Program-made: the position numbers and the translations under genes | Origin: Patescibacteria group bacterium | GTDB lineage: Bacteria > Patescibacteriota > JABMPQ01 > JAQVVF01 | Direction of reading: 5' to 3' | NCBI GenBank assembly: GCA_041662665.1 | Contig: JBAZSC010000002.1 | Coordinates: 5,735 to 69,734, forward strand | Length of the DNA: 64,000 nucleotides | In this document: positions 1 through 64,000 of the stretch, piece by piece | Numbering within the stretch: the first letter of the stretch is position 1 | How the letters are laid out: the number at the start of each line of letters is the position of its first letter | Notes under the pieces: generated by a model | The model's input: the letters and a program-made list of their open reading frames with translations, nothing else | Database searches by the model: none | Told to the model about the DNA's origin: nothing

Positions 1-605
1 TTCAAAGATACGCCAGGCGTAATCACAAAGACATTGGCATGACGCTGATTTTCCGCTGGATCATACTCGCGAGTTACAATTGCAATTCGCAGATTGTCTG
101 TCGCAAGCGCCTTCTGGCAGATATCACGAATCGCAACAGTCTTGCCAGTTCCTGTACCTGCAACAACTCCAAATCCGCTGTTTGCCAGATCAGAAATTGC
201 AGCATCCATCTCGAGAGCTCTCACTTTTTCAAGCAATGTCAAAGGCAATTCTTCTGCTTCCAGAACAGTTGCAATGTTCACACAAGTACTTCTCGTCGGC
301 GCAATCACAACAACTCTCTGATAAAGCGCGTTAGATCTGAAGATAGCCGACCTAGCAGATCTTCTAACAATGACAATTTCATCTTCGTCATCGTCAACAA
401 CTACTGGCCGAACTGCAACTGGAACTGAAGCTTTTGAAACTGTACGACGAACTACAGCCGATCTTGCCGCAATCCTAACTGGAACTGGTCCATCATCATC
501 GTCATCATCATCGTCAGCAATTACAATACCTGTGCGTGAAGTTGGATTTGTAGGACTGGACTTTACTGCACTTGTATTCCTTGCTGGAAATCGAGAATTG
601 TTCAT
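1..605 (-). CDS. P-loop NTPase / SF2 helicase-like protein; gene runs off the window start (C-terminus missing). The N-terminus is disordered, with poly-Asp tracts.
   Basis: The minus-strand frame is open from the ATG at 605 to position 1. This is why it is absent from the ORF track. It has a Walker A motif 'VVAGTGTGKT', followed by a 'VTRE' element and a motif-Ib-like 'ITPGV'. An SD 'GAGGAGG' lies 6 nt upstream. The region is GC-rich compared with the rest of the window. Confidence 0.5.
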   Translation of the reverse strand, partial: MNNSRFPARNTSAVKSSPTNPTSRTGIVIADDDDDDDDGPVPVRIAARSAVVRRTVSKASVPVAVRPVVVDDDEDEIVIVRRSARSAIFRSNALYQRVVVIAPTRSTCVNIATVLEAEELPLTLLEKVRALEMDAAISDLANSGFGVVAGTGTGKTVAIRDICQKALATDNLRIAIVTREYDPAENQRHANVFVITPGVSL

Positions 606-886
606 CCTATCCTCCTCAAAGAAGCAGTGCAGAAAGATATTCAATGCACTGCTGGGTGTCTCTTTAGAAACCGGAAATAAAAATTAATAAATTAATCCTT
701 CTTGCCGGTTTCTAATCAAAATTATAAAGAACATAAAAAAAACAGATAAGACAATATTTAAAATAATTCAAATATTAACTTATCAGTTCAAAATTTTGAT
801 GCATTAATTTAATGCTTTGCTTACCTTAAAACCAACCTAAAATAATAGCATAATAATATTAAATTGTCAACGTTTTTAAATTTATT

Positions 887-2503
887 TTATTTCAAATCAA
901 TTCTCTGAATCTTTGCAATTACACAACAAATTTTTTCATAACTCACACTCTCCGGCAATTGATCTTTAATTGGCCTTAATCTTTGATAATCGGAAGCTTT
1001 AGCCATTGCCTGCAAAATCTGCTGTTCTTCCTGTTTTGTAATAAATTTTTCAATTTCCAAATCACCGCCACTTTTATACCATTTGATCAAATGATTAAAA
1101 ATAGTTCTTACTCCCAAAGATCTGATTTTAGCAATTTGTTCTAAAGTATGTTTTTGCTGATATAACTTAATAGTCTGTAAAACTGTATCAGAACCTGAAT
1201 GTTTAGAATTTTTGTCTTGTAAAACATCCATATCCAAATTCGCCAAAGTATTTTGCCATTTAAAATTAAAACACACATCACAGCCTTGGCAATTATTATT
1301 AATTTTATTTAAATCTAAATCTGCAAAATACTCTAAAATCATTTTTCTCCGACATTTATTATTCTCGACATATTCCACCATCTTTTCCAATTGGCGATAT
1401 TTAACATCTATGACCTGACTAATTTCCGCATAGTTCTTTCCTAATCTCTGCATTTCCTCTTTATCCTTTTGAATAAAATAATTATGCAAACCGACATCTT
1501 TTTTGCTATGCAATAAAATACAATAAGCATTTTCAGAATCGCGTCCAGCTCTGCCTGCTTCTTGATAATATCCTTCCAAACTTGCTGGCATTCCCATATG
1601 AATTACAAATCTGACATCTGCTTTATCAACTCCCATGCCAAAAGCAATCGTTGCTACAATCACTTTAAATTTATTTTCCATAAAATCGTTTTGCATCTGC
1701 GATCTTTGCAAAGGTTGCATTCCTGCATGATAAAACGTCGCCTTAATATTATTTTCACACAAAAAAGCAGCTGTCTCTTCTGCTTCTTTTCGAGTCAAAG
1801 TATAAACAATTCCACTGCCTTGCAAAGATTTTACAATCCTCAAAACTTCATTAGGTCTTTGACCTGCTTTTAAATTAGCTTGAACAAAAAATTTCAAATT
1901 CTGCCGATTAAATCCAGCTGTAAAAATTTTTGGATCCTGCAATTCTAATCTTTTGATAATATCTTGCTTAACTTCTGGCGTAGCTGTCGCTGTAAATGCT
2001 CCCACAATTGGCCTATTTTTTAATTCTTTAATGCAATTTTTAATCAGCATATAATCCGGCCGAAAATCATGACCCCAAGCTGAAACACAATGCGCTTCAT
2101 CAATTGCTAATAGAAAAATATCTAATGTTTTCAAAAATTCAATAAAATTTTTCTGACTTAATCTTTCTGGAGCAATATATAAAATTTTTATCTTTTTCAT
2201 TTTAATCTCTGCCATCCTCGCTTCAATCTCTTCAAAACTCAAAGAGCTGTTAATAAAAACCGCCTCAATTCCTCTAGCTTTCAGTGCATCAACTTGGTCT
2301 TTCATCAACGCAATCAATGGCGAAATAATTACAGTTAATTTATCGCTCAAAATCGCTGGCAATTGATAACATAAAGATTTACCACCGCCTGTTGGCATCA
2401 ATGCCAAAACATCTTTGCGAGCCAAAATGCTTTCGACAATTTCTTTCTGCCCTTGCCGAAAGTTTGAAAAATTAAAATATTTTTCTAAATATTGTTCTAA
2501 CAT
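887..2503 (-). CDS. recQ: RecQ-family ATP-dependent DNA helicase
   Basis: Motif I 'MPTGGGKSLCYQLPA'. A DEAH box ('IDEAHCVS') and helicase C-terminal motifs are present. The C-terminus has a Cys-rich RQC-like region and an HRDC-like tail. Confidence 0.85.
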   Translation of the reverse strand: MLEQYLEKYFNFSNFRQGQKEIVESILARKDVLALMPTGGGKSLCYQLPAILSDKLTVIISPLIALMKDQVDALKARGIEAVFINSSLSFEEIEARMAEIKMKKIKILYIAPERLSQKNFIEFLKTLDIFLLAIDEAHCVSAWGHDFRPDYMLIKNCIKELKNRPIVGAFTATATPEVKQDIIKRLELQDPKIFTAGFNRQNLKFFVQANLKAGQRPNEVLRIVKSLQGSGIVYTLTRKEAEETAAFLCENNIKATFYHAGMQPLQRSQMQNDFMENKFKVIVATIAFGMGVDKADVRFVIHMGMPASLEGYYQEAGRAGRDSENAYCILLHSKKDVGLHNYFIQKDKEEMQRLGKNYAEISQVIDVKYRQLEKMVEYVENNKCRRKMILEYFADLDLNKINNNCQGCDVCFNFKWQNTLANLDMDVLQDKNSKHSGSDTVLQTIKLYQQKHTLEQIAKIRSLGVRTIFNHLIKWYKSGGDLEIEKFITKQEEQQILQAMAKASDYQRLRPIKDQLPESVSYEKICCVIAKIQRIDLK

Positions 2504-2553
2504 ATCTAAAAAATTATGCCTAAAAAATTAATTATTTTAAAATTATTTGCAAT

Positions 2554-3129
2554 TTATAACTCATTTAATAATCTTGCTAATTCAATATCTTTTTTATCAA
2601 TACTTTTTAAAATCTGCTCAACTTCTAAACCCATCTCCTCTAAATTACCTTTTTGTTCGATTTTGCTATGCTTTAATTTATTCTCCACAATATCCAAAGC
2701 CATATTCAAAAAATCCATTCTTTGCTGCAATAATTTGGTATCTCTTGTCTCCCAATATTCTCCTTCATCTTCAACATCCATCTTTATTAAATAATTCTTT
2801 TTTAAATAATCTAGCAATTTTATTACAATTAAATGCGTTTTAACTCCAGCGAATTGTGTCTTAATAAAACTGCCAAACTCTGGTTTGCCAACTAAATTTT
2901 CTTTATAAATCACAGAACCAGGATCAACAATATAGCCATCTTGATTAAAAATAATAGAAAAACTTTCTGCTCGCGGATGCAGTTCCAATACAATTCCCTG
3001 ATAACCATTTTCATTTATTAAAAAATATTGCCAATTTTTCTTTTTACTCAGAAAAATTAACTTTTTTTGCAAATCAGGAATTAATTTTTTGTCTTTTATT
3101 TTACCAGAATAATAGATAGTCAAACCCAT
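2554..3129 (-). CDS. hypothetical protein
   Basis: Long ORF with AT-rich codon usage like its neighbours. No recognisable motif. Confidence 0.5.
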   Translation of the reverse strand: MGLTIYYSGKIKDKKLIPDLQKKLIFLSKKKNWQYFLINENGYQGIVLELHPRAESFSIIFNQDGYIVDPGSVIYKENLVGKPEFGSFIKTQFAGVKTHLIVIKLLDYLKKNYLIKMDVEDEGEYWETRDTKLLQQRMDFLNMALDIVENKLKHSKIEQKGNLEEMGLEVEQILKSIDKKDIELARLLNEL

Positions 3130-3169
3130 AAAAATATTTTAAACCCAATCTTCTTTATAATATGTATGA

Positions 3170-3460
3170 TTATTTTTTATTTTTCTCAACTATTTTTTTA
3201 TAGAAATTAACATTATATTTTTTTCCATCCTCAGCAGTATGCTGGAATTTCCGGCATGCTGACTTTTCCGCTAATTCTCCTTCTTTAAACACATTTCCTA
3301 TATGTTCAGTAATAGTTTTTCTGTTTTTATCAAAAAGCTCCGACATTTGTTTCTGGGTAAGCCAAACTGTCTCGTCTTTCATTTGGACTTCAACTTTTGT
3401 CTGCCCGTCTTCAGCGTTGTAAATAATGATTTGATTATTTTTTTCTGTCTGATTTTTCAT
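3170..3460 (-). CDS. RhuM/Fic-associated N-terminal domain-like small protein (short form)
   Basis: 'IIIYNAEDGQTKVEVQMKDETVWLTQKQMSELF...ITEHIGNVFKEGEL' resembles the conserved N-terminal domain of RhuM-family proteins. Only ~96 aa are present. Confidence 0.5.
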   Translation of the reverse strand: MKNQTEKNNQIIIYNAEDGQTKVEVQMKDETVWLTQKQMSELFDKNRKTITEHIGNVFKEGELAEKSACRKFQHTAEDGKKYNVNFYKKIVEKNKK

Positions 3461-3475
3461 ATTAATTAATTTTTT

Positions 3476-3955
3476 TTAATTCAACCTCCAAACCGCAAAA
3501 TTCAATATTGTAGCAAAAGAAACCCACAGTAAATATGGAATCAAAATCAAACCTGCTTTTTTATCAATTTTATAAAATAAATAGATATTATAAACAATCA
3601 ACAGCCACATAATCACAATATCAATTAAGCCTAAAATTGGACTTCGCAAACCAAAAAACAAAACAGACCAAATTGCATTTATTACTAATTGAATTATAAA
3701 AATATAAAAAGCGAATAAAACATTTTTATTTTTCAATCCCTTTTGCCAGATCCAATACAATGCAATTGCCATCAAAAAATAAAGTAAAGTCCAAGCTGGC
3801 CCAAATAACCAATTTGGCGGACTAAAAAATGGCTTGTTCAAATTAACATACCAATCCTTAATTGCTGAAATTGTAAAAAAACTTCCAATTATTCCAGCGC
3901 CTTCGCAGATAATTAATGCAATGATAAAACGAAAAATGTTTGGTTTTTGTTTCAT
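3476..3955 (-). CDS. tspO: TspO/MBR family tryptophan-rich sensory protein
   Basis: Five TM helices. TspO signature 'WYVNLNKPFFSPPNWLFGPAWTLLYFLMAIALYWIW'. Confidence 0.8.
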   Translation of the reverse strand: MKQKPNIFRFIIALIICEGAGIIGSFFTISAIKDWYVNLNKPFFSPPNWLFGPAWTLLYFLMAIALYWIWQKGLKNKNVLFAFYIFIIQLVINAIWSVLFFGLRSPILGLIDIVIMWLLIVYNIYLFYKIDKKAGLILIPYLLWVSFATILNFAVWRLN

Positions 3956-3974
3956 AGGTTTTGTTTTAATTTAT

Positions 3975-4559
3975 TTATAAATTATTTTTTTTAATTATAT
4001 CTTCAGTCTCTTCCATTGCAATTTCAAGCCAAATCAAAATATATTGCCGTAGATGATCACCAGGAAATACATCACCCCTCCGAATATGCTTAAGTCCGCC
4101 ATTCGTTACAACTGTAAGCAATAATTTACTATTAAATTTAGTCGCTTTTCTTTTTCGCTTTTCATAAATATTTCTGTATTCTTCACAACGCATCTTTATT
4201 AATCCACTCCACATATCCACAAATCCTTGCTGAATTCCAATTTCCAACAAAAAATTTATAAACTTTTCTTCAACATCAGTCCTCAATTTTAATAACGTAT
4301 CCTTTTTATTAGATACAGCAAAATTAGATTTTTGTTCTAGCAACAAGATAACTAATGCCAAAACCGTCACCTGCAATTCATTAAATATTCTATCTTGCTC
4401 GACTCTATCAATATTTGAAAAATCAACCAATTCTCTTACCCTTTTATCTTTATAGACATGAAATGCAGAACCGCTAACCAGTTCAACAATCTCCTGCGCA
4501 ATTTTTTCATTGGACGAAAAGTTCAAAAAACTAAAATTCAACAAATTTTTTACTTTCAT
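3975..4559 (-). CDS. hypothetical protein
   Basis: 194-aa ORF with no recognisable motif. Confidence 0.45.
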   Translation of the reverse strand: MKVKNLLNFSFLNFSSNEKIAQEIVELVSGSAFHVYKDKRVRELVDFSNIDRVEQDRIFNELQVTVLALVILLLEQKSNFAVSNKKDTLLKLRTDVEEKFINFLLEIGIQQGFVDMWSGLIKMRCEEYRNIYEKRKRKATKFNSKLLLTVVTNGGLKHIRRGDVFPGDHLRQYILIWLEIAMEETEDIIKKNNL

Positions 4560-4575
4560 TTTATTAAATTAATTT

Positions 4576-4758
4576 TCATCTTTTTTCCTCTTCTTCATCA
4601 AACATTTCTCCACGAACCAAAGATCCTTGCTCTTTAGCTTGTTTAAAAGCTTCTTTCAATTCTCCCATTTCTAATTCTCTTCCTTCTTCCTGTGCCTTTT
4701 TTGCAACTTGGCAAATTGGACAATCATCAAAAAATTCTTGGTTATGTTCATGTGACAT
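4576..4758 (-). CDS. small acidic hypothetical protein (CPIC motif)
   Basis: 60-aa ORF with no obvious SD. Retained because it lies in an otherwise gene-dense minus-strand block. Confidence 0.3.
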   Translation of the reverse strand: MSHEHNQEFFDDCPICQVAKKAQEEGRELEMGELKEAFKQAKEQGSLVRGEMFDEEEEKR

Positions 4759-4847
4759 AATTTTTTATTTTAATGAATTAATAATTTTATTATACTAAAT
4801 TATTTTAACAAAAAAAATCCCCATTACAGAGGATTTCAAAGAACATT

Positions 4848-5585
4848 TTATTCACTTGAAAAAGGAGTGCAATTCGATCTAAGATTTACAATCTTTTCCA
4901 CTAAATCTTTTTTATCAATATCTGTTTTTCTTTTATCATCAGCCCAAATAAAAACAACCCACCGATCAATTTTATCATATCCACTAGCAGAAACTAATGA
5001 CCTAAATTCCATTCTGTATTTTTTCTGATCTAAATAAACTTCAAAAGAAACTGTACAAAAATGATTTTTTCCTCTGCAAACAACTTCAACATGTTTATTA
5101 TAATAGGCAAAACATCTATAGCGCACTAAAGAAAGTTCTGACCTCACAAAATTTCTTGTATCTTCATTTACCTCTTTATCTTTATCCAACATCACTCTAA
5201 TCCAATTTATTTTTATTTTTCGTTTCAAAACTTTTTTGTCGGAAACAATTTCATCATTTGTTTCTATCACTCTAAACTTATTGCGTTCTACATAAGGTAC
5301 GCTTAGCAATGAAGGATTAATATGTTCAGTTTCATCTTCAGTCTTTCGATAATTTGTTTTTTCAACAATGACAACTTCTTTTTCCGACCAATTAATCCCT
5401 AATCCAAGAATTAGAAATATGATTGTTAAAATAACAAAGCTTAAAAATTCTATTCTTTTTCTCATCCATAAAAAAACAAACCTATCTTTAATTTGCGCTT
5501 TCTTGCCTTTTATTAATTCCGCCATAATAGGCCTAAAACTATTTACAACAACTTTAACAAAGCTAATTTGCCTATTTAACCACAT
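4848..5585 (-). CDS. hypothetical membrane-anchored protein
   Basis: Hydrophobic N-terminal segment 'FLSFVILTIIFLILGLGI'. Internal Met starts are possible. Confidence 0.45.
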   Translation of the reverse strand: MWLNRQISFVKVVVNSFRPIMAELIKGKKAQIKDRFVFLWMRKRIEFLSFVILTIIFLILGLGINWSEKEVVIVEKTNYRKTEDETEHINPSLLSVPYVERNKFRVIETNDEIVSDKKVLKRKIKINWIRVMLDKDKEVNEDTRNFVRSELSLVRYRCFAYYNKHVEVVCRGKNHFCTVSFEVYLDQKKYRMEFRSLVSASGYDKIDRWVVFIWADDKRKTDIDKKDLVEKIVNLRSNCTPFSSE

Positions 5586-5778
5586 CTTGTCCCTCCTTTT
5601 TCAAAGAACGATATTTATATTTAAAAAAATTTGAAATTTATATTTATTATAATTTTATTTAACAACAAAATCAACGAAAGCGAAACGAAAATTCGAAAAA
5701 AGTATTCGCTTATATTCGCAAAAGCATTAGAGTGAGGCCAAAAAAAAGAAGCCATAACAGCTTCAATACAAAGAACGC

Positions 5779-5973
5779 TTAACCTCTGATTTTCAAAAAA
5801 TATTCCATCTTATCTCTTGGCCTCATGCGAGTTGGACGAAACTTTCGTTGAGTTTTTGATTCAAACGGAACATCATTTCGTCTTTCTTTCATCAAGCAAA
5901 CATCGGAATTTTCTGAAATCGGCTCAAGAATATGAAAGAAAAAAATCAACAAAACATCATCTGCGCTCAACAT
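5779..5973 (-). CDS. small protein, third gene of the GC-rich CDCQ cassette
   Basis: SD 'GAGGAGG' lies 7 nt upstream of the ATG at 5973. It overlaps the upstream gene's stop by 7 nt. It contains an 'SENSDVCLM' segment. Confidence 0.5.
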   Translation of the reverse strand: MLSADDVLLIFFFHILEPISENSDVCLMKERRNDVPFESKTQRKFRPTRMRPRDKMEYFLKIRG

Positions 5974-6335
5974 TTTTGTACCTCCTCTCTTGTTCTCTCT
6001 GGCACAATCAAATACTCATGTCTTAATCTCTTTCCCAAAAATAATGCATAAAAATCGCCATCAATATCAGCTAACCTGTTATCAGAAGATACAACATAAT
6101 TCCAATTCTGCGCGCAAGTCAGATCCTGAAAAGGATTAAACTTGCTCACAACTTGGCAATCACATTCAATCTTCAATACTCTAAAAAACACAATCAATCT
6201 TCCAATGTTGATTCTTCTCACACTATTTGAATCCAAATTGTTGGTTTCAACTATGGCACGAGTTTGAGAAAAATCATGTCCATTTTGACAACAATCCCGA
6301 GTACACAATTGCTGAAAAAATACCTCCACTTTCAT
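5967..6335 (-). CDS. small Cys-rich protein with an 'ECDCQVV' motif; paralog of 6337-6684
   Basis: A perfect SD 'AAGGAGG' lies 6 nt upstream of the ATG at 6335, inside the end of the preceding gene. The start is 1 nt after the upstream stop. GC-rich. Confidence 0.6.
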   Translation of the reverse strand: MKVEVFFQQLCTRDCCQNGHDFSQTRAIVETNNLDSNSVRRINIGRLIVFFRVLKIECDCQVVSKFNPFQDLTCAQNWNYVVSSDNRLADIDGDFYALFLGKRLRHEYLIVPERTREEVQKC

Positions 6336-6336
6336 C

Positions 6337-6684
6337 TCAAGCCTCCTTTGAACCCAATCTCAACAAAAAAGGAAAGCTATTAGGAGCAAATTCTTTTGGA
6401 AATTCATCTTCTCTTCGAAACCAAACCACAAATCCCCTTCCATTAATTCTCCTTGAAACACCTTGCGTGCACAATTTCCATTGTTCAGACAAATATTCAT
6501 TTTCCAAACTCAAACAGATAATTTGACAATCACATCTCACTCCAATTTCCATCAAAAATTCAATCACCCTATTGGTCATCAAAGAATGTTCCAATGCAAT
6601 CTCTCTAGCCAGAACTAACCCATGCTTGCCATTATGACAATATTTGCCTCTAGAAACCAGCTCAACGAATTCTCCGAACTCCAT
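6337..6684 (-). CDS. small Cys-rich protein with an 'RCDCQII' motif; first gene of the cassette
   Basis: The track ORF is 6337..6762. The start at 6684 (MEFGEF) is preferred because it has the SD 'GGAGGGAAAGGAA'. The leader is conserved with that of the 62265 gene. Confidence 0.55.
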   Translation of the reverse strand: MEFGEFVELVSRGKYCHNGKHGLVLAREIALEHSLMTNRVIEFLMEIGVRCDCQIICLSLENEYLSEQWKLCTQGVSRRINGRGFVVWFRREDEFPKEFAPNSFPFLLRLGSKEA

Positions 6685-6923
6685 TTCCTTTCCCTCCATT
6701 GCCCGCCGTAGCTTCAGCGAAGGTGGGCAAGCCGCCATATCCTTGGCGGACTTTCTGTCCATCGCGCTATTTTAAGAACAAAAAAATGACATCAAATGTC
6801 AAAGAACATATCGATAGTATATCTTAATTAAATATTTTGTCAAGAAAAGAATCCACAAAATAAAGCTGAATTTTTCTTATCATATCTTAAAAAATAAAAA
6901 GGAACTATAAAATAGTTCCAAAA

Positions 6924-7310
6924 TTAGTGCGACCAATGTTCTTCAAAAGGACCAGTTGCTCGTAAATCGCCATGCGAATTATATTGAGCTCCTCTCAAAC
7001 CAAGCAAAGCACGTGCCATAGCCAATCTTTGTTCACGTTCCAATAATTCTTTCTCAAATACTACCGCAACTACTCCTCCATGCTTCATCACATATTCACG
7101 CTCCAACTGCAATTCTTTCTTCAACTCCAATATTTTTTCACGAGGAAAATTTGCATTATCAATTTCCTCTTCGCTAAAAAAAACAAAGATAATCATTCCA
7201 TCCTTAACACTTTGACACCAACGTTCCTCCCACCACTTTATTACTTTTTCTCTCATTTCCATAGGCCATTCTGCTTTCTCAAAATCTTCACGATTCTTGA
7301 TTTCTATCAT
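6924..7310 (-). CDS. hypothetical protein
   Basis: 128-aa ORF rich in charged helical sequence. The leader contains hairpins. Confidence 0.45.
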   Translation of the reverse strand: MIEIKNREDFEKAEWPMEMREKVIKWWEERWCQSVKDGMIIFVFFSEEEIDNANFPREKILELKKELQLEREYVMKHGGVVAVVFEKELLEREQRLAMARALLGLRGAQYNSHGDLRATGPFEEHWSH

Positions 7311-7359
7311 CTCTCTTCCTCCTTCGCAGGCAATTCGCCTGCTTTTTCTACCGCACTAA

Positions 7360-7398
7360 AATAAAAAGAGCTCTCTTGTACAAAACAGGAGAGCTCAT
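7360..7398 (-). terminator. Rho-independent terminator downstream of the TrpR-like gene
   Basis: An inverted repeat (gagctctcttg/caggagagctc) is followed by a T-run on the minus strand. Confidence 0.5.
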
Positions 7399-7418
7399 TA
7401 TTTTTATAAATACCAAAC

Positions 7419-7742
7419 TCACCTCTTTTGCACAGAAAGTAAAGTTTGATGATGATTCTTTTTATTTAATCTATCTAAAACTAATCTATAACCATTCATT
7501 CCATTATTTAACCATTTCGAAATTCTGGCAATTGTCCGAGAACTCAAACCAGTCTGTTTTACTATTTTTGTATAAGAAATTTTTCGATCTAACATTTGCA
7601 CTGCTTGCCAACGATTGCCAAATTCGATAATTTCAGCTTCTGTCAAAAGATCGCGCAAAAAACATTTTGCTTCTTTTTCATTTTTCAACATTAGCAAAGT
7701 TCGAATTAATTGACTGGTTTTCTTATTCTGCCATTTTAGCAT
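7419..7742 (-). CDS. TrpR/YerC/YecD-family DNA-binding protein
   Basis: 'LLTEAEIIEFGNRWQAVQML...YTKIVKQTGLSSRTIARISKWL' matches the Trp-repressor-like YerC family. Confidence 0.7.
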   Translation of the reverse strand: MLKWQNKKTSQLIRTLLMLKNEKEAKCFLRDLLTEAEIIEFGNRWQAVQMLDRKISYTKIVKQTGLSSRTIARISKWLNNGMNGYRLVLDRLNKKNHHQTLLSVQKR

Positions 7743-7867
7743 AAATATAATTTACTTTAGTAAAGTGATTTACTTAAATAAAGTATAGCAAAATAATAAT
7801 TGCTGTCAAGAGATTTTCAAATAAACAAAAAAGAGCCTTTCGACTCTTTTAATTTTAATTCAGATTA

Positions 7868-8347
7868 TTATATACCTTTTTCTTTTTCAGAATAAAGATA
7901 ATCATAATCTATTTTTTTATATTCAAACAATTCATCATTATTGAAAAATCTGAATACTTCTTTTTCGGCATTTTCAGGACTGTCAGATGCATGAACAATA
8001 TTGCTTGATCCAGATATGCATAAATCACCTCTTATACTGCCAGCATCAGCTTCATAACCTTTAGTTGGACCAACTAATAAACGAACAGCTGAAATCGCAT
8101 TATAGCCTTCCAAAACTGCTGCAACACAAGGCGCACTTTTCATAAAACCCTTTAAGTCATTAAAAAATGGTTTATCTTTATGATGCGCATAATGTTCATC
8201 CAATAATACATCGCTTAATTGCATCATTTTCAAAGCTGTAATTTTTAATCCTTTTTTTTCAAAACGAGAAATAACCTCGCCTAAAAGATTTCTCTGCAAA
8301 CCATCTGGCTTAATTATAACTAATGTTCTTTCAATTTTATCTGGCAT
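7868..8347 (-). CDS. ndk: nucleoside diphosphate kinase
   Basis: 'ERTLVIIKPDG...', 'NIVHASDS', 'REI..FF'. Confidence 0.85.
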   Translation of the reverse strand: MPDKIERTLVIIKPDGLQRNLLGEVISRFEKKGLKITALKMMQLSDVLLDEHYAHHKDKPFFNDLKGFMKSAPCVAAVLEGYNAISAVRLLVGPTKGYEADAGSIRGDLCISGSSNIVHASDSPENAEKEVFRFFNNDELFEYKKIDYDYLYSEKEKGI

Positions 8348-8451
8348 AATTTAAACAATTCAAAATTAAAAAATCAAAATTAAAAATAAATTTCTAATTC
8401 CTGAATTTCTAATTTCATAATTTATTAATTTTACTTATTTTACAAATTTTA

Positions 8452-9756
8452 CTAACTCTTGATTTTATCTCTCAACTTTTTCAATTTTTGAACAATCTTG
8501 AATTTCCCATCTTCCATAAAAAAATCTTTCAAATTTATTTCTTTATTCAATCCTCTATACAATCTTTTTCTCCATGAAGACTTATCATGAAATTTTATCG
8601 TTTCTAAATAAAGATTTAATAACTTTTGCGTCTGATTTTGAATCGAAAATTGTTTCGCAAATTCAACAGACTTTGTTGACATTTTAGCACGTAAATCAGA
8701 ATTTCGCAATAATTCTAGAACTTTTTGAGAATATAACTTTGAATCATCGTTAGAAATTTCATAACCATTTTCTGAATCTTTAACTACTGAAGTCAAACCT
8801 TCATCTTTCAACATTACAATTGGCAAACCAGATGCTGCTGCCTCTAATAAAACTAAGCTTTGAGTATCTGTCTTTGATGCAAAAACAAAAATCTCAGCAT
8901 CTGCAAAACATTTTGGTACTTCATCACGATTTGCAAATCCACCAAAAATAACTCTATCTTGTAAATTCTTTTTTTCAAATTCTTTTTTCAAATCTTCAAG
9001 ACTTGGCCCAGAACCAATAATTGCCAATATGCAATTATCATCTTCTTTTACTACTTTTTCAAACATTTTTACAAAAAACATTGGATTTTTTGGCTGAGCA
9101 ACTCTACCCAAATACATTATTATTTTTTTATCAGCAGGAATTTTAAATCTGCTTCGCAAATAATTTTTATCAACATTATTAAATTTGTCTAATTCAATTC
9201 CTGTCTGAATAACTGAAATATCATTCTTCACTCCATAGTCTTGCAACATTTTTTTTACTTTTTCCGAAGGCGAAATCAAAGCATCACATCTTTGGCTATA
9301 AAATACTGAGATGTCTTTTGCCAAACTCATAACAGCTTTATCCATACTATACCAATTCTTAAATAATGAATGACCAGTATATTTTTCGTAAAGTGTGTGA
9401 TAAGTATGAACAACTGGAATATTATAAAATAATGCCACAATACTCGCATACATTCCCATATAAAATGGAGTATGAGAATGGACTACATCAATTTTAAATT
9501 TATAAAAATCATGAAAAATCGGCGGTAAGTTTGGCAACGTCAAAGTAAATTCAGAAAACACATCCTGCTTCAAAGATTCAATTCGATAAATTCTTGGTCC
9601 ATCTTTTGGAATATTTCCATTTTCATCTTTCAATAATGGCGCAAAAATAAAAACTTGATGACCTTGTTTTTCAAGCTCATCTTTAAATAAATCTATTGAA
9701 TTTGCAACACCAGAAACATAAGGATGATAGGTGTCAGTAAAAAATGCTATGTTCAT
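8452..9756 (-). CDS. glycosyltransferase family 4
   Basis: GT4 N-terminal region 'MNIAFFTDTYHPYVSGVANSI' and the GT1/GT4 C-terminal region. Confidence 0.75.
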   Translation of the reverse strand: MNIAFFTDTYHPYVSGVANSIDLFKDELEKQGHQVFIFAPLLKDENGNIPKDGPRIYRIESLKQDVFSEFTLTLPNLPPIFHDFYKFKIDVVHSHTPFYMGMYASIVALFYNIPVVHTYHTLYEKYTGHSLFKNWYSMDKAVMSLAKDISVFYSQRCDALISPSEKVKKMLQDYGVKNDISVIQTGIELDKFNNVDKNYLRSRFKIPADKKIIMYLGRVAQPKNPMFFVKMFEKVVKEDDNCILAIIGSGPSLEDLKKEFEKKNLQDRVIFGGFANRDEVPKCFADAEIFVFASKTDTQSLVLLEAAASGLPIVMLKDEGLTSVVKDSENGYEISNDDSKLYSQKVLELLRNSDLRAKMSTKSVEFAKQFSIQNQTQKLLNLYLETIKFHDKSSWRKRLYRGLNKEINLKDFFMEDGKFKIVQKLKKLRDKIKS

Positions 9757-9825
9757 AAAAATAGAAATTAGGAAACAGAAAACAGTACAACATTGAACAA
9801 TTTTCTGTTTCCTGTTTTCTATTTT

Positions 9826-10587
9826 CTAACGTATATCTTCAAAATCACTTGGCTGTTTTTTAAAAATAAACACATTCCAATAATTTTTGATATGAAACCA
9901 CAAAAACTTCCAAAATCCTTTTTCAAATCTTCTTGGCGAAGTATATACGAAAATCTTTGAATCAAAAACAACTTTACCATATTTTTTTAGCTTTTGTCCA
10001 AGAAAAACATCTTCAGCAGATTTTAAATTCAAATCATAGCCTCCAGCCTTAATAAATAAATCTTTTCGATAAGCAAAATTCATTCCAGTCACATTATCTT
10101 TTCCAAACAATCTAGAAATATGTAAAAACAAAGTATAAATATATCGAGCCAAAAATTTTAAATATGCTGGTCCACCATTCATCCTCACACTTCCATAAAC
10201 AACAGCAATTTGTTCAGGTGCTTCGAGTATTTCAAGTGTTTTCTGTTGTTCTTGTAAATCAAAATTAAAATGATTATCTATTTTTCTTAGCCAATCCCTC
10301 GGATAAACAGTATCCGCATCACAACTCGCAATAATCTCGCCTTGAGCATTCTCCGCGCCACTTTGCCTTGCATAAGAAACACCTTTTCTATTTTCTTTAA
10401 CAATTTTTAAATTATTAAAATTATTTTTCTTCGCCACATCTAGAACAACATCTTCAGTATGATCAGTACAAGCATTTAAACTCATAATCAATTCATAATC
10501 CAAAAAATCTTGATTCACAAGAGATTCAATGCACGGTCTAATATATTTTTCTTCATTATACGCAGGAACAACAATTGAAATTTTCAA
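9826..10587 (-). CDS. glycosyltransferase family 2
   Basis: 'ISIVVPAYNEEKYI', DxD ('SCDADT'). Confidence 0.75.
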   Translation of the reverse strand: MKISIVVPAYNEEKYIRPCIESLVNQDFLDYELIMSLNACTDHTEDVVLDVAKKNNFNNLKIVKENRKGVSYARQSGAENAQGEIIASCDADTVYPRDWLRKIDNHFNFDLQEQQKTLEILEAPEQIAVVYGSVRMNGGPAYLKFLARYIYTLFLHISRLFGKDNVTGMNFAYRKDLFIKAGGYDLNLKSAEDVFLGQKLKKYGKVVFDSKIFVYTSPRRFEKGFWKFLWFHIKNYWNVFIFKKQPSDFEDIR

Positions 10588-10688
10588 TCTTCAATAATCA
10601 ATTTACAATTAATTTTCAATAAATTAATTTTCAATAAACAGCTTGTAAATTGAAAATTGTAAATTTATTGAAAATTGTAAATTGAAAA

Positions 10689-11546
10689 TTATTTAATCTT
10701 ATCGCATTCTATTTTAATACCATCAGACAAACAACGAATATCTTTATCCAAATCTGTCCTCAAAACTTTAATGCCCAAATTATTCAAATTATCCAAAGTA
10801 ATTTGTCCAGGATGATGATAAACATTTTTCAAACCCACCATAATTATACCATAATTCGGTGCAACTGCTTTCAAAAAATCCATTGAACTTGAATATTTGC
10901 TTCCATGATGGCCCACTTTCAAAACATCACTTTTCAAATCAACATTGCTAGTCAAAATTTCTTTCTCATTTTTTACTCCTGCATCACCTGTCATCATAAT
11001 AGAATTTTGCCCATAAATCAATCTTAAAACAACCGAAGAATCATTTTGATCCTCGCCTTCTGTATAATTTATTGGAGCTAAAATTTTAATTTTAGTTTGT
11101 CCTATAGAAATTTCATCACCAGCTTTAACATTTTTTTCTAAAATATTTTTCTCTTTAATTATTCTTTTAAATTCTGAATAACCAGCATAATCATCTTTAG
11201 TTACAAAATACAAAACTTCTCCAACATCATATCTTTTTAAAACATCAACAAGCCCATCTATATGATCAGCATGTGAATGACTCAAAATCATTAATTCAAT
11301 ATTTTTATCATAATATGGCATTACCTTTCCCAATTTTTCCAAAATCTTACTGCTTGGACCTCCATCAATTAAAACATCTTGAGAATCAACAGTCCTAAAA
11401 TATGAGGCATCTCCTTGCCCAATATCAAAAAAATAGGCTGTTAAATTTTTATCAGATTTAAAAACCGCTGGCCATAAAACAATATTTAGCAATCCAAATA
11501 CAACTATAATGCTATAAACAATTTTTTTATTTTTAACTTTTATCAT
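10689..11546 (-). CDS. comEC: ComEC C-terminal metallo-beta-lactamase domain protein (split ComEC, part 2)
   Basis: N-terminal TM segment, 'DIGQGDASYF', 'HSHADHIDGL', 'VGHHGS'. Confidence 0.75.
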   Translation of the reverse strand: MIKVKNKKIVYSIIVVFGLLNIVLWPAVFKSDKNLTAYFFDIGQGDASYFRTVDSQDVLIDGGPSSKILEKLGKVMPYYDKNIELMILSHSHADHIDGLVDVLKRYDVGEVLYFVTKDDYAGYSEFKRIIKEKNILEKNVKAGDEISIGQTKIKILAPINYTEGEDQNDSSVVLRLIYGQNSIMMTGDAGVKNEKEILTSNVDLKSDVLKVGHHGSKYSSSMDFLKAVAPNYGIIMVGLKNVYHHPGQITLDNLNNLGIKVLRTDLDKDIRCLSDGIKIECDKIK

Positions 11547-11556
11547 AATTAAATAT

Positions 11557-11587
11557 CGTAGAGACGTTGCATTGCAACGTCTCTACG
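11557..11587. repeat. perfect 31-nt palindrome at the junction of the two ComEC ORFs
   Basis: cgtagagacgttgca-t-tgcaacgtctctacg. It contains the TAG stop of the upstream ORF and lies 10 nt before the downstream ATG. Confidence 0.8.
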
Positions 11588-13058
11588 TCTTAATTTTTTT
11601 TCTAAAAAATCTCCAACTAACAATAATAATAACATAATACAATATCGTCCATCCAAACCAAAGTTTATCAACTTCAATTGATGCAAAATCAAATTTTACA
11701 AAAAATTCCACTAGCCAAATCATATACGAAACAAGCAACCATGCTAAAAGCCCGAACAATCTTCCTATTGGCAGAACAAACAATCCAAAAATTCCGCCCA
11801 TGAATCCAAATAGCATCGTCAAAGGCACAAATGGCAAAATCAATATATTTACCAATGGTGAAATTACCGAAAGTCTTTGAAAATTATTAAAAATAATTGG
11901 CAATACTAATAATTGTGCCGCCAAAGTCATTCCCAATATTTCTTGCAATTTAAAAATATTTGGCAGAAATTTTAAATATTTTAAAATAATTGGCGTAAAA
12001 TAGACGATCCCAATCGTTGCTAAAAAAGATAACTGAAAACCAACATCAAAAGATAATAGCAATGGATTAATGAAAACAATTGTTAATGCCGAAAATAAAA
12101 GCACGTTTCTAATATTCGACATTCTGCCAGAATTCAAAGCAACTAGAACTAATCCTCCCATAATAGACGCTCTAATTGCTGAAGATTGCACTCCAGTAAT
12201 AATTATAAAGAACAATAATCCAGTTACAGCTAAAACAAAAGATTGTTTCCTGCTCAAAAAATACATCCCAAAAGCTAATAAAATAGAACATATAATTGTA
12301 ACATGATAACCTGAAACAACTATTATATGAGAAACACCAACAAAATTAAATTTATCCATTAATTCTTTTGATAAACCACTTTTATTACCCAATAATAATC
12401 CGTCCATCAAAGAAGCTTGCGGTTCTGACAAAATTTTCGTCAAACTTGACCTAAATTTACTCTTTATTTTTAAAATATAGTTAAACAATAAATTTCCATG
12501 TCCGCTAGAAACTAATTCAATTTTTGGATTATAACTAACCGAATATATGCCGCTTTTAGCTAAAAAATCTCGATAATTAAATTCATTAAATTCACCAGGA
12601 TCTTTTAATTTTGCTTGCATTACTACCGAATCTCCATAATTAAATTCTGGATATTTTGGCACAGTTACCAAAATTTTACCTTTTAATTTATTTTCGTTAT
12701 CTCCTAATTTTAAATTTCCTAATGTCAATCTCGTATTCTCTATTCTAATATCAGGCTCAGAAACAACATTTCCAATAACTTTAATTTCTTCTTTTTCGTT
12801 ATAATATTGCACCCATGTATTATCAACTTTTGGCAATGCTATTTCGTATCGAAACATTCCAAATAAAAAAACTAAAATTCCCAAACCAATAAACAAACAA
12901 ATCCGATATTTATGCCAAATAAAAATCAGAATTAATGCACAATTAATAATTACTAATTTTAGAATTAAATTAAAATTAAAAAATTGAGATAAAAAAATCC
13001 CTCCCAAAAATATAGCACCTAGCCAAAAAAATATTTTTGCCTTAGTTAATTTGAACAC
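11583..13058 (-). CDS. comEC: ComEC/Rec2 competence membrane domain protein (split ComEC, part 1)
   Basis: N-terminal TM helices, an OB/DUF4131-like region, then a polytopic competence domain. Confidence 0.75.
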   Translation of the reverse strand: MFKLTKAKIFFWLGAIFLGGIFLSQFFNFNLILKLVIINCALILIFIWHKYRICLFIGLGILVFLFGMFRYEIALPKVDNTWVQYYNEKEEIKVIGNVVSEPDIRIENTRLTLGNLKLGDNENKLKGKILVTVPKYPEFNYGDSVVMQAKLKDPGEFNEFNYRDFLAKSGIYSVSYNPKIELVSSGHGNLLFNYILKIKSKFRSSLTKILSEPQASLMDGLLLGNKSGLSKELMDKFNFVGVSHIIVVSGYHVTIICSILLAFGMYFLSRKQSFVLAVTGLLFFIIITGVQSSAIRASIMGGLVLVALNSGRMSNIRNVLLFSALTIVFINPLLLSFDVGFQLSFLATIGIVYFTPIILKYLKFLPNIFKLQEILGMTLAAQLLVLPIIFNNFQRLSVISPLVNILILPFVPLTMLFGFMGGIFGLFVLPIGRLFGLLAWLLVSYMIWLVEFFVKFDFASIEVDKLWFGWTILYYVIIIVSWRFFRKKIKT

Positions 13059-13133
13059 TTTATCTGTTCAACTAAAATAATAAAATAAATTAAAGACCAA
13101 GATCTTTGTTCAATTTAATAAATTTAATTATAA

Positions 13134-13160
13134 CAAAAAGTCCGTGAAATTTCACGGACT
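13134..13160 (-). terminator. Rho-independent terminator of ftsZ
   Basis: Perfect 22-nt palindrome 'agtccgtgaaatttcacggact' followed by a T-run on the minus strand. Confidence 0.65.
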
Positions 13161-13194
13161 TATAACTTATACCTTTAATCTTGTATCTTCGTTT

Positions 13195-14358
13195 TTACTT
13201 ATTCAATTTTCTTCTTATAAAAGCTGGTACGTCTAATTCGTCATCATCAGCTTCGATTGTTGGTCTGCGAGGTTCTTGAATTTTGGGTCTATTGTTTTCA
13301 ACTGATTGATAACTAAATCCTTTAAAAACGTCATTTTGAATATTAGATGAAGAAGATGAGGATAATGTTGATAATGGAATTGAATCATCAAGATTTTTTT
13401 TCTTTTTCTTTGATGAAAATCCTGTAGCAATTACTGTGATCTTTATCTCATTATTTAAACTTTCGTCCCTAACAGCACCAAAAATAATTTTAGCTTTTGG
13501 ATCAACTGATTCTGTAATTACTTTAGCAGCTTCATCAATTTCCAACATTCCTAAATCATCGCCACCGCAAACATTAAATAACACGCCTGTTGCGCCATCA
13601 ACTGATTGTTCTAACAATGGACTATCGATTGCTTTCTTTGCAGCTTCAGCAGCTCTATTTTCGCCAGAAGCAACGCCAATACCCATCAATGCCGAACCAG
13701 TACCTTCCATGATTGCCCGAACATCTGCAAAGTCTACATTAACAACGCCTGGAACAGTAATTAAATCCGATATACCTTGAACACCTTGCCTTAAAACTTC
13801 ATCAACTACTTTAAATGCATCAGTCAAAGAAGTTTTTTTATCAATTATTTGCAATAATTTGTCATTCGGAATTGTAATTAAAGTATCAACTTTGCTTTCC
13901 AATTCTTCATGCCCTTTTTCAGCAATATCATTTCTTTGTGCACCTTCGAATGAAAAAGGTTTTGTCACAACACCAACAGTCAAAGCGCCAGCTTCTTTTG
14001 CAATACTCGCAACAACTGGAGCAGCGCCAGTACCAGTTCCGCCACCAAGTCCGCAAGTGATAAAAACCATATCGCTTCCTTTGACAGCTTCTTGAATTTC
14101 TTCTTGGTCTTCTTCTGCAGCTTGTCTTCCAATTTCTGGATTCATGCCCGCACCCAATCCTCTTGTCAAAGTCTTGCCAATATTAATTCTTGTTTTAATA
14201 TTAGAAACTTGCAATGCTTGAGCATCAGTATTCACAATAATAAAATCAACGCCTTTCATTGTCGATGAATGCATTCTACTTACAGCTGAACAGCCACCTC
14301 CACCAACACCAACCACTTTGATTCTCGCAAATGTTTCAATCTCTGGTTTTATCTCCAT
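13195..14358 (-). CDS. ftsZ: cell division protein FtsZ
   Basis: 'GGGTGTG' tubulin signature; 'VVGVGGGG'. Confidence 0.95.
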
Positions 14359-14439
14359 AAATTTATTTTTAACACTTTAATATACAAATTATTCTAAAAT
14401 TATCGGAGCATCTAAAGCTATTCATTAGTATTCGTATGT

Positions 14440-14525
14440 GCCTTTTCGCTTTATTATTCGTATGTTCGCATTCGTAGTGCGCTTTTCGCATACTATTTGC
14501 ATGTGCTTTTTCGCTAAAGCCATTC
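14440..14525. repeat. degenerate tandem ~21-nt repeats (attcgtatgtgcYttttcgc, x4) in the ftsA-ftsZ spacer
   Basis: Seen directly in the sequence. Probably the ftsZ promoter/regulatory region. Confidence 0.5.
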
Positions 14526-14527
14526 GC

Positions 14528-14555
14528 ATACCAAAAATGAGCTTATCTAATAGCT
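14528..14555 (-). terminator. hairpin plus T-run downstream of ftsA
   Basis: 'atgagct...agctcat' stem followed by 'ttttt' on the minus strand. Confidence 0.4.
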
Positions 14556-14658
14556 CATTATAGTTGAAAAAATTATATACATCAAGAATCAATGTGGATA
14601 AGTTGAACAAGACTATTGTTCAAACTGTCCAAATTTTGTTTACAGTTTACAATTTATT

Positions 14659-15894
14659 CTATGGAAGAAATGTTTTGAACCAACCTTTTATTTTATCTAC
14701 AGTATTACCCATTGAAGAAATTCCAGGCACGTCTTTTCTCTCTTCTACATGACTCAAACCCCACATGATCAGACCTTCTGGTGTTGCATATGATGGATCA
14801 TCCATTTTATCAACCACTCCAGGTATGCTTTCAGGAAAGCCAATTTGTGCTGGCAATCTTAATTCTTTTTTCGCTAAATCAACAATATTTGGCAATTTTG
14901 CGCCACCACCACATAACACTATGCCAGCTGGTAATTTTCCTGATCTATCAATTTTTCTAAGCTCTTTATCGATCATCGAAAACATTTCTGATAATCTTGC
15001 TTCAATTATTTCTACGATTTTTTTTCTTGCAACTAGTTGAGGTTCGCCACCAACAATCTTCGATAAATCAACTTCATCTCTCTTATCAATATCTGAAGTC
15101 ACTGCTACTCCATATTCTAATTTTATTCTTTCCGCATCTTCGATAGAAGTACGAAGACCAATAGCCAAATCATTTGTAATATGTTCAGAACCAATTGGCA
15201 ATACAGATACAGTCATCAAATCACCTTCTTCATAGACAACTAATCCAGTTGTACCGCCACCAATATCAACCAAAACAACACCTAATTCTTTCTGTTTTTT
15301 TGACAAAACAGAATAGCTAGCTGCAAGAGGTGAAACAATCAAATCATCAATTTCAATACCAGCTCTCGCAATACATTTTGTTAAATTCTTAATATATGAC
15401 GTTGCTCCTTCAACAATTACTGCTTCAACTTCCAATCTTACACCATTCATTCCAATCGGATCTTTAATGCCTTCTTGATTGTCGACAATAAAATATCTTG
15501 GCACAACATGTAAAATTTCATGATTTGGTGGTAATGAAATTGCTGATGCTGCATCAATTGATCTTGAAACATCATCTTCTGTGATTTCGTTATCAGCACG
15601 GCCAACTGCAATCACACCTTTGCTATTTTCAGAAATAACATGGCTCCCTCCAACTGAAATAAAAGCATGTTCAATTGGAACACCACTTGTTCTTTCTGCT
15701 TTTTCAATTGATGAAGATATGCTACTAGTTGCTTCTTCAACATCAACAACAACTCCTCGTCTTATTCCATTAGAAAAAGACTCACCTAATCCAATAATTT
15801 GAGGCTTTTCTGTTTCAAAATCAACTCTTGAAACAATTGTTCTAATTTTGTGAGACCCTATATCTAGTCCAACAATAATTTCTTCTTTAGGCAT
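14659..15894 (-). CDS. ftsA: cell division protein FtsA
   Basis: Actin-like ATPase fold; 'VGLDIGS', 'DIGGGTT'. Confidence 0.9.
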   Translation of the reverse strand: MPKEEIIVGLDIGSHKIRTIVSRVDFETEKPQIIGLGESFSNGIRRGVVVDVEEATSSISSSIEKAERTSGVPIEHAFISVGGSHVISENSKGVIAVGRADNEITEDDVSRSIDAASAISLPPNHEILHVVPRYFIVDNQEGIKDPIGMNGVRLEVEAVIVEGATSYIKNLTKCIARAGIEIDDLIVSPLAASYSVLSKKQKELGVVLVDIGGGTTGLVVYEEGDLMTVSVLPIGSEHITNDLAIGLRTSIEDAERIKLEYGVAVTSDIDKRDEVDLSKIVGGEPQLVARKKIVEIIEARLSEMFSMIDKELRKIDRSGKLPAGIVLCGGGAKLPNIVDLAKKELRLPAQIGFPESIPGVVDKMDDPSYATPEGLIMWGLSHVEERKDVPGISSMGNTVDKIKGWFKTFLP

Positions 15895-16020
15895 TTAGTT
15901 TTGATTTTGTTTTATAAATATAATTCTTTAATAATAGATTTAGTGTAACAAAAAAATCGATAAATTGTAAGATTAATTTGTTGATAAATAGATTTTTAAA
16001 AATATCTATTTAATTTCTAA

Positions 16021-16413
16021 CTAAATATTAAATAAATTTATAATTCTTGGCAAGAAGATAATTATACCAATTGCAACAGCAGCCAACGATGCAACTAATA
16101 CAGTTGCTGCCATCATATCTTTTATTATCATCGCATAATCATGAATTCGCGGTTTTAGAATATCAACTATTCTTTCAAATATGGAATTGACTAATTCAGC
16201 AAAAATTACCAATGTCATTGCAATTATCAAAATCAATGCTTCTAACATCGATACTTTAAAGAAAACCATTAATATAATTACAATCGAAGCCACAAAAAGA
16301 TGAATTCTAAAATTTTGTTCTTCTTTAAAAGTATAAATTAAACCTTTAAAAGAATAACCGAAACTTTTAACTAATCTTTTTAAATCTATTATTTTCATTT
16401 TTATTTTTATCAA
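16021..16413 (-). CDS. dgkA: diacylglycerol kinase / undecaprenol kinase family
   Basis: Three TM helices; 'FAELVNSIFERIVD'. Confidence 0.7.
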   Translation of the reverse strand: MIKIKMKIIDLKRLVKSFGYSFKGLIYTFKEEQNFRIHLFVASIVIILMVFFKVSMLEALILIIAMTLVIFAELVNSIFERIVDILKPRIHDYAMIIKDMMAATVLVASLAAVAIGIIIFLPRIINLFNI

Positions 16414-16415
16414 TA

Positions 16416-16910
16416 TTAATTATAAAAACAAGCTTTATATTGAATTCGCTGCAATACAGGTTTAATTTTCTCAACCTTTTCAGTTTTGCCCATATTGTCA
16501 TATTCCACCAGTTCTTGTTCAAGGCTCAACAGAGGCAAAGACATTCCTTGGTATTCTTTAATAAATATCTTGTGATTTTGATTAGGCTCGGACCATGAAC
16601 CGTTTCTAAGACGATATTGAAACTCACCCATCACGTCAATGTTCACACCATCGATTTTATATATTCCAAAGAATGATTGATATTTATCAGTACTTGAAAA
16701 TTTAGATTCTTTCACTTTGTATTCATCCATCAAAATATTTATTTGTTTTGAACCTACCTCAGTCGTTAAAATATCAATATCATTGTTAATTTGCACATCC
16801 ACCCCCTGAATCACAAGCGAAGTGCTTCCACTCAAAATCCAGGGAATGTCTTTACCATCGATTAATTGAACGAACTTTTTTAGAACATTTAAAATATGTG
16901 CTGGTACCAT
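16416..16910 (-). CDS. nucleotidyltransferase-domain protein (Pol-beta superfamily)
   Basis: 'GSTSLVIQGVDVQINNDIDIL' matches the GS-x-G...D-x-D nucleotidyltransferase motif. Confidence 0.55.
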   Translation of the reverse strand: MVPAHILNVLKKFVQLIDGKDIPWILSGSTSLVIQGVDVQINNDIDILTTEVGSKQINILMDEYKVKESKFSSTDKYQSFFGIYKIDGVNIDVMGEFQYRLRNGSWSEPNQNHKIFIKEYQGMSLPLLSLEQELVEYDNMGKTEKVEKIKPVLQRIQYKACFYN

Positions 16911-16940
16911 ACAGATGGTTTAAATTAAAGAAATATTTGC

Positions 16941-17369
16941 CTAACTATAAAATTTATCTAAGATTTTTCGGAGGCGAAATAATATTTCCTTTTGCAAAAA
17001 AACCATTTTTTTATAACCTTTTTCATTTTCATCATTATAATCAAAAAGATGCAAGATGCCATGGATAAAAATTTCTGCTAATTCTTCTTTGTCATTTCTT
17101 TCAATCTTTTTTGCTTGTCTTTTTACTTGATCTATACAAATAAAAATTTGACCTAAAAAATTTTCTTCTTTTATATTGAAAGTCAAAACATCAGTAACTT
17201 TATCTATTTTGCGATATTTTTTATTTAGATTTTTAATTTCATCATCACTAACTAAAACCACATCAAAATCATAATTACTTTTTTCATTCAGATAGCTAAA
17301 GGTATCCTTAGCTATCTTTTCAAAAAAGTCTTTATTAATCTTGCTCTTTGTGCGATTAATTAAATTCAT
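16941..17369 (-). CDS. ybeY: rRNA maturation RNase YbeY
   Basis: 'IFIHGILHLFDYND' HxxxHxxxxxH zinc motif. Confidence 0.75.
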   Translation of the reverse strand: MNLINRTKSKINKDFFEKIAKDTFSYLNEKSNYDFDVVLVSDDEIKNLNKKYRKIDKVTDVLTFNIKEENFLGQIFICIDQVKRQAKKIERNDKEELAEIFIHGILHLFDYNDENEKGYKKMVFLQKEILFRLRKILDKFYS

Positions 17370-17611
17370 TATTGTTTGAATGCTTGACTATCTAATTTTC
17401 CTATCTTTCGAAGATAATCTCTTTCTTTTCTAAATTCACTGCGTTTAATTGCACTTCTTCTTGTTAAGTTCTTGCTTTTCTTTCTTTCAAAACGTTTTTT
17501 GCTTCTTGCCAAAACCAAAACTCCACTTCTCTGAAGTTGTTTCTTAAATCTCCTTAACATACTTTCGATTTTCTCATCGCCTCTTTTGGTTACATCAACC
17601 ATTAGATTCAC
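17369..17611 (-). CDS. rpsU: 30S ribosomal protein S21
   Basis: 'MLRRFKKQLQRSGVL...' basic 80-aa protein. Confidence 0.75.
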   Translation of the reverse strand: MNLMVDVTKRGDEKIESMLRRFKKQLQRSGVLVLARSKKRFERKKSKNLTRRSAIKRSEFRKERDYLRKIGKLDSQAFKQ

Positions 17612-17640
17612 CCACCTTTCTTATAAATATATTTATTAAA

Positions 17641-18975
17641 CTAATTCTTTTGACTCAATTTTTTCTTGATCTCAATTGCTAGATTATCCTGATTTAAAAC
17701 TTCTTGAATTCCACTTTGCATATCTCTGATCAATATACTTTTATCTAAAACTTCTTTTTGCCCTAATATCAATGCATATCTAACTCCTAAATTACTAGCA
17801 AATCTTAATTGAGATTTTATGCTATCTTTGTGCATATTCTCAACTACAGAAATTCCGCTGTCAATCAACGCATTTATAATTCCTAAAGATTTTTTCCTAG
17901 CCATATCTCCCAATTGAACAAGCATTACATCTGGCTTTTTTCTAGGTAAATCTTTTCGTTCTCTATTTTCTTTTAAATAATTTATGATTCTCTCTACTCC
18001 CAAAGCCATGCCAATTGCTGGAGTTTCTCTACCACCCATAATTTCCACGAGATCATCATATCTTCCGCCACCGCCAAAACTTCCTTGAGCTGCAACAGCT
18101 TTTTCTCCTGTTGGCCAAATTTCAAAAGCAGTCTTTGTATAATAGTCTAATCCGCGTACTAATTTAGAATTCAAATTATAAGGAATTTTAGCTTCGTCTA
18201 AATATTCTAATACTTCTTTAAAATGATTATGGCATTCCTCGCATAGATAATCAATAATTTGCGGTGCTTCATTGATTGTTTCTTGACATTTTGGATTCTT
18301 GCAATCTAAAACTCTCATTGGATTGCTTTTTAATCTTTTTTTGCAATCCATACATAATCTTTGTTTTTTGCTTGTCAAAAAATCAACTAACATCTCGCGA
18401 TATTGTTCACGACAAACTCTGCAACCAACACTATTTATCTGAACCTCAAAATTGTTCAAGCCAATTTTTTTCAAAATCTTCCATGCAATAAAAATTACTT
18501 GCGCATCAATCACTGCTTTTGAACTTCCTAAAGCCTCAATATTAAATTGATGAAATTCTCTTTGTCTGCCAGCTTGTGGCTTTTCTCTGCGAAACATTGG
18601 ACCAACATAATACAATTTAACTGGCTGAGGATAGGTATGCATACCATTCTCAATATATGCTCTAACAACACCAGGTGTACCTTCTGGTCGCAATGTTAAA
18701 TCATCTCCACCTTTATCAATAAAAGAAAACATTTCTTTCTGAACAACATCTGTGTTCTCTCCTGTTGATCTTTGGAACAGCTCTGTTCTCTCTAAAATCG
18801 GCGTTTCAAATTTACTAAAACCAAAAGTTCTAGTTACTTTATCTACTGCATCGAAAAACAAATCCCAATAAGGCATTTCTGAAGGCAAAATATCATGCAT
18901 TCCCTTTACTTTTTCAACTAATTTCTTCTTTACTCTTAATTTAGGTTTCTTTAATGTTTTCTTAGGTCTACCCAT
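17641..18975 (-). CDS. hisS: histidyl-tRNA synthetase
   Basis: Motif 2 'FRREKPQAGRQREFHQ', motif 3 'GGGRYD', C-terminal anticodon-binding domain. The true start is probably near 'MHDILPSE'. There is an internal Cys-rich insertion. Confidence 0.9.
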   Translation of the reverse strand: MGRPKKTLKKPKLRVKKKLVEKVKGMHDILPSEMPYWDLFFDAVDKVTRTFGFSKFETPILERTELFQRSTGENTDVVQKEMFSFIDKGGDDLTLRPEGTPGVVRAYIENGMHTYPQPVKLYYVGPMFRREKPQAGRQREFHQFNIEALGSSKAVIDAQVIFIAWKILKKIGLNNFEVQINSVGCRVCREQYREMLVDFLTSKKQRLCMDCKKRLKSNPMRVLDCKNPKCQETINEAPQIIDYLCEECHNHFKEVLEYLDEAKIPYNLNSKLVRGLDYYTKTAFEIWPTGEKAVAAQGSFGGGGRYDDLVEIMGGRETPAIGMALGVERIINYLKENRERKDLPRKKPDVMLVQLGDMARKKSLGIINALIDSGISVVENMHKDSIKSQLRFASNLGVRYALILGQKEVLDKSILIRDMQSGIQEVLNQDNLAIEIKKKLSQKN

Positions 18976-18989
18976 ATAATTGATTAAAT

Positions 18990-19574
18990 TTAATTTTTAA
19001 CACTAAAATAAAGTGGTGTCTTAAAAAGACCAACCTTTGCCAATGGCCAACCTCGAAGCCAAACGCGACCAATTAGATTTGCTTTTGGCAACGGACCCCA
19101 AATTCTTGAATCACTGCTCGCTTTTCTATTATCACCCAACACAAAAAATTCATTATCTTTGACTGTATAATCAATTCTGCCAGGCGTCTTTAAATCAGCA
19201 GGCAGATAGCTTTCGTCAACAGAAATTCCTTCAGAATGATCTTGGTTGTATATCTTAACACTTCCATTAAAAATTTCAAGTCTTTCACCTGGCAATCCAA
19301 TAATCCTCTTAATAAAAAATTGGGATGGATCTTTTGGATACTTAAAAATAACCACATCTCCTCTCTTTGGTTTTTCAAAACGATAGCTTATTTCATCAAC
19401 AATTAGATACTGACCATCTGAAAAATTCGGTTCCATGCTCTCACCTCTAACAAAAAAAGGCTGAAATAAAAAATATCTAACTGGAATAATAATTGCTAAA
19501 GAAATTAAAATTATTTTCACTAATTCAACAACAAATTCTTTTGTTGAAGTTTTTTGTACTATTTTTGTTTCCAT
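18990..19574 (-). CDS. lepB: signal peptidase I
   Basis: 'GESMEP', 'GDNRKASSDSR'. Start set at METKIV with SD 'GGAGGAG'. The track ORF begins at 19643. Confidence 0.85.
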   Translation of the reverse strand: METKIVQKTSTKEFVVELVKIILISLAIIIPVRYFLFQPFFVRGESMEPNFSDGQYLIVDEISYRFEKPKRGDVVIFKYPKDPSQFFIKRIIGLPGERLEIFNGSVKIYNQDHSEGISVDESYLPADLKTPGRIDYTVKDNEFFVLGDNRKASSDSRIWGPLPKANLIGRVWLRGWPLAKVGLFKTPLYFSVKN

Positions 19575-19667
19575 TATATCTCCTCCGCGCTTTTCTAAAA
19601 AAAGCAAAATTAATATTTTATAAGTAACACAATTATACCACAATCAAAGATTTTTTAGCAAGACCAA

Positions 19668-21083
19668 TTGACATCACTTAGCAACAACTTATATAATATA
19701 TCTATTATGATAAAACTAAATGATCAAAAATTAAAAATGCTAAAGAAAAATATTGTTCCTATATTCTTAATTATTTTTTTATTAATAACTTCTCTTATTT
19801 CTTTTAAGTTTTTTTCAATTGGAAAAAGTGTTTTTAAAGTCACAGCTAATACTTCTTTGTTAGGCCAGCTCCAAAAATTTATTATTCCTAATAAAAAATT
19901 AAAAGGCGAAAAAGAAAAAAGAACAAATATTTTACTTCTTGGAGTAGGTGGCGAAGGACATGATGGCGCGATGCTTACTGATACAATTATCATTTTCAGC
20001 ATTAAATATGAAAATGATAAACCAAGAGTAGCATTGATTTCTATTCCTCGAGATCTTTATGTAAACTTAAAAGATTTCGGCAATACAAAAATCAATAGCG
20101 TTTATGCTCTTGATAAAGACAGCAATCCTGATTCGAACAGAATTATTAAATCAATTGAAGGCGTTACTGGTTTACCAATTCATTATTATATTCAAGCTGA
20201 TTTTGAAGGCTTTAAAAAAGCCGTTGATGCTGTTGGCGGAATTGATGTTAATGTTGAACATAGTTTTGTTGACGACAAATATCCAACTAATAATTTTGGC
20301 GTAGAAACAATTTCTTTTGAAAAAGGATTAAATCACATGGATGGAGAAACAGCTCTAAAATATTCTCGCTCTCGACATGGAGTGGTTACTGATAAATCAG
20401 AAGCTTTTGAAGCAAATGATAGCGCTAGAGCAAAAAGACAACAACAAATTCTTTATGCCTCCAAAGAAAAAACAATGTCAGTTTCAACGATTAGCAATCC
20501 TAAAAAAATTAATGATCTTCTAGGCATCCTCGGTGATCATATCAGAACAAATTTAGAATTATGGGAAATGTTAAAACTCGGCGAACTTGCAAAAAATATT
20601 GATTCAAGTGACCTAAAAAATCATGTCTTAGATGATTCTCCAAATGGTTTACTTTATGCTTCAACAAGTCCTAATGGTTCATTCATTTTCTTGCCAAAAT
20701 CAAATGATTTTACAGAAATACATCATTACTGCAAAAATGTTTTTGAACCAAAACAAGAGGATATTGAAACTGCTAATATTAAAGTTCTTAATGGAACAGA
20801 AACTCCAAATCTTGCGCAAGAAGCATCAGCATTAATTGCCTACGACAATATAAAAGTATTAGCTCTTGACAATGCTTCAAAAATAGATTATAACAAAACG
20901 ATAGTCTATGATTATTCAAATGGCAAAAAACCAAATACTATCGAATTTTTAAAAAACAGATTTAATGCAAAAGTTATTAAATCAACAACAATTCCGAAAG
21001 AATATAATAATGATAATAGCAAAATAGACATTATCATGATTATTGGCAAAAATTTTTCGCAATTACCTCATTATGAATACTAA
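19668..21083 (+). CDS. LytR-CpsA-Psr (LCP) family cell-envelope transferase
   Basis: N-terminal TM segment; 'ILLLGVGGEGHDGAMLTDTIII...ISIPRDLYV'. Confidence 0.8.
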   Translation: MTSLSNNLYNISIMIKLNDQKLKMLKKNIVPIFLIIFLLITSLISFKFFSIGKSVFKVTANTSLLGQLQKFIIPNKKLKGEKEKRTNILLLGVGGEGHDGAMLTDTIIIFSIKYENDKPRVALISIPRDLYVNLKDFGNTKINSVYALDKDSNPDSNRIIKSIEGVTGLPIHYYIQADFEGFKKAVDAVGGIDVNVEHSFVDDKYPTNNFGVETISFEKGLNHMDGETALKYSRSRHGVVTDKSEAFEANDSARAKRQQQILYASKEKTMSVSTISNPKKINDLLGILGDHIRTNLELWEMLKLGELAKNIDSSDLKNHVLDDSPNGLLYASTSPNGSFIFLPKSNDFTEIHHYCKNVFEPKQEDIETANIKVLNGTETPNLAQEASALIAYDNIKVLALDNASKIDYNKTIVYDYSNGKKPNTIEFLKNRFNAKVIKSTTIPKEYNNDNSKIDIIMIIGKNFSQLPHYEY

Positions 21084-22407
21084 CGTCGTTATCATCGGCA
21101 GACCAAACTGCGGTAAATCAACACTTTTTAACAAACTAGTTGGAAGAAGCAGATCTGTTACATCGCCTATCGCTGGAACGACAAGAGACGTCGTTAATGG
21201 AAGTACTAGCTGGAAAGGAAAAGTATTTACCATTTTTGACACTGGCGGATTCGAATACAAAGTTAAAGCACAAGATGTAATAAATAAAAGTGTCCAAGAT
21301 CAAATTCAATTCGCTTTAAAAAAAGCGGATATTATTTTGTTTATAACTAATATCAAGACAGGCATTACTGCTCCAGATATTAGTTTTTCAAAAGAATTAA
21401 AAAAAATCAAGAAACCAATAATTCTAGTTGCCAACAAAGCTGATAATGATGATCTAAGAGAAAGAGGCCAAGAAATGTTAAGTCTAGGACTAGGAGAGCC
21501 ACAAATAATTTCAGCCTTAACTAGTTCTGGCATTGGTGATCTATTAGACAAAATTTCTTCTTTGATTAAAAAAACAAAAGAATCAGAAACAGAAGAAACA
21601 GAAATAAAAACAATCAGAGTTGGTTTTTTTGGCAAACCTAATGTCGGTAAATCTTCAATCATTAATGCCTTATTAGGCGAAGAAAAAGTTATAGTCTCTG
21701 ATATTCCAGGAACAACAAGAGATGCAATTGAAAATACAATTGAATACAAAGACAAAAAATTTATTGTCATCGATTCTGCTGGAATAAAAAGAAAAAGAGA
21801 AGCTCGATTTGGAATTGAAAAATTTTCGATTCGAAAAAGTTTGGCTACTATTTTAGATTGCGATGTAATTCTATTTGTTGTTGATTGCGAAGATTTTTTA
21901 TCAAGACAAGACAAAAGAATTTCCGAAAGAATTCTTGAAAGCAAAGCTAGCGTCATCATTGTTGCTAACAAATTTGATCTAATGGAACAAAAACAAAGCA
22001 ATATTGATAAAATAGTAAATTCATTGCGTTTCCATTTTAATTTTCTTTATTTTGCGCCAATTGTTTTTACTTCTGCCAAAACTAATCAAAATATCAAAGA
22101 AATTTTAGATTTATTAATTCTAGCCAACGAAAAAAGAAATCAAATCGTTGATCAAGAAGAATTAACGAAATTTTTATTAGATATTTTAAAAGACTATCCT
22201 CCACATCGCAATAAAAAATCAAAGAAAAGACCAAAATTAATTAGGCTAATTCAATTCAGAACCAACCCTCCAAAATTCAATCTTTATCTAGAAGGACCAG
22301 AAACAATCGCTCCTCAATATTTAAGATTTTTAGAACGAAAAATTCATGAGAAATATGGATTTGAATGTGCTCCAATTCATATTTCTGTAGCAAGAGAAGA
22401 CAAATAA
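21073..22407 (+). CDS. der: ribosome-biogenesis GTPase Der (EngA)
   Basis: Two G domains ('GRPNCGKST', 'GKPNVGKSS') and a C-terminal KH-like domain. The track start at 21043 is a TTG. The ATG at 21073 is preferred. Confidence 0.85.
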   Translation: MNTNVVIIGRPNCGKSTLFNKLVGRSRSVTSPIAGTTRDVVNGSTSWKGKVFTIFDTGGFEYKVKAQDVINKSVQDQIQFALKKADIILFITNIKTGITAPDISFSKELKKIKKPIILVANKADNDDLRERGQEMLSLGLGEPQIISALTSSGIGDLLDKISSLIKKTKESETEETEIKTIRVGFFGKPNVGKSSIINALLGEEKVIVSDIPGTTRDAIENTIEYKDKKFIVIDSAGIKRKREARFGIEKFSIRKSLATILDCDVILFVVDCEDFLSRQDKRISERILESKASVIIVANKFDLMEQKQSNIDKIVNSLRFHFNFLYFAPIVFTSAKTNQNIKEILDLLILANEKRNQIVDQEELTKFLLDILKDYPPHRNKKSKKRPKLIRLIQFRTNPPKFNLYLEGPETIAPQYLRFLERKIHEKYGFECAPIHISVAREDK

Positions 22408-22503
22408 CATAATACAAATATACAAATCTATGCTAATCTACAAATATGCAAATACATGCAAATTAGTCTATTCTTATATTCATATTCACTCTAATTTAAA
22501 AAT

Positions 22504-23037
22504 ATGCAATTAATTATTGGCTTAGGTAATCCAGGCGAAAAATATAACAATACTCGACATAACGTTGGCTTTCAAACTTTAGATAGTTTAGCAAAAAAGC
22601 TAGATTTAAATTTTAGTTTAGAAAAAAAATTTAATGCTGAAGTCGCTCAAACTAATCTAAAAGACGAAAAAACAATTTTTGCCAAACCACAAACTTTCAT
22701 GAATAATTCAGGAACTGCAGTTCAAGCTCTTGTTTCATTTTACAAAATCGATCCCAAAAAAGATTTAACTATAATTTACGACGATATCGATTTGCCAATT
22801 GGCGAAGTTCGAACTTCTGGCCAATCTGCTGGCGGTCATAATGGCATGCAATCAATTATTCAATCTTTAAATACAAATGAAATACAACGTTTTAGAATTG
22901 GTGTTCTAAATTTACCTAAAGAACAAATTTCAGATACTGCCAATTATGTTCTAGGAAATTTTTCAAAAGAAGAACAAGAAATCATTAATAAAAGCATTGA
23001 TCAAGTTATCGAAAAAATTACTAAATCCGCTAAATAA
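22504..23037 (+). CDS. pth: peptidyl-tRNA hydrolase
   Basis: 'LIIGLGNPGEKYNNTRHNVGF'. Confidence 0.9.
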   Translation: MQLIIGLGNPGEKYNNTRHNVGFQTLDSLAKKLDLNFSLEKKFNAEVAQTNLKDEKTIFAKPQTFMNNSGTAVQALVSFYKIDPKKDLTIIYDDIDLPIGEVRTSGQSAGGHNGMQSIIQSLNTNEIQRFRIGVLNLPKEQISDTANYVLGNFSKEEQEIINKSIDQVIEKITKSAK

Positions 23038-23294
23038 AAGCAGATTTTTAAAACAAAAAAACCGCAAACAATGCGATTATATTTTTAGTCTAGTTACTAG
23101 TTACTTTTTACTAGTTACTATTTTTTAGTTTTCTTCCATTTTTCTGCCTGCAAGCCTAAGCAAAAGCTTAAATTATAGCTACTCACAAAACTTAAGGAGG
23201 GATAGTCTTGCTTTGGCAACTCGCAGACAGAAAAATGAAAAAAACATTTTCATAACATCTTATCAAATGGAAAATTTATGTCAAGATTTTAAGA

Positions 23295-23326
23295 AATAAA
23301 AAAAGCTACCACCAAAGCAATAGCTT
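23295..23326 (-). terminator. Rho-independent terminator of the 23325-23831 gene
   Basis: 'agctaccaccaaagcaatagct' hairpin overlapping the stop codon, with a T-run on the minus strand. Confidence 0.6.
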
Positions 23327-23831
23327 AAACTCCAATCAAAGGTACTTGTTCATCATTTATCGAAAGATCTTTTCCGCTAATAATCAAAGTCCTACCGTCT
23401 ACAACAACTGAAACAGTAATACAACCGTAGCTCTGATCAATACTTAGATTCGAAGAAAAACCATATTCTTTTTCAATCTTTTTCTTAAATTTTCGGAAAC
23501 GATCTTTTTCATTTTTGATTTTTTCACGTAAACTCGAATTCACTATTCTTAAAGTAATGATCTCCTTATTCATTCTTTTACTTCGACCTTTTACTAAAAT
23601 ACAGTATGGGTTTAGTAGAATAATCTTATCTGTATATGTAACACTAAAATATGAACCTGAATCTGTACGCATAATAACACTGCCACTTATACTTCCATAA
23701 GAAGCATCCTTGATTACACGCGCTTTTTCAAGACCAGATGGGCAATTAACACCACCTCTAATTTCCCATTCACCAGTGCTTAAAAACTCAATAAATTGTT
23801 TAGCGTTCAATCTTTCCTCGCCCTTCTCCAT
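23325..23831 (-). CDS. unknown-function protein, paralog of 23936-24488 ('GEWEIRGG' family)
   Basis: Strong SD 'AAGGAGGGAGAGGAAG'. Shares its N-terminal motif and overall architecture with the neighbouring gene. Confidence 0.65.
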   Translation of the reverse strand: MEKGEERLNAKQFIEFLSTGEWEIRGGVNCPSGLEKARVIKDASYGSISGSVIMRTDSGSYFSVTYTDKIILLNPYCILVKGRSKRMNKEIITLRIVNSSLREKIKNEKDRFRKFKKKIEKEYGFSSNLSIDQSYGCITVSVVVDGRTLIISGKDLSINDEQVPLIGV

Positions 23832-23909
23832 CTTCCTCTCCCTCCTTGTGTTTCGGTTTCTAGAATAATTTAGTATAGCAAATCAAAATATATAATCAAG
23901 ATTTTAAAA

Positions 23910-23937
23910 ATAAAAAAACTGTCACAAAGTAACAGTT
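23910..23937 (-). terminator. Rho-independent terminator of the 23936-24488 gene
   Basis: 'aactgt...acagtt' hairpin plus T-run on the minus strand. Confidence 0.5.
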
Positions 23938-24488
23938 AACAAAGATCGATTTTTGGCATCATTCTACCATTCAAATACAAACGTCCTCTGAAAAACTCAA
24001 TTCTCAAGCTCTTATCGCCACAACGAATCGTTACTTTCTGCTCATCATCGACATCAATACTTGTCAAAACCGAACCAATAAGATCATTCGAAATTCCAAC
24101 CACTTGTTTGCGTAAAGCATAACGACGCTGATTCTTTGCTCTACGCTTTCTTTTTTCATCAACTTCCTTTACTACTTGCTGCGATTTCTTATCCAATTCC
24201 AGATTCCGAATCTTCATAATTGCAACGGAACCACGACGTACTGTCACTGCACAATCCTTTATCATAAAGATATCATCTCTAACCGTAATGAGATAATTTT
24301 TACACATATCATCATTAAACATACGAACTCCAGCACCAATCTGAGTTTCTTCAAAAAAAAGACGAGACAATGTAATAGGTCTTGATTCACCTAAATAGAA
24401 AGTGCCACCTACCAACGACCACCCACCCATCCTTAATAGCTCAACAAATACCTTTAAATCCAACGATTTCTCCGTCATTGCCTTTTCC
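23936..24488 (-). CDS. unknown-function protein, paralog of 23325-23831 ('GGWSLVGG')
   Basis: Start set at MTEKSLDL (24488) with SD 'AAAGGAGGAAAAGG'. The track ORF extends to 24550. Confidence 0.65.
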
Positions 24489-24549
24489 TCCTTTCGTTGC
24501 AACCAGATTGAAAAACATATAAGTATAAAACATAAATAATTAAAAGTCA

Positions 24550-27500
24550 ATGTTTTGTCTTGCTTTTTTGGCTCAAGTATGCTATCATCTCTCTATGCTA
24601 GAAATTCTAGCCAAAACGCTTTCTTCAAGCAAAAAAACGGTATTAACCGGTATTTGTGAACAAGCAAAGCCATACATTATTACCAAGCTGATACCCCCAA
24701 AAAATATGGATCAGCCGATTTTTTATTTCGTCAAAAATCATCAATTGGCAATATCTACATATAATAATCTAAAAAACTGGCAAGAAAATATTACAATTAG
24801 AATCTTCAAACCAATTGATGAAAAATCGCTAGATTTAGATAATGAAAAAATCAGACAAGATTTTATTAAAAAACAAAATTTCTTATCCGATATTTCTGAA
24901 AACAAATCAGGATTTTATATTATTCCAATTGAATATCTAAATAGCACTTGTCCAAAAATTAGCAATTTTGAAAGAAATTTTTCAAGCGCGACAAAAAATG
25001 AGTTAATTGATCCAAATGATTTAGCTAAAGATTTTTCTACTCAAGGCTATGAGCGAGATACAAATGCAGTTACAAAAGGATATTTTTCTAAAAAAGGCGG
25101 ACTTATCGAAATTTTTCCAATCAATAAAAAATATCCAATCAGAATCGAATTCATTGGCAATAAAATTGAAGACATTCAAATTTTTGATCCAAAAAACAAA
25201 AAAGGATTACAAAAAGTTAATTCCATTTTAATTCCTCCAATCAAAACAAATGACAGCAATGGAAAATTATCTGATTATTTAAAAATGCCAAAAAAAGCAA
25301 TTGCAATAATTAATGATCCAGAAAGTTTAAAAGAATCAATTGATCCATTCTCTTACAAACCATATCAAGAATTTGAAAAATCAATTAATGATTTCACTCA
25401 AATCATTATCCAATCTTTTCCAGAAGAAAAAACAATTGATTTTGATTTTGTTTCAATTCCAAATTTTAGCAATAATTTATTAGCCTTAAAAAAAGAATTG
25501 CAAAAATATCATGATTATAAAATAATTATTCTCACTCAAGATGAAAAAGCAATTAAAAAAATATTTACAAATTTAAATATAAATTTTTCAAAAATAATCC
25601 TTGAAAAAAAAGAATACTTAAAAAATATTTTTGGATTCAAAAGCAATCAGCAAAAATTATTATTTTTAACTGACAATGAAATAATTCAAGAAAAAACTGA
25701 AAATAAAAAAAGCATTAATGAAGCTTTTATTTCCGAATTAAAAATTAATGACTTTTTAGTCCATGAAGATCATGGCATCTGTTTATTCAAAGGAACGACA
25801 AAAAGAATTATTGATAATATTGAAAAAGAATATCTAATTTTAGAATATGCTGACAATGATAAACTTTTTTTGCCTGTCGAATATTCTGAAAAAATAACCA
25901 AATATATCGGCCAATCACATCCCAAAATTAATCGTCTCCATACTGCATCATGGCAAGAATTAAAAAGCAAAATTAAAAAAAGAACTGAAATTATTGCCAA
26001 AGATCTTCTAAAAATTTACGCCAATCGCGAAAAATCACATGGCTTTACTTTTTCTCCTGACAATGAAATTCAAAAAGAATTAGAAAATAGTTTTCCATAT
26101 CAAGAAACTCCTGACCAAATCAAAGTTATCAAAGAAGTAAAAGATGACATGGAAAAGAAAAAATCAAAAAAACCAATGGATCGTTTAATTTGCGGAGATG
26201 TTGGTTTTGGCAAAACTGAAATCGCTTTGCGCGCTGCTTTCAAAGCTGCTCAAGACAAAAAACAAGTTGCCATTCTTTGTCCTACCACAATTCTTGCCAA
26301 ACAACATTTCGATAATTTTAAAAATCGATTAGAAAATTTTGATTTAAAAATTGCTGTCATTTCTCGCTTTCAATCAAAATTGCAACAACAAGATATTTTA
26401 GAAAAATTATCAACAGGTCAAATTAATATTATCATTGGCACTCACCGACTTTTGTCTAATGATATTAAATTTAAAGATCTCGGACTTTTAGTTTTAGATG
26501 AGGAACAAAGATTTGGCGTAAAACATAAAGAAACAATCAAAAAATTAAAAGCCAACATTGATATTTTAGCATTATCAGCAACACCAATTCCAAGAACTTT
26601 AAATTTATCATTATCAGGACTTCGCGATATCAGCATCATTAGTACTCCTCCACCAGGACGTCAATCTGTTGCAAATTACATCAAACCATATTCTGAAAAT
26701 ATTATTTTTAATGCTTTCAAAAAAGAATTAGATCGCAATGGCCAAATTTATTTTCTTCATAATAAAGTTCAAACAATTCAAGCAGCAACTGAAAAAATTA
26801 AAAAATTGATTGAAAAATATAAAAAACCAATTTCAGTTGCTTTTGCTCATGGACAAATGCCAGAAAACAATTTGGAAAAAATAATGGCTGAATTCTATGA
26901 CAAGAAAATTGATATTCTAGTTGCTTCATCAATTATTGAAAACGGTCTTGATGTTCCAAATGTTAATACGATTATCATTGATAATGCTTCAAATTTTGGC
27001 CTCGCTGATTTATATCAACTAAAAGGTAGAGTTGGACGTGGACAAAAACAAGCCTATGCCTATTTTTTATATAAAAGTACAGAGTTAAAAGAAAAAGCTA
27101 GAAGAAGATTAGAAGCATTGCTTGAAGCAAAAGAATTAGGCTCTGGTTTTCAATTGGCTTTACGAGATCTTGAAATTAGAGGCGCTGGAAATATTTTAGG
27201 CAAAGAACAATCAGGAGCTGTCACCACAGTTGGCTTAAATTTATATTGCCGACTTTTAAATCAAGCAATTAAAGATCTAAAATCAGGACAAGAAAAAGTA
27301 TTAGAAGAAAAAATTTCTCCAACACTTGATTTGCCATTATCTGCATATTTGCCTGAAAAAATATTTCCAAACTTTGAAAAACGCTTGAAGCTTTATCAAC
27401 AAATTGCCAATATTGAGAATATTGATGAATTGCAACAGCAAAAAAATAATTTGCTAAAAGATGTTCCAAATATTAGCGCTGAAGTAAATACCCAAATTAA

Positions 27501-27789
27501 CTATGTTAATAATTTATTCTATATTTTAGAATTAAAAATAATTTCTCAAAAAGCAAAAATTAAATATATCAAAACAAAACAGATTAATCTGCCAAATGGC
27601 AAAAGCTACAATCGTTTTGTCGTCAACTTCATCGGTCAAACAAACTACGAAAATGCCTACTCATTGATCAAAAAAAATCCTCAATGGGACATTGAAGATA
27701 ATGAAATAAAAATAAACCAATCTGATCTAGGACCAGATTGGAAAAATTCTTTAAAACAAAGTTTACAATTTTTTGCTTGCCAGCCGTAA
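24550..27789 (+). CDS. mfd: transcription-repair coupling factor Mfd
   Basis: UvrB-homology N-terminus, RNAP-interacting domain, SF2 helicase motifs 'GDVGFGKTE', 'LDEEQRFGV', TRG motif. An alternative start at 24595 is possible. Confidence 0.9.
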   Translation: MFCLAFLAQVCYHLSMLEILAKTLSSSKKTVLTGICEQAKPYIITKLIPPKNMDQPIFYFVKNHQLAISTYNNLKNWQENITIRIFKPIDEKSLDLDNEKIRQDFIKKQNFLSDISENKSGFYIIPIEYLNSTCPKISNFERNFSSATKNELIDPNDLAKDFSTQGYERDTNAVTKGYFSKKGGLIEIFPINKKYPIRIEFIGNKIEDIQIFDPKNKKGLQKVNSILIPPIKTNDSNGKLSDYLKMPKKAIAIINDPESLKESIDPFSYKPYQEFEKSINDFTQIIIQSFPEEKTIDFDFVSIPNFSNNLLALKKELQKYHDYKIIILTQDEKAIKKIFTNLNINFSKIILEKKEYLKNIFGFKSNQQKLLFLTDNEIIQEKTENKKSINEAFISELKINDFLVHEDHGICLFKGTTKRIIDNIEKEYLILEYADNDKLFLPVEYSEKITKYIGQSHPKINRLHTASWQELKSKIKKRTEIIAKDLLKIYANREKSHGFTFSPDNEIQKELENSFPYQETPDQIKVIKEVKDDMEKKKSKKPMDRLICGDVGFGKTEIALRAAFKAAQDKKQVAILCPTTILAKQHFDNFKNRLENFDLKIAVISRFQSKLQQQDILEKLSTGQINIIIGTHRLLSNDIKFKDLGLLVLDEEQRFGVKHKETIKKLKANIDILALSATPIPRTLNLSLSGLRDISIISTPPPGRQSVANYIKPYSENIIFNAFKKELDRNGQIYFLHNKVQTIQAATEKIKKLIEKYKKPISVAFAHGQMPENNLEKIMAEFYDKKIDILVASSIIENGLDVPNVNTIIIDNASNFGLADLYQLKGRVGRGQKQAYAYFLYKSTELKEKARRRLEALLEAKELGSGFQLALRDLEIRGAGNILGKEQSGAVTTVGLNLYCRLLNQAIKDLKSGQEKVLEEKISPTLDLPLSAYLPEKIFPNFEKRLKLYQQIANIENIDELQQQKNNLLKDVPNISAEVNTQINYVNNLFYILELKIISQKAKIKYIKTKQINLPNGKSYNRFVVNFIGQTNYENAYSLIKKNPQWDIEDNEIKINQSDLGPDWKNSLKQSLQFFACQP

Positions 27790-27872
27790 TACCAAAATTA
27801 TTTTCAAAAAATAATTTATTTTATTACAGATTTTACAAATATTCATTCTTTTAAAAGTATATAAAGGAAGGC

Positions 27873-28625
27873 TTAATTTTTGATTTGAATTGTCTCAATC
27901 AAAGCATCAATAGTTTTAAGATTATTCTTTACATAATAATCTTCAGCTTCTTTTGTTGGAAAAGACTGACCAGGAGTAATTGTATATACTTTACCACCAT
28001 TTGCAAAGAAATATTTAATTCCTAGAACGCCATAATTTTCGCTATATTCATCAGTAACCGTAACTTTCAAAGCATTAATTTTTTGATCTTTACCGATTTT
28101 TACATTTTCTAATTGTAATAGATTATCTTGATCAAAATTATAAGTAATAACATCTTTCAAAGATTCATTTGCATCGTTATTAATAATACCTACACCAAAA
28201 ATACCAAAATCATAAAAATCATATTTTCTTTCACCAGGAATATCAATTTGTCTAACTTTTTTGCTTTGATCTAATACCTCAGGATATAAGAATGAAATTC
28301 CTTGAATATCAAATTCTAACCAATCAGAAGTAATATCTTCATTTTTAGAATTTACATTTTCATTAACAATATTTGTGTTCTCATTAATATTTTCTTTTTG
28401 TTCATTTGCTGATTCATTTGTTTTAATTTCTTCAGTTTTTTTATCTTTCTTAAAACTAATATAATTTTTAAATCCTAGATTATCAGTAGCTAAAAAAGCA
28501 ATCAAATATCCACCTAAACCTAAAACTAAAATACCAAAAATAATTCCGAAAACAATTTTTAATACTTTTTCTCTTTTTTGTTTTTTTCCTTCTTGATTTT
28601 GAATTTGATTTTGTTCGTTAACCAT
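27873..28625 (-). CDS. hypothetical membrane-anchored Asn/Glu-rich protein
   Basis: N-terminal TM segment 'IVFGIIFGILVLGLGGYLIAFLA'. Confidence 0.5.
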   Translation of the reverse strand: MVNEQNQIQNQEGKKQKREKVLKIVFGIIFGILVLGLGGYLIAFLATDNLGFKNYISFKKDKKTEEIKTNESANEQKENINENTNIVNENVNSKNEDITSDWLEFDIQGISFLYPEVLDQSKKVRQIDIPGERKYDFYDFGIFGVGIINNDANESLKDVITYNFDQDNLLQLENVKIGKDQKINALKVTVTDEYSENYGVLGIKYFFANGGKVYTITPGQSFPTKEAEDYYVKNNLKTIDALIETIQIKN

Positions 28626-28760
28626 AAAATTAAATTAAATTATTATTAGAAACAGAGTATATTGTATTTTTGTATTTTTGTCAATAGTTTGTCTAAAATT
28701 CCTTTTTTATGTTACTGTAAAGACATAAATTATTTTTATTAGCAAATAATTCGCAAAAAT

Positions 28761-29861
28761 TTGCAAATGATTAGCGATGATCTTAAATATTGGAATGCTT
28801 TAAATCAAAATCTAAGAATCGGCGCCAGAAGATTCAAAAAACTCTACACCCATTTCGAAACTATGGAACAAGTTTGGTTCGCTGATTCTTTAGAATTAAG
28901 CAAAGCTGGTCTAGAAGACAAAGTTATTGATTATATTTTGGTCAAAAGGCCTACTATTTCAGTAGATTCTGAAATGGAAAAATTAGAAAAAGAGAACATC
29001 CATATTATCACTATCAAAGATAAAGCCTATCCAAAATTGCTCAAAGAAATTTATGATCCGCCTGCCCTACTTTATGTCAGAGGCGAATTAAAAGAACAAG
29101 ATGAATTTGCAATTAGCGTTGTTGGAACTAGAAAAATTTCTCAATATGGAAAACAAGTCATTCCTGATATTGTTCATGAATTAGCTAGCAATAAAATAAC
29201 AATCATTTCAGGTCTTGCATTAGGCGCTGATACTTTTGCTCATCAAGCTGCAATTGCCGCTTCTGGTCGAACAATTGCAGTTTTAGGTTCAGGCCTTGAC
29301 CACCAACATATTTATCCATATTGCAACAAATCTTTATCAGAAATTGTTTCTCAACATGGTGCAGTTATTTCTGAATATCCAATTAATACTTTGCCATTAA
29401 AACAACATTTTCCTGCTCGAAACAGAATTGTCTCTGGCATGTCTTTAGGAATCTTAGTTATTGAAGCACCTTCTGATTCTGGAGCTCTAATCACCGCAAA
29501 ATTTGGACTTGAACATAATCGAGATATTTTTGCTATTCCTGGCAGTATTTATTCTCAAAATTCAATTGGTCCGAATAATTTAATTAAACAAGGCGCAAAA
29601 TTAATCACTTGCGCTCAAGATATTTTAGATGAATTAAATTTATCTCTCGCCACATCTTATCAACAGACTAAAGAAATAGTTCCAGAAAGCAAAGAAGAAG
29701 AAATATTATTAAAAATAATAACAAAAGAACCTGTCCATATTGATAAAATTGTACAGCAATCCAAAATGCCTTCCTCTCAAGTTAGTGCAACTTTGACAAT
29801 GATGGAAATGAAGGGCAAGGTAAGAAATTTGGGTGCTATGAATTATGTATTGGCAAGATAA
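28761..29861 (+). CDS. dprA: DNA processing protein DprA (Smf)
   Basis: Rossmann-like DprA core 'SGLALGADTFAHQAAI...AVLGSGLD' and a C-terminal winged-helix-like domain. Confidence 0.85.
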   Translation: MQMISDDLKYWNALNQNLRIGARRFKKLYTHFETMEQVWFADSLELSKAGLEDKVIDYILVKRPTISVDSEMEKLEKENIHIITIKDKAYPKLLKEIYDPPALLYVRGELKEQDEFAISVVGTRKISQYGKQVIPDIVHELASNKITIISGLALGADTFAHQAAIAASGRTIAVLGSGLDHQHIYPYCNKSLSEIVSQHGAVISEYPINTLPLKQHFPARNRIVSGMSLGILVIEAPSDSGALITAKFGLEHNRDIFAIPGSIYSQNSIGPNNLIKQGAKLITCAQDILDELNLSLATSYQQTKEIVPESKEEEILLKIITKEPVHIDKIVQQSKMPSSQVSATLTMMEMKGKVRNLGAMNYVLAR

Positions 29862-29869
29862 CAAAATTA

Positions 29870-30000
29870 ATTCTCATAATAATGAGAATTATGAATAATG
29901 AATAATGAATTAAGAATCAAGATTCCCTATTCATTATTCCAATCATAATTCATGATTCGTTATTCTTAATTCTCGTTACCATTTGACAAACCTTATTAAT
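29870..30000. repeat. GAAT/ATTC-word palindromic intergenic element (copy A)
   Basis: A hairpin 'aattctcat-aata-atgagaatt' is followed by a long imperfect inverted repeat. It is related to the element at 50713-50835. Confidence 0.5.
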
Positions 30001-30037
30001 AAGTTAGTATAAGAATTAATAATATCTAAAATAATTT

Positions 30038-32278
30038 ATGTCAAAACTAGTCATAGTTGAGTCTCCAACAAAAGCCCGCACAATCACTCGTTTTTTGCCA
30101 AAGAAAGATTACATTATTGAATCTTCCTATGGTCATATCCGCGATCTTCCCAAAGCTGAGCTTGGAGTTGATGTTGACAATAATTTTGAACCAAAATACA
30201 TTATTCCAACTAAAGCCAAAAAACAAGTCAGCATTCTTAAAAAAGAAACTAAAAAAGCTGATAGTGTTATACTTGCAACTGATGAAGACCGCGAAGGAGA
30301 AGCAATTGCTTGGCATTTGGTAAAAGCATTAGATCTTGATCAAGACAAAGCTGATCGCATTGTTTTTCATGAAATCACTGAAAAAGCAATTTTAAATGCT
30401 TTAAAAAAGCCAAGAAAAATTAATTTAAATTTAGTCGATGCTCAACAAGCAAGACGTGTTTTAGATCGATTGGTAGGTTATAAACTATCACCTTTTTTGT
30501 GGAAAAAAATTAGACGAGGATTATCAGCTGGACGTGTTCAATCTGTTGCAGTTCGCTTAATCGTTGACAAAGAAAGAGAAAGAGAAAAATTCAAAGAACA
30601 AGAATACTGGCAAATTGAAGCTGAATTAAAGAAGAAAGATGCTAAAGAAACATTTTTAGCCAGACTAATTAAAAAAGACGAAACTGTCTTTAAAAAACTC
30701 GATATTAAAAATCAAGAACAAGCAAACAAAATTGTCGCTGATCTTAATAATGCAAAATATTTAGTTTCCGATATCGTAAAAAAAGAAATCAAAAAGTCAC
30801 CAACTCCTCCATTCACAACAAGTACTTTGCAACAAGAAGCTTCCAAAAAATTAGGCTTTTCTGCTAAACAAACAATGATGTTGGCTCAACAATTGTATGA
30901 AGGTATTAATATTGATGGCAAATCAACAGGCTTAATTACTTACATGAGAACAGATTCTGTTAATTTAGCAGAAGATGCATTAGCAGAAGCAAAAAATGTT
31001 ATTGAACAAAAATTTAGTTCAGAGTACGCTCTACCTGAACCAAGACGTTTTAAGACAAAATCAAAAGGCGCTCAAGAAGCTCACGAAGCAATCAGGCCTA
31101 CTTCTTTTGCTAGAGTTCCTGATGAAATTCAAAACAATTTAGATCCAAAACAATATAAACTTTATCGCCTCATTTGGCAAAGAGCTCTTGCATGCCAAAT
31201 GCAACAAGCAACTTTAGATTCTGTTTCTGTTGATATCAAAGCAAAAAATTATACATTTAGATCTAATGGTTCAACTGTCAAATTTGCTGGTTTCTTAAAA
31301 GTTTATGCTCAAGATGGAAAATTACCACTTAAAGAAGTAATTTTGCCAGTATTAACAAAAGAAGAAAATCTAGATTTCATAAAATTATTACCAAGCAAGC
31401 ACATGACTGAACCGCCAGCTCGTTATTCTGAAGCAACTTTAATTAAAGCACTTGAAGAACAAGGCATTGGCCGTCCATCAACTTATGCACCAACAATATC
31501 TACAATTCAACTTCGTAATTATATTGCCAAAGACGAAAATCGCAAATTCTATCCTACTGAAGTCGGTATTTTAGTCAACGATCTTCTAGTCGAACATTTT
31601 CCTCAAATCGTTGATATCAAATTTACTGCTTTAATGGAAGATAGCTTAGATAAAATTGCCGAAGGCGAAAAAAAATGGCAACCTACTATCAAGGAATTTT
31701 ATGATCCATTTGCCAAAAATTTGAAAGAAAAAGAAAAAGAAGTCAAAAAATTTGAAGAAGAAACTGGCAAAAAATGCCCAAAATGCGGAAAACCAGTAGT
31801 CATCAAATACGGACGTTTTGGCAAATTCCAAGCTTGTTCTGGTTTTCCAGAATGTAAATTTGCTGAACCAATTGAATCAGAAAAGAAAGAAAAAGAAGAA
31901 CTAGAAAAAAAATATGCTGGCGAAAAATGTGAAAAATGTGGTTCATCCATGATCGTTAAACAAGGACGCTTCGGCCAATTCCTAGCTTGCTCTAAATATC
32001 CAGAATGTAAAACAACCAAGCCAATTGAAAAAGCAACTGGAGTCAAATGTCCAAAATGCGGTAAAGGCGATATTATTGAAAAAAGATCAAAAAGAGGAAA
32101 AACTTTCTTTGCCTGTAATAAATATCCTGAATGCAAAAATGCCTATTGGAGCAAACCAACTGGCGAAAAATGTCCAAAATGCCAATCCTTATTAGTCTTT
32201 GCTACTGACAAAAAAATAAAATGTTCCAGCAAAGAATGCGATTTCACAAAAGACCAGCCAGAAAAACAAGAAAAATAA
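30038..32278 (+). CDS. topA: DNA topoisomerase I with four C-terminal C4 zinc ribbons
   Basis: TOPRIM 'LVIVESPTKA', active-site region, four repeated 'CPKCG...C..PEC' ribbons. Confidence 0.9.
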   Translation: MSKLVIVESPTKARTITRFLPKKDYIIESSYGHIRDLPKAELGVDVDNNFEPKYIIPTKAKKQVSILKKETKKADSVILATDEDREGEAIAWHLVKALDLDQDKADRIVFHEITEKAILNALKKPRKINLNLVDAQQARRVLDRLVGYKLSPFLWKKIRRGLSAGRVQSVAVRLIVDKEREREKFKEQEYWQIEAELKKKDAKETFLARLIKKDETVFKKLDIKNQEQANKIVADLNNAKYLVSDIVKKEIKKSPTPPFTTSTLQQEASKKLGFSAKQTMMLAQQLYEGINIDGKSTGLITYMRTDSVNLAEDALAEAKNVIEQKFSSEYALPEPRRFKTKSKGAQEAHEAIRPTSFARVPDEIQNNLDPKQYKLYRLIWQRALACQMQQATLDSVSVDIKAKNYTFRSNGSTVKFAGFLKVYAQDGKLPLKEVILPVLTKEENLDFIKLLPSKHMTEPPARYSEATLIKALEEQGIGRPSTYAPTISTIQLRNYIAKDENRKFYPTEVGILVNDLLVEHFPQIVDIKFTALMEDSLDKIAEGEKKWQPTIKEFYDPFAKNLKEKEKEVKKFEEETGKKCPKCGKPVVIKYGRFGKFQACSGFPECKFAEPIESEKKEKEELEKKYAGEKCEKCGSSMIVKQGRFGQFLACSKYPECKTTKPIEKATGVKCPKCGKGDIIEKRSKRGKTFFACNKYPECKNAYWSKPTGEKCPKCQSLLVFATDKKIKCSSKECDFTKDQPEKQEK

Positions 32279-32284
32279 TTTCTA

Positions 32285-32308
32285 CCCTGCTAATAGCAGG
32301 GTTTTTTA
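32285..32308 (+). terminator. Rho-independent terminator of topA
   Basis: 'ccctgct-aat-agcaggg' followed by 'tttttt'. Confidence 0.7.
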
Positions 32309-32311
32309 TGA

Positions 32312-32337
32312 ATAAAAAAAATCACCTTTCAGGTGAT
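32312..32337 (-). terminator. Rho-independent terminator of the 32337-32888 gene
   Basis: 'atcacct-ttc-aggtgat' hairpin plus T-run on the minus strand, in a convergent arrangement. Confidence 0.6.
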
Positions 32338-32888
32338 CAACGAACTAAGTACGATTGAATTAACATTTTTTGACCAAAAACAAATTCATGTCTGATTGCC
32401 TCTATCGCTTGTTCTAAATTTTCTCCACTCTCTTCCGCCTTTTTCAACTGACTCGCTAATCTCAATAAATTTTCTCTTCTTTGCTTAAAGACCTTCACAT
32501 CGAACTTTCTTCCTAGATCAATTATCTCATTAAAAGTAACAATCATCATACCAAGCTTGTACTTTATATTCAGAATTTTATCATGAGACATCCTTTCAAA
32601 ATGCGCCTCTCGATTTCTTTCTTTCAAAAGATGATAAATAACAAATCCAAATGATGTGCAACCAATTAAAACTGGCAACAAAAGGATCTTGTATCCAAAA
32701 ATATCAGCTGTAAAAAGAAGAATTAAAGCTAGAATTAAAGCACAAAAAGTAACAATTAATGCAATCAATTTGTTCTTGTATTCAGGATCTGAAAATGATT
32801 TCTGATAAATAGTTTGTGCTTCTTCATATTCGTTATACACTCTTAACAATTCTGGATCGATTTCGATTGGCAATATTTTTTCTTCCAC
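32337..32888 (-). CDS. hypothetical membrane protein
   Basis: Two TM helices. A GTG start at 32888 is preferred (SD 'AGGAGGGGAAGGAAA'). The track uses a TTG at 32924. Confidence 0.5.
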   Translation of the reverse strand: MEEKILPIEIDPELLRVYNEYEEAQTIYQKSFSDPEYKNKLIALIVTFCALILALILLFTADIFGYKILLLPVLIGCTSFGFVIYHLLKERNREAHFERMSHDKILNIKYKLGMMIVTFNEIIDLGRKFDVKVFKQRRENLLRLASQLKKAEESGENLEQAIEAIRHEFVFGQKMLIQSYLVR

Positions 32889-33049
32889 TTTCCTTCCCCT
32901 CCTTGCTGTAAAGAACAACATCAAAATTTAACATAATCTGAAATTACTGTCAATGACAATATTTCCTAATTACTAGTAACTGGTTACTAATTACTAACTA
33001 CACAATTTGACTTGATGATTATTTAATTTTATGATAATACTATCTTGCT

Positions 33050-35200
33050 ATGGATACAAAACTTTTTTTCGACAAAGCAAAAATATTATATCAAGAAAAT
33101 GAGCTTGAACAAATCAAGAAGGCTTTCACTTTTGCCAATAATTGCCATGCTGGACAATTCCGCGAAAGCAAAGAGCCTTATATTACCCACCCTCTTAAAG
33201 TGGCTCTTTTTTTAATTGACATGAATCTTGATGCAACTACAATTATTGCAGCCTTACTTCATGATACAGTTGAAGATACATCAATCAAGCTCGAAGATAT
33301 TAAGAAAGAATTTGGCAATGAAGTTGCAAAATTAGTTTCAGGCGTTACAAAATTAAAACAAGCTGTTGTTTATCAAGAAAATATTAAAAGCTATTCCGCA
33401 GAAAATATCAGACGAATGTTTTTAGCTATGGCTCAAGACATTAGAGTTGTTCTAATTAAATTAGCTGATCGCTATCACAATATGGCTACTTTAAATTATA
33501 AAGAGCCAAAAAAAAGACAAGAAAAAGCGCGAGAAACATTAGATATTTATGCTCCATTAGCCAATCGTCTTTGCATGGGCGAATTAAAAGGACAATTGGA
33601 AGATTATGCCTTTCCGATTCTGATGCCAAATGAATACAATTGGGTCAAAAGTTTAACACAAAAGAAAATTGAAGAAAGAAAAAAATATATTAGCAAAGTA
33701 ATTATTGATCTAAAAAGAAAACTTAAAAACGCAAATATTGAATACATTGATATTCATGGACGTGCAAAACACTATTATAGTCTTTACAAAAAATTATTGC
33801 GCAATAATAAAAATATCAATGAAATTTATGATATCGTTGCTTTAAGAGTTGTCGTTAAAGATGTTCCAACATGCTACACAGTTTTAGGATTTATTCATCA
33901 AAACTGGCGACCATTAATTGGCAGAATTAAAGATTATATTGCTTTACCGAAAACAAATGGTTATCAATCAATTCATACAACTGTCATCAGACCTGATGGC
34001 GAGATCATTGAAATTCAAATTAAAACATCAAAAATGCATGAAGAAGCAGAATGCGGTATTGCTGCTCATTGGCAATATGACGAAGCTGGAAAACCCAAAA
34101 ATCCTGCTAGATTGCCAGCTGAAAAAATTGCTTGGATTAAAAAATTGACTGATTGGCAAAAAGAATTGCCGATCAAAAATCGTTCTGAAAAATTTGCCGA
34201 ATCTCTTAAAATTGATATTTTTAAAGACAGAATTTTTGCTTTTACTCCAAAAGGCGATGTCTTAGATTTACCAGAAAATGCCACGCCAATTGACTTTGCC
34301 TATCAAGTTCATACCGAAATTGGTCATCGTTGTAAGGAAGTTTGGATAAATGGACATATTGCATCGCTAGATAACAAAATTAAAAATGGCGACGTTGTAA
34401 ACATCATTACTTCATCTATTGCAAAGCCAAAAAGAGATTGGCTAACTTTTGCTAAAACAAGCATTGCTCAAAGCAAAATCAAAACTTGGTTCAAACAAGT
34501 TAATAAAGACAAAAATATTGCTTATGGTAAAAAAATCCTGAACAATGAACTTGCTCAACTTGGACACAAACCAATTGAAACTGTCCCAAAAAATAAAATA
34601 ACAAAAGCACTTCAAAAATTGAATTATATTGATTTAGATGGTTTATTTACCGCGTTAGGCGAAGGCGAAATTAATTTGAATCAAGTTATTAAAGCTGTTT
34701 ATGAAGAAAAAGATATTCTAAAAAAAGATGACAAACAATTCCTTTTCTTCAAAAAAGAGCCTCAACCTCGTGCAATAATTTCCGACACAGGAGGATTTTT
34801 AACAAAAATTGCCAAATGTTGCAATCCAACGATTAATGACAAAATTAAAGCTCATATTACAAGATCTGAAGGAGCAAGTATTCACAAATATAATTGCAAA
34901 GAATTAAAAAAACCAGACCAAGGAAGAATAGTTGATGCTTGTTGGGACCAAGATCTTAAAGAAAATTATCATGCAAAGATTGAAGTCGAAAGTTTAAATC
35001 GCATTGGTATGATCAAAGATATTGCCACACTTTTATCTAATTTTGGAGTAAATATTGAAAACTTTCATTCAAAATCAAATCCAAAAAAAGACACCTTTAT
35101 TATGTGTCTTCATCTTGAAATAAAAAACCTCGATCAGTTTTTCGAGGTTTTACACGAAGTATCAAAAATTGAAGGAATAATTGACGTACGAAGGATTTAA
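33050..35200 (+). CDS. rel: bifunctional (p)ppGpp synthetase/hydrolase (RelA/SpoT homolog)
   Basis: HD domain 'HDTVEDT', synthetase domain, TGS and C-terminal ACT-like domain. Confidence 0.9.
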   Translation: MDTKLFFDKAKILYQENELEQIKKAFTFANNCHAGQFRESKEPYITHPLKVALFLIDMNLDATTIIAALLHDTVEDTSIKLEDIKKEFGNEVAKLVSGVTKLKQAVVYQENIKSYSAENIRRMFLAMAQDIRVVLIKLADRYHNMATLNYKEPKKRQEKARETLDIYAPLANRLCMGELKGQLEDYAFPILMPNEYNWVKSLTQKKIEERKKYISKVIIDLKRKLKNANIEYIDIHGRAKHYYSLYKKLLRNNKNINEIYDIVALRVVVKDVPTCYTVLGFIHQNWRPLIGRIKDYIALPKTNGYQSIHTTVIRPDGEIIEIQIKTSKMHEEAECGIAAHWQYDEAGKPKNPARLPAEKIAWIKKLTDWQKELPIKNRSEKFAESLKIDIFKDRIFAFTPKGDVLDLPENATPIDFAYQVHTEIGHRCKEVWINGHIASLDNKIKNGDVVNIITSSIAKPKRDWLTFAKTSIAQSKIKTWFKQVNKDKNIAYGKKILNNELAQLGHKPIETVPKNKITKALQKLNYIDLDGLFTALGEGEINLNQVIKAVYEEKDILKKDDKQFLFFKKEPQPRAIISDTGGFLTKIAKCCNPTINDKIKAHITRSEGASIHKYNCKELKKPDQGRIVDACWDQDLKENYHAKIEVESLNRIGMIKDIATLLSNFGVNIENFHSKSNPKKDTFIMCLHLEIKNLDQFFEVLHEVSKIEGIIDVRRI

Positions 35201-35244
35201 AAAATTTATCTGTGTATCTGTGTAAATTAGTTAAGTTATCTGTT

Positions 35245-36168
35245 TCAGATCTGTGGCTTTCCTGCTATAACTTCCATAATATTTCCTAACTCTTCTTCAG
35301 AAAAGAAATCAACTATAACTTTACCAGATTTACCAGTCTTCTTGATTTCTACCTTAGTTCCTAGAGATTGGGCTAAACGCTCCTCATAATCCATAATTAG
35401 AGGAGTTTTTTGACTGAATGATCTAACATGATCTTTTACTTTTACTTTTTTCGCACCACTTTCAGAAGCCCGAACACTCAAATTGTTCAACAAAATACTC
35501 TTAAATAATTTCAATTGTTCTTCCTCTGTCTTCAAACCCAAAATAGCTTTTGCATGTCCAAAACTAATTTTCTTATCAAAAATTGCTTTTTGAATTTCTT
35601 GAGGCAAAGTTAATAATCTTAAAGTATTTGTAATAAACGCTCTGCTCTTGCCAACTTTTTTAGCTACATCCTCTTGTTTTAAATTGAATTCATCAATTAA
35701 ACTGCTGTATGCCAAAGCTTCTTCCATCGGATTTAAATCTTGTCTTTGAACATTCTCTACCAAAGCCATTTCTAATTTCTGTTGCTCATTTAGTTCTCTT
35801 ACAATTACCGGAACTTGCTTTAAACCAGCCAACTTTGATGCCTGCAATCTTCTCTCACCTGCTAAAAGCTGATATTGATTATCAAAAACTTTTGTCGCAA
35901 TCAATGGCTGTAAAATTCCATGAATTTTAATTGATTCTGCCAATTCTTTTAATTGCTGTTCATCAAAATATTTTCTTGGCTGATGCGGATTTGGTTCAAT
36001 AAATTTTGTATCAACTAAAACAACAGATTCACTCAAAGCTGGTGAAAACTTTTTCAAACGTTCAACTGTTTTTACATCAGTATCTTTTTTTTGATTATCT
36101 TTAACAAATTGATTTTTCTTCAATGGAATCAATGACTCCAAACCTCGTCCTAAACTCTTATTTAACAT
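35245..36168 (-). CDS. parB: chromosome partitioning protein ParB/Spo0J
   Basis: 'IEPNPHQPRKYFDEQQLKELAESIKIHGILQPL' ParB box. Confidence 0.85.
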   Translation of the reverse strand: MLNKSLGRGLESLIPLKKNQFVKDNQKKDTDVKTVERLKKFSPALSESVVLVDTKFIEPNPHQPRKYFDEQQLKELAESIKIHGILQPLIATKVFDNQYQLLAGERRLQASKLAGLKQVPVIVRELNEQQKLEMALVENVQRQDLNPMEEALAYSSLIDEFNLKQEDVAKKVGKSRAFITNTLRLLTLPQEIQKAIFDKKISFGHAKAILGLKTEEEQLKLFKSILLNNLSVRASESGAKKVKVKDHVRSFSQKTPLIMDYEERLAQSLGTKVEIKKTGKSGKVIVDFFSEEELGNIMEVIAGKPQI

Positions 36169-36278
36169 AAATTTTTTATTTTAACAATTTTACTTTTTTA
36201 TCAGCTTATTAATTTTATCAATTTTATTATTTTTATCGTTTATTAATTTTACTTAGTTTTACTAATTTTATTTTCGTT

Positions 36279-36300
36279 TAGTCTAACCAGTCTAACTTAT
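36279..36300. repeat. 'tagtctaaccagtctaac' element downstream of parA (copy 1)
   Basis: 17 of 18 nt identical to the 18-mer at 39882-39899 (both loci written out directly in the notes), plus 'tctaac' reiterations. Confidence 0.5.
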
Positions 36301-37089
36301 CTAACTTCGTTCTAATGTAACTTTTGCTTCATTCAGCACTTCAACTACTTCTTTACCAAGTCCGCGATACGCTCTCGCACCCTTAGACCAAGACGCATAT
36401 TGTAATATAGATTTTCCAAAACTTGGAGCTTCAGCTAATCTTACATTTCGAGGAATTATTGAATCAAAAACTCTAAATGGAAATTTTGTCCTAACTTCAG
36501 ATACAACTTCTTCCGATAATTTAATTCTTCGATCATGCATTGTTAATAATACTCCTAATATTTCCAAATTTGGCTGTAAATTGTCTTTTATTAGTTGAAT
36601 TGTTTTTAATAACTGTCCTAAACCTTCCAATGCATAATACTCACATTGTACTGGAATTAAAACATAATTTGAAGCAACTAAACTGTTAATTGTCAATAAA
36701 CCTAAAGATGGAGGACAATCAATCAAGATAAATTCAAAAAAATCTAATTTTTCTAAAGCAGTTTTTAATCTAAATTCTCGATCACTTACATTCACTAATT
36801 CAATCGTTGCTGCAGCAAGAGCCTGACTTGCTGGCAACACAAAAAGATTTTTAACAACTGATTCCTGAATTACCTCTTTAATTTCTGCTTTTTCTGTTAA
36901 AACATCATAAATCCCTCTTGTTTTTTCATTAACTTCCAATCCCACTCCAGAGCTTGCATTACCCTGTGGATCAAAGTCAACGATTAATACCTTCTTTCCC
37001 ATTTCAGCCAAAGCAGCAGCAAAATTAATTGTTGTAGTTGTTTTTCCCGTTCCACCTTTTTGATTTACAATTGATATTATATTTGACAT
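36301..37089 (-). CDS. parA: chromosome partitioning ATPase ParA/Soj
   Basis: Deviant Walker A 'NQKGGTGKTTTT'. Confidence 0.9.
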   Translation of the reverse strand: MSNIISIVNQKGGTGKTTTTINFAAALAEMGKKVLIVDFDPQGNASSGVGLEVNEKTRGIYDVLTEKAEIKEVIQESVVKNLFVLPASQALAAATIELVNVSDREFRLKTALEKLDFFEFILIDCPPSLGLLTINSLVASNYVLIPVQCEYYALEGLGQLLKTIQLIKDNLQPNLEILGVLLTMHDRRIKLSEEVVSEVRTKFPFRVFDSIIPRNVRLAEAPSFGKSILQYASWSKGARAYRGLGKEVVEVLNEAKVTLERS

Positions 37090-37122
37090 ATGTGTATATA
37101 ATCATACTATAATTATTTCAAA

Positions 37123-37151
37123 TTGACAACAACGTAAATTCAAGATAAAAT
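37123..37151 (+). promoter_or_regulatory. sigma70-like promoter for tRNA-Leu
   Basis: TTGACA - 17 nt - TAAAAT, about 25 nt upstream of the tRNA 5' end. Confidence 0.45.
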
Positions 37152-37176
37152 TGATTTAAAGAATTTTTATTTTTAC

Positions 37177-37258
37177 GCCGAAGTGGCGGAATGGTTTACG
37201 CGCACGACTCAAAATCGTGTGGACTCTGTCCATAAGGGTTCGACTCCCTTCTTCGGCA
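37177..37258 (+). tRNA. tRNA-Leu (anticodon CAA), class II with a long variable arm; CCA not encoded
   Basis: Acceptor stem gccgaag/cttcggc, anticodon stem cacga/tcgtg, loop cTCAAaa, T-loop 'ggttcgactcc', discriminator A. Confidence 0.85.
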
Positions 37259-37264
37259 TTTTAA

Positions 37265-37852
37265 ATGAATAAAAAAGTTCTAAATTCAAACAAAGAATTA
37301 CAAGCTTATATTATTGGAATAGCCTTGGGCGACGGTAATCTATCCAATCCAAATGGCAGAGCAACAAGGTTAAGGATATTCTGCGACACAAAATATCCTT
37401 TTTTAATTAAAAAAATTTCTAAATCTTTACAAAAACTATTACCATCAAATAAAGTTAGTACTAGCTATAGTAAATTTGAAAATTGTGCAACCATTAGTTG
37501 CTACTCAAATTATTGGCCAAAATTATTAGGTTGGCAAGCTAAAGAAGGCTCAAAATTTAAACAAAAAGTATTTATACCAAATTGGATAAGAGAAAACAAA
37601 CAATATACGATAAACTATATAAGAGGTCTAATTGAAACTGATGGTAGTATCTATCTAGATCGAAAATATAAAACAATGATGTTCGTTTCCAATATTTCAA
37701 ATCTAGCTAATGATTTTTTCAAGTGCGTTATATCTTTAAACTATAAGCCTCGATTCTATAAAATAAAACAAGATAATAAGGCAATATATCATATCAGATT
37801 ATGTAAAAAAATTGATGAATTCCTAAACCTTGTTAAACCAGAAAAAAGATAA
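37265..37852 (+). CDS. LAGLIDADG homing endonuclease (two-motif, free-standing)
   Basis: Motifs 'IIGIALGDGNLS' and 'IRGLIETDGSIY'. It starts 7 nt after the tRNA. Confidence 0.75.
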   Translation: MNKKVLNSNKELQAYIIGIALGDGNLSNPNGRATRLRIFCDTKYPFLIKKISKSLQKLLPSNKVSTSYSKFENCATISCYSNYWPKLLGWQAKEGSKFKQKVFIPNWIRENKQYTINYIRGLIETDGSIYLDRKYKTMMFVSNISNLANDFFKCVISLNYKPRFYKIKQDNKAIYHIRLCKKIDEFLNLVKPEKR

Positions 37853-37854
37853 TC

Positions 37855-37881
37855 AAAAACGACTCACGCGAGCCGTTTTTT
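37855..37881. terminator. bidirectional terminator hairpin between the LAGLIDADG gene and glyA
   Basis: 'aaaaacg-actcacgcgagc-cgttttt', with an A-run and a T-run flanking. Confidence 0.5.
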
Positions 37882-37909
37882 GTTATTTAGTTATTTTGTA
37901 ATTTAAAAT

Positions 37910-39145
37910 TTATTTCATTCCCGGCATCTCAAACTTCCCACACAACTTTTTGACTTCATATTTAATCCTTTTTAACACTTTTTCATTGTTAACATTCTCG
38001 CTAACCTCTTTCATCCATTCTGCAATAATTTTCATCTCTCTTTCTTTCGTACCTAAGGTAGTTACAGCTGGCGTTCCAATTCTTATTCCAGATGGATCAA
38101 AAGGCGAACGTTTGTCATAAGGCACAGTATTAGCATTACATTCAATTCCTGCCTTAATCAAAGCAGATGACATCTGTTTGCCAGATAAATTTTTGTTAGT
38201 CATATCAATCAAAATCAAATGATTGTCAGTTCCACCTGTTACCAAATCAAAATCATAATTTAATAATTCTGTAGCCAAAGCTTGAGCATTTTTAATAATT
38301 TGTTTGGCATAATTTTTGAACTTTGAAGTACTTGCCTCTTTCAATGCTACCGCAATCGCTGCTGTTGTATTATCATGTGGTCCGCCTTGAAGGCCAGGAA
38401 ATACTGCTCTATCAATTGCTTTTGCGTGTTTTTCCTTACACATAATCATTGCTCCTCTTGGTCCTCGCAAAGATTTGTGTGTTGTCGTTGTTACAACATC
38501 AGCATAAGGAACTGGACTTTGATGAAGATTTGCTGCAACTAAGCCAGAAATATGGGCAATATCAGCCAAAAACAATGCATTAACCGAATCGGCAATTTCT
38601 TTGAATTTTTTAAAATCAATTTTTCTAGGATAAGCAGTCGCACCAGCAACAATTATCCTTGGTTTTTCTTGTTTTGCCAAGCTTAAAATTTTGTCATAAT
38701 CTAACAATTTTGTTTTTTCATCAACAGTATACTGAACTGCACTAAAAAATTTCGCAGTAGCTGACACTTTCCAACCATGCGTCAAATGTCCGCCATGTGG
38801 CAAACTCATTCCCATTATTTTTTCACCTGGTTTTAATAAAGCAAAATAGACTGCCAAATTAGCTGGAGAGCCAGAATATGGCTGAACATTAACATGATCT
38901 GCTCTGAACAACTTTTTTGCTCGGCTTATTGCTTCCTCTTCAATTTGATCAATAAACTCTTGTCCTTCATAATATCTTTTTCTAGCATAGCCTTCAGAAT
39001 ATTTATTTGTCAAAATTGAACCAGTTGCTTCTAAAACTGCTTTGGAAACATAATTTTCCGAAGGAATTAATCTAATTGATTCAGCTTGCCTTTTTTCTTC
39101 TTGCTTAATCAACTTATAAATTTTTGGATCCGTCTTTTTTAGCAT
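37910..39145 (-). CDS. glyA: serine hydroxymethyltransferase
   Basis: PLP-lysine region 'TTTTHKSLRGPRG'; overall SHMT architecture. Confidence 0.9.
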   Translation of the reverse strand: MLKKTDPKIYKLIKQEEKRQAESIRLIPSENYVSKAVLEATGSILTNKYSEGYARKRYYEGQEFIDQIEEEAISRAKKLFRADHVNVQPYSGSPANLAVYFALLKPGEKIMGMSLPHGGHLTHGWKVSATAKFFSAVQYTVDEKTKLLDYDKILSLAKQEKPRIIVAGATAYPRKIDFKKFKEIADSVNALFLADIAHISGLVAANLHQSPVPYADVVTTTTHKSLRGPRGAMIMCKEKHAKAIDRAVFPGLQGGPHDNTTAAIAVALKEASTSKFKNYAKQIIKNAQALATELLNYDFDLVTGGTDNHLILIDMTNKNLSGKQMSSALIKAGIECNANTVPYDKRSPFDPSGIRIGTPAVTTLGTKEREMKIIAEWMKEVSENVNNEKVLKRIKYEVKKLCGKFEMPGMK

Positions 39146-39238
39146 AATTTTTTTCGTTAATTTCTAATATCCGAATATCTTATTTATAAACAAAATTTTA
39201 AAAAATTAACCAGAACTAAGAAAAAACGAGAAATAGAT

Positions 39239-39868
39239 CTAATATTTAATATTCAATATCCGAATATCCCCTTGTCTCAAAATCTTAACTTTTTCTCCAG
39301 TTAAATCAATAACAGTAGAAATACACCCAAAATTTAATTTTCCGCCATCAATCACCAAATCTGGTTGTTTTTCTTTATTAGTAAACTGAGCTTTAATCTC
39401 GTCAACAGAATAACAAGCTTTTTCATTGGCAATATTTGCGCTTGTTGCTGTCACTGGAAAATCAACATTCTCCATAATCTTTTTAATTATATCATTATTT
39501 GAAATTCTAATTCCTAAACTATTTTTAACAAATGGCATTTTCTTTTTTACCTTCAAAACTAAAGTCAAAGGACCAGGCAAATATTTTTCAGCTAATCTCA
39601 TCGCTTCACCATTAAATTCAACATATTTTTTTGCCATCTCAATATCTCTCATAAAGACTGACAATTCTTTGCTAATTTCTCGCTGTTTAATTTCAAAAAC
39701 TTTTTTTACAGCCTCATCACTCAAAGCATTAGCTAATAATCCATACGCGGTTTCAGTCGGCGCAACAATAACTTTATTATTTTTCAAATATTCAATAATT
39801 TCCAAAATATTTATCTCAGCTAATTTTATTATATTCATAAACAATTTAACAATATAACAATGAAGCAA
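39239..39868 (-). CDS. tsaC: L-threonylcarbamoyladenylate synthase (YrdC/Sua5 domain)
   Basis: 'VIVAPTETAYGLLANALSDEAVKKVFEIKQR'. Confidence 0.75.
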   Translation of the reverse strand: MLHCYIVKLFMNIIKLAEINILEIIEYLKNNKVIVAPTETAYGLLANALSDEAVKKVFEIKQREISKELSVFMRDIEMAKKYVEFNGEAMRLAEKYLPGPLTLVLKVKKKMPFVKNSLGIRISNNDIIKKIMENVDFPVTATSANIANEKACYSVDEIKAQFTNKEKQPDLVIDGGKLNFGCISTVIDLTGEKVKILRQGDIRILNIKY

Positions 39869-39880
39869 TTTAACAATTAA

Positions 39881-39908
39881 CTAGTCTAACCAATCTAACC
39901 AATTTAAC
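39881..39908. repeat. 'tagtctaaccaatctaacc' element (copy 2)
   Basis: Its 18-mer 39882-39899 matches the 36279-36296 18-mer at 17 of 18 positions. It lies immediately 3' of a minus-strand gene's stop. Confidence 0.5.
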
Positions 39909-40637
39909 TTATTTAACAATCTGCCTCGCCCTTTCAAGCTCCTCGGGTCTATTTATTCCCATTGTATGCTCAAAATCGTCAGTGATAACAGTATCTAATT
40001 TCAATCCCTTTTTATTCATAATTTCAATCAAATCAGTCAAATAATATTCTTTTTGAACATTATTATTGCTAATTAAATCTAAATTTTCCAATAATGCTTT
40101 AGCCTTAAAACAATATACTCCGGTATTTATTTCCTTAATTTTTAATTGCTCTTCCGTTGCATCTTTTTTCTCAACAATTCTTAAAACATTGTTACTCTCA
40201 TCTCGCACAATTCTGCCATATTCTAATGGATCTTTTAAATTTACGCTTAAAATACAACCATCTAAATCTCTTCCTTCACATTTTGTAACTAAAGAGTTTA
40301 ACATTTCCAAAGTCAAAAAAGGTGCATCACCAGGAGCAATTAGAACATATCCATCGAAATCTTTTATTTTTTCTTTTGCCATCATTACCGCATGTCCAGT
40401 TCCTAATTGTTCTTTTTGTTCAACATATTCTACTCTATCTTTTAAGTAATCTTTAATTAAATCTCCTCTAAATCCAATTACCAAAATGATTCTGTCCGCT
40501 CCCAAATCTTCCATTGTTTTAACTTGATACTCTATCATTGGCTTGTCTCCAATCATAAGCATTACTTTTGGCCTATCAGTACAATTCAATCTTGTTCCTT
40601 TTCCAGCTGCTAAAATCAAAGATGTTATGTTTTTCAT
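39909..40637 (-). CDS. sugar-phosphate nucleotidyltransferase (GlmU N-terminal-like)
   Basis: 'LILAAGKGTRL' G-x-G-T-R motif. 242 aa, with no acetyltransferase repeat domain. Confidence 0.65.
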   Translation of the reverse strand: MKNITSLILAAGKGTRLNCTDRPKVMLMIGDKPMIEYQVKTMEDLGADRIILVIGFRGDLIKDYLKDRVEYVEQKEQLGTGHAVMMAKEKIKDFDGYVLIAPGDAPFLTLEMLNSLVTKCEGRDLDGCILSVNLKDPLEYGRIVRDESNNVLRIVEKKDATEEQLKIKEINTGVYCFKAKALLENLDLISNNNVQKEYYLTDLIEIMNKKGLKLDTVITDDFEHTMGINRPEELERARQIVK

Positions 40638-40675
40638 AGAACTTTATAACTTTAAAAACTTTATAAACTTTATAA

Positions 40676-41329
40676 CTAAAGTATACACTTAACAATATTT
40701 GTCGCTTGATAAAGACCTTTTACAGTAAAATTATTTAATTCTGCCTTACTTTCAGAATATTTGCCTCCTGGTCTTTCAATCTTAATCGCAATAATATATG
40801 AAAAACCTCTTTTTATATAATCAATATTTTCTGGTACATCCTCTATGATTGCAATTTTTTTATCTCTGTTTTCATTAATCAGATCTTTCAAAATATCCTT
40901 TTTCAAACCACCTTCTCCTTCTGTCAACAAAACTTTTGTAAAAAAACCATTTATCTTACAATTATCAATTTTTGGTTGTTGAAATCTTTTTACTCCTAAT
41001 GATACCAAAAATAATTCACAATCATCTTTTACGCTTTCCAAAAAAGAAATCACATCTTCATACAAATAATTTTTTGAATTAGCAACTAGGCCATTGACTT
41101 CTGTCATCAAACTTTTTATATCTGTAATTTCGCCTTCCAACAATCTAACATGCAAAGCCGGATCATACGGTCTTTTTAATTTTTTTCTAATATAATTATA
41201 AGTCTGCTCATACCTATCAGAAGTAATTCCATAACGCAAAAAAATAGTCTTCAAATGTCTTTTGAAGAGCTCGGTATTAAATATCGTATGATCAAAATCT
41301 AATATAACTATTTTATCTTTTCTTAACAT
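40676..41329 (-). CDS. HAD-superfamily hydrolase-like protein
   Basis: Motif I 'ILDFDHT'. Confidence 0.5.
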   Translation of the reverse strand: MLRKDKIVILDFDHTIFNTELFKRHLKTIFLRYGITSDRYEQTYNYIRKKLKRPYDPALHVRLLEGEITDIKSLMTEVNGLVANSKNYLYEDVISFLESVKDDCELFLVSLGVKRFQQPKIDNCKINGFFTKVLLTEGEGGLKKDILKDLINENRDKKIAIIEDVPENIDYIKRGFSYIIAIKIERPGGKYSESKAELNNFTVKGLYQATNIVKCIL

Positions 41330-41338
41330 AATTTAAAA

Positions 41339-41395
41339 TCGCTGATTTAACGCTGATTTCGAACGCTGATAAACGCTGAATGACAACGCCTGATT
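41339..41395. repeat. CGCTGAT heptad array (~11-nt phasing, 4-5 copies), locus 1
   Basis: It contains the 21-mer 'acgctgatttcgaacgctgat', which recurs as a reverse complement at 55911-55932. Confidence 0.6.
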
Positions 41396-42383
41396 ACACC
41401 AATTCAAATAATATTTTTGCCAATTTTTTAGAATCATGATGAATCAAACTCCTTATCAAAACATCAGATTTCTTTTTCTTATAAGCTTTTCCTAATAAAT
41501 CAGCACCAATATAATTAATTTTTTGAGTATTTTTCTGATTCAAAAATTCAACAAAATTTCCTTTTATTTCCGTATGTTGTTTAAGTATTTCTAAACTAGG
41601 CTTGGTTTTATTATATATGACATAATCCAAAATTCCAAGCCCCAAATATTGTTCCAAAACATCTACATGGTCCTGAACACTAAAATTGTTCGTCTGTCCA
41701 AACTTAGTCATTATGTTGCTGACATAAACAATTTTGGCTCTAGATGCCTTTAGGGCATTAGCAATACCAGAAACACATAAACATGCAACAACAGAAGTAT
41801 ATAAATCTCCAGGTCCAATTACAATCAAATTTGCCTCTTTGATAGCCTTTAAAACACTAGGATTTGCTTTAATCTTTGGTTCAATCCAAGCCTTTTTTAT
41901 CTTCAAATTGCCATCAAAACCAATTACTTCATCAATATTGGTTTCTGATTTTATGACTTGTCCATTTTCAAGTTCTACGCATAGATCAGCTCTTTTCAAA
42001 GCTACAGGCATTATCTTATCTTTTATTTTTAATTCTTTGCATAATTCTTCAATCGCCTTTTCAATATCACCAGATTTTTCTTGTAAATTCGCAATAATAA
42101 TATTTCCCAAATTATGACCCTCAAATTCACCTTTTTCAAAACGAAAATCTAAAATATCTTTCCACGTTTTATTTTCCGGCATTAAAGCTAACAGCATTTT
42201 TCTTAAATCACCCATCGGCAATAAATCCTTATTTTCTTTCAATAATCTGCCAGTTGATCCTCCACTATCAGTCACTGGATAAACACTAGTTAATTGAACA
42301 TTTTTGTGCACTTTTAACCCACCCAAAACAACACTTGCTCCAGTTCCACCACCAATATAGATAATTTTCTTGACTTTTTGCAT
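41394..42383 (-). CDS. YvcK/CofD-like (UPF0052, gluconeogenesis factor family) protein
   Basis: 'IIYIGGGTGASVVLGGLK...VTDSGGSTGRL'. Confidence 0.7.
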   Translation of the reverse strand: MQKVKKIIYIGGGTGASVVLGGLKVHKNVQLTSVYPVTDSGGSTGRLLKENKDLLPMGDLRKMLLALMPENKTWKDILDFRFEKGEFEGHNLGNIIIANLQEKSGDIEKAIEELCKELKIKDKIMPVALKRADLCVELENGQVIKSETNIDEVIGFDGNLKIKKAWIEPKIKANPSVLKAIKEANLIVIGPGDLYTSVVACLCVSGIANALKASRAKIVYVSNIMTKFGQTNNFSVQDHVDVLEQYLGLGILDYVIYNKTKPSLEILKQHTEIKGNFVEFLNQKNTQKINYIGADLLGKAYKKKKSDVLIRSLIHHDSKKLAKILFELV

Positions 42384-42444
42384 GAATAATAATAAACTTT
42401 AAAATCAATTAAATTCCTCGCCACAAAAGGAAGGAGGAAAAACG

Positions 42445-42693
42445 ATGAGGCAGACATTTGAAAAGCTAATGGATAAAATAGCAGAAAGCCTTTCAAGAAT
42501 CTTCGGTCTCATTCTCGTACTTTACGCTATTTTGTTCTTCATTACTTCAATTTTTGTAACAGTAGTTCTTCGCGCCCCAATCCAAACAGAACTGATCTTC
42601 ATGAATTTCACCACCCCATTCATCATTCTTGAAGGCATCGGCTTTCTATGGATCGGAAACGCTCTCAAAACAAAAACTCTATGTCCTTTCTAA
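42445..42693 (+). CDS. small membrane protein, hypothetical
   Basis: SD 'AAGGAAGGAGGAAAAACG'; two TM helices; followed by a terminator. Confidence 0.55.
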   Translation: MRQTFEKLMDKIAESLSRIFGLILVLYAILFFITSIFVTVVLRAPIQTELIFMNFTTPFIILEGIGFLWIGNALKTKTLCPF

Positions 42694-42713
42694 CCTCGCC
42701 CGAGGTTTTTTTA
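42693..42713 (+). terminator. Rho-independent terminator
   Basis: 'acctcg-cc-cgaggt' followed by 'ttttttt'. Confidence 0.65.
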
Positions 42714-42754
42714 ATTCGAAAATAATTAGAATATAATTCGAATAAAAATTAGAA

Positions 42755-44572
42755 TTATTCAACAGTCACACTCTTTGCCAAATTCCTCGGCTTATCCACA
42801 TCCAATCCTTTGATTTCTGCAATATGATAAGCCAGCAATTGCATTGGCACAACAGTTAACAATGGCTCAAGCAATTCTATAGTTTCTGGAATATAAATCA
42901 CGTCATCTGCATATTTTTCAATGTCAGTATTTCTCTCTGTCGTAATAGCAATAATTTTGCCTTTCCTTGCTCTTATTTCTTGCATATTACTAATTGTTTT
43001 GTCATAAACACTATCTTTTGGAACTATGAAAAAACATGGAAAATTTTCATCAATCAAGGCAATTGCGCCATGTTTCATTTCTCCAGCAGAATAGCCTTCA
43101 GCATGAATATAAGAAATTTCTTTTAACTTCAAAGCTCCTTCCAATGCCATAGGATAATTAAATCTTCTACCTAAATACAAGAAATTTTTGTAATCACGAT
43201 ATTTTTCTGCTAAATTTTTTATTTTGTCATTTTGTTCTAAAATTTTCTTTATCTTTTCTGGAATTTTCTTTATCTCTTCTGCAATATTTTTTCCTTCCAT
43301 GAAAGACAAATTTTTAAGTCTACCAAATTCTAAAGCCAAGATTGATAGAACAGTAGTTTGCGCCAAAAAAGCTTTTGTTGAAGCAACGCCAATTTCTGGT
43401 CCAGCATGAACAAAAACTCCGCCATCAGTTTCACGAGCAATCGTTGATCCAACAACATTAGAAATTCCCAAAACTTTAATACCCTTTCTCTGTATTTCTC
43501 GCATTGCTGCAATTGTGTCAGCTGTTTCACCAGATTGCGATATTACAAAAACAAGAGTATCTTTATCTAATAGAATTCTTTTATAACGCAATTCTGATGC
43601 GCATTCGACTTCACAAGGAATTGACGCGCATTCTTCAATCATGTATTTTCCAACCATTCCAGCATGCAAAGCAGTACCGCAAGCAATAAAAACAATTCTT
43701 TTGACTCTTAACATTTCTTCAATTGACATATTTAAACCGCCAAGATGAGCCAAACCTTCCGAAGATACAACTCGACCAGCTGAAGCATTTTCAACTACTT
43801 TTGGCTGTTCAAAAATTTCTTTCATCATAAAATGTTTAAAATCTTTCTTTTCAGCTAAATCCTGTTGCCAATCAATTTCATGAACTTCTGAATTAACTTT
43901 TTTATCATCAATTGTAATAGTATAAAAACCTTCTTTTGTAATTTCCACAATCTCATTTTCTTCAATATAAACCACTTTTTTCGTATAAGGAATCAAAGCT
44001 GTCGCATCAGACGCAAAATAATTTTCTCCCTCACCAACTCCCACGACTAATGGACTACCATGACGAGCTGCAACAATCCTATCTGGTTCAAGTGAAGAAA
44101 TAACAACAATACCATATGTTCCATCAATGCAAAGCAAAGCTTTTCTCACTGCTTCTTTCAAATTTCCTTCATAATATTTTTCAATCAAATGGCTTAAAAC
44201 TTCAGTATCAGTTTCTGATCTAAATTTATGACCTTCTTTAATCAATTGCTCTTTTAATTTGGCAAAATTCTCAATAATCCCATTATGAATTACTGCAATT
44301 TTTCCTTCACAATCCAAATGAGGATGAGCATTCTGATCTGTTACTCCTCCATGAGTTGCCCATCTTGTATGACCCATTCCAATTGTTCCAGCAAGATTAG
44401 TCATCTCTAAATTCTGGCCAATTCTGCCAACGCTTTTCACAAAATTAATTTTTCCATCACTGATAGTCGCCAAACCCCAAGAATCATATCCACGATATTC
44501 TAATTTTTTCAAACCATCAACTAAAATCGGTGATGCTTTTTTATTTCCGATATAAGCTATTATTCCGCACAT
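42755..44572 (-). CDS. glmS: glutamine--fructose-6-phosphate aminotransferase
   Basis: 'MCGIIAYIG' Ntn amidotransferase domain and two SIS domains. Confidence 0.9.
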   Translation of the reverse strand: MCGIIAYIGNKKASPILVDGLKKLEYRGYDSWGLATISDGKINFVKSVGRIGQNLEMTNLAGTIGMGHTRWATHGGVTDQNAHPHLDCEGKIAVIHNGIIENFAKLKEQLIKEGHKFRSETDTEVLSHLIEKYYEGNLKEAVRKALLCIDGTYGIVVISSLEPDRIVAARHGSPLVVGVGEGENYFASDATALIPYTKKVVYIEENEIVEITKEGFYTITIDDKKVNSEVHEIDWQQDLAEKKDFKHFMMKEIFEQPKVVENASAGRVVSSEGLAHLGGLNMSIEEMLRVKRIVFIACGTALHAGMVGKYMIEECASIPCEVECASELRYKRILLDKDTLVFVISQSGETADTIAAMREIQRKGIKVLGISNVVGSTIARETDGGVFVHAGPEIGVASTKAFLAQTTVLSILALEFGRLKNLSFMEGKNIAEEIKKIPEKIKKILEQNDKIKNLAEKYRDYKNFLYLGRRFNYPMALEGALKLKEISYIHAEGYSAGEMKHGAIALIDENFPCFFIVPKDSVYDKTISNMQEIRARKGKIIAITTERNTDIEKYADDVIYIPETIELLEPLLTVVPMQLLAYHIAEIKGLDVDKPRNLAKSVTVE

Positions 44573-44688
44573 GTTTTTAAAATTAAAAAGTAAAAATTAA
44601 AAAGTAAAAAAAACTATAGTTATATCAATTTAACATATTTTTTTTGCTATCTCAAGACATAAAAAAACCAGTAAAAACTGGTAATCAC

Positions 44689-44949
44689 TTAATGTACACG
44701 AATCTCCTCGTTTAATTTTGTAGCTCGTGAAATCAACTGAGCCAAAATATTTCGGAAATCATTCAATTGTGCACGATCAGACAAAACTATTTTCACCAAC
44801 TTTGCTTTTCTACATGTATGTTGATCAATTGCTGCAATCATTTTATCAAGCAAAGGATGTTGCTCGCCAAGTTGTTCACGTACAATTTCTAACAATGAAT
44901 GAGCTAAAGTATAATCAAATGATACTTCAATCTTATCTTTTTCAAACAT
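44689..44949 (-). CDS. small protein, third gene of the GC-rich overlapping cassette
   Basis: Its start overlaps the upstream gene by 8 nt. Elevated GC. Confidence 0.5.
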   Translation of the reverse strand: MFEKDKIEVSFDYTLAHSLLEIVREQLGEQHPLLDKMIAAIDQHTCRKAKLVKIVLSDRAQLNDFRNILAQLISRATKLNEEIRVH

Positions 44950-45259
44950 TTTTCCTTCCCTCCTTGGCTAGGGAATCGGCATGCAAACGAATTCCAGCAT
45001 CTAAAATAGTCATTTCTTTGTGCAAAATCTTCCATGCCTCTCTCAACCTCAAAAATTGCACATCACCTGCCGGATTATCCGCAAAAAACAAAGTTGCTTC
45101 TTTCAATTCATCATTTCCACAATGAATCATCGCCTCTTCCAAACTTTCTGTCAAAACCAAAGAAACTTGATCTTCTGCTTCAAACAAACAATCATGCAAA
45201 GCAACCAACAAATGTCTTCCGCATCTCAATCTTCGCATTCCATCCATTTCTTCGCTCAT
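44942..45259 (-). CDS. small protein, second gene of the cassette
   Basis: Its start overlaps the upstream gene's stop by 1 nt, consistent with translational coupling. Confidence 0.5.
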   Translation of the reverse strand: MSEEMDGMRRLRCGRHLLVALHDCLFEAEDQVSLVLTESLEEAMIHCGNDELKEATLFFADNPAGDVQFLRLREAWKILHKEMTILDAGIRLHADSLAKEGRKNV

Positions 45260-45564
45260 TACTGTCCTCCTCCCTCTTGCTCAATAAAAACAGATTTTGA
45301 AAAATTATCTACCTCACTAGCCAATTGCACAACATCTTTCATTAAACTAAAGGTCGCCCTCTGAAATTTCGCTAATTGCTTTCGACCATCTTCATCATCC
45401 GGAAATTGTAACAACACTACTTCTTCTTTTGCTTCTTCTATATAATCAGACAAGAAATTGTATAGAAAACTATCCCAAAGTTGACCCCCTCTAAAAACTT
45501 CTCGCAAAGCATACAACACGCTAAGCTTGCAAGAAACTGTCAAATTATGCTTCTGGCTTGGCAT
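45259..45564 (-). CDS. small protein, first gene of the cassette
   Basis: SD 'AAAAGGAGGAGAGAA' immediately upstream. Confidence 0.55.
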   Translation of the reverse strand: MPSQKHNLTVSCKLSVLYALREVFRGGQLWDSFLYNFLSDYIEEAKEEVVLLQFPDDEDGRKQLAKFQRATFSLMKDVVQLASEVDNFSKSVFIEQEGGGQ

Positions 45565-45643
45565 TCTTTCTCTCCTCCTTTTCTCGTTGTTAAAGTACGA
45601 TATCTAATCTCCGTAATTTCCGAATTTCCAAATATCCGAATAT

Positions 45644-46453
45644 TTATTTCTTTATAACTATCATAACTTTTTTTCCATTCAACATCGAACTTGGATCATA
45701 ATCATGAATCGCATTATACAAATTATCAAAAGTATATCTAAATTTAAATCCTTGCCAAATTCCTGGATCATTTGTAATAAATCCATTTTCATCAAATCCA
45801 ACAATTACCAAATTATGGTAAACAGGACCAGGTGCCGTAAAATGAGGATTAGCAAGCATTTGTCCAGCAGTTGGCGCTAAAACAACATTTCCTTGCGCTA
45901 ATTCTTTCTTTATATCTTCAACTGTAATATCATATTTAGCTTCAACATTCTTATAACCATAATACTCTTTTGCTAATCTGACAATATCTTCTGCCTTCAA
46001 ATCAAAATGTCCACCCCAATTTTGTACTTGCCAATCTACCATATCCAAAATTTCCTGATTAGCTACATCTTTAGGAATTTCTAAATTCAAATATTCTCCT
46101 TTCAAATAATGATCAATCATCATCAAAGATGCTTCCTCACAAGCTTCCTGCCAAGGCTCTGCCCAATTCTGATATGGCGCTTGGCATGTAAATGGAGCAT
46201 CTAGATCACAACTCGCAGGCATTACAAATTCTGGTTTCTTTTTTATATCTTTTTCGTCATTTTGATTCTCTTCAGCTACAATATTCTCTGAACTAATATT
46301 TTGTTCAGATTGATTTTCTATATTTAGCGACTCATTATATTCATTTATTTCAGATATTTCTTGAGGTTGAAACATTTTTACCAAAAACAAATCAATAGCT
46401 ACAAGAATAGCCAACATTAATATTACAATTCCAATTTTTGATACTTTTCGCAT
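45644..46453 (-). CDS. C39-like (papain-fold) cysteine peptidase family protein, membrane-anchored
   Basis: N-terminal TM segment. 'CQAPYQNWAEPWQEACEEASLMM' resembles the Peptidase_C39_2 Cys region. His/Asn candidates lie downstream. Confidence 0.5.
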   Translation of the reverse strand: MRKVSKIGIVILMLAILVAIDLFLVKMFQPQEISEINEYNESLNIENQSEQNISSENIVAEENQNDEKDIKKKPEFVMPASCDLDAPFTCQAPYQNWAEPWQEACEEASLMMIDHYLKGEYLNLEIPKDVANQEILDMVDWQVQNWGGHFDLKAEDIVRLAKEYYGYKNVEAKYDITVEDIKKELAQGNVVLAPTAGQMLANPHFTAPGPVYHNLVIVGFDENGFITNDPGIWQGFKFRYTFDNLYNAIHDYDPSSMLNGKKVMIVIKK

Positions 46454-46561
46454 AAATTTGACTTGACGAACTATTCTAATATCTTAATATGAATTAAACA
46501 AGGCTTTTTCTCGTACCCTAGCAAAAGCCCGCTTTCGCCATAGTTCAATGGCAAGCGGACA

Positions 46562-47272
46562 ATGGAGGAAAAAGTGATCATCCAACCAAAAGTAAGATTA
46601 TATAGGCCATCAATTTATGATATCATTGCAATCACAGGAGCAAGTGGATCAGGCAAGGGAGAGGTTGCAAAAAAAATTATTGCTGCTGTTGGCGAAGAGT
46701 ACGTTGGGCATAACGAATTAGATAATTTTTATCTTGATCGCAGCGATATGCCTCCAGAAGAAAGAGAGAAGCTGGATTTTGATGATCCTAATAATTCTCT
46801 TGATTGGTTCGAAGTTATTCATTTTGTAATGTGCTTAAAGGAAGGAAAACCTGTTGAAATGCCTCTATACGATTTCGACAGCCATACTAGAGTTACCAGG
46901 CCAGAGCCACTCATCATCACGCCAAAACGCTTTAATCTTATTGACAGCCATATGGCTCTTTGGCATCCAAAACTTAGAACACTTTACCGCAAAAAACTAT
47001 TTGTTGATCCAACACTAGATATTTGCGGTTTCAGAAGACAAGATAGAGATACTAGACCCAAAGAAGAAGGTGGTCGTGGCAGAACGAATGAATCAGTTCG
47101 CAAACAATGGCCAAAAGTTAGTCGTGCCTTCAAAATTCACTTCGAACCAACCAAAGAATTTGCTAACATAATTATTCCCGAAGGCGGCAACAACGAAGAG
47201 GGAATTGATTTTATTATCGGTTGGATGAAATATCAAATCATGATCGAAGCTCAACAAACTCAAACAGCCTAA
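46562..47272 (+). CDS. uridine kinase / PRK-family nucleoside kinase-like protein
   Basis: P-loop 'ITGASGSGKG'. 'RRQDRDTRPKEEGGRGRTNESV' resembles the Udk 'RRxxRDxxERGR' region. GC-rich. Possible GTG start at 46574. Confidence 0.55.
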   Translation: MEEKVIIQPKVRLYRPSIYDIIAITGASGSGKGEVAKKIIAAVGEEYVGHNELDNFYLDRSDMPPEEREKLDFDDPNNSLDWFEVIHFVMCLKEGKPVEMPLYDFDSHTRVTRPEPLIITPKRFNLIDSHMALWHPKLRTLYRKKLFVDPTLDICGFRRQDRDTRPKEEGGRGRTNESVRKQWPKVSRAFKIHFEPTKEFANIIIPEGGNNEEGIDFIIGWMKYQIMIEAQQTQTA

Positions 47273-47288
47273 ACGCTCATTCACTCAA

Positions 47289-47351
47289 AAGTCCAAACCT
47301 TAGTCTGGACTTTTTCTTTGTCCGCCGAAGTTTTAACGAAGGCGGATTTTT
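47289..47351 (+). terminator. tandem Rho-independent terminators after the udk-like gene
   Basis: Hairpin agtcca/tggact plus T-run, then 'tccgcc-gaagttttaacgaa-ggcgga' plus 'ttttt'. Confidence 0.6.
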
Positions 47352-47395
47352 ATTCGAAAATTAATTCGATTTATTCGAAAATTAATTAGAGTATT

Positions 47396-50300
47396 TTATA
47401 CAACTATATTAATCAATCTTCCCTTTACAAAAATCATTTTCTTAATCTTTTTTCCAACAATATATTTCATAATCTTTTCTCTCTTTTGCACAAGTTCACT
47501 TGCCTTCTCTTCAGAAATATTTGTATCAACTTCCATAAAATCTCTCACTTTGCCATTGATCTGAATAATCATTTTAACTTTTTCTTCTTTCATTTTACTT
47601 TCATCAAATAATGGCCAAGATGCTTTAAAAACACTTTCCTTATTCCCAAGCGTCTCCCACATTTCTTCACAAAAATGCGGAGCAAAAGGAGACAAAATAA
47701 TTAACAAAGTCTCTATATCAATTTTAGAAATTTTATCTTTTTGCTTATCTAACAAATTCAAAAATTCCATTGATGATGCAATGATCGTATTATAATCCAA
47801 TTCCTCAACATCATGAGTTGCTTTTTTGATTAATTTATTTCTCTGAATAACAAACACATCATCCTGAGTACCTAAGGAACTAAGTACCTGAGAAACTAAA
47901 AAGAAAAGTCTACCAAAAAAACGCTCAATTCCAACAACACCTTCATCTCTAAAATCGCCACCTTGTTTTAATGGTCCGATAAACATCAAATAAGTCCTCA
48001 AAACATCAGCGCCATATTTTTCAATATATAGATCAGGATTTACAACGTTACCTTTTGATTTTGACATCTTGGCACCATCTTTAATAATCAAACCATGCGC
48101 TCGAAATTTTTTAAAAGGCTCTTCAAAATCAATCATCCCTAAATCATGTAAAACCATTGTCACAAATCTTGTATAAAGTAAATGAAGTACAGCATGCTCA
48201 TGTCCGCCAATATACATATCAACTGGCAACCATTTTTTTGTAATCTCTTTATCAAAAGGCTGATCTTTTATATCAACACTTGGATATCTCAAAAAATACC
48301 AAGATGAATCTAAGAATGTATCTGAGACATCAGTTTCTCTTTTTGCCTCTCCTCCACATTTTGGACATTTCGTATTAACAAATTCCAAATTTCGAGCAAG
48401 AGGCGATCGATCAGTTCCGTCAGGCAAATAATCATCAGTCTTTGGCAACATTACTGGCAAATCTTCTTCTGGAACTGGAATTATACCGCTATTTATAGAA
48501 TCAGGAAATTCAAAAAGTATTTCCGGCAATTCTTTAATACCAGCAGTCTCATTGAAATGTCCTTTATTCTTAAATACACTAACTTTAGCATTTAAGACTT
48601 CATAGTCCTTTTTAACTTCTAAAGGAATATATGGATCATTATCAGACAAGTAAATTACTTTTTCTTTAACTAATTTAGACAGTTCATCTAATCCGATATT
48701 CAGTTCATTGAATTCCTTAATGATTGCTAATGCCTCGTCATCACAACCAGCATTCTTCAAATTATTCCAATTTAACTCACCTTGACTATTCCCAGTAGGT
48801 GCAACTAAAATCAATTTTTCAATATTTAACTTATTTTTCAATGCAAACTGGCAAGCAGCTGGAGCACCCAAACTATGGCCAATTAAATATATCTGGTCAT
48901 CTTTTTTAATCGGTAATTTTTCCAGCGCAGAAATCCATTCATTCATCTTCGGATGCTCATTATTTGGCAAATCAGGAATTAAAACTTCATAGCCTCTATT
49001 TTCCATTTCTTGTTTAAACCAAGGGAACCAATTTTCTTTAGAATGACCATAAATTCCGTGCACTAAAATAATTTTTGGCTTTCTCTTAGCACAACTTTCA
49101 CAATAAACGATTGGAATTGGCGGTCCCCAAAATCTTTGTCTAGAAATACACCAATCGCGTAATTTATAATTAACCACTCTCTGACCCCAACTTTTTTTTT
49201 CTAAGTAGTCCATTATTTTTTTAGTCGCATCATGAATATCTAAACCATTCAAAAAATCAGAATTAATCATTTTTCCTTCTTTTTCTTGAACCTGTTTTGC
49301 TTCTATAATTTCTGAAGTATCATTATCTTTTCCAATAACAACTCGGATAATCGGCAATTTAAATTTCTTTGCAAATTCAAAATCTCTGATATCATGACCA
49401 GGCACACCGACAACTGCACCAGTACCTACATTTCCCAAAACAAAATCAGATACCCAAATCGGCATTTTCTTACCTGTCAAATTATTAATACAATAAGCTC
49501 CAGTAAAAACGCCTGTTTTTTCTCGTCCCTCTTCAATTCTGTCTTGTTCACTTTTTGCTAATGATTTCTTAACATAATCTTCAACTTCTTTTTTATGCTC
49601 ATCAGTAACCATCTCATTCAAAACTTTACTTTCTGGCGCCAATACTACAAATGTCGCACCAAAATTAGTATCTGGTCGCGTTGTAAAACAAATTATTTTC
49701 TTGTCACTGTCAACAATTTTGTATTCAATTTCTATGCCTTCTGACTTTCCAATCCAATTTTTCTGCGCTAATTTTGTCTTTTCTGTCCAATCAATTTTAT
49801 CAATATTTTTTAATAATTTTTCAGCATAATCAGTAATCTTGAAAAACCATTGGCTCATATCTTTTTTTACAACTTCTGTTTTACATCTTTCACATAAACC
49901 AGCTTCAACTTGCTCATCAGACAAAACAGTCATACAAGAAGGACACCAATTCACAGCTGCTTTCTTTTTGTATGCCAATCCTCTTTTGTACATCTGCAAA
50001 AATAGCCATTGCGTCCATTTATAATAATTTGGATCATAGGTTTCCAAAGTCTTTGACCAATCATAAGCATTACCTATCATGTGTAATTGTTCATAAAATC
50101 TTTTCTGAGTTTTTTCTGCCATCACTGCTGGATGAATCTTATTTTTAATTGCAAAATTTTCTGAATGGATACCAAAACCATCCAATCCAATTGGTTCAAA
50201 AACATCATTGCCCTTTAATCTTTGATAGCGTCCATAAATGTCTGATCCAGTAAAAGCGTACATATTTCCAACATGCAAACCTTCAGCAGATGGATATGGA

Positions 50301-50416
50301 AACATCATCAAATTATAAAAAGGTTTGGCAGATTTTTTAACATCAACCTGATAAAGCTTTTCTTCATCCCATTTTTTCTGCCACTTTTTTTCTATTTTTT
50401 TAAAATCATATTTCAT
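47396..50416 (-). CDS. leuS: leucyl-tRNA synthetase carrying an internal YdeN/RBBP9-like alpha/beta serine-hydrolase domain insertion
   Basis: 'HVGNM' (HIGH variant), CP1 editing motifs 'TTRPDT' and 'GTGAVVGVPGHDIRD', 'ISRQRFWGPPIP', 'KMSKS', anticodon-binding and C-terminal domains. About 190 aa are inserted between 'PIPIVYC' and 'IPVPEEDLPV'. Confidence 0.9.
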   Translation of the reverse strand: MKYDFKKIEKKWQKKWDEEKLYQVDVKKSAKPFYNLMMFPYPSAEGLHVGNMYAFTGSDIYGRYQRLKGNDVFEPIGLDGFGIHSENFAIKNKIHPAVMAEKTQKRFYEQLHMIGNAYDWSKTLETYDPNYYKWTQWLFLQMYKRGLAYKKKAAVNWCPSCMTVLSDEQVEAGLCERCKTEVVKKDMSQWFFKITDYAEKLLKNIDKIDWTEKTKLAQKNWIGKSEGIEIEYKIVDSDKKIICFTTRPDTNFGATFVVLAPESKVLNEMVTDEHKKEVEDYVKKSLAKSEQDRIEEGREKTGVFTGAYCINNLTGKKMPIWVSDFVLGNVGTGAVVGVPGHDIRDFEFAKKFKLPIIRVVIGKDNDTSEIIEAKQVQEKEGKMINSDFLNGLDIHDATKKIMDYLEKKSWGQRVVNYKLRDWCISRQRFWGPPIPIVYCESCAKRKPKIILVHGIYGHSKENWFPWFKQEMENRGYEVLIPDLPNNEHPKMNEWISALEKLPIKKDDQIYLIGHSLGAPAACQFALKNKLNIEKLILVAPTGNSQGELNWNNLKNAGCDDEALAIIKEFNELNIGLDELSKLVKEKVIYLSDNDPYIPLEVKKDYEVLNAKVSVFKNKGHFNETAGIKELPEILFEFPDSINSGIIPVPEEDLPVMLPKTDDYLPDGTDRSPLARNLEFVNTKCPKCGGEAKRETDVSDTFLDSSWYFLRYPSVDIKDQPFDKEITKKWLPVDMYIGGHEHAVLHLLYTRFVTMVLHDLGMIDFEEPFKKFRAHGLIIKDGAKMSKSKGNVVNPDLYIEKYGADVLRTYLMFIGPLKQGGDFRDEGVVGIERFFGRLFFLVSQVLSSLGTQDDVFVIQRNKLIKKATHDVEELDYNTIIASSMEFLNLLDKQKDKISKIDIETLLIILSPFAPHFCEEMWETLGNKESVFKASWPLFDESKMKEEKVKMIIQINGKVRDFMEVDTNISEEKASELVQKREKIMKYIVGKKIKKMIFVKGRLINIVV
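48509..49081 (-). other. inserted serine-hydrolase (YdeN/PF06821-like) domain within leuS
   Basis: 'KIILVHGIYGHSKENWFPWFK', nucleophile elbow 'LIGHSLGA', 'LSDNDPYIP', 'NKGHFNETAG'. It is in frame and has no intein-like C...HN boundaries. Confidence 0.7.
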
Positions 50417-50462
50417 AGTATTCGAAAAATAATTCGATAAATTCGAAAATTAATTAGAGTGT

Positions 50463-50705
50463 TTAATTCGGTAATTCTTTCTCTTTCTTCTTTTTAATTA
50501 CTGGCCTTTCCTTTGGCATGCCTGGATTAAAAGGATTTTCATTCTTTTTTTCCTTGTTTGGAATTATTTCCAATTCCGACTCAGGACCATATTCTGGACG
50601 CTGAGGTCTTTCCTCGCGTTCTTCCTGTTCTCGTTTTTCATCTTGTTTTGGAACTCCCATTTCATTCTCATCTTCGCCAAAAATATTTACTTTTTCTACT
50701 GACAT
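50463..50705 (-). CDS. small K/E/P-rich disordered protein (doubtful)
   Basis: 80-aa low-complexity ORF with no SD. Confidence 0.25.
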   Translation of the reverse strand: MSVEKVNIFGEDENEMGVPKQDEKREQEEREERPQRPEYGPESELEIIPNKEKKNENPFNPGMPKERPVIKKKKEKELPN

Positions 50706-50712
50706 AAATTTA

Positions 50713-50835
50713 TAATGAATTATGAATTAAGAATAATGAATCAAGATTAGAATAAAGAATAATGAATCGAGAATTCATAATTCACAACTCATCCTTCAAA
50801 TCATAATTCTTAATTCATGATTCATAATTCAAATA
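50713..50835. repeat. GAAT/ATTC-word palindromic intergenic element (copy B)
   Basis: It shares 'gaattatgaat', 'taagaat', 'caagatt', 'cataattcatgattc' and 'ttcttaattc' with copy A. Confidence 0.5.
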
Positions 50836-51580
50836 ACTTAACTGCATTTTCAGTCGTTTTCTTCTCCACCTCATCAAAATTAATTCCTTTAATCTCTGCA
50901 ATCTTTTTAATTACATATTTCACATACATTGGCTCATTTCTTTCTCCTCGAAAAATTTGTGGAGTTAAATATGGACAATCAGTCTCAACCATTATTTTAT
51001 CTAATGACATTTTTTTGACAACTTCCAATACTTCTTCTTTCTTTTTATATGTAATTGCACCAGTAAATGAAATATAAAATCCTAAATCCAAAAATTTTTG
51101 CGCCATTTGCCAGTTGCTCAGATAACAATGCATTACTCCTTTAGCTTGTTTATCTTTCAAAATTTCATATGCATCTTCATAAGCATCTCGGCAATGGATA
51201 ATCAATGGTAAATTTAATTCTTTAGCAATCTCAATTTCAGCAATAAATAATTTCTTCTGTTGTTCAATATTTTTTGGATCCTTAGTGTAAAAATAATCTA
51301 ATCCGCATTCACCAATCGCCACTACTTTTTTAGTCTTTGCTAATTTAATAAAATTTTCCCTAAAATTATTATCAAAATCTTTCAAATCTTCTGGATGTAC
51401 GCCAACAGTTGCAAAAATATCCTCATTATTTTCTGCAATCAGAATTGCTTGCTTACTTCGATCTAAATTTGCTCCAACATTAATAATTTTTTCTAGTCCA
51501 TTCGCAAACGACCTTTTAATTACTTCATCTCGATCATTATCATAATCTTTAAAATCAAGATGCGCATGTGTATCAATCAT
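50822..51580 (-). CDS. tatD: TatD-family metal-dependent hydrolase/DNase
   Basis: 'MIDTHAHLDF'; conserved His/Glu/Asp ligands. Confidence 0.85.
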   Translation of the reverse strand: MIDTHAHLDFKDYDNDRDEVIKRSFANGLEKIINVGANLDRSKQAILIAENNEDIFATVGVHPEDLKDFDNNFRENFIKLAKTKKVVAIGECGLDYFYTKDPKNIEQQKKLFIAEIEIAKELNLPLIIHCRDAYEDAYEILKDKQAKGVMHCYLSNWQMAQKFLDLGFYISFTGAITYKKKEEVLEVVKKMSLDKIMVETDCPYLTPQIFRGERNEPMYVKYVIKKIAEIKGINFDEVEKKTTENAVKLFEL

Positions 51581-51625
51581 ATTTTTAACTTTTTACTTTA
51601 TTTTTGACTTTAGATTTTAAATTCG

Positions 51626-51949
51626 TTAATTCTTCAGACCAGTACATCGCCAATTAATCTCAGCAGTCTTTTTTTTGACATCAATCACACAAGCCGGACT
51701 ACAACCTTCTTTTTTAGTTTTTAAATCAATCCACCAAGTTCCAGTATTTTCATTGCAAGAAATTTTTGTTGTTAATCCTTCTTGGTTGCAACTACTTGCT
51801 TGAGCAATTTTTAAAGCATCACTTTGTTTCATTCCAGCAGAATCTTTCTTTGTTCCACAACTAAAATCTTCAATATTATTCGATGCACATCCACTCAAAA
51901 TCAAAGAAGCAAATAATAAACATCCAGCAAAAACAATTTTTTTTCTCAT
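51626..51949 (-). CDS. lipoprotein, hypothetical
   Basis: Signal peptide plus lipobox 'LSGC'. Confidence 0.6.
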   Translation of the reverse strand: MRKKIVFAGCLLFASLILSGCASNNIEDFSCGTKKDSAGMKQSDALKIAQASSCNQEGLTTKISCNENTGTWWIDLKTKKEGCSPACVIDVKKKTAEINWRCTGLKN

Positions 51950-51994
51950 AATTTTATATGTTATTTGAGTTAAAAAATCCTAAGCCCTAAGAAA

Positions 51995-52339
51995 CTAACA
52001 AGTAATATGGAAAAATCCAACAACATCCCTACCCTCTTTTTCCAATCTATTATATTCTGCAACTGCTTTCGTAGTATCAGAAATTATAACTTCTAATCCT
52101 TTTTCTTTAAAAAATTCCTTTGTTGCATCAGGTACTTGCATTTCTCCTCCATCGCCTGTACCAATTACCACAAATTTATCTTCTTCATCAATATAATCTT
52201 TTACATCAATCACTCTTAATTCATGCCCTTCTTCTCGAAACCATTCCTTTGCCAAAATTTCGCCTGGCTTAATCACAATATCTGATTTATATTCTTTGCC
52301 ATCAATTAACATTAAACCAAATTCATATCTTTCTATCAT
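51995..52339 (-). CDS. Mth938-like (DUF498-like) domain protein
   Basis: 'VVIGTGDGGEMQVP' and the overall pattern. Tentative. Confidence 0.4.
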   Translation of the reverse strand: MIERYEFGLMLIDGKEYKSDIVIKPGEILAKEWFREEGHELRVIDVKDYIDEEDKFVVIGTGDGGEMQVPDATKEFFKEKGLEVIISDTTKAVAEYNRLEKEGRDVVGFFHITC

Positions 52340-52438
52340 ATAATTTTTTCCTTAATTTAATTCTAATATTATTTAAAAAAATTTTGAGGTTTAAAATGTC
52401 AAACGTTCAAGCGACCAAGTGTCAAGGATTCAAATATA

Positions 52439-53518
52439 TTAGCGGGACAAAGAAACGCCCAAATCAGAATCAGCATTAACAGGCCCCCACCTAACCACAA
52501 ACGCACCCTGAGCACCAGAGCCACCAAAACCAACACCAACTAACCCCCCACCAGACGAGCACTTTGCATACTTTGCAGTTCTAGCAGAAGCATTCGTCAA
52601 AACGCTTTTTTTAGCTGTATGAATAAAAATAACTTCTAAGGGATTAATTCTGTATTTCTGATTGATTCTAAGCTCAGATAATCGTTCAGCTGCTTTTTTC
52701 CAATTTCTTGCCATAAGCTGAGTTAATTCTGTCAATTTTGCATCACTGCATTCACTTAACTCATCAGCTGTTGCCAAGTTGTTTTGTCTTAAGTATTCTC
52801 TCAAAAATCTCGTTTCCTCAACATAGTTCTTGTTATTAGATCCTTCAATATTACCCTTGCTTAATAATTTCCAAGATAACTGATTTGAATCAGCTGTAAA
52901 AAAATCTTCTTTGTTACTGTCATTATAAAACCAACATTTATCAGTACCAATTTCACCAAAAAACAATTTTCCCAAACCTCGTCTCTCCATTTCTGGCTGA
53001 AACCTTTCCCATAAACTTTTCATTGTTACAAGCGTACCATCTTTGAATTTATCTGGAAAAAGAAAAAGCTGGAATCTTTCACGCAATTCTTCTTTCGATG
53101 TTCTTCTGATTAAATCTCTGATTTGCGGATCATTTAATTTTTCACGTAACATTTGATTAATTTTTTGTCTTTCTTCTGGTGTATATTCAAATAGATTTTC
53201 AACATTTCCATTCTCATCTTGAACTGTAAAATATGCTTCTATTTCATCTGGTCCCATATAATTTTCTTCACCAAATAGTCTTTTTGCTTCAATTCTTGGA
53301 TCCGATTCAACCATTTTTTCTAATGCTTCTTTCAATTTTGAAACTTGCTCAAGCAACACTGGCTCGTCTCCTTCAAGCGCTTTTGCAATTTTATCAGCTT
53401 CAGCAACAAACTGATTTAATTGTTCTGTTTTTGCAATTTCAAAACCTGGAGTCTGTTTTTCTTTTCCAGGCCCATTAATATCGGCTAGTTGCGGTGATTG
53501 TTCTGGTGATAATGACAT
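52439..53518 (-). CDS. hypothetical protein with a GC-rich Gly-rich C-terminal tail
   Basis: 359-aa ORF. Its last ~40 codons (52439-52560) are markedly GC-rich. Confidence 0.5.
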   Translation of the reverse strand: MSLSPEQSPQLADINGPGKEKQTPGFEIAKTEQLNQFVAEADKIAKALEGDEPVLLEQVSKLKEALEKMVESDPRIEAKRLFGEENYMGPDEIEAYFTVQDENGNVENLFEYTPEERQKINQMLREKLNDPQIRDLIRRTSKEELRERFQLFLFPDKFKDGTLVTMKSLWERFQPEMERRGLGKLFFGEIGTDKCWFYNDSNKEDFFTADSNQLSWKLLSKGNIEGSNNKNYVEETRFLREYLRQNNLATADELSECSDAKLTELTQLMARNWKKAAERLSELRINQKYRINPLEVIFIHTAKKSVLTNASARTAKYAKCSSGGGLVGVGFGGSGAQGAFVVRWGPVNADSDLGVSLSR

Positions 53519-53575
53519 TATTATAATTAATTGTATTTTATAATCCTAAGTTCCTAAGAACCTAAGTACCTAAAA

Positions 53576-55090
53576 TTAAATACGTGGAAATAAAGCTTGG
53601 CCTTTTTTAACTTGTAAATCTAAATCAAATCGTTTCCACTTTTTCAATTTAGCATACTCTAATTTACTCTCCTCTTCCCACATCGAAAATTGTGTCAAAA
53701 TCTTTTCTACTGTTTCGGGCAAAAATGGATAAATCATCCAAGCAACATGTCTAATTATTTCAATTAAATTTAACAAAACCATTGTTGCCTTTTCATCATC
53801 CGATCCTATTAATTCCCATGGTTTTTCAACAGATATATATTCATTAGCAAATTTTACTAAACTAAACGTTGATTTCAAACTTTGATCAACTTTATTCTCT
53901 TCCATGAATTTTTCATAATTTTTCCAAGCATTAGCAACCAATCTTACAGCTTCTTTATTTGCCAAAACATTATTTTTATTTTTTTTCAAATCTAATTTCA
54001 AATACATTGCTGTAACTCTGCTCACCAAATTTCCTAAACCATTTGCCAAATTAGCATTAAATTGTTCATCAAATTTTTCTGCTTTAACATCACCATCTTG
54101 ACCAAAAGGAAATTGAGAAATAATCAAAAATCTCGTTGCATCAGAACCATATTTTTTTACCAAATCATTTGGATCAATTGTATTACCAATCGTCTTGCTC
54201 ATTTTTTGACCGTTCACAGTAAAATAACCATTAGCAAAAATTTGTTTTGGTACAGAAAGATTTAAAGCTAATAACATAGCTGGCCAATAGATCGCATGAA
54301 ATTTAATTATATCTTTACCCATCAGCTGCAAATTTGCTGGCCAATATTTTCTAAATTTTGAATCATCAACATTTCCATATCCTAAAGCAGTAATATAATT
54401 TGATAATGCATCAACCCAAACATAAATCACTTGGCTTTCATCCCATGGCACTTTTATACCCCAAGTTACTTTTTCACGAGATACAGAAAAATTTTCTAAC
54501 TCCTGCTTAAATAATCCCAATACTTCAGTCTTAATATTTTCTGGCTCAATCTTAATTTTATCTGTCTCAATTAATTCTTGAACCTTTTTAGCATACTTGT
54601 CTAATTTGAAAAAATAATTTTTTTCCGAAATTTTGTCTGGACAAATTTTGTGATCAGGACATTTACCATCAACTAATTCTTTTTCAGTCAAAAACTTTTC
54701 ACAACCAGTACAATATAATCCCTCATATGATCCTTCATAAATTGCATCTGCTTCTTTCAATTTTTCAATAAATTTCTTTGCTCCAATTTCATGACGTTCA
54801 TCTGTTGTCCTAATAAAATCGTTATTGGAAATATTTAATGCATCCCAAAGTGAAGTATACAAAGCAGAAATTTCATCACAAAATTGTTTTGGAGTTTTGC
54901 CAACTTTTTCAGCAGACTTTGCTACTTTTGCGCCGTGCTCATCAGTGCCAGTCAAAAAAAATACTTCGTCACCAATAAAGCGATGATATCTAGCTAAAAT
55001 ATCAGCTGCAATCGTTGTATAAGCATGACCAAGATGAGGCTTGTCATTCACGTAATAAATTGGAGTTGTTATATAAAATTTCTTTGTCAT
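53576..55090 (-). CDS. metG: methionyl-tRNA synthetase
   Basis: 'HLGHAYTT' (HIGH), 'KMSKT', Zn knuckle 'CPDHK.CPD'. Confidence 0.9.
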   Translation of the reverse strand: MTKKFYITTPIYYVNDKPHLGHAYTTIAADILARYHRFIGDEVFFLTGTDEHGAKVAKSAEKVGKTPKQFCDEISALYTSLWDALNISNNDFIRTTDERHEIGAKKFIEKLKEADAIYEGSYEGLYCTGCEKFLTEKELVDGKCPDHKICPDKISEKNYFFKLDKYAKKVQELIETDKIKIEPENIKTEVLGLFKQELENFSVSREKVTWGIKVPWDESQVIYVWVDALSNYITALGYGNVDDSKFRKYWPANLQLMGKDIIKFHAIYWPAMLLALNLSVPKQIFANGYFTVNGQKMSKTIGNTIDPNDLVKKYGSDATRFLIISQFPFGQDGDVKAEKFDEQFNANLANGLGNLVSRVTAMYLKLDLKKNKNNVLANKEAVRLVANAWKNYEKFMEENKVDQSLKSTFSLVKFANEYISVEKPWELIGSDDEKATMVLLNLIEIIRHVAWMIYPFLPETVEKILTQFSMWEEESKLEYAKLKKWKRFDLDLQVKKGQALFPRI

Positions 55091-55095
55091 AAATA

Positions 55096-55749
55096 TTAAT
55101 TTTTTATTACCACTACAAACTCTCCTTTTTCTTTAACTTTATCCATAATTTCTGAAACTTTTCCTCGATACACTTCTTCAAACATTTTTGTCAATTCACG
55201 AGCCACAAATACTTCTTTATCGCCAAGTTTCTCTAAAATATCATTTAATGTTTTTTTGATTCTAAATGGCGACTCATAAAATATTATCAATCTTTTTTCT
55301 GTCTGTAAAGATTTAAACATTGTTTCTCTGCCTTTTTTCTTTGGCAAAAAACCCAAAAAAACAAATTCATTAGTATTAAAACCAGAAATAGAAATAGCCG
55401 AAATACAAGCTGAAACTCCAGGAATAGATATTACTTTAATATTATTTTTATACGCTTCATTAACCAAAACATCTCCAGGATCAGAAATAGTTGGCGTTCC
55501 TGCGTCAGAAACTAAAGCAATATTTTTGCCGTTTTTTAATTCATTAATCAACAAATCAATTTTCTGCAATTTGCTATATTGATGATAAGAAATTAATGTT
55601 TTACTAATTTCATACCTCGCCAATAATTTTGAAGTCACTCTAGTATCTTCACAAGCAATCAAATCAACGCTCTTCAGAATCTCTAAAGCGCGCAAAGTAA
55701 TATCTTTCAAATTTCCAATTGGCGTTCCAACCACATACAATATTCCCAT
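55096..55749 (-). CDS. rsmI: 16S rRNA (cytidine1402-2'-O)-methyltransferase
   Basis: 'LYVVGTPIGNLKDITLRALEIL' tetrapyrrole-methylase fold. Confidence 0.85.
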   Translation of the reverse strand: MGILYVVGTPIGNLKDITLRALEILKSVDLIACEDTRVTSKLLARYEISKTLISYHQYSKLQKIDLLINELKNGKNIALVSDAGTPTISDPGDVLVNEAYKNNIKVISIPGVSACISAISISGFNTNEFVFLGFLPKKKGRETMFKSLQTEKRLIIFYESPFRIKKTLNDILEKLGDKEVFVARELTKMFEEVYRGKVSEIMDKVKEKGEFVVVIKN

Positions 55750-55878
55750 AATTTAACTCGTCATCCTGAACCGTAGCGAAGGATCCCGTTAATCAACAAA
55801 AAATCACGGGATTCTTCGGCATTAAATTTGTTGATATCAACAAATTTAATCCTCAGAATGACAATATTAATTTTATTT

Positions 55879-55932
55879 CAGCGTCAAATCAATGTTAGCA
55901 ATCAGCGCCGCATCAGCGTTCGAAATCAGCGT
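55879..55932. repeat. ATCAGCG heptad array, locus 2 (inverted relative to locus 1)
   Basis: Four copies. 55911-55932 is the exact reverse complement of the 21-mer at 41351-41371. Confidence 0.6.
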
Positions 55933-55943
55933 CAAATCCGCTT

Positions 55944-57098
55944 CTACGAAACATCTTTCTTCTCTGGCGGAATCTCTGTTGTCCTTTTCGTAATATCTTC
56001 TTTTTCAACTTTTACACCTGCTAATTTTGGTTCACAAAGTTCTGTTTTTAACTTGTCCTCATCTTTTTTATCTCTCTCGTCAAACATATCTCGTAAAAAA
56101 ACAGACAATAAAGTTGCAGCTGGAACAGCCACTATTGCACCCAAAATTCCAGCTAATTTCACAGCAACTAATATAACTAAAATAATCACTAACGGATTTA
56201 ATCCAACAACCTTTTGCATTATTTTCGGAACTAAAAGATGATTTTCCAATTGCTGAACTAAAAAATATAAGATTATAACAAACAAAGCCAACAAAGGAGA
56301 TTGTGCTGATGCAATCAAAACTGCTGGAATAGCAGAAATTACTGGACCGATATAAGGTATAACCTCTAAAAGACCCGCAACTAATGCTAATACCAAAGCA
56401 TATTTAACACCCATCAGAGATAAACCTATATATATTACAACTCCGATAATTAATCCTAATAACAACTGACCTCTCAACCATTTACCAACCTGAAGCTGCA
56501 TTCTACCAACCAAATCTTCAACATAAGGACGATGGCGGAATGGCACGATTGATCTAATAAATTTTTTAAAGCTTCCTTCTTCAACAATAAAATAAAATGA
56601 CAAAACAAAAATCATGACAACCGATAAAATTCCACCAAATAAACCAGAAATCCAACCGTAAACACTTGATGCTGCACCTCCTACTTTATCCTCTAATGAA
56701 GTCAGGATTTCTTTTGCCTTATCTAGACTCTGCTCTTGAGAATACCCCGTAAATTGCGAAATTTTTTCAAAAACAGTTTGGAAATAATTTGGCAAAACCT
56801 CAATTAGTTGCCTTGTCTGCTCAATCAATGGCGGAACTAAAAGATAAAAAATCAAAGCAATCAAGCCAAGTAAAATCAAGAAAAGAAAAAGAGAACTGAT
56901 ACCACGAGGAATTCTTTTTTTCTGAAGCCAATCAATTACTGGATCTAATCCAGAAGCAATCACAATAGCAACAAAAATCAATAGCAGAATATCCTTGACT
57001 GCAAATAAAAACATCAACAATAAAACTATCAACACTGCCCTCAAAAAAGTAGCGTAAGAAACATCAAAAACTACTTTACGATCTAAAAATTTTTGCAT
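55944..57098 (-). CDS. AI-2E family transporter (PerM/YhhT-like)
   Basis: Polytopic protein with conserved AI-2E core and a charged C-terminal extension. Confidence 0.7.
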   Translation of the reverse strand: MQKFLDRKVVFDVSYATFLRAVLIVLLLMFLFAVKDILLLIFVAIVIASGLDPVIDWLQKKRIPRGISSLFLFLILLGLIALIFYLLVPPLIEQTRQLIEVLPNYFQTVFEKISQFTGYSQEQSLDKAKEILTSLEDKVGGAASSVYGWISGLFGGILSVVMIFVLSFYFIVEEGSFKKFIRSIVPFRHRPYVEDLVGRMQLQVGKWLRGQLLLGLIIGVVIYIGLSLMGVKYALVLALVAGLLEVIPYIGPVISAIPAVLIASAQSPLLALFVIILYFLVQQLENHLLVPKIMQKVVGLNPLVIILVILVAVKLAGILGAIVAVPAATLLSVFLRDMFDERDKKDEDKLKTELCEPKLAGVKVEKEDITKRTTEIPPEKKDVS

Positions 57099-57115
57099 AT
57101 AAATTTATATTAAAA

Positions 57116-58381
57116 TTACAAACTCAACAATTTTAAATATTCATCCTTATTCTCTATCGGTCCAATGATTGATAAATTCAATTTTTCGTTAACAAAAATT
57201 TCTTGAGCAATTTTTTGAACATCTTCTACTGTTACTGCATCGATTTTTTTAAATTTTTCTTCTATGGTCTCTATTTTATTTTTCAAAACTTCCTGCATTG
57301 AAAAAAACATTGCTTTTTCATCAGAAGATTCCAAGCCAATCAAAGTCCTGCCCTTAATAAATTCTTTTGCCTTTTTTAATTCTTTTTCAGAAACTTTTAC
57401 GTCTTTTATTTTTTTAAATTCATCAATACAAACCTTTATTGCATCATCAGCATTTTCATTTTTAACACCAGCTTGGACAACCATATATCCAGAATCAGTA
57501 TATTCCTCTGAATTTGCCCGAACATAATAAGCTAATCCTCTTTTTTCTCTAATTTCCGAAAATAATCTAGAGCTCATTCCGCCACCTAAAATTACTGACA
57601 ACAATAACAATGGATAACGTTTTTCCGAAAACATATCAAAGCTTCTTACTCCTAAACATAAATGCGTTTGATCAGTTTTTTTATTAAAAACTAAAATCTC
57701 TGACTTTTCTTGCTTTTCAATAACTTTTTCTTTATCAACTTTTTTTCCATCGATAAACTCACCTAAATATTTTTCTGCCAAATCCATACTTTCTTTTTCA
57801 TCAATATTTCCAGCCATACAGACAACTGCATTTTTTATCAAATAGTGACTTTTAAAATAATTTACAAAATCATCACGCTTGACTCCCAAAATTGATTCTT
57901 TATGTCCAACAATTAATTCTCCTGCTGGTGTATTTCCATACAACAATTTTTCAAATAATTCAGAAACATAATTGGCTGGCATATCACGATACATATTCAT
58001 TTCTTCAATTATAACACCGCGTTCTTTTTCCAATTCACTAGCATCAAATTTAGAATGTAATAAAATATCAGAAACAAAATCAACGCCTCGCTCAATATGC
58101 TTAGAAGCAACCTTGGCATAATATCCAGTATATTCTTTTGAAGTAAAAGCATTGTATTCTCCTCCAACCTCATCCAAATATTCTGAAATTGCCATCGAAT
58201 CTGGTCTTTTTGTAGTACCTTTAAAAAACATATGCTCCAAAAAATGCGATAATCCAGCTATCTTGTCAGTTTCATATTTTGAACCAACTCCAAAAAGAAC
58301 TAAAAAAGTTGCTGTATCAATATCTTTTACAGGCACATGAATAAATCTCAAACCTGATTTTAAACTTGTTTTTTTATACAT
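57116..58381 (-). CDS. M16-family (pitrilysin-like) zinc peptidase
   Basis: Inverted zinc motif 'HFLEHMFFKGT' (HxxEH). Confidence 0.8.
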   Translation of the reverse strand: MYKKTSLKSGLRFIHVPVKDIDTATFLVLFGVGSKYETDKIAGLSHFLEHMFFKGTTKRPDSMAISEYLDEVGGEYNAFTSKEYTGYYAKVASKHIERGVDFVSDILLHSKFDASELEKERGVIIEEMNMYRDMPANYVSELFEKLLYGNTPAGELIVGHKESILGVKRDDFVNYFKSHYLIKNAVVCMAGNIDEKESMDLAEKYLGEFIDGKKVDKEKVIEKQEKSEILVFNKKTDQTHLCLGVRSFDMFSEKRYPLLLLSVILGGGMSSRLFSEIREKRGLAYYVRANSEEYTDSGYMVVQAGVKNENADDAIKVCIDEFKKIKDVKVSEKELKKAKEFIKGRTLIGLESSDEKAMFFSMQEVLKNKIETIEEKFKKIDAVTVEDVQKIAQEIFVNEKLNLSIIGPIENKDEYLKLLSL

Positions 58382-58395
58382 AATTATTATTTATT

Positions 58396-59370
58396 TTATG
58401 TCTCTTTTTTTGCTAAATTTTCATTTAAATATAATTGATAATCAAGCCTTGCCTGAATTTTTAATGTTTCTTCAAAATTGGCTAAAAGATCTGGATAGGC
58501 TGCATATCTATCCAATTTTCTCGCATTATCTTCCCTCAAATTCATCAAAAACCAATCTTCGCCTTTTTCTTTTTCCTTCATTTCTTCACTATCTGTTCTT
58601 ATCCATCTATTTCTTCCATTTCTTTTTGCCATATAAGCAGCAAAATCAGCATCTTTTCTTTCATCAACAAATGGCATTTTACTATCTTCTTTATGAATTA
58701 TTTTTACTCCAATACTTGCAGTTAAATTACCTAAATCATGCCCTAAATCAATTGAACGAACAGAATCCATGAAACGATTCATTACTTTATCAATATCTCC
58801 TTCCTTTACTCTTGTTAATGCAAAACAAAATTCATCGCCTCCACCCATTCTACCGCCAAAATCAGTTTTCCTTCTCTTTGACATCGAAACCTCTCCAAAT
58901 TCTCCGACTTTAAGATCAGCAGCATCATGACCTAAAATATCATTTGTTTTTTTAAATTTATCCAAATCAACTGCTAATAACACCAAAACTTCACCAGGCT
59001 TATAATTATCCATATGCTCAATTTCAACATCAAACAATCTAGCAAAAGTTTCTTTTCTCCAAAGACCAGTTAATTCATCCTTTTCGCCATTAATTCTTTC
59101 TTGAGCCATTTCTCGAGCTTGTTCCTTCAAGGATTCTAGCTGTTCTCTAAACACATCCTCTGGCACACCCTTTTTTGCAATAGCCGGACCAAATCGTCTT
59201 TCCATTAAATCTACATAAATTCTTCTCGCTTCTCTGGCCTCTACTCCTTTTCCTCCATCTTCCAATTCTTCAGTAGTTGGAACTTCTTCGATCCCAGGTC
59301 TTGTAAAAGTTCTTCCTTCTTCTCCTCTTTCTTCTTCTGGATTAAATGTAGGCACATCACCTGTTGGCAT
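58396..59370 (-). CDS. GGDEF-domain diguanylate cyclase with a disordered N-terminus
   Basis: 'RMGGGDEFCFAL'. Confidence 0.8.
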   Translation of the reverse strand: MPTGDVPTFNPEEERGEEGRTFTRPGIEEVPTTEELEDGGKGVEAREARRIYVDLMERRFGPAIAKKGVPEDVFREQLESLKEQAREMAQERINGEKDELTGLWRKETFARLFDVEIEHMDNYKPGEVLVLLAVDLDKFKKTNDILGHDAADLKVGEFGEVSMSKRRKTDFGGRMGGGDEFCFALTRVKEGDIDKVMNRFMDSVRSIDLGHDLGNLTASIGVKIIHKEDSKMPFVDERKDADFAAYMAKRNGRNRWIRTDSEEMKEKEKGEDWFLMNLREDNARKLDRYAAYPDLLANFEETLKIQARLDYQLYLNENLAKKET

Positions 59371-59468
59371 ATTTTTTCAATTATATTTTATAATCAAATT
59401 ATACTAAAAATTATTCATAATGTAAAACAAAAACCGCTCAAAATATTCAAGCGGTTTTTAAAATATTT

Positions 59469-60791
59469 TTAATATCCTATTTTTTTCTCAAAATAATCTT
59501 TTAATCCCTCAATTTCAACTCTTTCTTGTTCCATTGAGTCTCGATCTCTAACAGTCACTTTTTTATCTTCCAAACTATCAAAATCAATAGTCACACAATA
59601 TGGTGTCCCAATCTCATCTTGTCTTCTGTATAATTTTCCAATACTTCCAGAATCATCATACATTGAAACAAATTTTGTTTTTAAATCATTAAATATTTTT
59701 CTTGCCAAATCAGTAATTTCAGTTTTATTTTTTGCTAATGGTAAAACTGCAATTTTAATAGGTGCAATTTTTGGATGAAATTTTAATACCACTCTAACTT
59801 GATCTTTAACGGATTCTTCATGATAAGCATCTACCAAAAATGCTAAACAAGCTCGATCAGCACCAGCTGAAGTCTCAATAATGTTCGGAACAAATTTTGT
59901 GTTCAGCTTAGTATCGAAATATGACAGGTCTTGTTTTGAAGATTTTGCATGATTAGAAAGATCCCAATCACCACGATCATGAATACCTTCTAATTCTTTA
60001 TTATCAAAAGGAAAATCATATTCAATATCAAAAGCAGCTTTAGCATAATGCGCTAAATCTTCTTTTGCATGTTCATGAAATTTTAATTTTTCTGGATTTA
60101 TGCCAAGATCAACATACCATTGCATTCTCAATTTTTTCCATTCTTCAAAATATTTTTCATTCTCACCTGGTCTTATAAAAAATTGTTGCTCCATTTGTTC
60201 AAATTCTCTCATTCTGTAAGTAAAATTACCTGGTGTAATTTCATTGCGAAAAGCTTTTCCAATTTGTGCAATACCAAAAGGAATCTTTGGTCTCATTGTA
60301 TCTAAAACATTTTTAAAATTAACATAAATACCTTGGCAAGTTTCAGCCCGAAGATAAGTAATACTTGAATCATTTTCAAGTGGACCAACAAATGTCTTCA
60401 TCATTAAATTAAATTTTCTAACCTCGCCCAATTCACCACCACATTCTGGACATTTTGTAATTGCTTGCTCCTTCAAATGATCTGCGCGAAACCTTTTGTT
60501 GCATTTTTTACATTCTGCCATTGGGTCTGCAAAACCAGCTGACAAATGGCCAGATGCATACCAAACTTTTGGCGACATTAAAATCGAAGCATCTAATCCG
60601 ACAATGTCTTCTCGATCATGAACCATTGTTTTCCACCATTGTTGCTTAATATTATTTTTTAATTCAACTCCAATTGGACCGTAATCATAACAAGAAGAAA
60701 ATCCACCATAAATTTCTGAAGACGGAAATATAAATCCGCGTCTTTTTGCTAATGATACAATTTTATCCATTAAATTTTCCATATAAATCAC
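59469..60791 (-). CDS. glyQS: glycyl-tRNA synthetase (dimeric GlyQS type)
   Basis: 'VSLAKRRGFIFPSSEIYGG'; class II motifs and anticodon-binding domain. The true start is probably at MENLMDK (60782). Confidence 0.9.
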   Translation of the reverse strand: MIYMENLMDKIVSLAKRRGFIFPSSEIYGGFSSCYDYGPIGVELKNNIKQQWWKTMVHDREDIVGLDASILMSPKVWYASGHLSAGFADPMAECKKCNKRFRADHLKEQAITKCPECGGELGEVRKFNLMMKTFVGPLENDSSITYLRAETCQGIYVNFKNVLDTMRPKIPFGIAQIGKAFRNEITPGNFTYRMREFEQMEQQFFIRPGENEKYFEEWKKLRMQWYVDLGINPEKLKFHEHAKEDLAHYAKAAFDIEYDFPFDNKELEGIHDRGDWDLSNHAKSSKQDLSYFDTKLNTKFVPNIIETSAGADRACLAFLVDAYHEESVKDQVRVVLKFHPKIAPIKIAVLPLAKNKTEITDLARKIFNDLKTKFVSMYDDSGSIGKLYRRQDEIGTPYCVTIDFDSLEDKKVTVRDRDSMEQERVEIEGLKDYFEKKIGY

Positions 60792-60903
60792 TTAAACACT
60801 AAAACACTCGAAACAAAAAAACAATCAAGTATTTTAGGTTTTGTTTATAAATTTACAACTAAATTTTACCATAAAAAAACTGGATCATCAATGAAATCCA
60901 GTA

Positions 60904-62265
60904 TTACGAAAAGTTCTTCAAAATTCCACGAGCTGCAATCACTCCAGTTGCAGCTGCTCCAACAATATTTCCAGAAACACCAGCACCATCACCAGCCATA
61001 AAAAGTCCAGGCATTTTTGTCATCAAATTTACATCAGTACCAATTCTTGATGACCTAGGTTTCAATTCTGGTGCATACAAAAGAGTTGAACCATCATTAA
61101 TACCAGGCATTACTCTTTCCAAAATTTCCAATCCCTCCAATAGATTTGTCACAATCCTTCCTGACAATGCCATTGCAATATCACCCGGCGTTACATCCTC
61201 CAAAGTTGGACGAACATTGCTCTTTCTAATTCTATCCCACGTACTTCTCCTACCTGCTCTCAAATCAGCCAATCTTTGCAAAACTGGTCTTCCTCCACCC
61301 AAAGTCGTCGCAACTTTCGCAATAGCTTGAGCATAAAGCGTTGTATTCTCTATTGGCGCATCCAATTGCACTTCTGTCAAAAAAGCAAAGTTTGAATTGC
61401 CAGAATCATGCTTTGAACTTGAATGACCATTGACACCTACAAAACCTTCATCATAATTCTCTGTTGCAACCTTACCTCCAGGACAAGGACAAAAAGTCCT
61501 GACCAAATCATCATGAGTAGGAGTTTGGATTAAAAAGATTGCTTCATACATTACATCTGCATATTTTCTCATAATTACTTCTGGAAATTCAACTCGAACA
61601 CCAATCAACACCTTTTCATAGCTCAAACCAAGATTAAAATGCTTAGCCAATCTTTGTAGCCAAGTTGCTCCAGGACGACCAGGTACCAACAAAACATTAT
61701 CTGCCAAAATAATATCTCCACCACTTATTACTACACCCTTGCATTTTCCTTCAACTTCATGAAGTCTCTCAATAAAACAACAAGTGCGAAAAACAACTCC
61801 GTGTGCAATCAGATGATCCTGAAAACTTTGCATTACTTTAGGCAATTTGTCCGAACCAACATGTCGAACTCTTCTTGGAACCAACCTCATTCCCTGAATC
61901 AATGCTTCATCAACCAATCTTCTCACTACATCTTGATCTTCATCTTTTGGAAAATAATTTTCTGGAGCACCATGTTTTGTAAATGACCTATCAACGCCAT
62001 CAACAACTCTCTGGTATTCTGACAATCCAACTAAACTCAACATTGTCTCATGACTCAAAACAGGCGTCACATGAAGCTTTCCATCAGAAAAAGTCCCTGA
62101 TCCACCTACGCCATTCATAATGTCTTTCTTTGTTCTATCTTGAACCAGCTTACCTTTCTCAACAATACAAACCTTCAAATCAGGCCTCATCGAAACCAAC
62201 TCATACGCTGCAAACAAACCAGCCGGCCCAGCACCTACGATCACAACATCGAACTTGTCTGGCAT
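60904..62265 (-). CDS. FAD-dependent oxidoreductase (COG2509-like)
   Basis: 'DVVIVGAGPAGLFAAYEL' dinucleotide-binding motif. GC-rich. SD 'AGGGAGGAAGGAG'. Confidence 0.7.
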   Translation of the reverse strand: MPDKFDVVIVGAGPAGLFAAYELVSMRPDLKVCIVEKGKLVQDRTKKDIMNGVGGSGTFSDGKLHVTPVLSHETMLSLVGLSEYQRVVDGVDRSFTKHGAPENYFPKDEDQDVVRRLVDEALIQGMRLVPRRVRHVGSDKLPKVMQSFQDHLIAHGVVFRTCCFIERLHEVEGKCKGVVISGGDIILADNVLLVPGRPGATWLQRLAKHFNLGLSYEKVLIGVRVEFPEVIMRKYADVMYEAIFLIQTPTHDDLVRTFCPCPGGKVATENYDEGFVGVNGHSSSKHDSGNSNFAFLTEVQLDAPIENTTLYAQAIAKVATTLGGGRPVLQRLADLRAGRRSTWDRIRKSNVRPTLEDVTPGDIAMALSGRIVTNLLEGLEILERVMPGINDGSTLLYAPELKPRSSRIGTDVNLMTKMPGLFMAGDGAGVSGNIVGAAATGVIAARGILKNFS

Positions 62266-62387
62266 CTCCTTCCTCCCTTGTCCGCCGAAGTTCCGCAGAA
62301 CGAAGGCGGAATTTGTCCACCTAGCTCCGCAGAGCGAAGGCGAACTCGTTGTCCACCTAGCTAAACGAAAGCAAAAACGAACATTGT
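62266..62387. repeat. GC-rich leader with two tandem ~34-nt repeats and a CCGCC...GGCGG hairpin module
   Basis: 'ccgcagaRcgaaggcgRa' x2 and 'tgtccacctagct' x2, alternating. Confidence 0.7.

Positions 62388-64000
<1,613 letters not shown>

What the first reader, a model, noticed from the sequence alone, without database searches (positions are those of the whole stretch)
5779..6765. GC-rich three-gene cassette of coupled small Cys-motif paralogs
Three back-to-back minus-strand genes run 6684 to 6337, 6335 to 5967 and 5973 to 5779. The second and third carry near-perfect Shine-Dalgarno sequences, AAGGAGG and GAGGAGG, placed inside the end of the preceding gene. This is classic translational coupling.

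Products 1 and 2 are paralogs sharing '...R(V/L)I.F....(I/L).(V/I).CDCQ(I/V)(I/V)...(L/T)C(T/A)Q'. The third is a shorter protein with a degenerate 'SDVC' segment.

The region is about 45-50% GC against a ~30% background, suggesting acquisition. I cannot assign a fold or function. A tandem-duplicated small Cys protein family with unusually strong RBSs in an AT-rich symbiont-like genome is a candidate for a toxin/immunity, modified-peptide or metal-binding module.
Basis: seen in the sequence. Interest (0 to 1): 0.7.

Follow-up and report, generated by a model that had tools for sequence, protein, structure and literature searches.

The report
Three-gene operon of tiny CPR proteins
This is a real, self-contained operon found only in a small group of Patescibacteria (CPR bacteria) that makes two related small proteins with a probable metal-binding site plus a tiny basic protein; its function is unknown and the proteins diverge far faster than the neighbouring genes.

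Summary
ORF1 (6337-6684) and ORF2 (5967-6335) are ancient paralogs. They share a five-helix domain and invariant Cys-His-Cys-Asp-Cys residues, probably a structural metal site. They are sub-threshold relatives of Pfam DUF2695. ORF3 (5779-5973) is an unrelated basic 64-71 aa protein with an invariant C-terminus, K-x3-FLK(I/L)RG-stop.

The trio has its own promoter, a promoter-proximal palindrome, a leader hairpin, coupled Shine-Dalgarno junctions and a terminator. Gene order is the same in four lineages of Patescibacteria. A fifth lost ORF2, and a sixth kept only an ORF2-like gene.

Recent acquisition is not supported, because the locus is syntenic, the GC offset recurs in most related lineages, and there are no phage or plasmid hits.

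New here: the trio proteins are only 36-47% identical between genomes whose flanking genes are 88-98% identical. The promoter and terminator stay 77-85% identical. Function is unknown. My best guess, at moderate confidence, is a co-made complex in which the two paralogs bind and control the basic protein, as in a toxin-antitoxin pair.

The parts
6875..6890 (-). Upstream box TTAAGATATGATAAGA, conserved in all lineages
   Evidence: Alignment A6. Unique in the window. A similar box precedes another operon in L009.
6834..6858 (-). TTGTGGATTCTTTTCTTGACAAAAT, containing the -35 hexamer TTGACA (6838-6843)
   Evidence: Promoter scan gives 11 of 12 consensus matches. Conserved in six loci. Unique in the window.
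6816..6821 (-). -10 hexamer TATACT, 16-nt spacer from the -35
   Evidence: conserved.
6780..6802 (-). Palindrome TGACA-N5-TGTCA (6787-6801) followed by T7. It sits just downstream of the -10 and is a candidate operator or weak attenuator hairpin.
   Evidence: Unique in the window, 0.03 expected by chance. The arms are kept in five of six loci (one-base change in L012) while the centre varies. Absent from the otherwise similar L009 605-aa promoter.
6685..6779 (-). GC-rich 5' leader (55% GC) with hairpin CCGCCA/TGGCGG at 6732-6749 and a window-specific 30-nt insertion
   Evidence: GC. A hairpin is kept in all lineages with pairing-preserving differences, e.g. CCTGCCAA/TTGGCAGG in L004. The insertion is seen against L001. 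The whole-leader fold is no more stable than shuffles.
6693..6697 (-). Shine-Dalgarno GGAGG of ORF1
   Evidence: aligned in all lineages.
6337..6684 (-). ORF1, 115 aa, pI 6.3. Five-helix Cys3His domain (residues 1-76) plus a variable, low-confidence tail.
   Evidence: dN/dS 0.22 against L001. Orthologs P0002, P0004, P0006. AF2 model. Weak DUF2695 hit.
6342..6348 (-). Shine-Dalgarno AAGGAGG of ORF2, inside the end of ORF1
   Evidence: An equivalent SD plus stop-1nt-ATG junction occurs in L004, L010 and L013.
5967..6335 (-). ORF2, 122 aa, pI 6.7. Ancient paralog of ORF1 with the same Cys3His five-helix domain.
   Evidence: BLASTP E=2e-5 against ORF1. Orthologs P0005, P0009, P0007, P0008. AF2 model pTM 0.69.
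5981..5987 (-). Shine-Dalgarno GAGGAGG of ORF3, inside the end of ORF2
5779..5973 (-). ORF3, 64 aa, basic (pI 9.4; 9.7-11.2 in relatives). Invariant C-terminus K-x3-FLK(I/L)RG-stop.
   Evidence: Alignment A7. The invariant Arg is encoded by AGA, CGC or CGT in different lineages, so the constraint is on the protein. pI.
5740..5764 (-). Intrinsic terminator: stem 5748-5764 plus T8
   Evidence: Equivalent hairpins occur in all lineages. This region is 77-80% identical even in L011 and L012.

Best explanation
This is a self-contained, vertically inherited operon found only in a small clade of Patescibacteria (CPR).

Anatomy: one strong promoter drives a single mRNA. It is followed by a TGACA-N5-TGTCA palindrome and a GC-rich leader hairpin. 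Three small cytoplasmic proteins are made from that mRNA through coupled translation, and an intrinsic terminator ends it.

Products: ORF1 and ORF2 are ancient paralogs. Each has a five-helix domain with an invariant Cys-His-Cys-Cys site, most likely a structural zinc site, and both are distant relatives of DUF2695. ORF3 is an unrelated basic 64-71 aa protein with an invariant C-terminal FLK(I/L)RG.

Shown: the genes are real, conserved and coupled; ORF1 and ORF2 are paralogs; the key residues are invariant; the regulatory flanks are constrained; the proteins diverge fast.

Inferred: the three products assemble into one complex. In it the two near-neutral paralogs bind and hold the basic protein, as an antitoxin holds a toxin or a chaperone holds a client. 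Output is set at the palindrome and leader. The protein surfaces are free to co-diverge quickly around a fixed metal-stapled core.
For: Coding and selection:
- ORF1 dN/dS is 0.22 against L001.
- Within lineage C, ORF1 and ORF2 dN/dS are 0.07-0.17.
- ORF3's invariant C-terminus uses synonymous codons in different lineages.

Conservation of the trio:
- Same order and junctions in the window, L004/6/8/13, L009/10 and L011.

Paralogy and metal site:
-.
- DUF2695 is the only recurring Pfam signal, in five members over the motif region.

Operon anatomy:
-.

Support for a complex:
- Coupled junctions are conserved.
- The paralogs have pI 6.3 and 6.7; ORF3 has pI 9.4-11.2.
- ORF3 is never seen without an upstream paralog (five lineages). 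Paralog-type genes do occur without ORF3 (L012, P0010).

Fast divergence around a fixed core:
- Trio dN is 0.49-0.59, against 0.02-0.06 for backbone genes over the same lineage pair.
- The promoter and terminator stay 77-85% identical.
Against: - No complex prediction or experiment was possible, so the interaction is pure inference.
- No toxin, antitoxin or defence family matches.
- The locus is single-copy, syntenic and not on mobile elements. That is unlike typical toxin-antitoxin modules.
- L001 lacks ORF2, so a strict three-way complex is not obligatory.
- The metal site is inferred from invariant residues only.
- Only six lineages exist, all from metagenomes.
- dS is saturated between lineages, so deep dN/dS values are rough.
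Confidence: 0.45

Rival explanations
1. It is a true conflict module: a toxin-antitoxin or immunity-type system. ORF3 is a small basic toxin. ORF1 and ORF2 are metal-stapled antitoxins that also repress the operon at the palindrome. Allelic forms are kept diverse by an arms race or by frequency-dependent selection.
For: - The trio is 36-47% identical where flanking genes are 88-98% identical.
- The conserved promoter and terminator flanks could support allele exchange.
- ORF1 similarity does not track backbone distance: 71% to L001 but 47% to lineage C, at a similar backbone distance.
- The order is near-neutral proteins first, basic protein last, with coupling.
- A palindrome sits at the promoter.
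- ORF3 is never found alone, but orphan paralogs exist.
Against: - No hit in PADLOC, Pfam toxin/antitoxin families or PHROGs.
- One copy per genome, at a syntenic chromosomal site.
- Absent from phages, plasmids and viral contigs.
- No DNA-binding fold could be assigned to ORF1 or ORF2.
- The neighbouring 128-aa and 245-aa hypothetical genes also evolve fast, so fast divergence is not specific to the trio.
Confidence: 0.2
2. It is a metal- or redox-sensing regulatory pair. The Cys3His sites of ORF1 and ORF2 act as a zinc or thiol switch, analogous in logic to zinc-associated anti-sigma factors or Hsp33 (this comparison rests on my own knowledge). The switch controls the operon or another target, and ORF3 is an accessory factor.
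For: - The Cys-His-Cys-Cys set is the most conserved protein feature.
- The promoter-proximal palindrome and leader hairpin are constrained.
- Part of the upstream element is shared with another operon in L009, which hints at a regulon.
Against: - No sigma factor, transporter or redox enzyme is consistently linked to the trio.
- No regulatory or DNA-binding domain was detected.
- The motif order differs from known zinc-switch families (own knowledge; not tested here).
Confidence: 0.15
3. These are ordinary, weakly constrained, lineage-specific small proteins with separate or minor roles, for example nucleic-acid- or ribosome-associated accessory proteins. Co-transcription is for convenience only and there is no specific joint mechanism.
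For: - Neighbouring hypothetical genes (128 aa, 245 aa) diverge almost as fast.
- ORF2 is lost in L001, and ORF1 and ORF3 are lost in L012, without loss of the rest.
- The family is tiny: 7 hits among 1.84 billion cluster representatives.
Against: - Gene order, tight coupling junctions and SD strength are conserved across lineages despite about 60% protein divergence.
- The duplication is ancient and both copies are retained.
- The regulatory flanks are strongly constrained.
Confidence: 0.15
4. The ORFs are not real genes: the region is a structured non-coding RNA or a frameshifted pseudogene. A variant is a RiPP (ribosomally made, post-translationally modified peptide) cluster with ORF3 as the precursor peptide.
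For: - GC is elevated in an AT-rich genome.
- ORF3 dN/dS is 0.67 against L001.
- ORF3 has a conserved end and a variable body.
Against: - No Rfam match.
- Leader fold z-score is -0.17 and covariation is negligible.
- Protein-level constraint and synonymous codon turnover are seen.
- The three-frame organisation is identical in independent assemblies and lineages.
- No modifying enzyme is part of the conserved module.
Confidence: 0.03

Closest known systems
Pfam DUF2695 (PF10905), small bacterial proteins of unknown function
   Same: It is the only Pfam family that recurs as best hit: ORF1 E=2e-4, P0002 1.6e-3, P0006 5e-3, P0008 0.049, P0010 0.075. The match always covers the Cys/His ... CDC(Q/E) region, HMM positions ~10-52 of 53. 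Size is similar, about 100 aa. The literature gives DUF2695 no function.
   Different: All scores fall below the curated cutoff (at most 21.9 bits against 25). ORF2 itself and three other members give no hit. Here the domain occurs as an ancient tandem paralog pair coupled to a third, unrelated gene, with a dedicated conserved promoter and leader. It is confined to a few Patescibacteria.
Type II toxin-antitoxin operons, including three-gene forms
   Same: Compact operon, overlapping or abutting genes, upstream near-neutral proteins and a downstream small basic protein, a palindrome at the promoter, and rapid sequence divergence. The general properties of TA operons are from my own knowledge.
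   Different: No homology to any toxin, antitoxin or defence family. Single-copy, syntenic and not on mobile elements. No recognisable DNA-binding domain. Toxicity is untested.
Small zinc-stabilised helical regulators, e.g. zinc-associated anti-sigma factors with an HxxxCxxC motif (own knowledge)
   Same: Small cytoplasmic helical proteins whose main conserved feature is a Cys/His cluster.
   Different: The motif has a different order and spacing (C-x4-5-H ... C-D-C). No sigma factor is adjacent. There is no sequence or fold match.

Membership tests
DUF2695 (PF10905) | Whole-protein score at or above Pfam's gathering cutoff (25 bits) | tested here: not met
   The best score is 21.9 bits (ORF1). 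Five of the family sequences scanned score 13.6-21.9 bits. ORF2, P0004, P0005, P0007 and P0009 give no DUF2695 hit.
DUF2695 (PF10905) | The match covers the conserved Cys/His ... CDC(E/Q) core of the model, consistently across members | tested here: inconclusive
   All five weak hits align to HMM positions ~10-52 over the same motif region. The HMM consensus could not be inspected.
DUF2695 (PF10905) | Profile-profile (HHpred-type) homology to the family alignment | not testable with these tools
   No genuine DUF2695 sequences could be retrieved to build a profile.
Type II toxin-antitoxin system | Toxin or antitoxin homologous to a known family | tested here: not met
   No hits in Pfam, NCBIfam, PADLOC or PHROGs for any of the three proteins.
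Type II toxin-antitoxin system | Adjacent, co-transcribed, translationally coupled genes with an operator at the promoter | tested here: met
   Single promoter and terminator, 1-nt gap and 7-nt overlap, internal SDs, and a promoter-proximal palindrome.
Type II toxin-antitoxin system | Growth inhibition by the toxin, relieved by the antitoxin | not testable with these tools
   Needs expression experiments.
Type II toxin-antitoxin system | Antitoxin with a DNA-binding fold | tested here: inconclusive
RiPP biosynthetic cluster | A precursor peptide together with at least one modifying enzyme in the conserved module | tested here: not met
   The conserved module holds only the three small proteins. 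Neighbouring enzymes (M20 peptidase, ATP-grasp) are present in some lineages only.
Known structured RNA (Rfam) | A covariance-model match at or near the gathering score | tested here: not met
   No hit in the region at the gathering threshold. Only chance-level hits appear at E<=10.

The most novel reading that the evidence does not exclude
The trio is a new kind of polymorphic conflict or recognition locus specific to Saccharibacteria-like CPR bacteria. A pair of metal-stapled DUF2695-like paralogs neutralises a small basic effector whose invariant FLK(I/L)RG C-terminus is its active or recognition end. Deeply divergent allelic forms are swapped between otherwise near-identical genomes by recombination in the conserved promoter and terminator flanks. 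This would also give the DUF2695 superfamily its first function.
Probability: 0.15. Interest if true: 0.65.

Novelty: new variant of a known kind. Interest (0 to 1): 0.42.

Why it matters
CPR bacteria have tiny genomes, yet this clade keeps a tightly regulated, strongly translated three-gene operon with no assignable function. The operon defines a very rare protein family: seven hits among 1.84 billion cluster representatives. It is distantly tied to the uncharacterised DUF2695 domain.

The evolutionary pattern is the useful part. The metal-site residues and the C-terminal tail are fixed, the regulatory DNA is constrained, and the rest of the proteins diverge 10-25 times faster than neighbouring genes. 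That pattern marks proteins whose surfaces co-evolve with a partner or an adversary.

If the paralogs do bind the basic protein, this would be a simple model for how DUF2695-type domains work. It could also be a strain-level marker locus in Saccharibacteria-like episymbionts. If not, it is one more lineage-specific set of hypothetical proteins.

Tried and rejected
- **Structured RNA.** Rejected. No Rfam hit at the gathering threshold or in a permissive scan. Leader fold z = -0.17. The RNAalifold covariation term is only -0.16.
- **Frameshifted pseudogene.** Rejected. Two other assemblies of the same strain are identical. Other lineages keep the same three frames.
- **Recent horizontal acquisition or mobile element.** Not supported. 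The locus is syntenic. The GC offset is shared by most lineages. There are no tblastn hits in phages or plasmids, and the DNA probe is absent from viral contigs.
- **HTH/DNA-binding fold.** Weak HTH hits with the ORF1 model were not reproduced with the better ORF2 model. Foldseek on PDB gave nothing. Sequence searches of PDB gave nothing. The afdb50 library was unavailable.
- **'Ultra-conserved' upstream element.** Partly deflated. For lineages C and D it is at about backbone DNA identity. It remains well above the neutral expectation implied by backbone dS. It stands out most in distant L012, where backbone proteins are about 36% identical.
- **Hypermutation of the coding region.** Rejected. 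Within lineage C the trio's dS is no higher than that of the neighbouring M20 gene.
- **ORF2 disruption in L007.** This is an assembly gap (NN), not biology.
- **Family expansion.** The metagenome scan with the upstream DNA probe found only the same strain. The full-profile indexed search added only P0010, a lone gene in an unrelated context.
- **Profile-profile test against DUF2695.** Failed for lack of DUF2695 sequences.
- **Literature.** Nothing functional on DUF2695, and nothing similar described in Saccharibacteria.

Full report
**1. Observation**

The three minus-strand ORFs are present as described.
- ORF1's longest form starts at 6762. The ATG at 6684 is the real start. It has a GGAGG Shine-Dalgarno (SD) sequence at 6693-6697, and 6762 has none. 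The 6684 start and its SD align in every related locus.
- AAGGAGG (6342-6348) and GAGGAGG (5981-5987) sit inside the preceding genes.
- The junctions are TGA-G-ATG and ATGTTGA.
- Only 6 of 56 proxy genes in the window have an SD match of 7 nt, so the ribosome-binding sites are strong for this genome.
- GC of 5779-6765 is 38.1%. Same-size windows average 31.3% (sd 2.9), which puts the region at the 98.6th percentile. GC is elevated, but it is not 45-50%. Only the ~90-nt leader reaches 55%.

**2. Coding or not**

- Rfam finds nothing in the region.
- ORF1 has a 71%-identical ortholog in a syntenic contig, L001, with dN/dS 0.22, similar to its neighbours.
- ORF3 against L001 gives dN/dS 0.67 over 64 codons, with one in-frame indel.
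- Across five lineages ORF3's C-terminus K-x3-FLK(I/L)RG-stop is invariant. The invariant Arg is encoded by AGA, CGC or CGT, and other codons also vary synonymously. The constraint is therefore on the protein.
- Two further assemblies of the same strain, L002 and L003, are identical to the window. This rules out a sequencing frameshift.

**3. The family**

- An exhaustive HMMER search of 1.84 billion cluster representatives, using an ORF1/ortholog/ORF2 profile, found only seven proteins. They split into ORF1-like (P0002, P0004, P0006) and ORF2-like (P0003, a partial copy of the window's own ORF2, plus P0005, P0007, P0008).
- Their contigs show the same three-gene order and tight junctions in lineage C (L004-L008, L013), lineage D (L009/L010/L014) and lineage E (L011).
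- L001 lacks ORF2 cleanly.
- L012 keeps only an ORF2-like gene between the conserved promoter and the terminator remnant.
- The two genome records that carry the locus are titled 'Patescibacteria group bacterium' and 'uncultured Candidatus Saccharibacteria bacterium'.
- The ORF1/ORF2 duplication is therefore older than these lineages, and the missing genes are losses.

**4. The proteins**

- ORF1 and ORF2 match each other with E=2e-5.
- Across nine sequences the invariant positions are F6, C16, H21, F43, C51, D52, C53 and W69.
- AlphaFold2 gives the same five-helix domain for both. ORF1 residues 1-76 mostly have block-mean pLDDT 83-90. The ORF2 model has pTM 0.69, and all five models agree.
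- The Cys/His residues lie in the loops between helices 1-2 and 3-4. This suggests a structural metal staple. I could not inspect the coordinates, so this is an inference.
- The only recurring family signal is Pfam DUF2695. It is the best hit in five members over the motif region, but always below the curated cutoff. DUF2695 itself has no known function.
- ORF3 is unrelated to the paralogs. It is basic (pI 9.4-11.2, against 6.3 and 6.7 for the paralogs) and has no Pfam or PDB match. Its 'SDVC' segment is not conserved.

**5. Regulatory anatomy**

- The upstream gene ends at a terminator at 6901-6919.
- The promoter is TTGACA-16-TATACT at 6816-6843, matching 11 of 12 consensus positions.
- Just downstream lies a TGACA-N5-TGTCA palindrome followed by T7 (6780-6802). 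It is unique in the window, with 0.03 expected by chance. Its arms are kept in five of the six loci (L012 has one changed base), and its centre varies.
- A GC-rich leader hairpin (6732-6749) is kept in all lineages with pairing-preserving differences.
- An intrinsic terminator follows ORF3 (5740-5764).
- In L009, the upstream box and -35 region, but not the palindrome, recur in front of the 605-aa/M20-peptidase operon. So the palindrome is the part specific to the trio.

**6. Evolutionary pattern (the main new result)**

- Between the window and lineages C and D, flanking genes are 88-98% identical at the protein level: NDK 98%, DEAD helicase 92%, TrpR-like 89%, GT4 88%. The trio proteins are only 36-47% identical.
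- By the Nei-Gojobori method, backbone genes have dN 0.02-0.06 and dS 0.65-0.82. The trio has dN 0.49-0.59 with saturated synonymous differences.
- Within lineage C the trio shows ordinary purifying selection: dN/dS is 0.07-0.17 for ORF1 and ORF2, and dS is no higher than in the neighbouring M20 gene. There is no hypermutation.
- At the DNA level, the parts that stay alignable across lineages are the promoter region (80-85%), the ORF3-end/terminator region (77-80%) and a few motif patches. The two flanks remain alignable even to L012, whose backbone proteins are about 36% identical.
- ORF1 similarity does not track backbone distance. It is 71% to L001 but 47% to lineage C, although the two are at a similar backbone distance from the window.
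- The adjacent 128-aa and 245-aa hypothetical genes are also fast-evolving. The trio therefore sits in a variable patch of an otherwise conserved chromosome.

**7. Interpretation**

Recent acquisition is not supported:
- the locus is syntenic in relatives;
- the GC offset recurs in most related lineages;
- there are no phage, plasmid or viral matches.

The facts to explain are these:
- coupled synthesis of three products;
- two near-neutral paralogs with a fixed metal-type core and free surfaces;
- a basic third protein with a fixed tail, which never occurs without a paralog upstream;
- constrained regulatory DNA.

The reading that fits best is a co-assembled complex in which the paralogs bind and control the basic protein, as an antitoxin controls a toxin. 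I hold this at about 0.45.

The rivals are:
- a true toxin-antitoxin or immunity system under diversifying selection (0.2);
- a metal or redox switch (0.15);
- unrelated, weakly constrained accessory proteins (0.15).

Non-coding, pseudogene and RiPP readings are essentially excluded.

**8. Novelty and limits**

- The domain is most likely a very divergent branch of the uncharacterised DUF2695 superfamily.
- The paralog-pair-plus-basic-protein operon, its dedicated regulatory region and its divergence pattern are not described in any library or paper I could search.
- Only six lineages exist, and all are metagenomic.
- The alignments behind the structure models are shallow.
- No complex prediction, AFDB search or HHpred run was available.
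- Deep dN/dS values are saturated.

Noticed in passing
window 5600-5760; L001 2273-2345; L012 1256-1328; L009 7934-8006: A tRNA-Pro(GGG) gene lies downstream of the module in L001, L012 and L009. It is missing at the equivalent place in the window, where about 120 nt are absent relative to L001. The only tRNA in the whole window is tRNA-Leu(CAA) at 37177-37258.
   Followed up: partly
window 6924-7310 (-) and 7419-7742 (-): The 128-aa gene just upstream has no family match and a conserved C-terminus, HGDLR...HWSH. It is also fast-evolving: 53-55% identical where the adjacent TrpR-like gene (Pfam Trp_repressor, E=7e-18) is 84-90% identical. The pair occurs together in the window, L001, L003 and L004.
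   Followed up: partly
L009 2300-2440, compared with window 6816-6890: The upstream box and extended -35 region (TAAGATA..ATAA ... TGTGGATTCTTTTCTTGACAA) recur in front of the 605-aa/M20-peptidase operon in L009, without the palindrome. This may be a shared activator site or a common strong-promoter architecture in these genomes.
   Followed up: partly
window 6700-6730 (-): A 30-nt GC-rich insertion in the leader, absent from L001 and L009, creates the spurious N-terminal extension of ORF1. That extension led gene callers to the 133-aa and 141-aa versions.
   Followed up: yes
L004 2548-5402; L006 2937-5797; L009 2715-5763 and 8132-9130: In lineages C and D a 571-605 aa protein with no family match and an M20/M28 peptidase sit directly upstream of the trio. 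L009 and L013 also carry a RimK-like ATP-grasp gene downstream. None of these is near the trio in the window, so they are probably not part of the module.
   Followed up: no
window 4576-4758 (-): A 60-aa ORF with a CPxC motif and an acidic tail gives weak hits to Cys_rich_CPXG and to a rubredoxin-like domain. It is called as a gene in L002.
   Followed up: no
window 1-600: The first ~600 nt of the window have 44-45% GC, against a ~31% background. There is no Rfam match.
   Followed up: no
L013 6302-6742: In the Patescibacteria MAG STF1_73 the 3' end of ORF2 differs from the other lineage-C strains. It reads 38 nt into ORF3, which looks like a frameshift-type change near the stop.
   Followed up: no
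L016-L019 (P0010, 89 aa): A lone 89-aa protein with the same CxH...ECDCQV signature occurs in an unrelated genomic context, next to pyrophosphatase and DUF1579 genes. It may bridge this family to mainstream DUF2695.
   Followed up: partly

Follow-up and report, generated by a model that had tools for sequence, protein, structure and literature searches.

A short GC-rich hairpin repeat, probably mobile, ahead of unrelated genes in a Patescibacteria genome and in other bacterial phyla

The similar leaders of two unrelated genes in a Patescibacteria genome are probably copies of one short hairpin repeat. This repeat is GC-rich, behaves as mobile or selfish DNA would, and is comparable to the REP/REPIN and RPE sequences. 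The hairpin family is apparently undescribed. Copies occur in the window (the whole 64-kb stretch of DNA analysed here) and in at least a dozen phyla, in some cases in frame inside essential genes, and it is this distribution which argues for selfish mobile DNA rather than a gene-specific regulator. For the window a false lead is removed, as an FAD-dependent oxidoreductase gene and a CDCQ/DUF2695-like gene appear both to have been hit by one small repeat and to share no dedicated leader RNA. An earlier note on this DNA, which had proposed either a shared regulatory RNA element or a small palindromic repeat family travelling with GC-rich islands, is therefore partly supported.

Hairpin copies in the window

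Both leaders quoted in the earlier note are present as written on the minus strand, and a global alignment from the hairpin to the ATG gave 38 identities in 52 columns (73%), close to the roughly 75% that it claimed. Its plus-strand module, CCGCCG(A/T)AG followed by CGAAGG(Y)GG, was found at 6703-6726, 47322-47345 and 62282-62309. Across the 64-kb window, CCGCCGWAG has 3 matches where shuffles predict 0.05 and CGAAGGYGG has 4 where 0.12 are expected; no shuffle reached either count. Further, a covariance model (CM) of the family recovered three minus-strand loci with E-values from 5e-10 to 1e-7.

The best of these lies in the leader of the FAD-dependent oxidoreductase (62277-62310, minus strand; TCCGCC-TTC-GTTCTGCGGAAC-TTC-GGCGG-ACAAG; CM 47 bits, E=5e-10), where it directly adjoins the Shine-Dalgarno sequence (SD) GGAGGA (62276-62271, minus) ahead of the start ATG (62265-62263, minus). 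This intact copy is the first of three tandem units of about 34-36 nt, all on the minus strand, which occupy nearly all of the tgt-FAD spacer; the second (62311-62346, AGTTCGCCTTCGCTCTGCGGAGCTAGGTGGACAAAT) has decayed towards AT and the third (62347-62381, TTCGTTTTTGCTTTCGTTTAGCTAGGTGGACAACG) further still. Tandem Repeats Finder (TRF) reports a period of 34 with 2.4 copies and 80% matches at 62277-62362. The units run head-to-tail with no spacers, which rules out a CRISPR array.

The CDCQ/DUF2695-like gene carries a doublet in its 5' UTR (6701-6751). The copy nearer the gene, copy B (6701-6730, minus; CM match 6694-6730, 37.7 bits, E=1.3e-7), reads TTGCCCACC-TTC-GCTGAAGC-TAC-GGCGGGC and represents the family variant CCGCCTTCGCTGAAGCTTCGGCGGACAA after slight decay. 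Beside it, hairpin A (6731-6751, minus; GTCCGCC-AAGGATAT-GGCGGC), found as a 6-bp stem in a hairpin scan, has the CCGCC/GGCGG arms of the element without internal loop or apical stem, and from its sequence may be a truncated copy. A promoter-like TTGACA-16-TATACT (6843-6816, minus) places both hairpins in the 5' UTR. Outside the element, the gene has the SD GGAGGG (6697-6692, minus) and a likely true start at the ATG of 6684-6682 (minus). The upstream ATGs at 6699-6697 and 6762-6760 are probably spurious because the hairpin would be translated as '...PPSLKLRRA...'; ORFs that translate it, such as the one at 6762 and the 133-aa public model P0121, are probably annotated too long.

The second intact copy (47316-47346, minus; TCCGCC-TTC-GTTAAAAC-TTC-GGCGG-ACAAAG; CM 46.3 bits, E=8e-10) occupies part of the spacer between the convergent genes udk and leuS; within the leuS 3' UTR, it is flanked by the leuS stop (47396) and by an AT-rich bidirectional terminator hairpin (47288-47313). 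Its 28-nt core (CCGCC...GGCGGACAA) is identical in another Patescibacteria MAG (L040) and in a Pirellulales MAG (L129). The earlier note took this hairpin for a udk-like terminator, but a consensus terminator scan makes no terminator call there. On the plus strand, a decayed copy (46527-46562; GCCCGC-TTTC-GCCATagttcaATGGC-AA-GCGG-ACAA) lies in the udk 5' UTR downstream of a promoter-like site (46463-46490) and is followed by TGGAGGAAAAAGTG, the SD and likely GTG start; the CM match is weak (46525-46567, 10.5 bits, E about 1) and the sequence folds as a hairpin (z=-3.0). No intact copy was found within coding sequence in the 64-kb window, and the modest number of 4-6 units counts against the reading as a mobile repeat.

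Structure, distribution and insertion sites of the family

The element has the layout T-CCGCC / UUC / G-variable apical stem-C / UUC / GGCGG-ACAAG. The minimal unit, as delimited by its flanks, is 30 nt, and the GC-rich hairpin repeat measures 30-37 nt. Between the CCGCC/GGCGG arms and the G-[apical stem-loop]-C lies a 3x3 mismatched internal loop, TTC opposite TTC, and the ACAAG tail at the 3' foot is unpaired; the other strand reads CTTGT / TGTC and not GTAG. The apical stem varies in length and sequence with its complementarity kept, and the 5-6 bp basal stem and apical stem together are 97% paired across 54 sequences. At apical pair 18-32, CG occurs in 46 sequences and UA in 7, and at pair 19-31 the counts are CG 22, UA 14, GC 4 and UG 3; none of 500 shuffles reached the observed covariation score. 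Conservation extends beyond the search pattern, which fixed ACAA itself but left free the base that follows, a G in 90% of copies, and the base at -1, a T in 92%. Coding constraint was ruled out as the cause of this conservation, since unit lengths span 27-52 nt and are not confined to multiples of three.

We scanned GTDB species genomes for the exact pattern CCGCCTTCG-N(4-30)-CTTCGGCGGACAA and found at least 120 stretches, against an estimated 2-4 or so by chance. The matches listed come from at least 13 phyla, with near-identical arms, and include Bradyrhizobium isolates, Acidobacteriota, Planctomycetota, Verrucomicrobiota, Bacteroidota and several Patescibacteria lineages as well as Elusimicrobia, Armatimonadetes, Bdellovibrionales, Thermoleophilia, Myxococcota, Nitrospiraceae, Omnitrophota and others. 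Among them Bradyrhizobium is the genus with most copies, the carrying loci range from 34 to 73% GC, and isolate carriers include Bradyrhizobium and Niastella. The element is also present on 12 IMG/VR contigs. Rfam 15 at the gathering threshold matched only tRNA in the window, and permissive searches returned nothing credible at E<=10 for the FAD spacer or at E<=1 for six family loci. A blastn search of PLSDB plasmids with a 34-nt consensus gave chance-level partial matches only. The element's DNA and RNA strings and encoded peptides were not found in the full-text literature, which yielded nothing relevant on palindromic repeats in Patescibacteria; the REP papers that surfaced there do not contain the element sequence.

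Comparison with relatives revealed filled and empty sites, with clean boundaries of at most 1-2 nt ambiguity. Copy B is a clean 30-nt insertion relative to the orthologous locus L143, whose 71%-identical CDCQ orthologue represents the empty site; the gene and its promoter are common to both, hairpin A is kept in L143 as GTCCGCCAAGGATGTGGCGGC, and only the 30-nt hairpin differs as an insert. Among relatives whose core proteins are about 85-94% identical, the tgt-FAD spacer of L008 has an orthologous single copy at the same position, and three of the four distinct related spacers (L002/L003, L004/L005 and L006/L007) have no element, with a small ORF where it is absent in L002, L004 and L006. With the FAD leader copy in one of four distinct spacers and copy B missing from the closest CDCQ orthologue, the earlier suggestion of a regulatory RNA acting as a gene-specific leader was not borne out. 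A GGDEF gene leader is filled in L004 and L008 and empty in L006 and the window; this difference coincides with divergent GGDEF alleles, so that recombination could explain the site without in-situ transposition.

The element has 4 copies in 21 kb of L008 and 0 in 21 kb of L006, and in several genomes a block of 8 kb holds 2-3 copies. In L040, L044, L056 and L060 copies form inverted pairs, 4-200 nt apart, and tandem arrays occur in L059, L079 and the window (62277-62381). In-frame copies of 30, 36 or 39 nt were found in the L062 P-type ATPase, the L046 LeuRS (two copies), the L012 ABC ATPase, the L069 MgsA, the L101 PMT glycosyltransferase and the L008 GlyRS-like synthetase, all host proteins confirmed at Pfam thresholds. 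Others nest beside other hairpins, namely terminators, tRNA 3' ends and Bradyrhizobium REPs. These features together with the breadth of phyla and the filled and empty sites bear out the palindromic repeat family put forward in the earlier note. In two kilobase-spaced inverted pairs that we inspected (L142 and L122), within 8-kb blocks around copies, there was no transposase between the copies, the ORFs being a phage capsid-type protein and a Ser/Thr kinase.

Regulatory and other explanations

An unlikely alternative, compatible with a mobile origin, is that the hairpin has been co-opted as a cis-acting 5' UTR RNA element, a stable stem-loop 3-5 nt before a strong SD. Such a stem-loop might stabilise the 5' end or shield the ribosome-binding site from structure further upstream. 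It might also work as a switch, since its pyrimidine-rich 5' arm (UCCGCCUUC) has two possible pairing partners, the hairpin's own 3' arm (GGCGGA) and the neighbouring SD (GGGAGGA). In the window, three copies lie 3-5 nt 5' of a GGAGG SD (FAD oxidoreductase, CDCQ/DUF2695-like gene and udk). Of the 11 window genes with a strong SD, which are GC-richer, 3 have the element ahead of them, compared with 0 of the other 50 (Fisher p=0.0046). Given this association, translation or mRNA stability may be affected locally. Three of the four window copies are in sense and adjoin a GGAGG SD, compared with none at the 50 SD-less genes. The L008 copy in the FAD leader holds the same position, with C-to-U changes that preserve pairing as G-U, and the minimum-free-energy folds of the FAD and CDCQ leaders do pair the 5' arm with the SD. 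All copies seen in the clade (four window loci and five in L004 and L008) are sense to the local transcript, and in metagenomes a variety of genes are preceded by the hairpin with ACAAG-GGAGG-N(4-8)-ATG after it; together with the SD adjacency, these observations leave room for a selected RNA-level role. The metagenome matches, however, were drawn by a pattern which already contained GGAGG and so say nothing on enrichment.

Several results count against this explanation. The same GGAGG SD occurs without the element at eight other window genes. The element is absent from most of the related FAD spacers and from the CDCQ orthologue, as described above, and in relatives it also precedes an SD-less gene, follows a stop codon and sits inside coding sequence. 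The FAD and CDCQ leaders fold no better than shuffled sequence (z=+0.23 and -1.23), and an A-C mismatch of the CDCQ copy in the mRNA sense would be a G-U pair on the other strand. Nor does the element match an Rfam family, and family-wide its orientation to neighbouring genes is unbiased: by crude GC3-based gene calls, 120 loci among those listed include 22 '<E<', 15 '>E>', 20 '>E<' and 10 '<E>'. Three of the window copies landed in UTRs just 5' of GGAGG SDs, so that what looks like a conserved leader is the repeat followed by a generic strong SD; the earlier note was right that a hairpin is shared, while the likeness that it extended to the SD and start reflects the generic GGAGG and a purine-rich spacer 3' of the hairpin.

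It would seem more unlikely that the hairpins are terminators or 3'-end exonuclease barriers which separate transcription units, like the REP stabilisers of E. coli operons. Roles of REPs in termination and mRNA stabilisation are documented (summarised in PMC5082802). Consistent with such a role, the 47316-47346 copy stands between the leuS stop and a terminator, with the plus strand then reading TTTTTATT, another copy, in L008, has the GlyRS stop on one side and the terminator of that gene on the other, the FAD array lies between the cistrons tgt and FAD, and convergent contexts outnumber divergent ones (20 to 10) among the 120 loci listed. However, native AT-rich terminators already adjoin both of these 3' copies, and the terminator scan calls no family copy at 47316-47346, 62277-62381 or 6701-6730, its sole GC-hairpin call being the simple hairpin A read on the plus strand. 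In the mRNA sense ACAAG follows the hairpins and a U-tract follows none of the copies, and a copy within a 5' UTR or a coding sequence could not act as a terminator.

We consider it highly improbable that the hairpin is an integron attC-like recombination site which marks mobile gene cassettes and moves with the GC-rich genes downstream. The attC sites have a basal stem, an unpaired central part and a variable terminal structure, an architecture which the basal stem, unpaired centre and variable end of the element loosely recall. The association with GC-richer, strong-SD genes of the window, as well as the co-variation of GGDEF allele and leader hairpin in L004 and L008, would fit such cassettes. 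But the consensus has by inspection no RYYYAAC/GTTRRRY core sites, no integrase was seen, the CDCQ insert is the 30-nt hairpin alone, and in-frame copies occur inside housekeeping genes. The FAD gene is syntenic in all relatives with or without the hairpin; because the tgt-FAD-aaRS order and a GC content of about 40% are kept in all of them, this gene is not a recent GC island. Of the earlier idea that the repeat travels with GC-rich islands there remains the adjacency to the SD of GC-richer window genes, while the history of the FAD gene, the copy in the convergent udk/leuS spacer and the relatives' copies before an SD-less GGDEF gene speak against it. Finally, chance likeness of GC-rich k-mers and SD sequences, true as it is that the similarity 3' of the hairpin is generic SD sequence, is already refuted by the shuffles (0.05-0.12 matches expected against 3-4 observed), by CM E-values of 1e-7 to 5e-10 and by at least 120 near-identical copies elsewhere, conserved at positions which the pattern did not fix.

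Relation to known repeats and possible mode of spread

The preferred reading, a mobile hairpin repeat, invites comparison with REP, BIME and REPIN sequences, which are mobilised by RAYT (TnpA-REP) tyrosine-HUH transposases in E. coli, Pseudomonas and Stenotrophomonas (PMC3116915, PMC2817692, PMC3479197). Like these, the element is an imperfect, GC-rich palindrome in the range of 20-40 nt, has a short unpaired stretch at one foot that may be a conserved tag, is mostly intergenic, often 3' of genes and beside terminators, forms inverted doublets and clusters, differs in presence between close relatives, and may have side effects on mRNA stability. Unlike REPs, its tag is ACAAG (CTTGT on the other strand) rather than GTAG, its stem is split by the 3x3 mismatched internal loop, which is conserved, some copies sit within genes and keep the reading frame, and no RAYT gene is linked to it. 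Classical REPs are also lineage-specific, whereas a near-identical consensus of the element occurs in at least 13 phyla, a difference which counts against the mobile-repeat reading.

Two further REP groups can be compared with the element. Br-REP1 and Br-REP2 are palindromic repeats of 3' UTRs and intergenic regions that are transcribed as stem-loops (Hahn et al. 2016, PMC5082802), and they share with the element the genus Bradyrhizobium, the source of most copies listed; their published consensus sequences, CCGGAATCTCGAGATTCCGG and CGAGATTCCGGGTTCGGCTCTTCGAGCCGCCCCGGAATGA, are different and they are limited to Bradyrhizobium and Rhodopseudomonas (PMC5082802). Members of the CGTC/TGTC-tagged REP superfamily are described from several phyla, with no transposase of their own (Di Nocera et al. 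2013, PMC3733652). The other strand of the element likewise starts with TGTC, followed by a 'stem' of about 9 positions and a 4-nt loop, and Bradyrhizobium copies are nested in CGTCATTGCGAGCG-type repeats. Stems of the superfamily are described there as starting with complementary A/T pairs and its tails as fitting CCA, neither of which holds for the element. GTCCGCC, GGCGGAC, CGAAGGCGG and CCGCCTTCG do not occur in the searched text and supplements of PMC3733652, and the distinction from this superfamily is provisional.

The MITE reading was ruled out on anatomy. Rickettsia palindromic elements (RPE), which Ogata et al. reportedly described in 2000, are said to be selfish palindromes in frame in protein-coding genes, including essential ones. 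The element resembles RPE in being palindromic selfish DNA that lies in frame and is translated as a tolerated peptide insert, but RPE are about 100-150 bp and confined to Rickettsia, whereas in-frame copies here are 30-39 nt and the family spans at least 13 phyla. In yeast mitochondrial DNA, GC clusters are short GC-rich palindromic hairpins. Sponge mitochondrial DNA also contains repetitive hairpin-forming elements (PMC2800124). Like the element, these hairpins are compositionally distinct invaders of an AT-rich genome, are intergenic and occasionally in genes, and decay by mutation; they are organellar, however, and unrelated in sequence.

We hypothesize that the repeat would be spread by a trans-acting enzyme whose recognition target is the hairpin folded in single-stranded form, internal loop and ACAAG tail included. 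Its counterparts would be the HUH/Y1 transposases (RAYT or IS200/IS605 type), with their precise excision and insertion without target duplication. In the present Patescibacteria genome copies would have landed in untranslated regions, three before SDs and one in the leuS 3' UTR, and would decay through the AT-biased mutation of the genome. Transcribed copies may, incidentally, make the mRNA more stable, insulate it or compete for the SD, presumably as a by-product and not the reason for the existence of the element.

More tentatively, and less probably than not when taken as a whole, the data may point to an undescribed pan-bacterial 30-nt mobile hairpin that is or was recently active in more than 12 phyla, the genome-reduced Patescibacteria among them, inserts precisely and with no target duplication, even in frame in essential aminoacyl-tRNA synthetases, has an unusually broad spreading agent and has possibly been co-opted in Patescibacteria. 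If so, it would be spread by an HUH-type enzyme that itself moves horizontally, by phages or by some universal host function, and the SD-poor Patescibacteria may have co-opted the element in a portable 'hairpin + strong SD' translation-initiation module. For REP-like DNA it is unusual that Bradyrhizobium, Niastella and MAGs of Acidobacteriota, Planctomycetota, Verrucomicrobiota, Bacteroidota and many Patescibacteria share one 30-mer hairpin. Discovery of the machinery that mobilises it would explain how selfish DNA persists in genomes of roughly 1 Mb, as well as short Ala/Ser-rich inserts in conserved proteins (SAFAKASADK, RLRQGFGGQ) and the small spurious ORFs that recur in GC-rich genomes. 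As a marker, the family might also reveal horizontal exchange among co-resident soil and freshwater lineages.

With regard to a tRNA-derived origin, the tRNA-Leu gene of the window starts with GCCGAAGTGGCGGAA and some Patescibacteria copies adjoin tRNA 3' ends, but the resemblance is short and most copies are not near tRNAs.

Hairpin copies in the window and across phyla

In the window, which has a GC content of 31% and carries most of its genes on the minus strand, we found three minus-sense copies of a GC-rich hairpin with one anatomy: a GC stem of 5-7 bp, an internal loop of pyrimidines (3x3, symmetric), a closing G-C pair, an apical part that varies and a tail left unpaired. The copy before the FAD-dependent oxidoreductase (FAD) gene (62310-62277, minus) reads T CCGCC TTC G-TTCTGCGGAA-C TTC GGCGG ACAAG, the udk/leuS spacer copy (47346-47316, minus) T CCGCC TTC G-TTAAAA-C TTC GGCGG ACAAAG, and the copy in the leader of the CDCQ/DUF2695-like gene CDCQ-A (6730-6701, minus) TTG CCCACC TTC G-CTGAAG-C TAC GGCGGG C. 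A decayed copy directly before udk (46527-46562, plus) was matched by a covariance model whose seeds were picked by exact pattern and whose E-values are rough, coming from a shortened calibration. A second hairpin of simpler build (6731-6751) lies in the CDCQ leader, and the tgt-FAD spacer consists almost throughout of three tandem units, the two upstream ones decayed towards AT. Going by promoter-like sites, the CDCQ and udk copies lie inside 5' UTRs; the FAD array is intercistronic and the copy at 47320 lies in the leuS 3' UTR. The CDCQ-A and FAD leaders that an earlier note had called about 75% identical are both present as written (38/52, or 73%, on alignment), and the half-motifs it read as a shared plus-strand module occur in the window far above chance (CCGCCGWAG, 3 matches against 0.05 expected; CGAAGGYGG, 4 against 0.12). 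Upstream of ORF 4848-5585, TTCGTTTCGCTTTCGTT (5670-5700, minus) is similar to AT-decayed unit 3 of the tgt-FAD spacer (TTCGTTTTTGCTTTCGTTT) and may be another, fully decayed copy.

The other possibility raised in that note, a small palindromic repeat family, holds. A scan of one genome per GTDB species with the exact pattern CCGCCTTCG-N(4-30)-CTTCGGCGGACAA (22 fixed bases) returned at least 120 matches, where chance would give an estimated 2-4 even in GC-rich DNA. By record title, the matches listed include Bradyrhizobium and other Alphaproteobacteria, Gammaproteobacteria, Acidobacteriota, Planctomycetota, Verrucomicrobiota, Bacteroidota (with the isolate Niastella populi), Elusimicrobia, Armatimonadetes, Bdellovibrionales, Thermoleophilia, Myxococcota, Nitrospiraceae, Omnitrophota and six named Patescibacteria lineages; among them the GC content of the loci ranges from 34% to 73% and the 28-mer CCGCCTTCGCCAAGGCTTCGGCGGACAA is the form met most often. 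The core of the window's udk/leuS copy recurs unchanged in a Pirellulales MAG and in a second Patescibacteria MAG, and the CDCQ copy is a GCTGAAGC-loop variant with slight decay. Outside the fixed pattern, T before the stem (92%) and G after ACAA (90%) are conserved among the matches listed, which gives a minimal unit of 30 nt. The apical stem varies in length and sequence (CCAAGG, CTAAAG, CTGAAG, CCCGAAGGCGGG, CTCTTCGAG and others) with complementarity kept, and covariation is clear at both alignable apical pairs (0 of 500 shuffles reached the observed score).

Copies form tandem arrays and inverted doublets, and other hairpins adjoin some of them (terminators, tRNA 3' ends, nested Bradyrhizobium repeats). 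Across the 120 loci listed, orientation relative to flanking genes is unbiased, as judged from crude gene calls. The exact pattern also occurs on 12 IMG/VR contigs; PLSDB plasmids gave chance matches only, Rfam holds no matching family, and a literature search for the sequence or its encoded peptides found no paper. In a low-GC gammaproteobacterial MAG (L044, 5400-5590), there come after a tRNA gene, in this order, a variant of the hairpin whose arms are SD-like (CCCTCC...GGAGGG), a consensus copy in inverted orientation and a second copy of 22 nt from the tRNA 3' end; the whole resembles an att-type duplication enclosing a REPIN-like doublet.

Filled and empty sites

The element is a dispersed, structurally constrained hairpin that is gained and lost precisely. 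In core proteins the relatives compared share ~85-94% identity with the window, and presence of the element differs site by site. The relative L143, whose CDCQ protein is 71% identical to the window's, has the same promoter and simple hairpin; its leader reads GGCGGC/AACGGAGGG where the window reads GGCGGC[TTGCCCACCTTCGCTGAAGCTACGGCGGGC]AATGGAGGG, a clean 30-nt insert. The GGDEF leader is empty in the relative L006 (GAGTATA/TAATTTT), and in L004 and L008 a 34-nt unit stands exactly at that empty point, with a boundary ambiguity of 1 nt; the window's spacer has diverged and is also without the element. The GGDEF protein (window 58396-59370) is 86% identical between L004 and L008 and 54-68% in other pairs, whereas neighbouring core proteins are 88-98% identical, a drop that indicates allelic replacement of that gene within the clade. 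Since the alleles are divergent, recombination may have carried the hairpin at this leader.

In the tgt-FAD spacer the window has three units, L008 one and L002, L004 and L006 none. Those last three encode there a 58-59 aa Cys-rich ORF (L002 4798-4990, L004 7750-7926, L006 9801-9980), a small membrane protein whose C-terminus carries a Cys motif (...C(N/D)FCNNSGIVGGCPCPKCLDPRGPFFD), which is missing from the window (62266-62387) and L008, where hairpin units fill the spacer. L008 alone has an extra copy between the stop of the GlyRS-like gene and its terminator, and, within that gene, an in-frame copy of 37 nt that has decayed (EE[SVFASKGASTDK]ESKD). At this insert site L004 and L006 have AAAGTA, and the window has TCCGTT (Ser-Val; 59808-59813, minus), the first six bases of the copy and a possible remnant of an old insertion deleted in frame.

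The element is tolerated in UTRs as well as in frame within coding sequences. Elsewhere, in-frame copies were found in a P-type ATPase (peptide SAFAKASADK), a Roizmanbacteria LeuRS (two copies), a Niastella ABC ATPase and, in antisense orientation, a PMT-type glycosyltransferase, and in another frame in a Kaiserbacteria MgsA (RLRQGFGGQ); all of these host genes pass Pfam thresholds.

Why the leaders look alike

GGAGG stands 5-12 nt before a start in only 11 of the 61 window ORFs of at least 100 aa, with a purine-rich spacer common to the 11 (for example 5586-5608, 6336-6358, 7311-7333, 23832-23854 and 45565-45587). FAD, CDCQ-A and udk are all members of this class, which makes the 3' third of the "leader" a generic SD; the other eight genes have the SD without the element. 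Genes of the class exceed the rest in mean GC (0.353 vs 0.313, p=0.002) and GC3 (0.280 vs 0.217, p=0.0003), and most core genes, among them tgt, the GlyRS-like synthetase and leuS, fall in the SD-less majority. This composition suggests that the strong-SD genes were acquired or form a distinct translation-initiation class. The earlier idea that the motif travels with GC-rich islands survives in part: the element abuts the SD in 3/11 genes of this GC-richer class vs 0/50 others (Fisher p=0.0046), but the FAD gene is no recent island, its synteny and ~40% GC being kept in all relatives. The adjacency could reflect landing sites tolerated in very short spacers, a purine-rich target preference or co-option. 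A metagenome scan for the hairpin tail fused to GGAGG gave 24 contigs, about half with a start codon 4-8 nt downstream and diverse genes behind; the pattern itself selects that layout, so enrichment cannot be judged from it. ORF 6924-7310 has gCAGGCgaattGCCTGc, a small GC hairpin of another kind, immediately next to its SD (7311-7350, minus), so the layout is not unique to the element.

A shared regulatory RNA leader, also proposed in the note, found no support as a regulon leader. The hairpin could stabilise or insulate mRNA, and minimum-free-energy folds offer its 5' arm an alternative pairing with the neighbouring SD, although shuffled controls fold just as well. Nor do most orthologous leaders keep the element, the CDCQ copy being absent from L143 and the units from the tgt-FAD spacer of L002, L004 and L006. 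Given the folding result, an RNA-level role seems improbable, and we take it as a possible by-product rather than the explanation of the leader similarity. In the comparisons made, the element did not qualify as a gene-specific leader, an intrinsic terminator, an attC site or a CRISPR array.

Strong SDs precede the genes of two pairs of small Cys-containing proteins that are weakly paralogous (5967-6335 and 6337-6684, 23325-23831 and 23936-24478, all minus). Identity is 30% over 59 aa between CDCQ-A and CDCQ-B (E=2.5e-4) and 23% over 129 aa between the products of ORFs 23325 and 23936 (E=5e-4); a DUF2695 match to CDCQ-A stays below threshold. The public gene model for CDCQ-A, P0121 (133 aa), uses an upstream start and translates part of the hairpin. 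Beyond its own small clade, the FAD-dependent protein has its next-best homologues at ~56-62% identity, among them many DPANN-type archaeal MAGs (Woesearchaeota, Aenigmarchaeota, Diapherotrites) besides other Patescibacteria.

Known systems and proposed mobilisation

The element is closest in its working to REP/REPIN sequences, which it resembles in size, palindromy and occurrence in doublets or clusters; its tail is unpaired and conserved (ACAA being fixed by the search pattern) but is not GTAG. It is like Rickettsia palindromic elements in its in-frame insertion and differs from them in length and host range. Its cross-phylum spread is unusual for REP-like repeats. It may be related to the CGTC/TGTC-tagged superfamily, although it lacks the stem features given in the description with which it was compared (PMC3733652).

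We tentatively suggest that the element spreads as folded single-stranded DNA with the help of a trans-acting enzyme, which would read the conserved internal loop and ACAAG tail. RAYT and IS200/IS605 Y1-HUH transposases act on folded single-stranded DNA, with precise excision and no target duplication. No mobilising gene was identified among the ORFs between the two inverted pairs inspected, so confidence in this step is low.

The leuS gene (47396-50416, minus) is itself flanked by a direct repeat of ~45 nt (47348-47395 and 50418-50465), ATTCGAAAA(T)TAATTCGAT..ATTCGAAAATTAATTAGAGT, with the same 12-nt unit found by TRF on each side; candidate explanations are duplication of a promoter or operator and a cassette boundary. 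LeuRS inserted domains differ within the clade: the window's protein (47396-50416, minus; 1006 aa; ...ILVHGIYGHSKENWFPW...) and that of L008 (21157-21368) have a serine-hydrolase/abhydrolase insert, L004 (18999-19301) a NUDIX insert and L006 (20438-21353) none on record, and the IleRS of relatives has a His_Phos_1 insert.

Follow-up and report, generated by a model that had tools for sequence, protein, structure and literature searches.

The classical C39 domain (PF03412) is the peptidase domain of an ABC transporter and processes double-glycine bacteriocin precursors. Staphostatins and Spi are small signal-less proteins that bind an exported papain-fold peptidase in the cytoplasm, block its premature activity or assist its folding, and stay behind; staphostatins are beta-barrels. 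Inhibitors of this type are mutually unrelated in sequence (11-26% identical), very divergent, and have arisen independently more than once (PMC3462683), thus independent invention and fast divergence are normal for an inhibitor role. A C39 peptidase can also be a toxin, as in StbD-CT, whose immunity protein StbI is a five-stranded beta-sheet protein (bioRxiv 10.64898/2026.05.07.723447). Proteins of the PF13529 family are single-domain peptidases, not transporter-fused C39 (PMC10318531), and PF13529 serves as a lytic domain in endolysins of Gram-positive phages (PMC8223927). In this study, three small tandem genes (the cassette) were analysed beside a C39-like peptidase gene in a window of 64,000 nucleotides, the whole stretch of Patescibacteria DNA given above. 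The features of the locus are:

45644 to 46453, minus strand: membrane-anchored C39-like cysteine peptidase, 269 aa (Pfam PF13529).
45565 to 45643, minus strand: leader of 79 nt from the peptidase stop codon to ORF1, with the Shine-Dalgarno (SD) sequence AAAAGGAGGAGAGAA and short direct repeats (ATTCGGAWAT).
45259 to 45564, minus strand: ORF1, 101 aa, 'type 1' family member.
44942 to 45259, minus strand: ORF2, 105 aa, 'type 2' family member.
44689 to 44949, minus strand: ORF3, 86 aa, 'type 3', the last gene in every array.
44657 to 44682, minus strand: intrinsic terminator, a ACCAGTTTTTACTGGT hairpin followed by a T-run, which closes the peptidase-cassette unit upstream of the glmS promoter region.

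The upstream gene had been likened in the preliminary description to membrane-anchored Peptidase_C39_2 proteins, and its product indeed matches Pfam PF13529 Peptidase_C39_2 with 48.8 bits (cut-off 24, E 1.5e-12; residues 92-230 on positions 3-142 of the 143-position profile), behind an N-terminal hydrophobic anchor at residues ~7-27 and a low-complexity linker; the peptide quoted there includes the catalytic C105. The catalytic domain spans residues ~85-269, and its triad C105, H213 and D229 is invariant in 8 homologues, with Q93 also conserved. A profile match to PDB 3ERV, a free-standing 'putative C39-like peptidase' (E 3e-6), keeps Cys, His and Asp in register (alignment blocks aCEeAsllm/GCEVTSLAMM, HvlvivGfd/HCVVLIGYD and nDP/RDP). 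With such free-standing PF13529 proteins the window peptidase thus shares the HMM match, the triad and the upstream Gln in register, and differs from them in its N-terminal signal anchor and low-complexity linker. The predicted topology places the catalytic domain outside, and owing to the signal anchor the protein is probably inserted co-translationally; no recognisable propeptide and no delivery or polymorphic-toxin domain were found in it, only the anchor and the C39_2 domain. Its gene evolves with a dN/dS of 0.11-0.24 and stands in a housekeeping gene order (leuS, udk, peptidase, glmS), with a CofD-family gene, a HAD gene and an NTP-transferase gene as further neighbours; the position beside glmS and the CofD-family gene suggests a possible role in the cell envelope. 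The likeness to the classical C39 arrangement is that a C39-clan cysteine peptidase stands beside several small tandem genes; the window peptidase, however, is a free-standing PF13529 protein with neither transporter fusion nor immediate-neighbour transporter (no ABC transporter or modification enzyme was found among the immediate neighbours, 39.9-50.4 kb), and the cassette proteins are folded domains which lack a conserved GG leader or a variable core.

The three minus-strand ORFs were present as first described, with 1 nt shared by the ORF1 stop and the ORF2 start (TAATG) and 8 nt shared by the ORF2 stop and the ORF3 start (ATGTTTGA), and the strong SD placed at their head was recovered at 45582-45568 on the minus strand. 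Near-perfect SDs also precede ORF2 and ORF3, and the duplex energies of the three (-11.6, -12.1 and -11.9 kcal/mol) stand against a mean of -1.1 in 50 long window ORFs; an SD was present in 6 of those 50, in none of the cassette neighbours and in 3/3 cassette genes. Because the ORFs completely fill the stretch between the SD and the hairpin/T-run terminator (44682-44667), and homologous genes joined by the same SD-ATG-overlap junctions have remained open in four further lineages (L016, L009-L011, L012-L015 and L008), the genes are real beyond chance; they are translationally coupled and form one operon, in agreement with the coupling first proposed. Peptidase and cassette lie on the same strand, and no terminator separates them in the window, L016 or L009, while in L012 a GC-rich hairpin lies between the peptidase gene and the cassette. 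No terminator-like site was found in the 79-nt leader, and the terminator listed above is the sole such site within 44400-46700. The same hairpin lies 3' of the cassette in L016, L009 and L012, and the window terminator aligns with sequence directly 3' of the peptidase gene in L004, a relative which has no cassette.

The region had been called GC-rich at ~48%, which was a misreading: the cassette has 36.6% GC (ORF1 37%, ORF2 40%, ORF3 33%) against 31.3% in the window, a modest rise of ~5 points chiefly at third codon positions. GC3 is 0.22-0.36 in cassette genes and 0.19-0.24 in the flanks in all lineages, and the share of TTA among Leu codons is 17% in the cassette compared with 39% in the flanks (p = 0.012). 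A 'GC-rich foreign island' was rejected as stated, since the rise is so small and persists across diverged lineages; SD use, GC3 and TTA bias together mark the cassette as having a distinct expression regime or origin. The leader is better conserved than the genes: against L016 its first 32 nt are identical and its first 57 nt 89% identical, compared with 81% for the peptidase coding sequence. Its direct repeats may act as promoter or operator; they are missing from the leaders of L009 and L012, and a genome-wide scan with the leader motif ATATYGYWCTTTRA gave 2 matches against 1.5 expected, thus no genome-wide element. No Rfam family matched at the locus, thus there is no glmS ribozyme.

As had been noted from the sequence alone, the three proteins belong to no recognisable family: searches of Pfam, NCBIfam, PHROGs and PADLOC gave no family and no recurring match across members. 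Direct BLASTP among the three products gave no match either, and their paralogy was visible only by profile comparison once relatives had been found. Type 1 matched type 3 in hhalign with 93.7% probability (E 1.9e-7, 68 columns), the type 2 profile gave weak in-register matches to both over the motif 'hxhxF-x-[ND]D-x-x-G-[RK]-x-x-L', and the junction GGAGGAGAC-GAGAATGGCTGA recurs between copies. On these profile comparisons, the products of ORF1-3 are diverged tandem paralogues of one previously unclassified family of ~90-105 aa. The family is extremely rare, with about ten distinct members among ~15 billion proteins. Exhaustive HMMER searching of 1.84 billion representatives returned, beyond the query, only P0004-P0006, and P0007-P0009 were all that two profile searches over 5.8 billion proteins could add. 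A word-indexed search with a concatenate of the three proteins returned no match. All protein clusters of the family are singletons, thus there are no close variants, and three further contigs with ORF1 match the window at 100% identity and therefore bring no divergence information. The whole-family alignment was too diverse for pattern scans, and subfamily patterns were used instead; scans of viral contigs with these found no relatives, thus a phage origin is unsupported.

An AlphaFold2 model of ORF1 built with a 9-sequence family alignment (pLDDT 85, pTM 0.69, five concordant models) has the elements E7-13, H14-26, H33-44, E49-55 and H58-98, with strand 1 paired to strand 2 of the same chain. 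The predicted fold would thus be beta-alpha-alpha-beta-long-helix; of the 'alpha-helical and acidic' proteins first described, the three helices are borne out but the two strands had been missed, and ORF1 and ORF2 are acidic (pI 4.8 and 5.1) while ORF3 is neutral (pI 6.9). Across the family the pI is 4.5-6.9, except for P0008, a 174-aa fusion (8.0). Near-invariant positions comprise one Gly and hydrophobic residues, the C-terminal helix of ~40 residues shows hydrophobic 3-4 spacing, and neither signal peptide nor transmembrane segment was predicted in the small proteins. A single-sequence AlphaFold model of ORF2 was set aside (pLDDT 63, all helical). Foldseek with the family model gave no significant match, and a PDB sequence-profile search with the family gave centrin alone and weakly (E 0.1-0.66); the family is unclassified, without a sequence or structural neighbour. 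The EF-hand loop comprises 12 residues, D-x-[DNS]-x-[DNS]-G-x-[ILV]-x-x-x-E, and an EF-hand was rejected as the family loop (e.g. P-D-D-E-D-G-R-K-Q-L-A-K) lacks the Asp at position 1, the hydrophobic residue at position 8 and the Glu at position 12. WXG100 proteins are helical hairpins with a central W-x-G, encoded by paired genes near an FtsK-like ATPase; a WXG100 or small T7SS substrate was likewise rejected, with two confident beta-strands in the model and no W-x-G in the family alignment.

The beta-alpha-alpha start, with a Gly or polar turn between the helices, raises the alternative that the proteins are small nucleic-acid-binding or antitoxin-like regulators, whose N-terminal part would act as a ribbon-helix-helix (RHH) or minimal KH unit and which would autoregulate through the leader repeats. 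The best Foldseek matches, though non-significant, were KH-like proteins (OOEP and Pcc1), the leader with its repeats is better conserved than the genes it precedes, one member is fused to a CxxC...CxxC tail, and RHH antitoxins (ParD, CcdA) or minimal KH domains resemble the family in element order, small size, acidity and operon position, a likeness at the level of fold only. None of 11 members, however, is matched by an RHH, KH or HTH model, the proteins are acidic to neutral with no basic DNA-reading strand, the model strands pair within the chain and not across a dimer, and there is no GXXG loop. Nor is there a toxin partner, since every cassette gene belongs to the one small family. With the L009 and L012 leaders lacking repeats as well, we regard a regulator of this kind as highly improbable.

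All members with known context, which leaves aside those of the 504-bp fragment L008, sit in the slot between the peptidase gene and glmS in one Patescibacteria clade, and the family is confined to this narrow clade. The slot holds 0, 2, 2 and 2 copies in four relatives (none in L004) and 3 in the window, and L008 carries at least three. ORF1 has a 38%-identical homologue on L008 (P0004) and is missing from L016, L009 and L012; in L016, the same leader leads directly into an ORF2-type gene. Orthologues of ORF2 were found in L016 (59%) and L009 (57%), and homologues of ORF3 in L009 (49%), L012 (35%) and L016 (33%). The order type 2 to type 3 is retained in three lineages, which suggests non-redundant subunits. 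L004 encodes a full-length peptidase 73% identical to that of the window, with intact triad and the same gene order, and has no cassette. In L009 and L012, the peptidases share 91% amino acid and 90% nucleotide identity and the flanks 82-93%, while the first cassette gene is unalignable between them and the last reaches only 66% nucleotide identity, with a dS of ~2.0 against 0.44 for the peptidase gene. Between the window and L016, identity is 76% for ORF2 and 64% for ORF3, compared with 78-82% for the spacers and 81% for the peptidase gene; the cassette evolves faster than the adjoining non-coding DNA. Copy number and content thus change by gain, loss and replacement in birth-and-death turnover, for which unequal recombination between repeated SD-ATG-stop junctions is the probable cause. 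That a real paralogous array occupies a variable slot here seems to us very likely.

A dN/dS near 1 had been named as the sign that the ORFs are not conserved as proteins; values below 1 were found in 10/10 evaluable pairs (0.33-0.84; one further pair had saturated dS), namely 0.49 for ORF1 against P0004, 0.45-0.59 for ORF2 and 0.33-0.84 for ORF3, thus coding is not refuted and constraint is relaxed. Codon position 2 was the least changed in 10/10 pairs, and the codon-position bias was significant in 1/10 cassette pairs (p 0.03-0.7), compared with 1e-5 to 1e-8 for the peptidase gene. Coding constraint on the cassette is thus weak or relaxed, and part of the family may be drifting. These values are also what would be expected of young or decaying taxonomically restricted genes of little or no function, expressed by virtue of their location, near-neutral and won or lost as copies through unequal crossing-over. 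The dispensability of the array in L004, the finding of only ~10 sequences in 15 billion proteins, the change in excess of that in adjacent non-coding DNA and the frame change at a junction in L012, which fuses one copy to a Cys-rich tail, fit that account. All copies, however, have kept an open frame, a perfect SD and exact overlaps, even between lineages with a synonymous divergence of 0.5 to above 1; the order of types is conserved, the predicted fold is confident and consistent, and change faster than that of neutral spacers better fits diversifying selection or the sorting of paralogues. We consider such drift without function rather unlikely.

The main rival to an array of independent function is that its products act as a cytoplasmic guard or chaperone of the adjacent peptidase, like the staphostatins (ScpB, SspC) or Spi. 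In its favour, proteins of ~100 aa, soluble and signal-less, are encoded directly downstream of, and apparently co-transcribed with, an exported or anchored papain-superfamily peptidase with intact catalytic triad, on the same strand, with no intervening terminator and a common terminator, and the SpeB-Spi, staphopain-staphostatin and Bacteroides C10 protease-inhibitor genes are all co-transcribed (PMC3462683). On the other hand, the presence of the family is not tied to the peptidase. L004 keeps an intact peptidase with no family member, the array being dispensable in this close relative, and radically different cassettes accompany the 91%-identical peptidases of L009 and L012, although the partner of a conserved surface should itself be conserved. 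Also against a guard, the peptidase is signal-anchored, is probably inserted co-translationally and has no recognisable propeptide. The family differs from the beta-barrel staphostatins in its two strands and three helices, with no sequence or fold similarity to them (no PDB match), and it comprises three distinct paralogous subunits where an inhibitor would usually have one. Spi resembles the propeptide of SpeB; the family, by comparison, shows no similarity to any part of the peptidase, and an origin from a peptidase propeptide was rejected at an hhalign probability of 0.05% between the family and peptidase profiles. A guard thus seems unlikely, if less so than the other alternatives considered here.

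An effector-immunity module would read the same neighbourhood differently, with the C39-like peptidase as an antibacterial or anti-host effector and the paralogues as an immunity array against it or against related incoming effectors. Fast-evolving tandem arrays of small-protein genes that vary in copy number and directly follow an effector are characteristic of immunity genes, and the cassette is likewise tandem, rapidly diversifying, cytoplasmic and variable in copy number beside a C39-superfamily peptidase; the C39 peptidase toxin StbD-CT is indeed paired with StbI, a small immunity protein of the cytoplasm (bioRxiv 10.64898/2026.05.07.723447), and PF13529 is lytic in phage endolysins (PMC8223927). 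In the window, however, it is the peptidase which is conserved, in housekeeping gene order and outward-facing, with no delivery or polymorphic-toxin domain, and the cassette which turns over. Different from polymorphic-toxin immunity, the catalytic domain is predicted to lie outside while the small proteins have no export signal and would remain in the cytoplasm. The five-stranded beta-sheet of StbI is unlike the family fold, L004 would hold an 'effector' with no 'immunity', and PADLOC gave no match; a module of this kind is improbable, though somewhat less so than a nucleic-acid-binding regulator.

Alternatively, the small proteins might be substrates of the peptidase, i.e. bacteriocin- or RiPP-like precursors with long leaders that are cleaved by the C39-like enzyme on export. 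Classical C39 domains do cleave double-glycine leaders of tandemly encoded small precursors, ORF1 contains Gly-Gly (FRGGQ and EGGGQ), and in L012 the first gene is extended C-terminally by a Cys-rich stretch. Against this, the Gly-Gly is not conserved (FRHGQ in P0004), the C-terminal GG/EE residues are the translated SD of the next gene, conservation covers a folded domain and not a leader with a variable core, no ABC transporter or modification enzyme is among the immediate neighbours (39.9-50.4 kb), and PF13529 proteins are single-domain and not transporter-fused (PMC10318531). Precursors of this kind are largely refuted. The processing, export or effector-immunity system that had been drawn from the pairing of a peptidase with coupled small proteins is thus unsupported, because L004 has no cassette, the cassettes of L009 and L012 do not co-vary with the peptidase, the predicted compartments differ, a conserved GG leader and a transporter among the immediate neighbours are lacking, and the distant C39_2 genes L005, L017 and L018 have no such small-gene neighbours. 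A peptidase-anchored metagenome scan found only distant peptidases, all of them with no cassette.

We therefore favour, at a probability of roughly 40%, a taxonomically restricted small-protein array which gains and loses copies and rides the peptidase transcript. The array fills a variable slot between the peptidase stop codon and the terminator that directly follows the peptidase gene in the cassette-less L004. In this account, its transcripts would arise by read-through of the peptidase gene, and possibly also start in the conserved leader. Perfect SDs and overlapping stop and start codons would give efficient translation and fixed ratios of the products, which would be soluble, cytoplasmic and non-enzymatic. 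With their long heptad-patterned C-terminal helices these would probably assemble into a hetero-oligomer and act by binding another macromolecule. Binders are preferred to enzymes because the proteins have no transmembrane segment or signal peptide, their near-invariant sites are Gly and hydrophobic residues, and the ~40-residue helix has 3-4 spacing; as the oligomer is suggested by coupling and helix pattern only, we hold the case for a cytoplasmic hetero-oligomeric binder to be evenly balanced.

A relative does without the array, and its turnover does not follow that of the highly conserved peptidase; it may therefore be an accessory module of its own which does no more than use the peptidase transcript, and we propose its functional independence tentatively. 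Every member except those on the 504-bp fragment L008 adjoins the peptidase gene on the same strand, and a functional partnership would look alike. All occurrences may also descend from one insertion, thus adjacency decides neither for nor against functional linkage. The partner of an autonomous array would more likely be something variable, a conflict-type target such as a phage, host or competitor factor, than the peptidase; no toxin, nuclease or mobile-element gene is present as a conflict partner, thus such a target is a conjecture. A more far-reaching version, which we consider doubtful, is a clade-specific heteromeric complex whose fold has no structural neighbour and which is under diversifying selection against a variable external partner, or else an independently invented multi-subunit guard of a cell-wall-acting C39-like peptidase. 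If true, the complex would represent a kind of small-protein defence or counter-defence module not seen before, in ultra-small, probably episymbiotic Patescibacteria, with a phage protein, a host factor or an incoming toxin as candidate partners.

As a kind, the locus is familiar, a taxon-restricted gene family in tandem duplication at a variable slot, classed by its mode of evolution and not by function. It offers a compact and well-delimited example of how gene content turns over in reduced Patescibacteria genomes, with wholesale replacement within ~1 kb between flanks that are 82-93% identical. The result also corrects an attractive but unsupported reading of peptidase plus partners; adjacency within a single clade cannot carry such an inference. 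Should binding to the peptidase or to a variable external partner be shown, the proteins would form a new small-protein module in a group with largely unexplored biology. The origin and expression of such genes call for explanation, given their perfect SDs in a genome that otherwise hardly uses them.

On the plus strand, antisense ORFs of 132, 114 and 88 aa run over the cassette. Long antisense open frames are kept in three lineages and were counted against the coding case of the cassette; TTA avoidance explains them only in part. We take these antisense ORFs for by-products and not for genes, since no SD precedes them, they do not fill the region end to end, and their frames are closed in L012.

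The minus strand of the window (31.3% GC) carries nearly all genes, among them a cassette of three small genes in the interval, here called the slot, between a C39-like peptidase gene and glmS. The features concerned are:

45644-46453, minus: C39-like peptidase gene, 269 aa
45612-45643, minus: first 32 nt of the leader, directly past the peptidase stop
45582-45568, minus: Shine-Dalgarno (SD) motif of ORF1
45259-45564, minus: ORF1 (family type 1), 101 aa
44942-45259, minus: ORF2 (type 2), 105 aa
44689-44949, minus: ORF3 (type 3), 86 aa
44682-44667: terminator-like hairpin directly 3' of ORF3
39909-44572, minus: glmS, then CofD-family (329 aa), HAD hydrolase and nucleotidyltransferase genes

ORF1 and ORF2 overlap by 1 nt (TAATG) and ORF2 and ORF3 by 8 nt (ATGTTTGA); these positions and the strong SD ahead of ORF1 agree with the preliminary description, while the GC content of ~48% that it gave has to be corrected to 36.6%. 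The SDs of ORF2 and ORF3 are as strong as that of ORF1, the hairpin is the sole terminator-like site in 44400-46700, and no terminator lies between the peptidase gene and ORF1. Antisense open frames of 132, 114 and 88 aa cross the cassette (44727-45364, plus), with similar stop-free stretches in the relatives' loci L016 and L009 and none in L012. No SD precedes these frames, which were taken as by-products.

No family library searched matched ORF1-ORF3, as had been anticipated from the sequence, and BLASTP found no match among the three. Exhaustive HMMER searching of 1.84 billion representative proteins returned only three relatives, P0004 (ORF1-like, 38% identity) and P0005 and P0006 (ORF3-like, 53% and 39% over matched stretches, 49% and 35% in full alignments), and only P0007, P0008 and P0009 were gained from two profile searches against 5.8 billion proteins. 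Family protein clusters are all singletons, the relatives all come from MAGs or metagenome contigs, and neither the family HMM across the 64-kb window nor scans of viral contigs gave a member beyond the cassette. Profile-profile comparison, based on a shallow family alignment, joined the ORF1 and ORF3 types (93.7% probability, E 1.9e-7, 68 columns), and the ORF2 profile matched both more weakly, yet in register. All members share, at the N-terminus, a strand of pattern 'hxhxC/F' with a helix after it and, in the centre, a strand-turn-helix of pattern 'hxhxF-x-[ND]D-x-x-G-[RK]-x-x-L'; the small proteins have neither TM segment nor signal peptide, with pI of 4.8, 5.1 and 6.9 for ORF1, ORF2 and ORF3, respectively. 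That they are RHH/KH-like regulators is improbable. The cassette consists of real, coupled paralogues that are extremely rare, and their family is new, unclassified, restricted to one clade and evolving by copy gain and loss, an evolutionary kind already familiar.

The cassette has a translation and composition regime of its own. In a survey with starts crudely set to the first Met, an SD was found in 6/50 long ORFs of the window and in none of the cassette's neighbours, compared with near-perfect SDs in all three cassette genes; SD sites are scarcely used in the window, the anti-SD duplex energy of long ORFs averaging -1.1 kcal/mol. Most of the remaining SD-led genes look like orphans or accessory genes (starts 605, 5585, 23831 and 24478), the exceptions being those of signal peptidase I and an FAD oxidoreductase. 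The GC excess sits mainly at third codon positions (GC3 of 0.32 in ORF1 and 0.35 in ORF2 vs 0.208 +/- 0.038 in 38 long ORFs), GC3 is raised in every lineage, and TTA supplies 17% of Leu codons in the cassette vs 39% in its flanks (p = 0.012), and 4% vs 34% in L016 (p = 0.001). It suggests that the cassette has its own origin or its own constraints, and no donor was found. The first 32 nt of the leader are identical in L016, at a synonymous divergence of adjoining genes of ~0.5-0.7, and the short direct repeats in them (ATTCGGATAT, ATTCGGAAAT, TTACGGAGAT), missing in L009 and L012, may be a promoter or operator.

The upstream protein matches Pfam PF13529 (Peptidase_C39_2) at 48.8 bits (cut-off 24), which bears out its earlier assignment as C39-like. 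It has a strong hydrophobic N-terminal anchor; C105, H213 and D229 are invariant across 8 homologues, whose profile matches PDB 3ERV ('putative C39-like peptidase', E 3e-6) with these residues in register, and dN/dS of 0.11-0.24 indicates clear purifying selection. PF13529 proteins are described as free-standing peptidases, in contrast to transporter-fused C39 domains (PMC10318531), and endolysins of phages infecting Gram-positive bacteria use PF13529 as lytic domain (PMC8223927). The neighbouring glmS, CofD-family, HAD and nucleotidyltransferase genes make an envelope-related role plausible; these four, also kept in L004 and L012, resemble a cluster for UDP-sugar or cell-envelope precursors. 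That the small proteins are peptidase substrates or RiPP precursors is extremely improbable.

Around every family member of known context, in Patescibacteria MAGs and metagenome contigs, the order is leuS, udk, peptidase, slot, glmS. One further locus, L008, is too short (504 bp) to show its context and has at least 3 copies joined by 8-nt overlaps. Position in the synteny proposed for examination is kept, and slot content varies:

window: types 1, 2 and 3
L016: types 2 and 3 in this order, type 2 directly after the same leader as in the window
L009-L011: type 2, then type 3
L012-L015: 174-aa fusion protein, then type-3-like gene
L004: empty; the spacer has 163 nt, and both its terminator-like hairpin and its glmS promoter region can be aligned to window sequence 3' of ORF3

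The peptidase transcription unit contains the cassette in a variable slot within its 3' end; next to more distant C39_2 genes (L005, L017, L018) the genes are unrelated. The sequence at the junctions (SD, ATG, overlapping stop) recurs between copies and offers a substrate for unequal recombination, by which copy number would change. The L012 fusion gene (5428-5952) encodes a divergent family domain with an in-frame 63-aa Cys-rich tail of zinc-ribbon-like CxxC...CxxC spacing, and its fusion point falls exactly on the conserved SD-ATG junction (…ACGGGAATGGCTGAAAAA…), as if two genes had been joined by a 1-nt phase change. GC-rich palindromes (CCTGCCTGCCGGTAGGCAGG and variants) lie on both sides of the L012 slot (~5320-5345, ~6390-6415) and 3' of that of L016 (~7860-7885), are missing from the window, and could represent RNA hairpins or a small palindromic repeat element.

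Rough Nei-Gojobori estimates from short, partly saturated sequences gave dN/dS of 0.49 for ORF1, 0.45-0.59 for ORF2 and 0.33-0.84 for ORF3, compared with 0.12 for udk. Position 2 was the least-changed codon position in 10/10 cassette-gene pairs, with significant bias in one (peptidase p = 1e-5 to 1e-8). Together these place the small proteins under constraint, though weak, rather than at the dN/dS of ~1 that would have spoken against them as proteins, and near-neutral young genes seem a rather unlikely reading. Between window and L016, nucleotide identity falls from the glmS 5' end (90%) through the peptidase (81%) and spacers (78-82%) to ORF2 (76%) and ORF3 (64%), so that cassette genes diverge faster than adjoining non-coding DNA. 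L009 and L012, the most informative pair, have flanks 82-93% identical and peptidases of 91% amino-acid identity (dS 0.44), yet their first cassette genes are unalignable and their last 66% identical (dS about 2), a contrast that fits old paralogues sorted or replaced in the slot, and not a partner co-evolving with a conserved peptidase. The cassette is dispensable and turns over fast.

The main rival, to our analysis unlikely, is that the small proteins guard or chaperone the peptidase. Staphostatin/Spi-type cysteine-protease inhibitors are a real precedent: they are cytoplasmic and co-transcribed, arose independently and have only 11-26% identity (PMC3462683); however, L004 has the peptidase and no cassette, near-identical peptidases in L009 and L012 accompany different cassettes, the peptidase carries a signal anchor, and the small-protein family has no similarity to it. 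The absence from L004 and the independent turnover also leave the proposed processing, export or effector-immunity system unsupported. Effector-immunity in particular is hardly likely, since the topologies of peptidase and small proteins mismatch, the supposed effector is conserved, and StbI, immunity protein of the C39 peptidase toxin StbD-CT, has a different fold.

Because turnover is independent of the conserved peptidase and L004 lacks the cassette, we tentatively rank first (probability about 0.4) an autonomous accessory module riding on the peptidase transcript. It would be transcribed by read-through from the peptidase gene and translated in fixed ratio via overlapping stop/start codons, its products putatively forming a cytoplasmic, non-enzymatic hetero-oligomer through long heptad-patterned helices; the order type 2 then type 3, kept in three lineages, supports non-redundant subunits. 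It is doubtful that the cassette is a small-protein module of conflict or guard type that is new in Patescibacteria.

The window LeuRS (47396-50416, minus; 1006 aa) carries at residue 443, between 'YCESC' and 'IPVPEEDLP', a 201-aa alpha/beta-hydrolase domain (Pfam Ser_hydrolase/Abhydrolase_1, GHSLG nucleophile elbow). LeuRS of L004 (2726-5143), L009 and L016 are 805-822 aa without it, and the 1150-aa LeuRS of L012 (125-3577) has a similar hydrolase at another site (residues 258 and 366) and, where the window LeuRS has its hydrolase, an unrelated insert of 130 aa; from these sequences LeuRS looks like a domain-insertion hotspot in the clade. Tandem paralogous hypothetical genes at 23325-23831 and 23936-24478 (minus; 168 and 180 aa, BLASTP E 7e-5), each with its own promoter-like TTGAyT...TATACT and perfect SD, are a second orphan tandem family with SDs. 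GC is locally raised at 1-1000 (38%) and 61000-63000 (36-39%); one stretch holds a D-rich P-loop protein gene cut by the window's end, and the other an FAD oxidoreductase gene with GC-rich direct repeats (…CGCCTTCGCTCTGCGGAGC…CGCCTTCGTTCTGCGGAAC…) ahead of it.

Follow-up and report, generated by a model that had tools for sequence, protein, structure and literature searches.

Several aminoacyl-tRNA synthetases (aaRSs) are tied to hydrolytic editing modules, which are either inserted into the synthetase or made separately. Described examples are the CP1 domain of LeuRS, IleRS and ValRS, the INS domain of ProRS with YbaK/ProXp, AlaRS with AlaX, and DTD; for modules such as INS/YbaK and AlaX, a mixture of cis-inserted and free-standing copies is known. 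A class I synthetase with an extra enzyme domain of another kind is represented by the family NF040702 ('isoleucine--tRNA ligase, N-acetyltransferase domain-containing'). Inteins, too, are inserted in frame into conserved regions of essential genes, and are sporadic among close relatives.

The small α/β-fold proteins YdeN of Bacillus subtilis (1UXO) and human RBBP9 (2QS9, 7OEX) belong to the family PF06821, and both are free-standing. RBBP9 is an aminopeptidase that cuts off single hydrophobic N-terminal residues and requires a free α-amine; its acyl-enzyme adducts include Leu/Ile, Met, Phe, Tyr and Trp. According to a reference cited in PMC7730578, RBBP9 also activates valacyclovir, the aminoacyl ester of a nucleoside analogue.

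Here we describe a leuS gene from a 64,000-nucleotide stretch of a Patescibacteria contig (the window), whose product carries a PF06821 domain. In common with the aaRS editing modules, this domain is a synthetase-tied hydrolytic module that occurs inserted or as a separate protein, and one of its free-standing relatives is coupled to dtd; it differs from them in its unrelated fold (a Ser-His-Asp α/β-hydrolase), in being added to an intact CP1, and in that its deacylase role is putative. Compared with NF040702, both the synthetase and the extra domain are different, the domain is internal and found at several sites, and a linked free-standing form exists. YdeN and RBBP9 share with it the family, the small α/β fold and aligned Ser-Asp-His motifs, whereas the window domain sits inside LeuRS and is a member of a LeuRS-linked subclade. 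In contrast to inteins, the insert has no Hint fold, splice-junction residues or homing endonuclease; it is an enzyme domain that remains part of the protein.

A complete synthetase with an internal hydrolase domain

The leuS gene lies at 47396..50416 (minus strand, as are all leuS features below) and, as an earlier note on this DNA had it, encodes a LeuRS. The product, of 1006 aa including the inserted domain, is a complete bacterial-type enzyme and scores 907.8 bits against the TIGR00396 equivalog (cut-off 548.4), in three matched stretches owing to the insert. All of the LeuRS motifs are intact (the HIGH-type HVGN48, CPSC158/CERC175, TTRPDT245, PGHDIRD339, CESC439, CPKC684, KMSKS783), including the T-rich motif (TTRPDT245) and the catalytic Asp motif (PGHDIRD339) of the CP1 editing domain (aa 219–406; 49199..49762; PF13603, 207.9 bits). 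In the second zinc module, the first CxxC knuckle is CESC (aa 439–442; 49091..49102), whose two cysteines, C439 and C442, are invariant across the LeuRS alignment. The C-terminal half (aa 644–1006; 47399..48487) comprises the second Zn knuckle (CPKC684), the KMSKS783 motif, and the anticodon-binding and C-terminal domains.

The insert (aa 443–643; 48488..49090) starts directly after CESC. It consists of 201 aa located between WGPPIPIVYCESC and IIPVPEEDLPVMLP, at a junction that reads CEKCGTVPVPEKDLP in insert-free relatives. The insertion point is a surface loop behind this knuckle and just past CP1; literature searches yielded no usable description of the position of the second zinc module.

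PF06821 covers aa 449–634, scoring 74.1 bits in the full protein (E 1.7e-20) and 77.7 bits against the insert alone, well above the gathering score of 22. A PDB sequence search with the insert retrieved YdeN (1UXO, E 5e-16) and RBBP9 (E 8e-8). An AF2 model of the insert (pLDDT 95.3, pTM 0.92), used as a Foldseek query, gave 1UXO, 7OEX, 2QS9 and 9FCR as its top seven matches (TM 0.72–0.83), and in a model of the full protein the insert is predicted to form a folded domain of its own, with the rest of LeuRS normal. HMM, PDB sequence search and predicted fold agree on the YdeN/RBBP9 α/β-hydrolase identity that the earlier note had proposed from four motifs, all of which were found (including GHSLG, SDNDPYIP and KGHFNE). 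None of the known editing folds (CP1, INS/YbaK, AlaX, DTD) was detected in the insert, which matches only α/β-hydrolase families.

The predicted nucleophile, Ser515 (codon 48872..48874), lies in GHSLG, which aligns with GHSSG of RBBP9 (Ser75), while the predicted triad acid, Asp594 (codon 48635..48637, in SDNDPYIP), and His620 (codon 48557..48559, in KGHFNE) align with their counterparts in both YdeN and RBBP9. The invariance of the nucleophile across inserted copies (118/118), together with retention of the triad His in 116 of the 118, points to selection for catalysis; at the acid position, inserts inside LeuRS have Asp (94/109) or Glu (8/109). Unlike YdeN and RBBP9, the LeuRS-linked subclade has a segment of its own between the strands LILVAPTG and SDNDP, and the α-amine anchor region of RBBP9 (Glu108) has no alignment with the window insert.

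The hydrolase reading frame takes up the whole 603 nt of the insert, the GC and GC3 of which are those of the remaining gene. The insert begins with AKRK (Ala-Lys, rather than Cys/Ser/Thr) and ends with INSG followed by IIPVP, rather than with His-Asn followed by Cys/Ser/Thr. A Pfam search of the full protein found no Hint/intein domain, so that the earlier description of an in-frame segment lacking intein boundary residues is borne out. No terminal direct or inverted repeats pair the two borders, and the insert encodes no transposase, only the hydrolase. An assembly artefact was considered and rejected, as the identical protein was recovered from independent NCBI, JGI, ENA and Logan assemblies. 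The leuS product is almost certainly one polypeptide, in which a complete LeuRS and a triad-intact hydrolase domain are both retained in the mature enzyme.

Flanking repeats and the recombining CP1 region

The 20-nt element ATTCGAAAATTAATTAGAGT occurs in exactly two perfect copies, at 47373–47392 and 50441–50460. Its chance expectation is 0.07 matches, and none of 100 shuffles reached the three matches seen at up to three mismatches. Both copies had been reported as flanking the gene, and both are real, but the coordinates then given were off by one base. Each exact copy forms the second half of a tandem pair of a 20/21-nt element. One pair (50420..50460, plus strand) fills the gap that separates the start codon of leuS from an 80-aa ORF upstream of it, and is conserved ahead of leuS in the syntenic orthologue L005; the other (47352..47392, plus strand) lies 3 nt past the leuS stop, before bidirectional terminator hairpins, and has a degenerate counterpart in L005. 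The degenerate copy noted earlier at about 42713 was found again and is also a tandem pair (42713..42753, plus strand), directly after the stop of a 605-aa ORF (42755–44572, minus strand). No signal of RNA structure was obtained for the element (z-scores −0.06 to −1.2). A link between repeats and insert is not supported: the repeats flank the whole gene and also follow the stop of another gene, and the insert borders are without terminal repeats.

The body of leuS is 92–96% identical to the syntenic orthologues P0103–P0107. The CP1 segment of the window gene is 84% identical to that of P0103 and 38–45% identical to those of P0104–P0107, with a DNA breakpoint at about aa 220. Neither L005 nor L006, both syntenic orthologues, has the insert, and the very close orthologues P0104–P0106 lack it, so that it is dispensable. 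An unrelated insert takes its place in L004. Right past the insert border, nucleotide identity to L004 returns to about 90% or more: the 60-nt bin next to the border has a value of about 0.72, and from aa 661 the values are 0.93–0.97. Domains of the NUDIX, Ham1-like and Y1-transposase-like kinds are also hosted at LeuRS insertion hot-spots; an assignment of the unrelated site-C insert of P0103 as ASCH-like was dropped, as Pfam gave it no support. Judged by these identities, leuS is a mosaic, with a CP1 segment whose history is not that of the rest of the gene, and the central region of CP1 and insert has been exchanged between lineages by recombination.

Distribution of the fusion and of its free-standing relatives

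Dozens of Patescibacteria LeuRS clusters bear the hydrolase, either at the site used in the window or elsewhere in LeuRS. Among the best 150 representatives, every match longer than 450 aa is a LeuRS; the domain occupies site C in about 35 of these representatives, site A in about 12, site B in about 8, and other positions in a few. All 28 metagenome loci with at least 33% identity lie inside leuS, compared with none of 10 weaker matches. The LeuRS motifs on either side of the insert had been taken as universally adjacent and the architecture, by implication, as unique. In Patescibacteria, however, the junction is a recurrent insertion site, and the architecture is common. An insert-only word-index search, which returned almost exclusively free-standing proteins, had initially suggested that the fusion is rare, a view overturned by full-length and exhaustive searches. 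Some copies are already named 'leucyl-tRNA synthetase/predicted alpha/beta hydrolase family esterase' by JGI, and literature searches found no publication describing a LeuRS-hydrolase fusion. In Patescibacteria the fusion is widespread and, it appears, undescribed.

Free-standing members of the subfamily directly adjoin leuS on the same strand in three cases (P0001, P0280 and P0248), with both gene orders represented, and a fourth (P0272) overlaps the D-Tyr-tRNA deacylase gene (dtd) by 4 nt. Two others (P0344 and P0289) have different neighbours on one side, the contig ending before the other. The evidence from adjacency comes from a small number of loci: the neighbour is leuS in three and dtd in one. 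In the general PF06821 family, none of 80 loci adjoins leuS, in a genome scan that was biased toward DPANN-type members and is used here as a negative control, not to survey the subfamily. The domain represents a PF06821 subfamily (its tree an NJ tree without support values) that is dedicated to LeuRS, being inserted, in Patescibacteria, at one of several LeuRS sites or sometimes encoded by a separate gene beside leuS. Functional coupling of this subfamily to LeuRS is probable.

Candidate functions of the hydrolase

Aminoacyl amide and ester cleavage is known for RBBP9 alone; since RBBP9 releases hydrophobic α-amino acids with a free amine, its chemistry offers a basis for the function of the insert. 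An RBBP9-like domain would attack the carbonyl of an α-amino acid that has a free α-amine and a hydrophobic side chain, and would release this amino acid from an ester or an amide. With LeuRS as partner, the likeliest substrate would be an aminoacyl ester; the domain may hydrolyse mischarged or otherwise unwanted aminoacyl-tRNA(Leu), or a related aminoacyl ester, which would provide an extra quality-control step alongside the still-intact CP1 site. A retained, LeuRS-dedicated hydrolase that acts as a LeuRS-coupled aminoacyl hydrolase is in our view the best explanation overall, with a probability of roughly 0.45, and we infer this activity, possibly that of a deacylase, as the leading reading.

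Deacylation as the specific role of the insert is proposed more tentatively, by analogy. It is made plausible by the chemistry of RBBP9, the exclusive association with leuS, and the one free-standing relative that overlaps dtd. A weak hint in favour of an editing role may be seen in the CP1 T-rich motif, which has degenerated in about 8 of 57 LeuRS sequences with the hydrolase versus 2 of 78 lacking it. However, the window CP1 retains its editing motifs, so that what a second editing site would add is not obvious, the very close orthologues P0104–P0106 manage without the insert, and the NUDIX, Ham1-like and Y1-transposase-like domains at the same hot-spots are left unexplained. We know of no α/β-hydrolase that deacylates aminoacyl-tRNA. 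It is possible, if somewhat doubtful, that the LeuRS-linked PF06821 proteins constitute a new class of proofreading enzymes for aminoacyl-tRNAs or aminoacyl esters, and the first Ser-His-Asp α/β-hydrolase editing factor, which would act in cis within LeuRS and in trans from beside leuS or dtd, as part of a recombining cassette of CP1 and accessory hydrolases that tunes quality control in Patescibacteria.

The same chemistry could instead serve substrate supply, with the domain acting as an aminopeptidase or esterase near the LeuRS active site, where it would liberate leucine, or another hydrophobic amino acid, from peptides or esters, to the benefit of an amino-acid-auxotrophic symbiont. The removal of single hydrophobic N-terminal residues by RBBP9, on which Leu/Ile adducts have been trapped, would fit such a role, as would the exclusive tie of the subfamily to LeuRS and the abundance of the general family in small-genome symbionts (DPANN archaea and CPR bacteria). 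Yet free leucine diffuses, so that tethering brings little obvious benefit, and this role accounts neither for the tendency of the insertion sites to lie within or close to CP1, nor for the dtd neighbour of one free-standing member, nor for the lack of the insert in close relatives; we regard it as unlikely.

Rather less likely is that the hydrolase is a passenger that LeuRS surface loops tolerate: it would be expressed along with LeuRS in a streamlined genome and catalyse an unrelated housekeeping reaction or no reaction at all. The presence of several unrelated domains at the same hot-spots, including the Y1-transposase-like one, is consistent with such tolerance, close relatives dispense with the insert, and the window LeuRS itself needs nothing extra. 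Against this, LeuRS is the only long protein to contain the subfamily, which occupies three or more different LeuRS sites and is also encoded by a separate gene beside leuS in both orders; its catalytic Ser and His are conserved, and the general family shows no leuS linkage.

A role in defence, in which the domain would hydrolyse a natural LeuRS inhibitor (an aminoacyl-nucleoside or aminoacyl-adenylate mimic) and the variable cassette of CP1 and insert would reflect an arms race, is more improbable still, since neither an inhibitor nor a gene for producing one nor a resistance phenotype is known here, and recombination by itself does not amount to diversifying selection, which leaves this reading purely conjectural. 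What it draws on is the variation of CP1 type and inserts (hydrolase, NUDIX or unknown domain) among syntenic orthologues with bodies 92–96% identical, the sharpness of the recombination breakpoints, the co-occurrence of NUDIX and Ham1-like inserts, which are hydrolases of nucleotide derivatives, and the citation of RBBP9, in the source named above, as activating a nucleoside analogue in aminoacyl-ester form.

The patchy presence of the insert among close relatives might suggest an intein, a mobile element or an artefact outside the mature LeuRS, a reading largely refuted by the missing Hint domain, splice-junction residues and terminal repeats, the hydrolase frame that fills the insert, its GC and GC3, which match the gene, the presence of the identical protein in independent assemblies, and the recovery of over 100 related copies that are likewise inserted.

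Proofreading by aaRSs is thought to use few editing folds; if the proposed role of the insert is true, a Ser-His-Asp hydrolase recruited to LeuRS again and again, and to LeuRS specifically, would add one to them, and the orphan YdeN/RBBP9 family would gain a physiological setting. As leuS shows, strains that are nearly identical can swap the editing region of an essential enzyme like a cassette, and the finding bears on translation accuracy in ultra-small symbionts with minimal genomes.

A serine hydrolase domain within leucyl-tRNA synthetase

The leuS open reading frame (47396-50416, minus strand) encodes a protein of 1006 amino acids that scores 908 bits against TIGR00396, the bacterial LeuRS equivalog (cut-off 548), in a match interrupted by an insert. 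Besides class I catalytic and anticodon-binding domains, Pfam recognizes the editing domain of LeuRS, PF13603 (aa 219-406), and a Ser_hydrolase domain, PF06821, at aa 449-634 (74 bits, gathering score 22); the window contains one leuS gene and one PF06821 domain. The class I motifs (HVGN48, KMSKS783) are present, both zinc-knuckle pairs (CPSC158/CERC175 and CESC439/CPKC684) are complete, and the CP1 editing domain is intact, with its T-rich motif TTRPDT245 and editing Asp motif PGHDIRD339. Pairwise alignment to P0105, an insert-free relative reading CEKCGTVPVPEKDLP at the equivalent junction, delimits an insert of 201 residues (aa 443-643, nt 48488-49090) that is preceded by CESC and followed by IIPVPEEDLP. 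Because every testable defining feature is present, the protein is classed as a member of both PF06821 and bacterial LeuRS. A full-length search recovered the protein itself (NCBI name ‘MAG: leucine--tRNA ligase [Patescibacteria group bacterium]’), and the identical protein occurs in several independent assemblies, which excludes an assembly chimera.

In searches of PDB sequences, the insert matches Bacillus subtilis YdeN (1UXO) over its full length (E 5e-16) and human RBBP9 (2QS9/7OEX; E about 8e-8), with the nucleophile, acid and histidine motifs aligned. An AlphaFold2 model of the insert alone (pLDDT 95.3, pTM 0.92) has YdeN and RBBP9 as its nearest solved structures (TM-scores 0.72-0.83), and in a model of the full-length protein (pLDDT 89.7, pTM 0.77) the insert forms a well-ordered, separate domain within a normal LeuRS fold. 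Profile, sequence match and predicted fold thus bear out the proposal of the earlier note that leuS carries, in frame, a YdeN/RBBP9-type hydrolase of ∼190 residues. The note had also held that this segment lacks intein boundary residues, and rightly so: Pfam detects no intein/Hint domain in the protein, splice-junction residues are absent at the insert ends, the insert borders carry no terminal repeats, and the GC content of the insert (0.318) does not differ from that of the remainder of the gene (0.31-0.33), all of which argues against an intein or mobile element and leaves a negligible chance that intein or artefact accounts for the insert. The gene product is one polypeptide with an intact LeuRS and an intact predicted hydrolase triad.

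The 20-nt repeat previously noted at both ends of leuS is real and non-random; it flanks the gene rather than the insert, and we see no link to the insertion in the sequence. It forms tandem pairs with a 21-nt period at 47352-47392 and 50420-50460 (plus strand), and the third, degenerate copy reported near 42713 is likewise tandem, spanning 41 nt (42713-42753). Each of the three starts 1-3 nt from a minus-strand stop codon (that of leuS, of an 80-aa ORF and of a 605-aa ORF, respectively). At syntenic leuS loci, the element is conserved upstream and degenerate downstream in L005; other sequences stand there in L004 and L006. No RNA-structure signal was found in the element; TCGAAT cores recurring at spacings of ∼10-11 and 21 nt suggest a candidate protein-binding DNA motif. 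The Glu/Lys/Pro-rich 80-aa ORF directly upstream of leuS (50463-50705, minus strand) has no Pfam match, and a small ORF of 70-77 aa occupies the same position in 3/3 syntenic relatives. The sole tRNA gene within the window, tRNA-Leu(CAA) (37177-37258, plus strand), lies ∼10 kb from leuS.

Spread of the architecture and a LeuRS-linked hydrolase subfamily

The full-length search also returned dozens of 90%-identity LeuRS clusters (986-1181 aa) with PF06821, some named ‘leucyl-tRNA synthetase/predicted alpha/beta hydrolase family esterase’ by JGI and others from Moranbacteria and Wildermuthbacteria. As to how widespread the insert is, a question raised earlier, ∼35 of the best 120 clusters carry ∼200 aa exactly at the window position (P0105 residue 445). 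When HMMER was run exhaustively with a query spanning the junction, it gave 3206 matches; of the best 150 cluster representatives, ∼60 are LeuRS or LeuRS fragments with the hydrolase, another 74 are free-standing proteins of ∼190 aa, and none is a non-LeuRS protein longer than 450 aa. In these 150, the hydrolase lies at the window's site (site C) in ∼35, just before the CP1 T-rich motif (site A, reference 232-242) in ∼12 and in late CP1 (site B, reference 355-394) in ∼8; a few occupy other LeuRS positions, including near the N-terminus. The nucleophile serine is invariant in 118/118 inserted domains and the histidine is present in 116/118 (the two exceptions being gaps), while the acid in inserts inside LeuRS is Asp in 94/109 and Glu in 8/109; this triad conservation suggests that catalysis is under selection. 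A second site-C gene, the source of P0002 (L001 5004-8041, an ENA contig), is split into five frame-shifted ORFs, with the GHF histidine motif readable in an adjacent frame; indel errors in long reads are a more probable cause than decay into a pseudogene.

Judging from its phylogeny and gene neighbourhoods, the hydrolase subfamily is specifically coupled to LeuRS in evolution. A rough neighbour-joining tree, which carries no support values, has one clade of 171 leaves that are nearly all free-standing, and 98/114 leaves outside it are LeuRS inserts; in the same unsupported tree, the window insert falls in a 35-member clade of 28 site-C, three site-A and one site-B inserts plus three free-standing proteins. 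Each of the latter is encoded directly next to an ordinary leuS, on the strand that leuS occupies: P0001 upstream with a 41-nt gap, P0280 immediately upstream and P0248 downstream with a 1-nt gap. A fourth free-standing member, P0272 (L093 4570-5567), is most closely related to the window insert, and its gene shares 4 nt with the end of a full-length D-Tyr-tRNA deacylase gene (PF02580, 201 bits), a second link of the subfamily to aminoacyl-tRNA quality control. P0344 adjoins an SHMT-like gene and P0289 a cytidylyltransferase-like gene, each on a short contig with one flank visible; the P0244 contig is too short to show any neighbour. Among 80 control loci drawn from the general free-standing family and totalling 938 kb (mostly DPANN archaea and CPR bacteria), 0/80 have an adjacent leuS, and a class I synthetase match appears in only one, ∼5 kb away. 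When metagenomes were scanned with the subfamily alignment, 28/28 loci with identities of 33% or more fell inside leuS, mostly at site C and some at A and B; none of 10 weaker matches (<33%) lies near leuS.

The general free-standing PF06821 family (motifs ENWFPWLK and SDNDPYIP) was found at more than 585 loci in a scan of genome contigs (L007-L086) and abounds in DPANN archaea (Woesearchaeota, Nanoarchaeota, Micrarchaeota, Aenigmarchaeota) and CPR bacteria, ultra-small symbionts of both domains. At the locus where the free-standing hydrolase gene lies 1 nt downstream of leuS (L089 3198-5999), the LeuRS is 933 aa long and has a ∼120-aa insert of its own at site B; a class II synthetase gene (tRNA-synt_2b + HGTP_anticodon) comes next.

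Exchange of the CP1 region

Four genomes share the gene order TatD, small ORF, leuS, PRK (opposite strand) and Peptidase_C39_2, and the LeuRS bodies of the syntenic orthologues are 92-96% identical to that of the window (81-86% in the C-terminal part). When the window gene, with its CP1 (49199-49762), was compared with L004 (4001-7453), L005 (4001-6418) and L006 (4001-6850), nucleotide identity was ∼90% up to aa ∼220, where a sharp breakpoint occurs; across CP1 it is 52-72% against L005 and L006 and, over most of the domain, 90-98% against L004. Homology is absent over aa 443-643, and past the insert identity returns to 93-97%. These sharp breakpoints, in relatives with nearly identical bodies that differ in the centre, show that CP1 and the insert region move between close lineages as a cassette; the insert is dispensable, sister lineages being without it. 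An essential enzyme thus has an editing domain that behaves as a recombining cassette.

The CP1 domains of P0104-P0106, which have no inserts, are 38-42% identical to that of the window, and that of P0107, with NUDIX at site B, is 45% identical. P0103 (CP1 84% identical) carries PF06821 at site A and, at site C, a ∼130-aa insert (aa 641-770) with no Pfam match. In other Patescibacteria LeuRS the same hot-spots hold Ham1-like, IS200-type Y1-transposase-like and second hydrolase domains. NUDIX also occupies site B in P0127 and P0213, P0151 combines a Ham1-like domain at site A with two hydrolase domains, P0169 has the Y1_Tnp-like domain at site A, and one LeuRS with three inserts is 1442 aa long.

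Possible roles of the inserted hydrolase

A charged tRNA carries at its 3' end an amino acid in ester linkage, with the alpha-amine free. RBBP9, described as a valacyclovir-activating enzyme where PMC7730578 cites Shenoy et al. 2020, requires a free alpha-amine; single hydrophobic amino acids (Leu/Ile, Met, Phe, Tyr, Trp) form acyl-enzyme adducts with it. By analogy, the inserted hydrolase would add an accessory deacylation or proofreading activity on aminoacyl esters, the role that the earlier note had envisaged and to which we give a probability of roughly 0.35. It fits the distribution of the domain in cis and in trans, insertion sites concentrated within and beside CP1, the dtd neighbour of P0272, and a weak excess of degenerate CP1 T-rich motifs in hydrolase-bearing LeuRS (∼8/57, against 2/78 without the hydrolase, uncorrected for phylogeny). 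The degenerate carriers are P0120, P0121, P0169, P0136, P0137, P0245, P0258 and P0287, with variants such as FTTTPVN, FTTAIDT, WTKFWET and FSAYPAW replacing FTTRPDT. Against a deacylase stand the intact window CP1, the sister lineages that dispense with the insert, and the NUDIX and Ham1-like inserts, which it leaves unaccounted for; nor is any alpha/beta-hydrolase known to deacylate tRNA. Aminopeptidase action of the hydrolase, supplying leucine, is rather unlikely; it is improbable that the domain is a passenger, and detoxification of an inhibitor by the hydrolase is slightly less likely still.

No published account of a LeuRS-hydrolase fusion was found in the literature searched; automated annotation already reflects both domains. 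The combination is a new variation on a known theme, that of synthetases with accessory hydrolytic modules. The wider pattern may be of more interest: a hydrolase subfamily is dedicated to LeuRS and inserted at multiple sites, the CP1 cassette recombines, and further hydrolase domains occupy these hot-spots.
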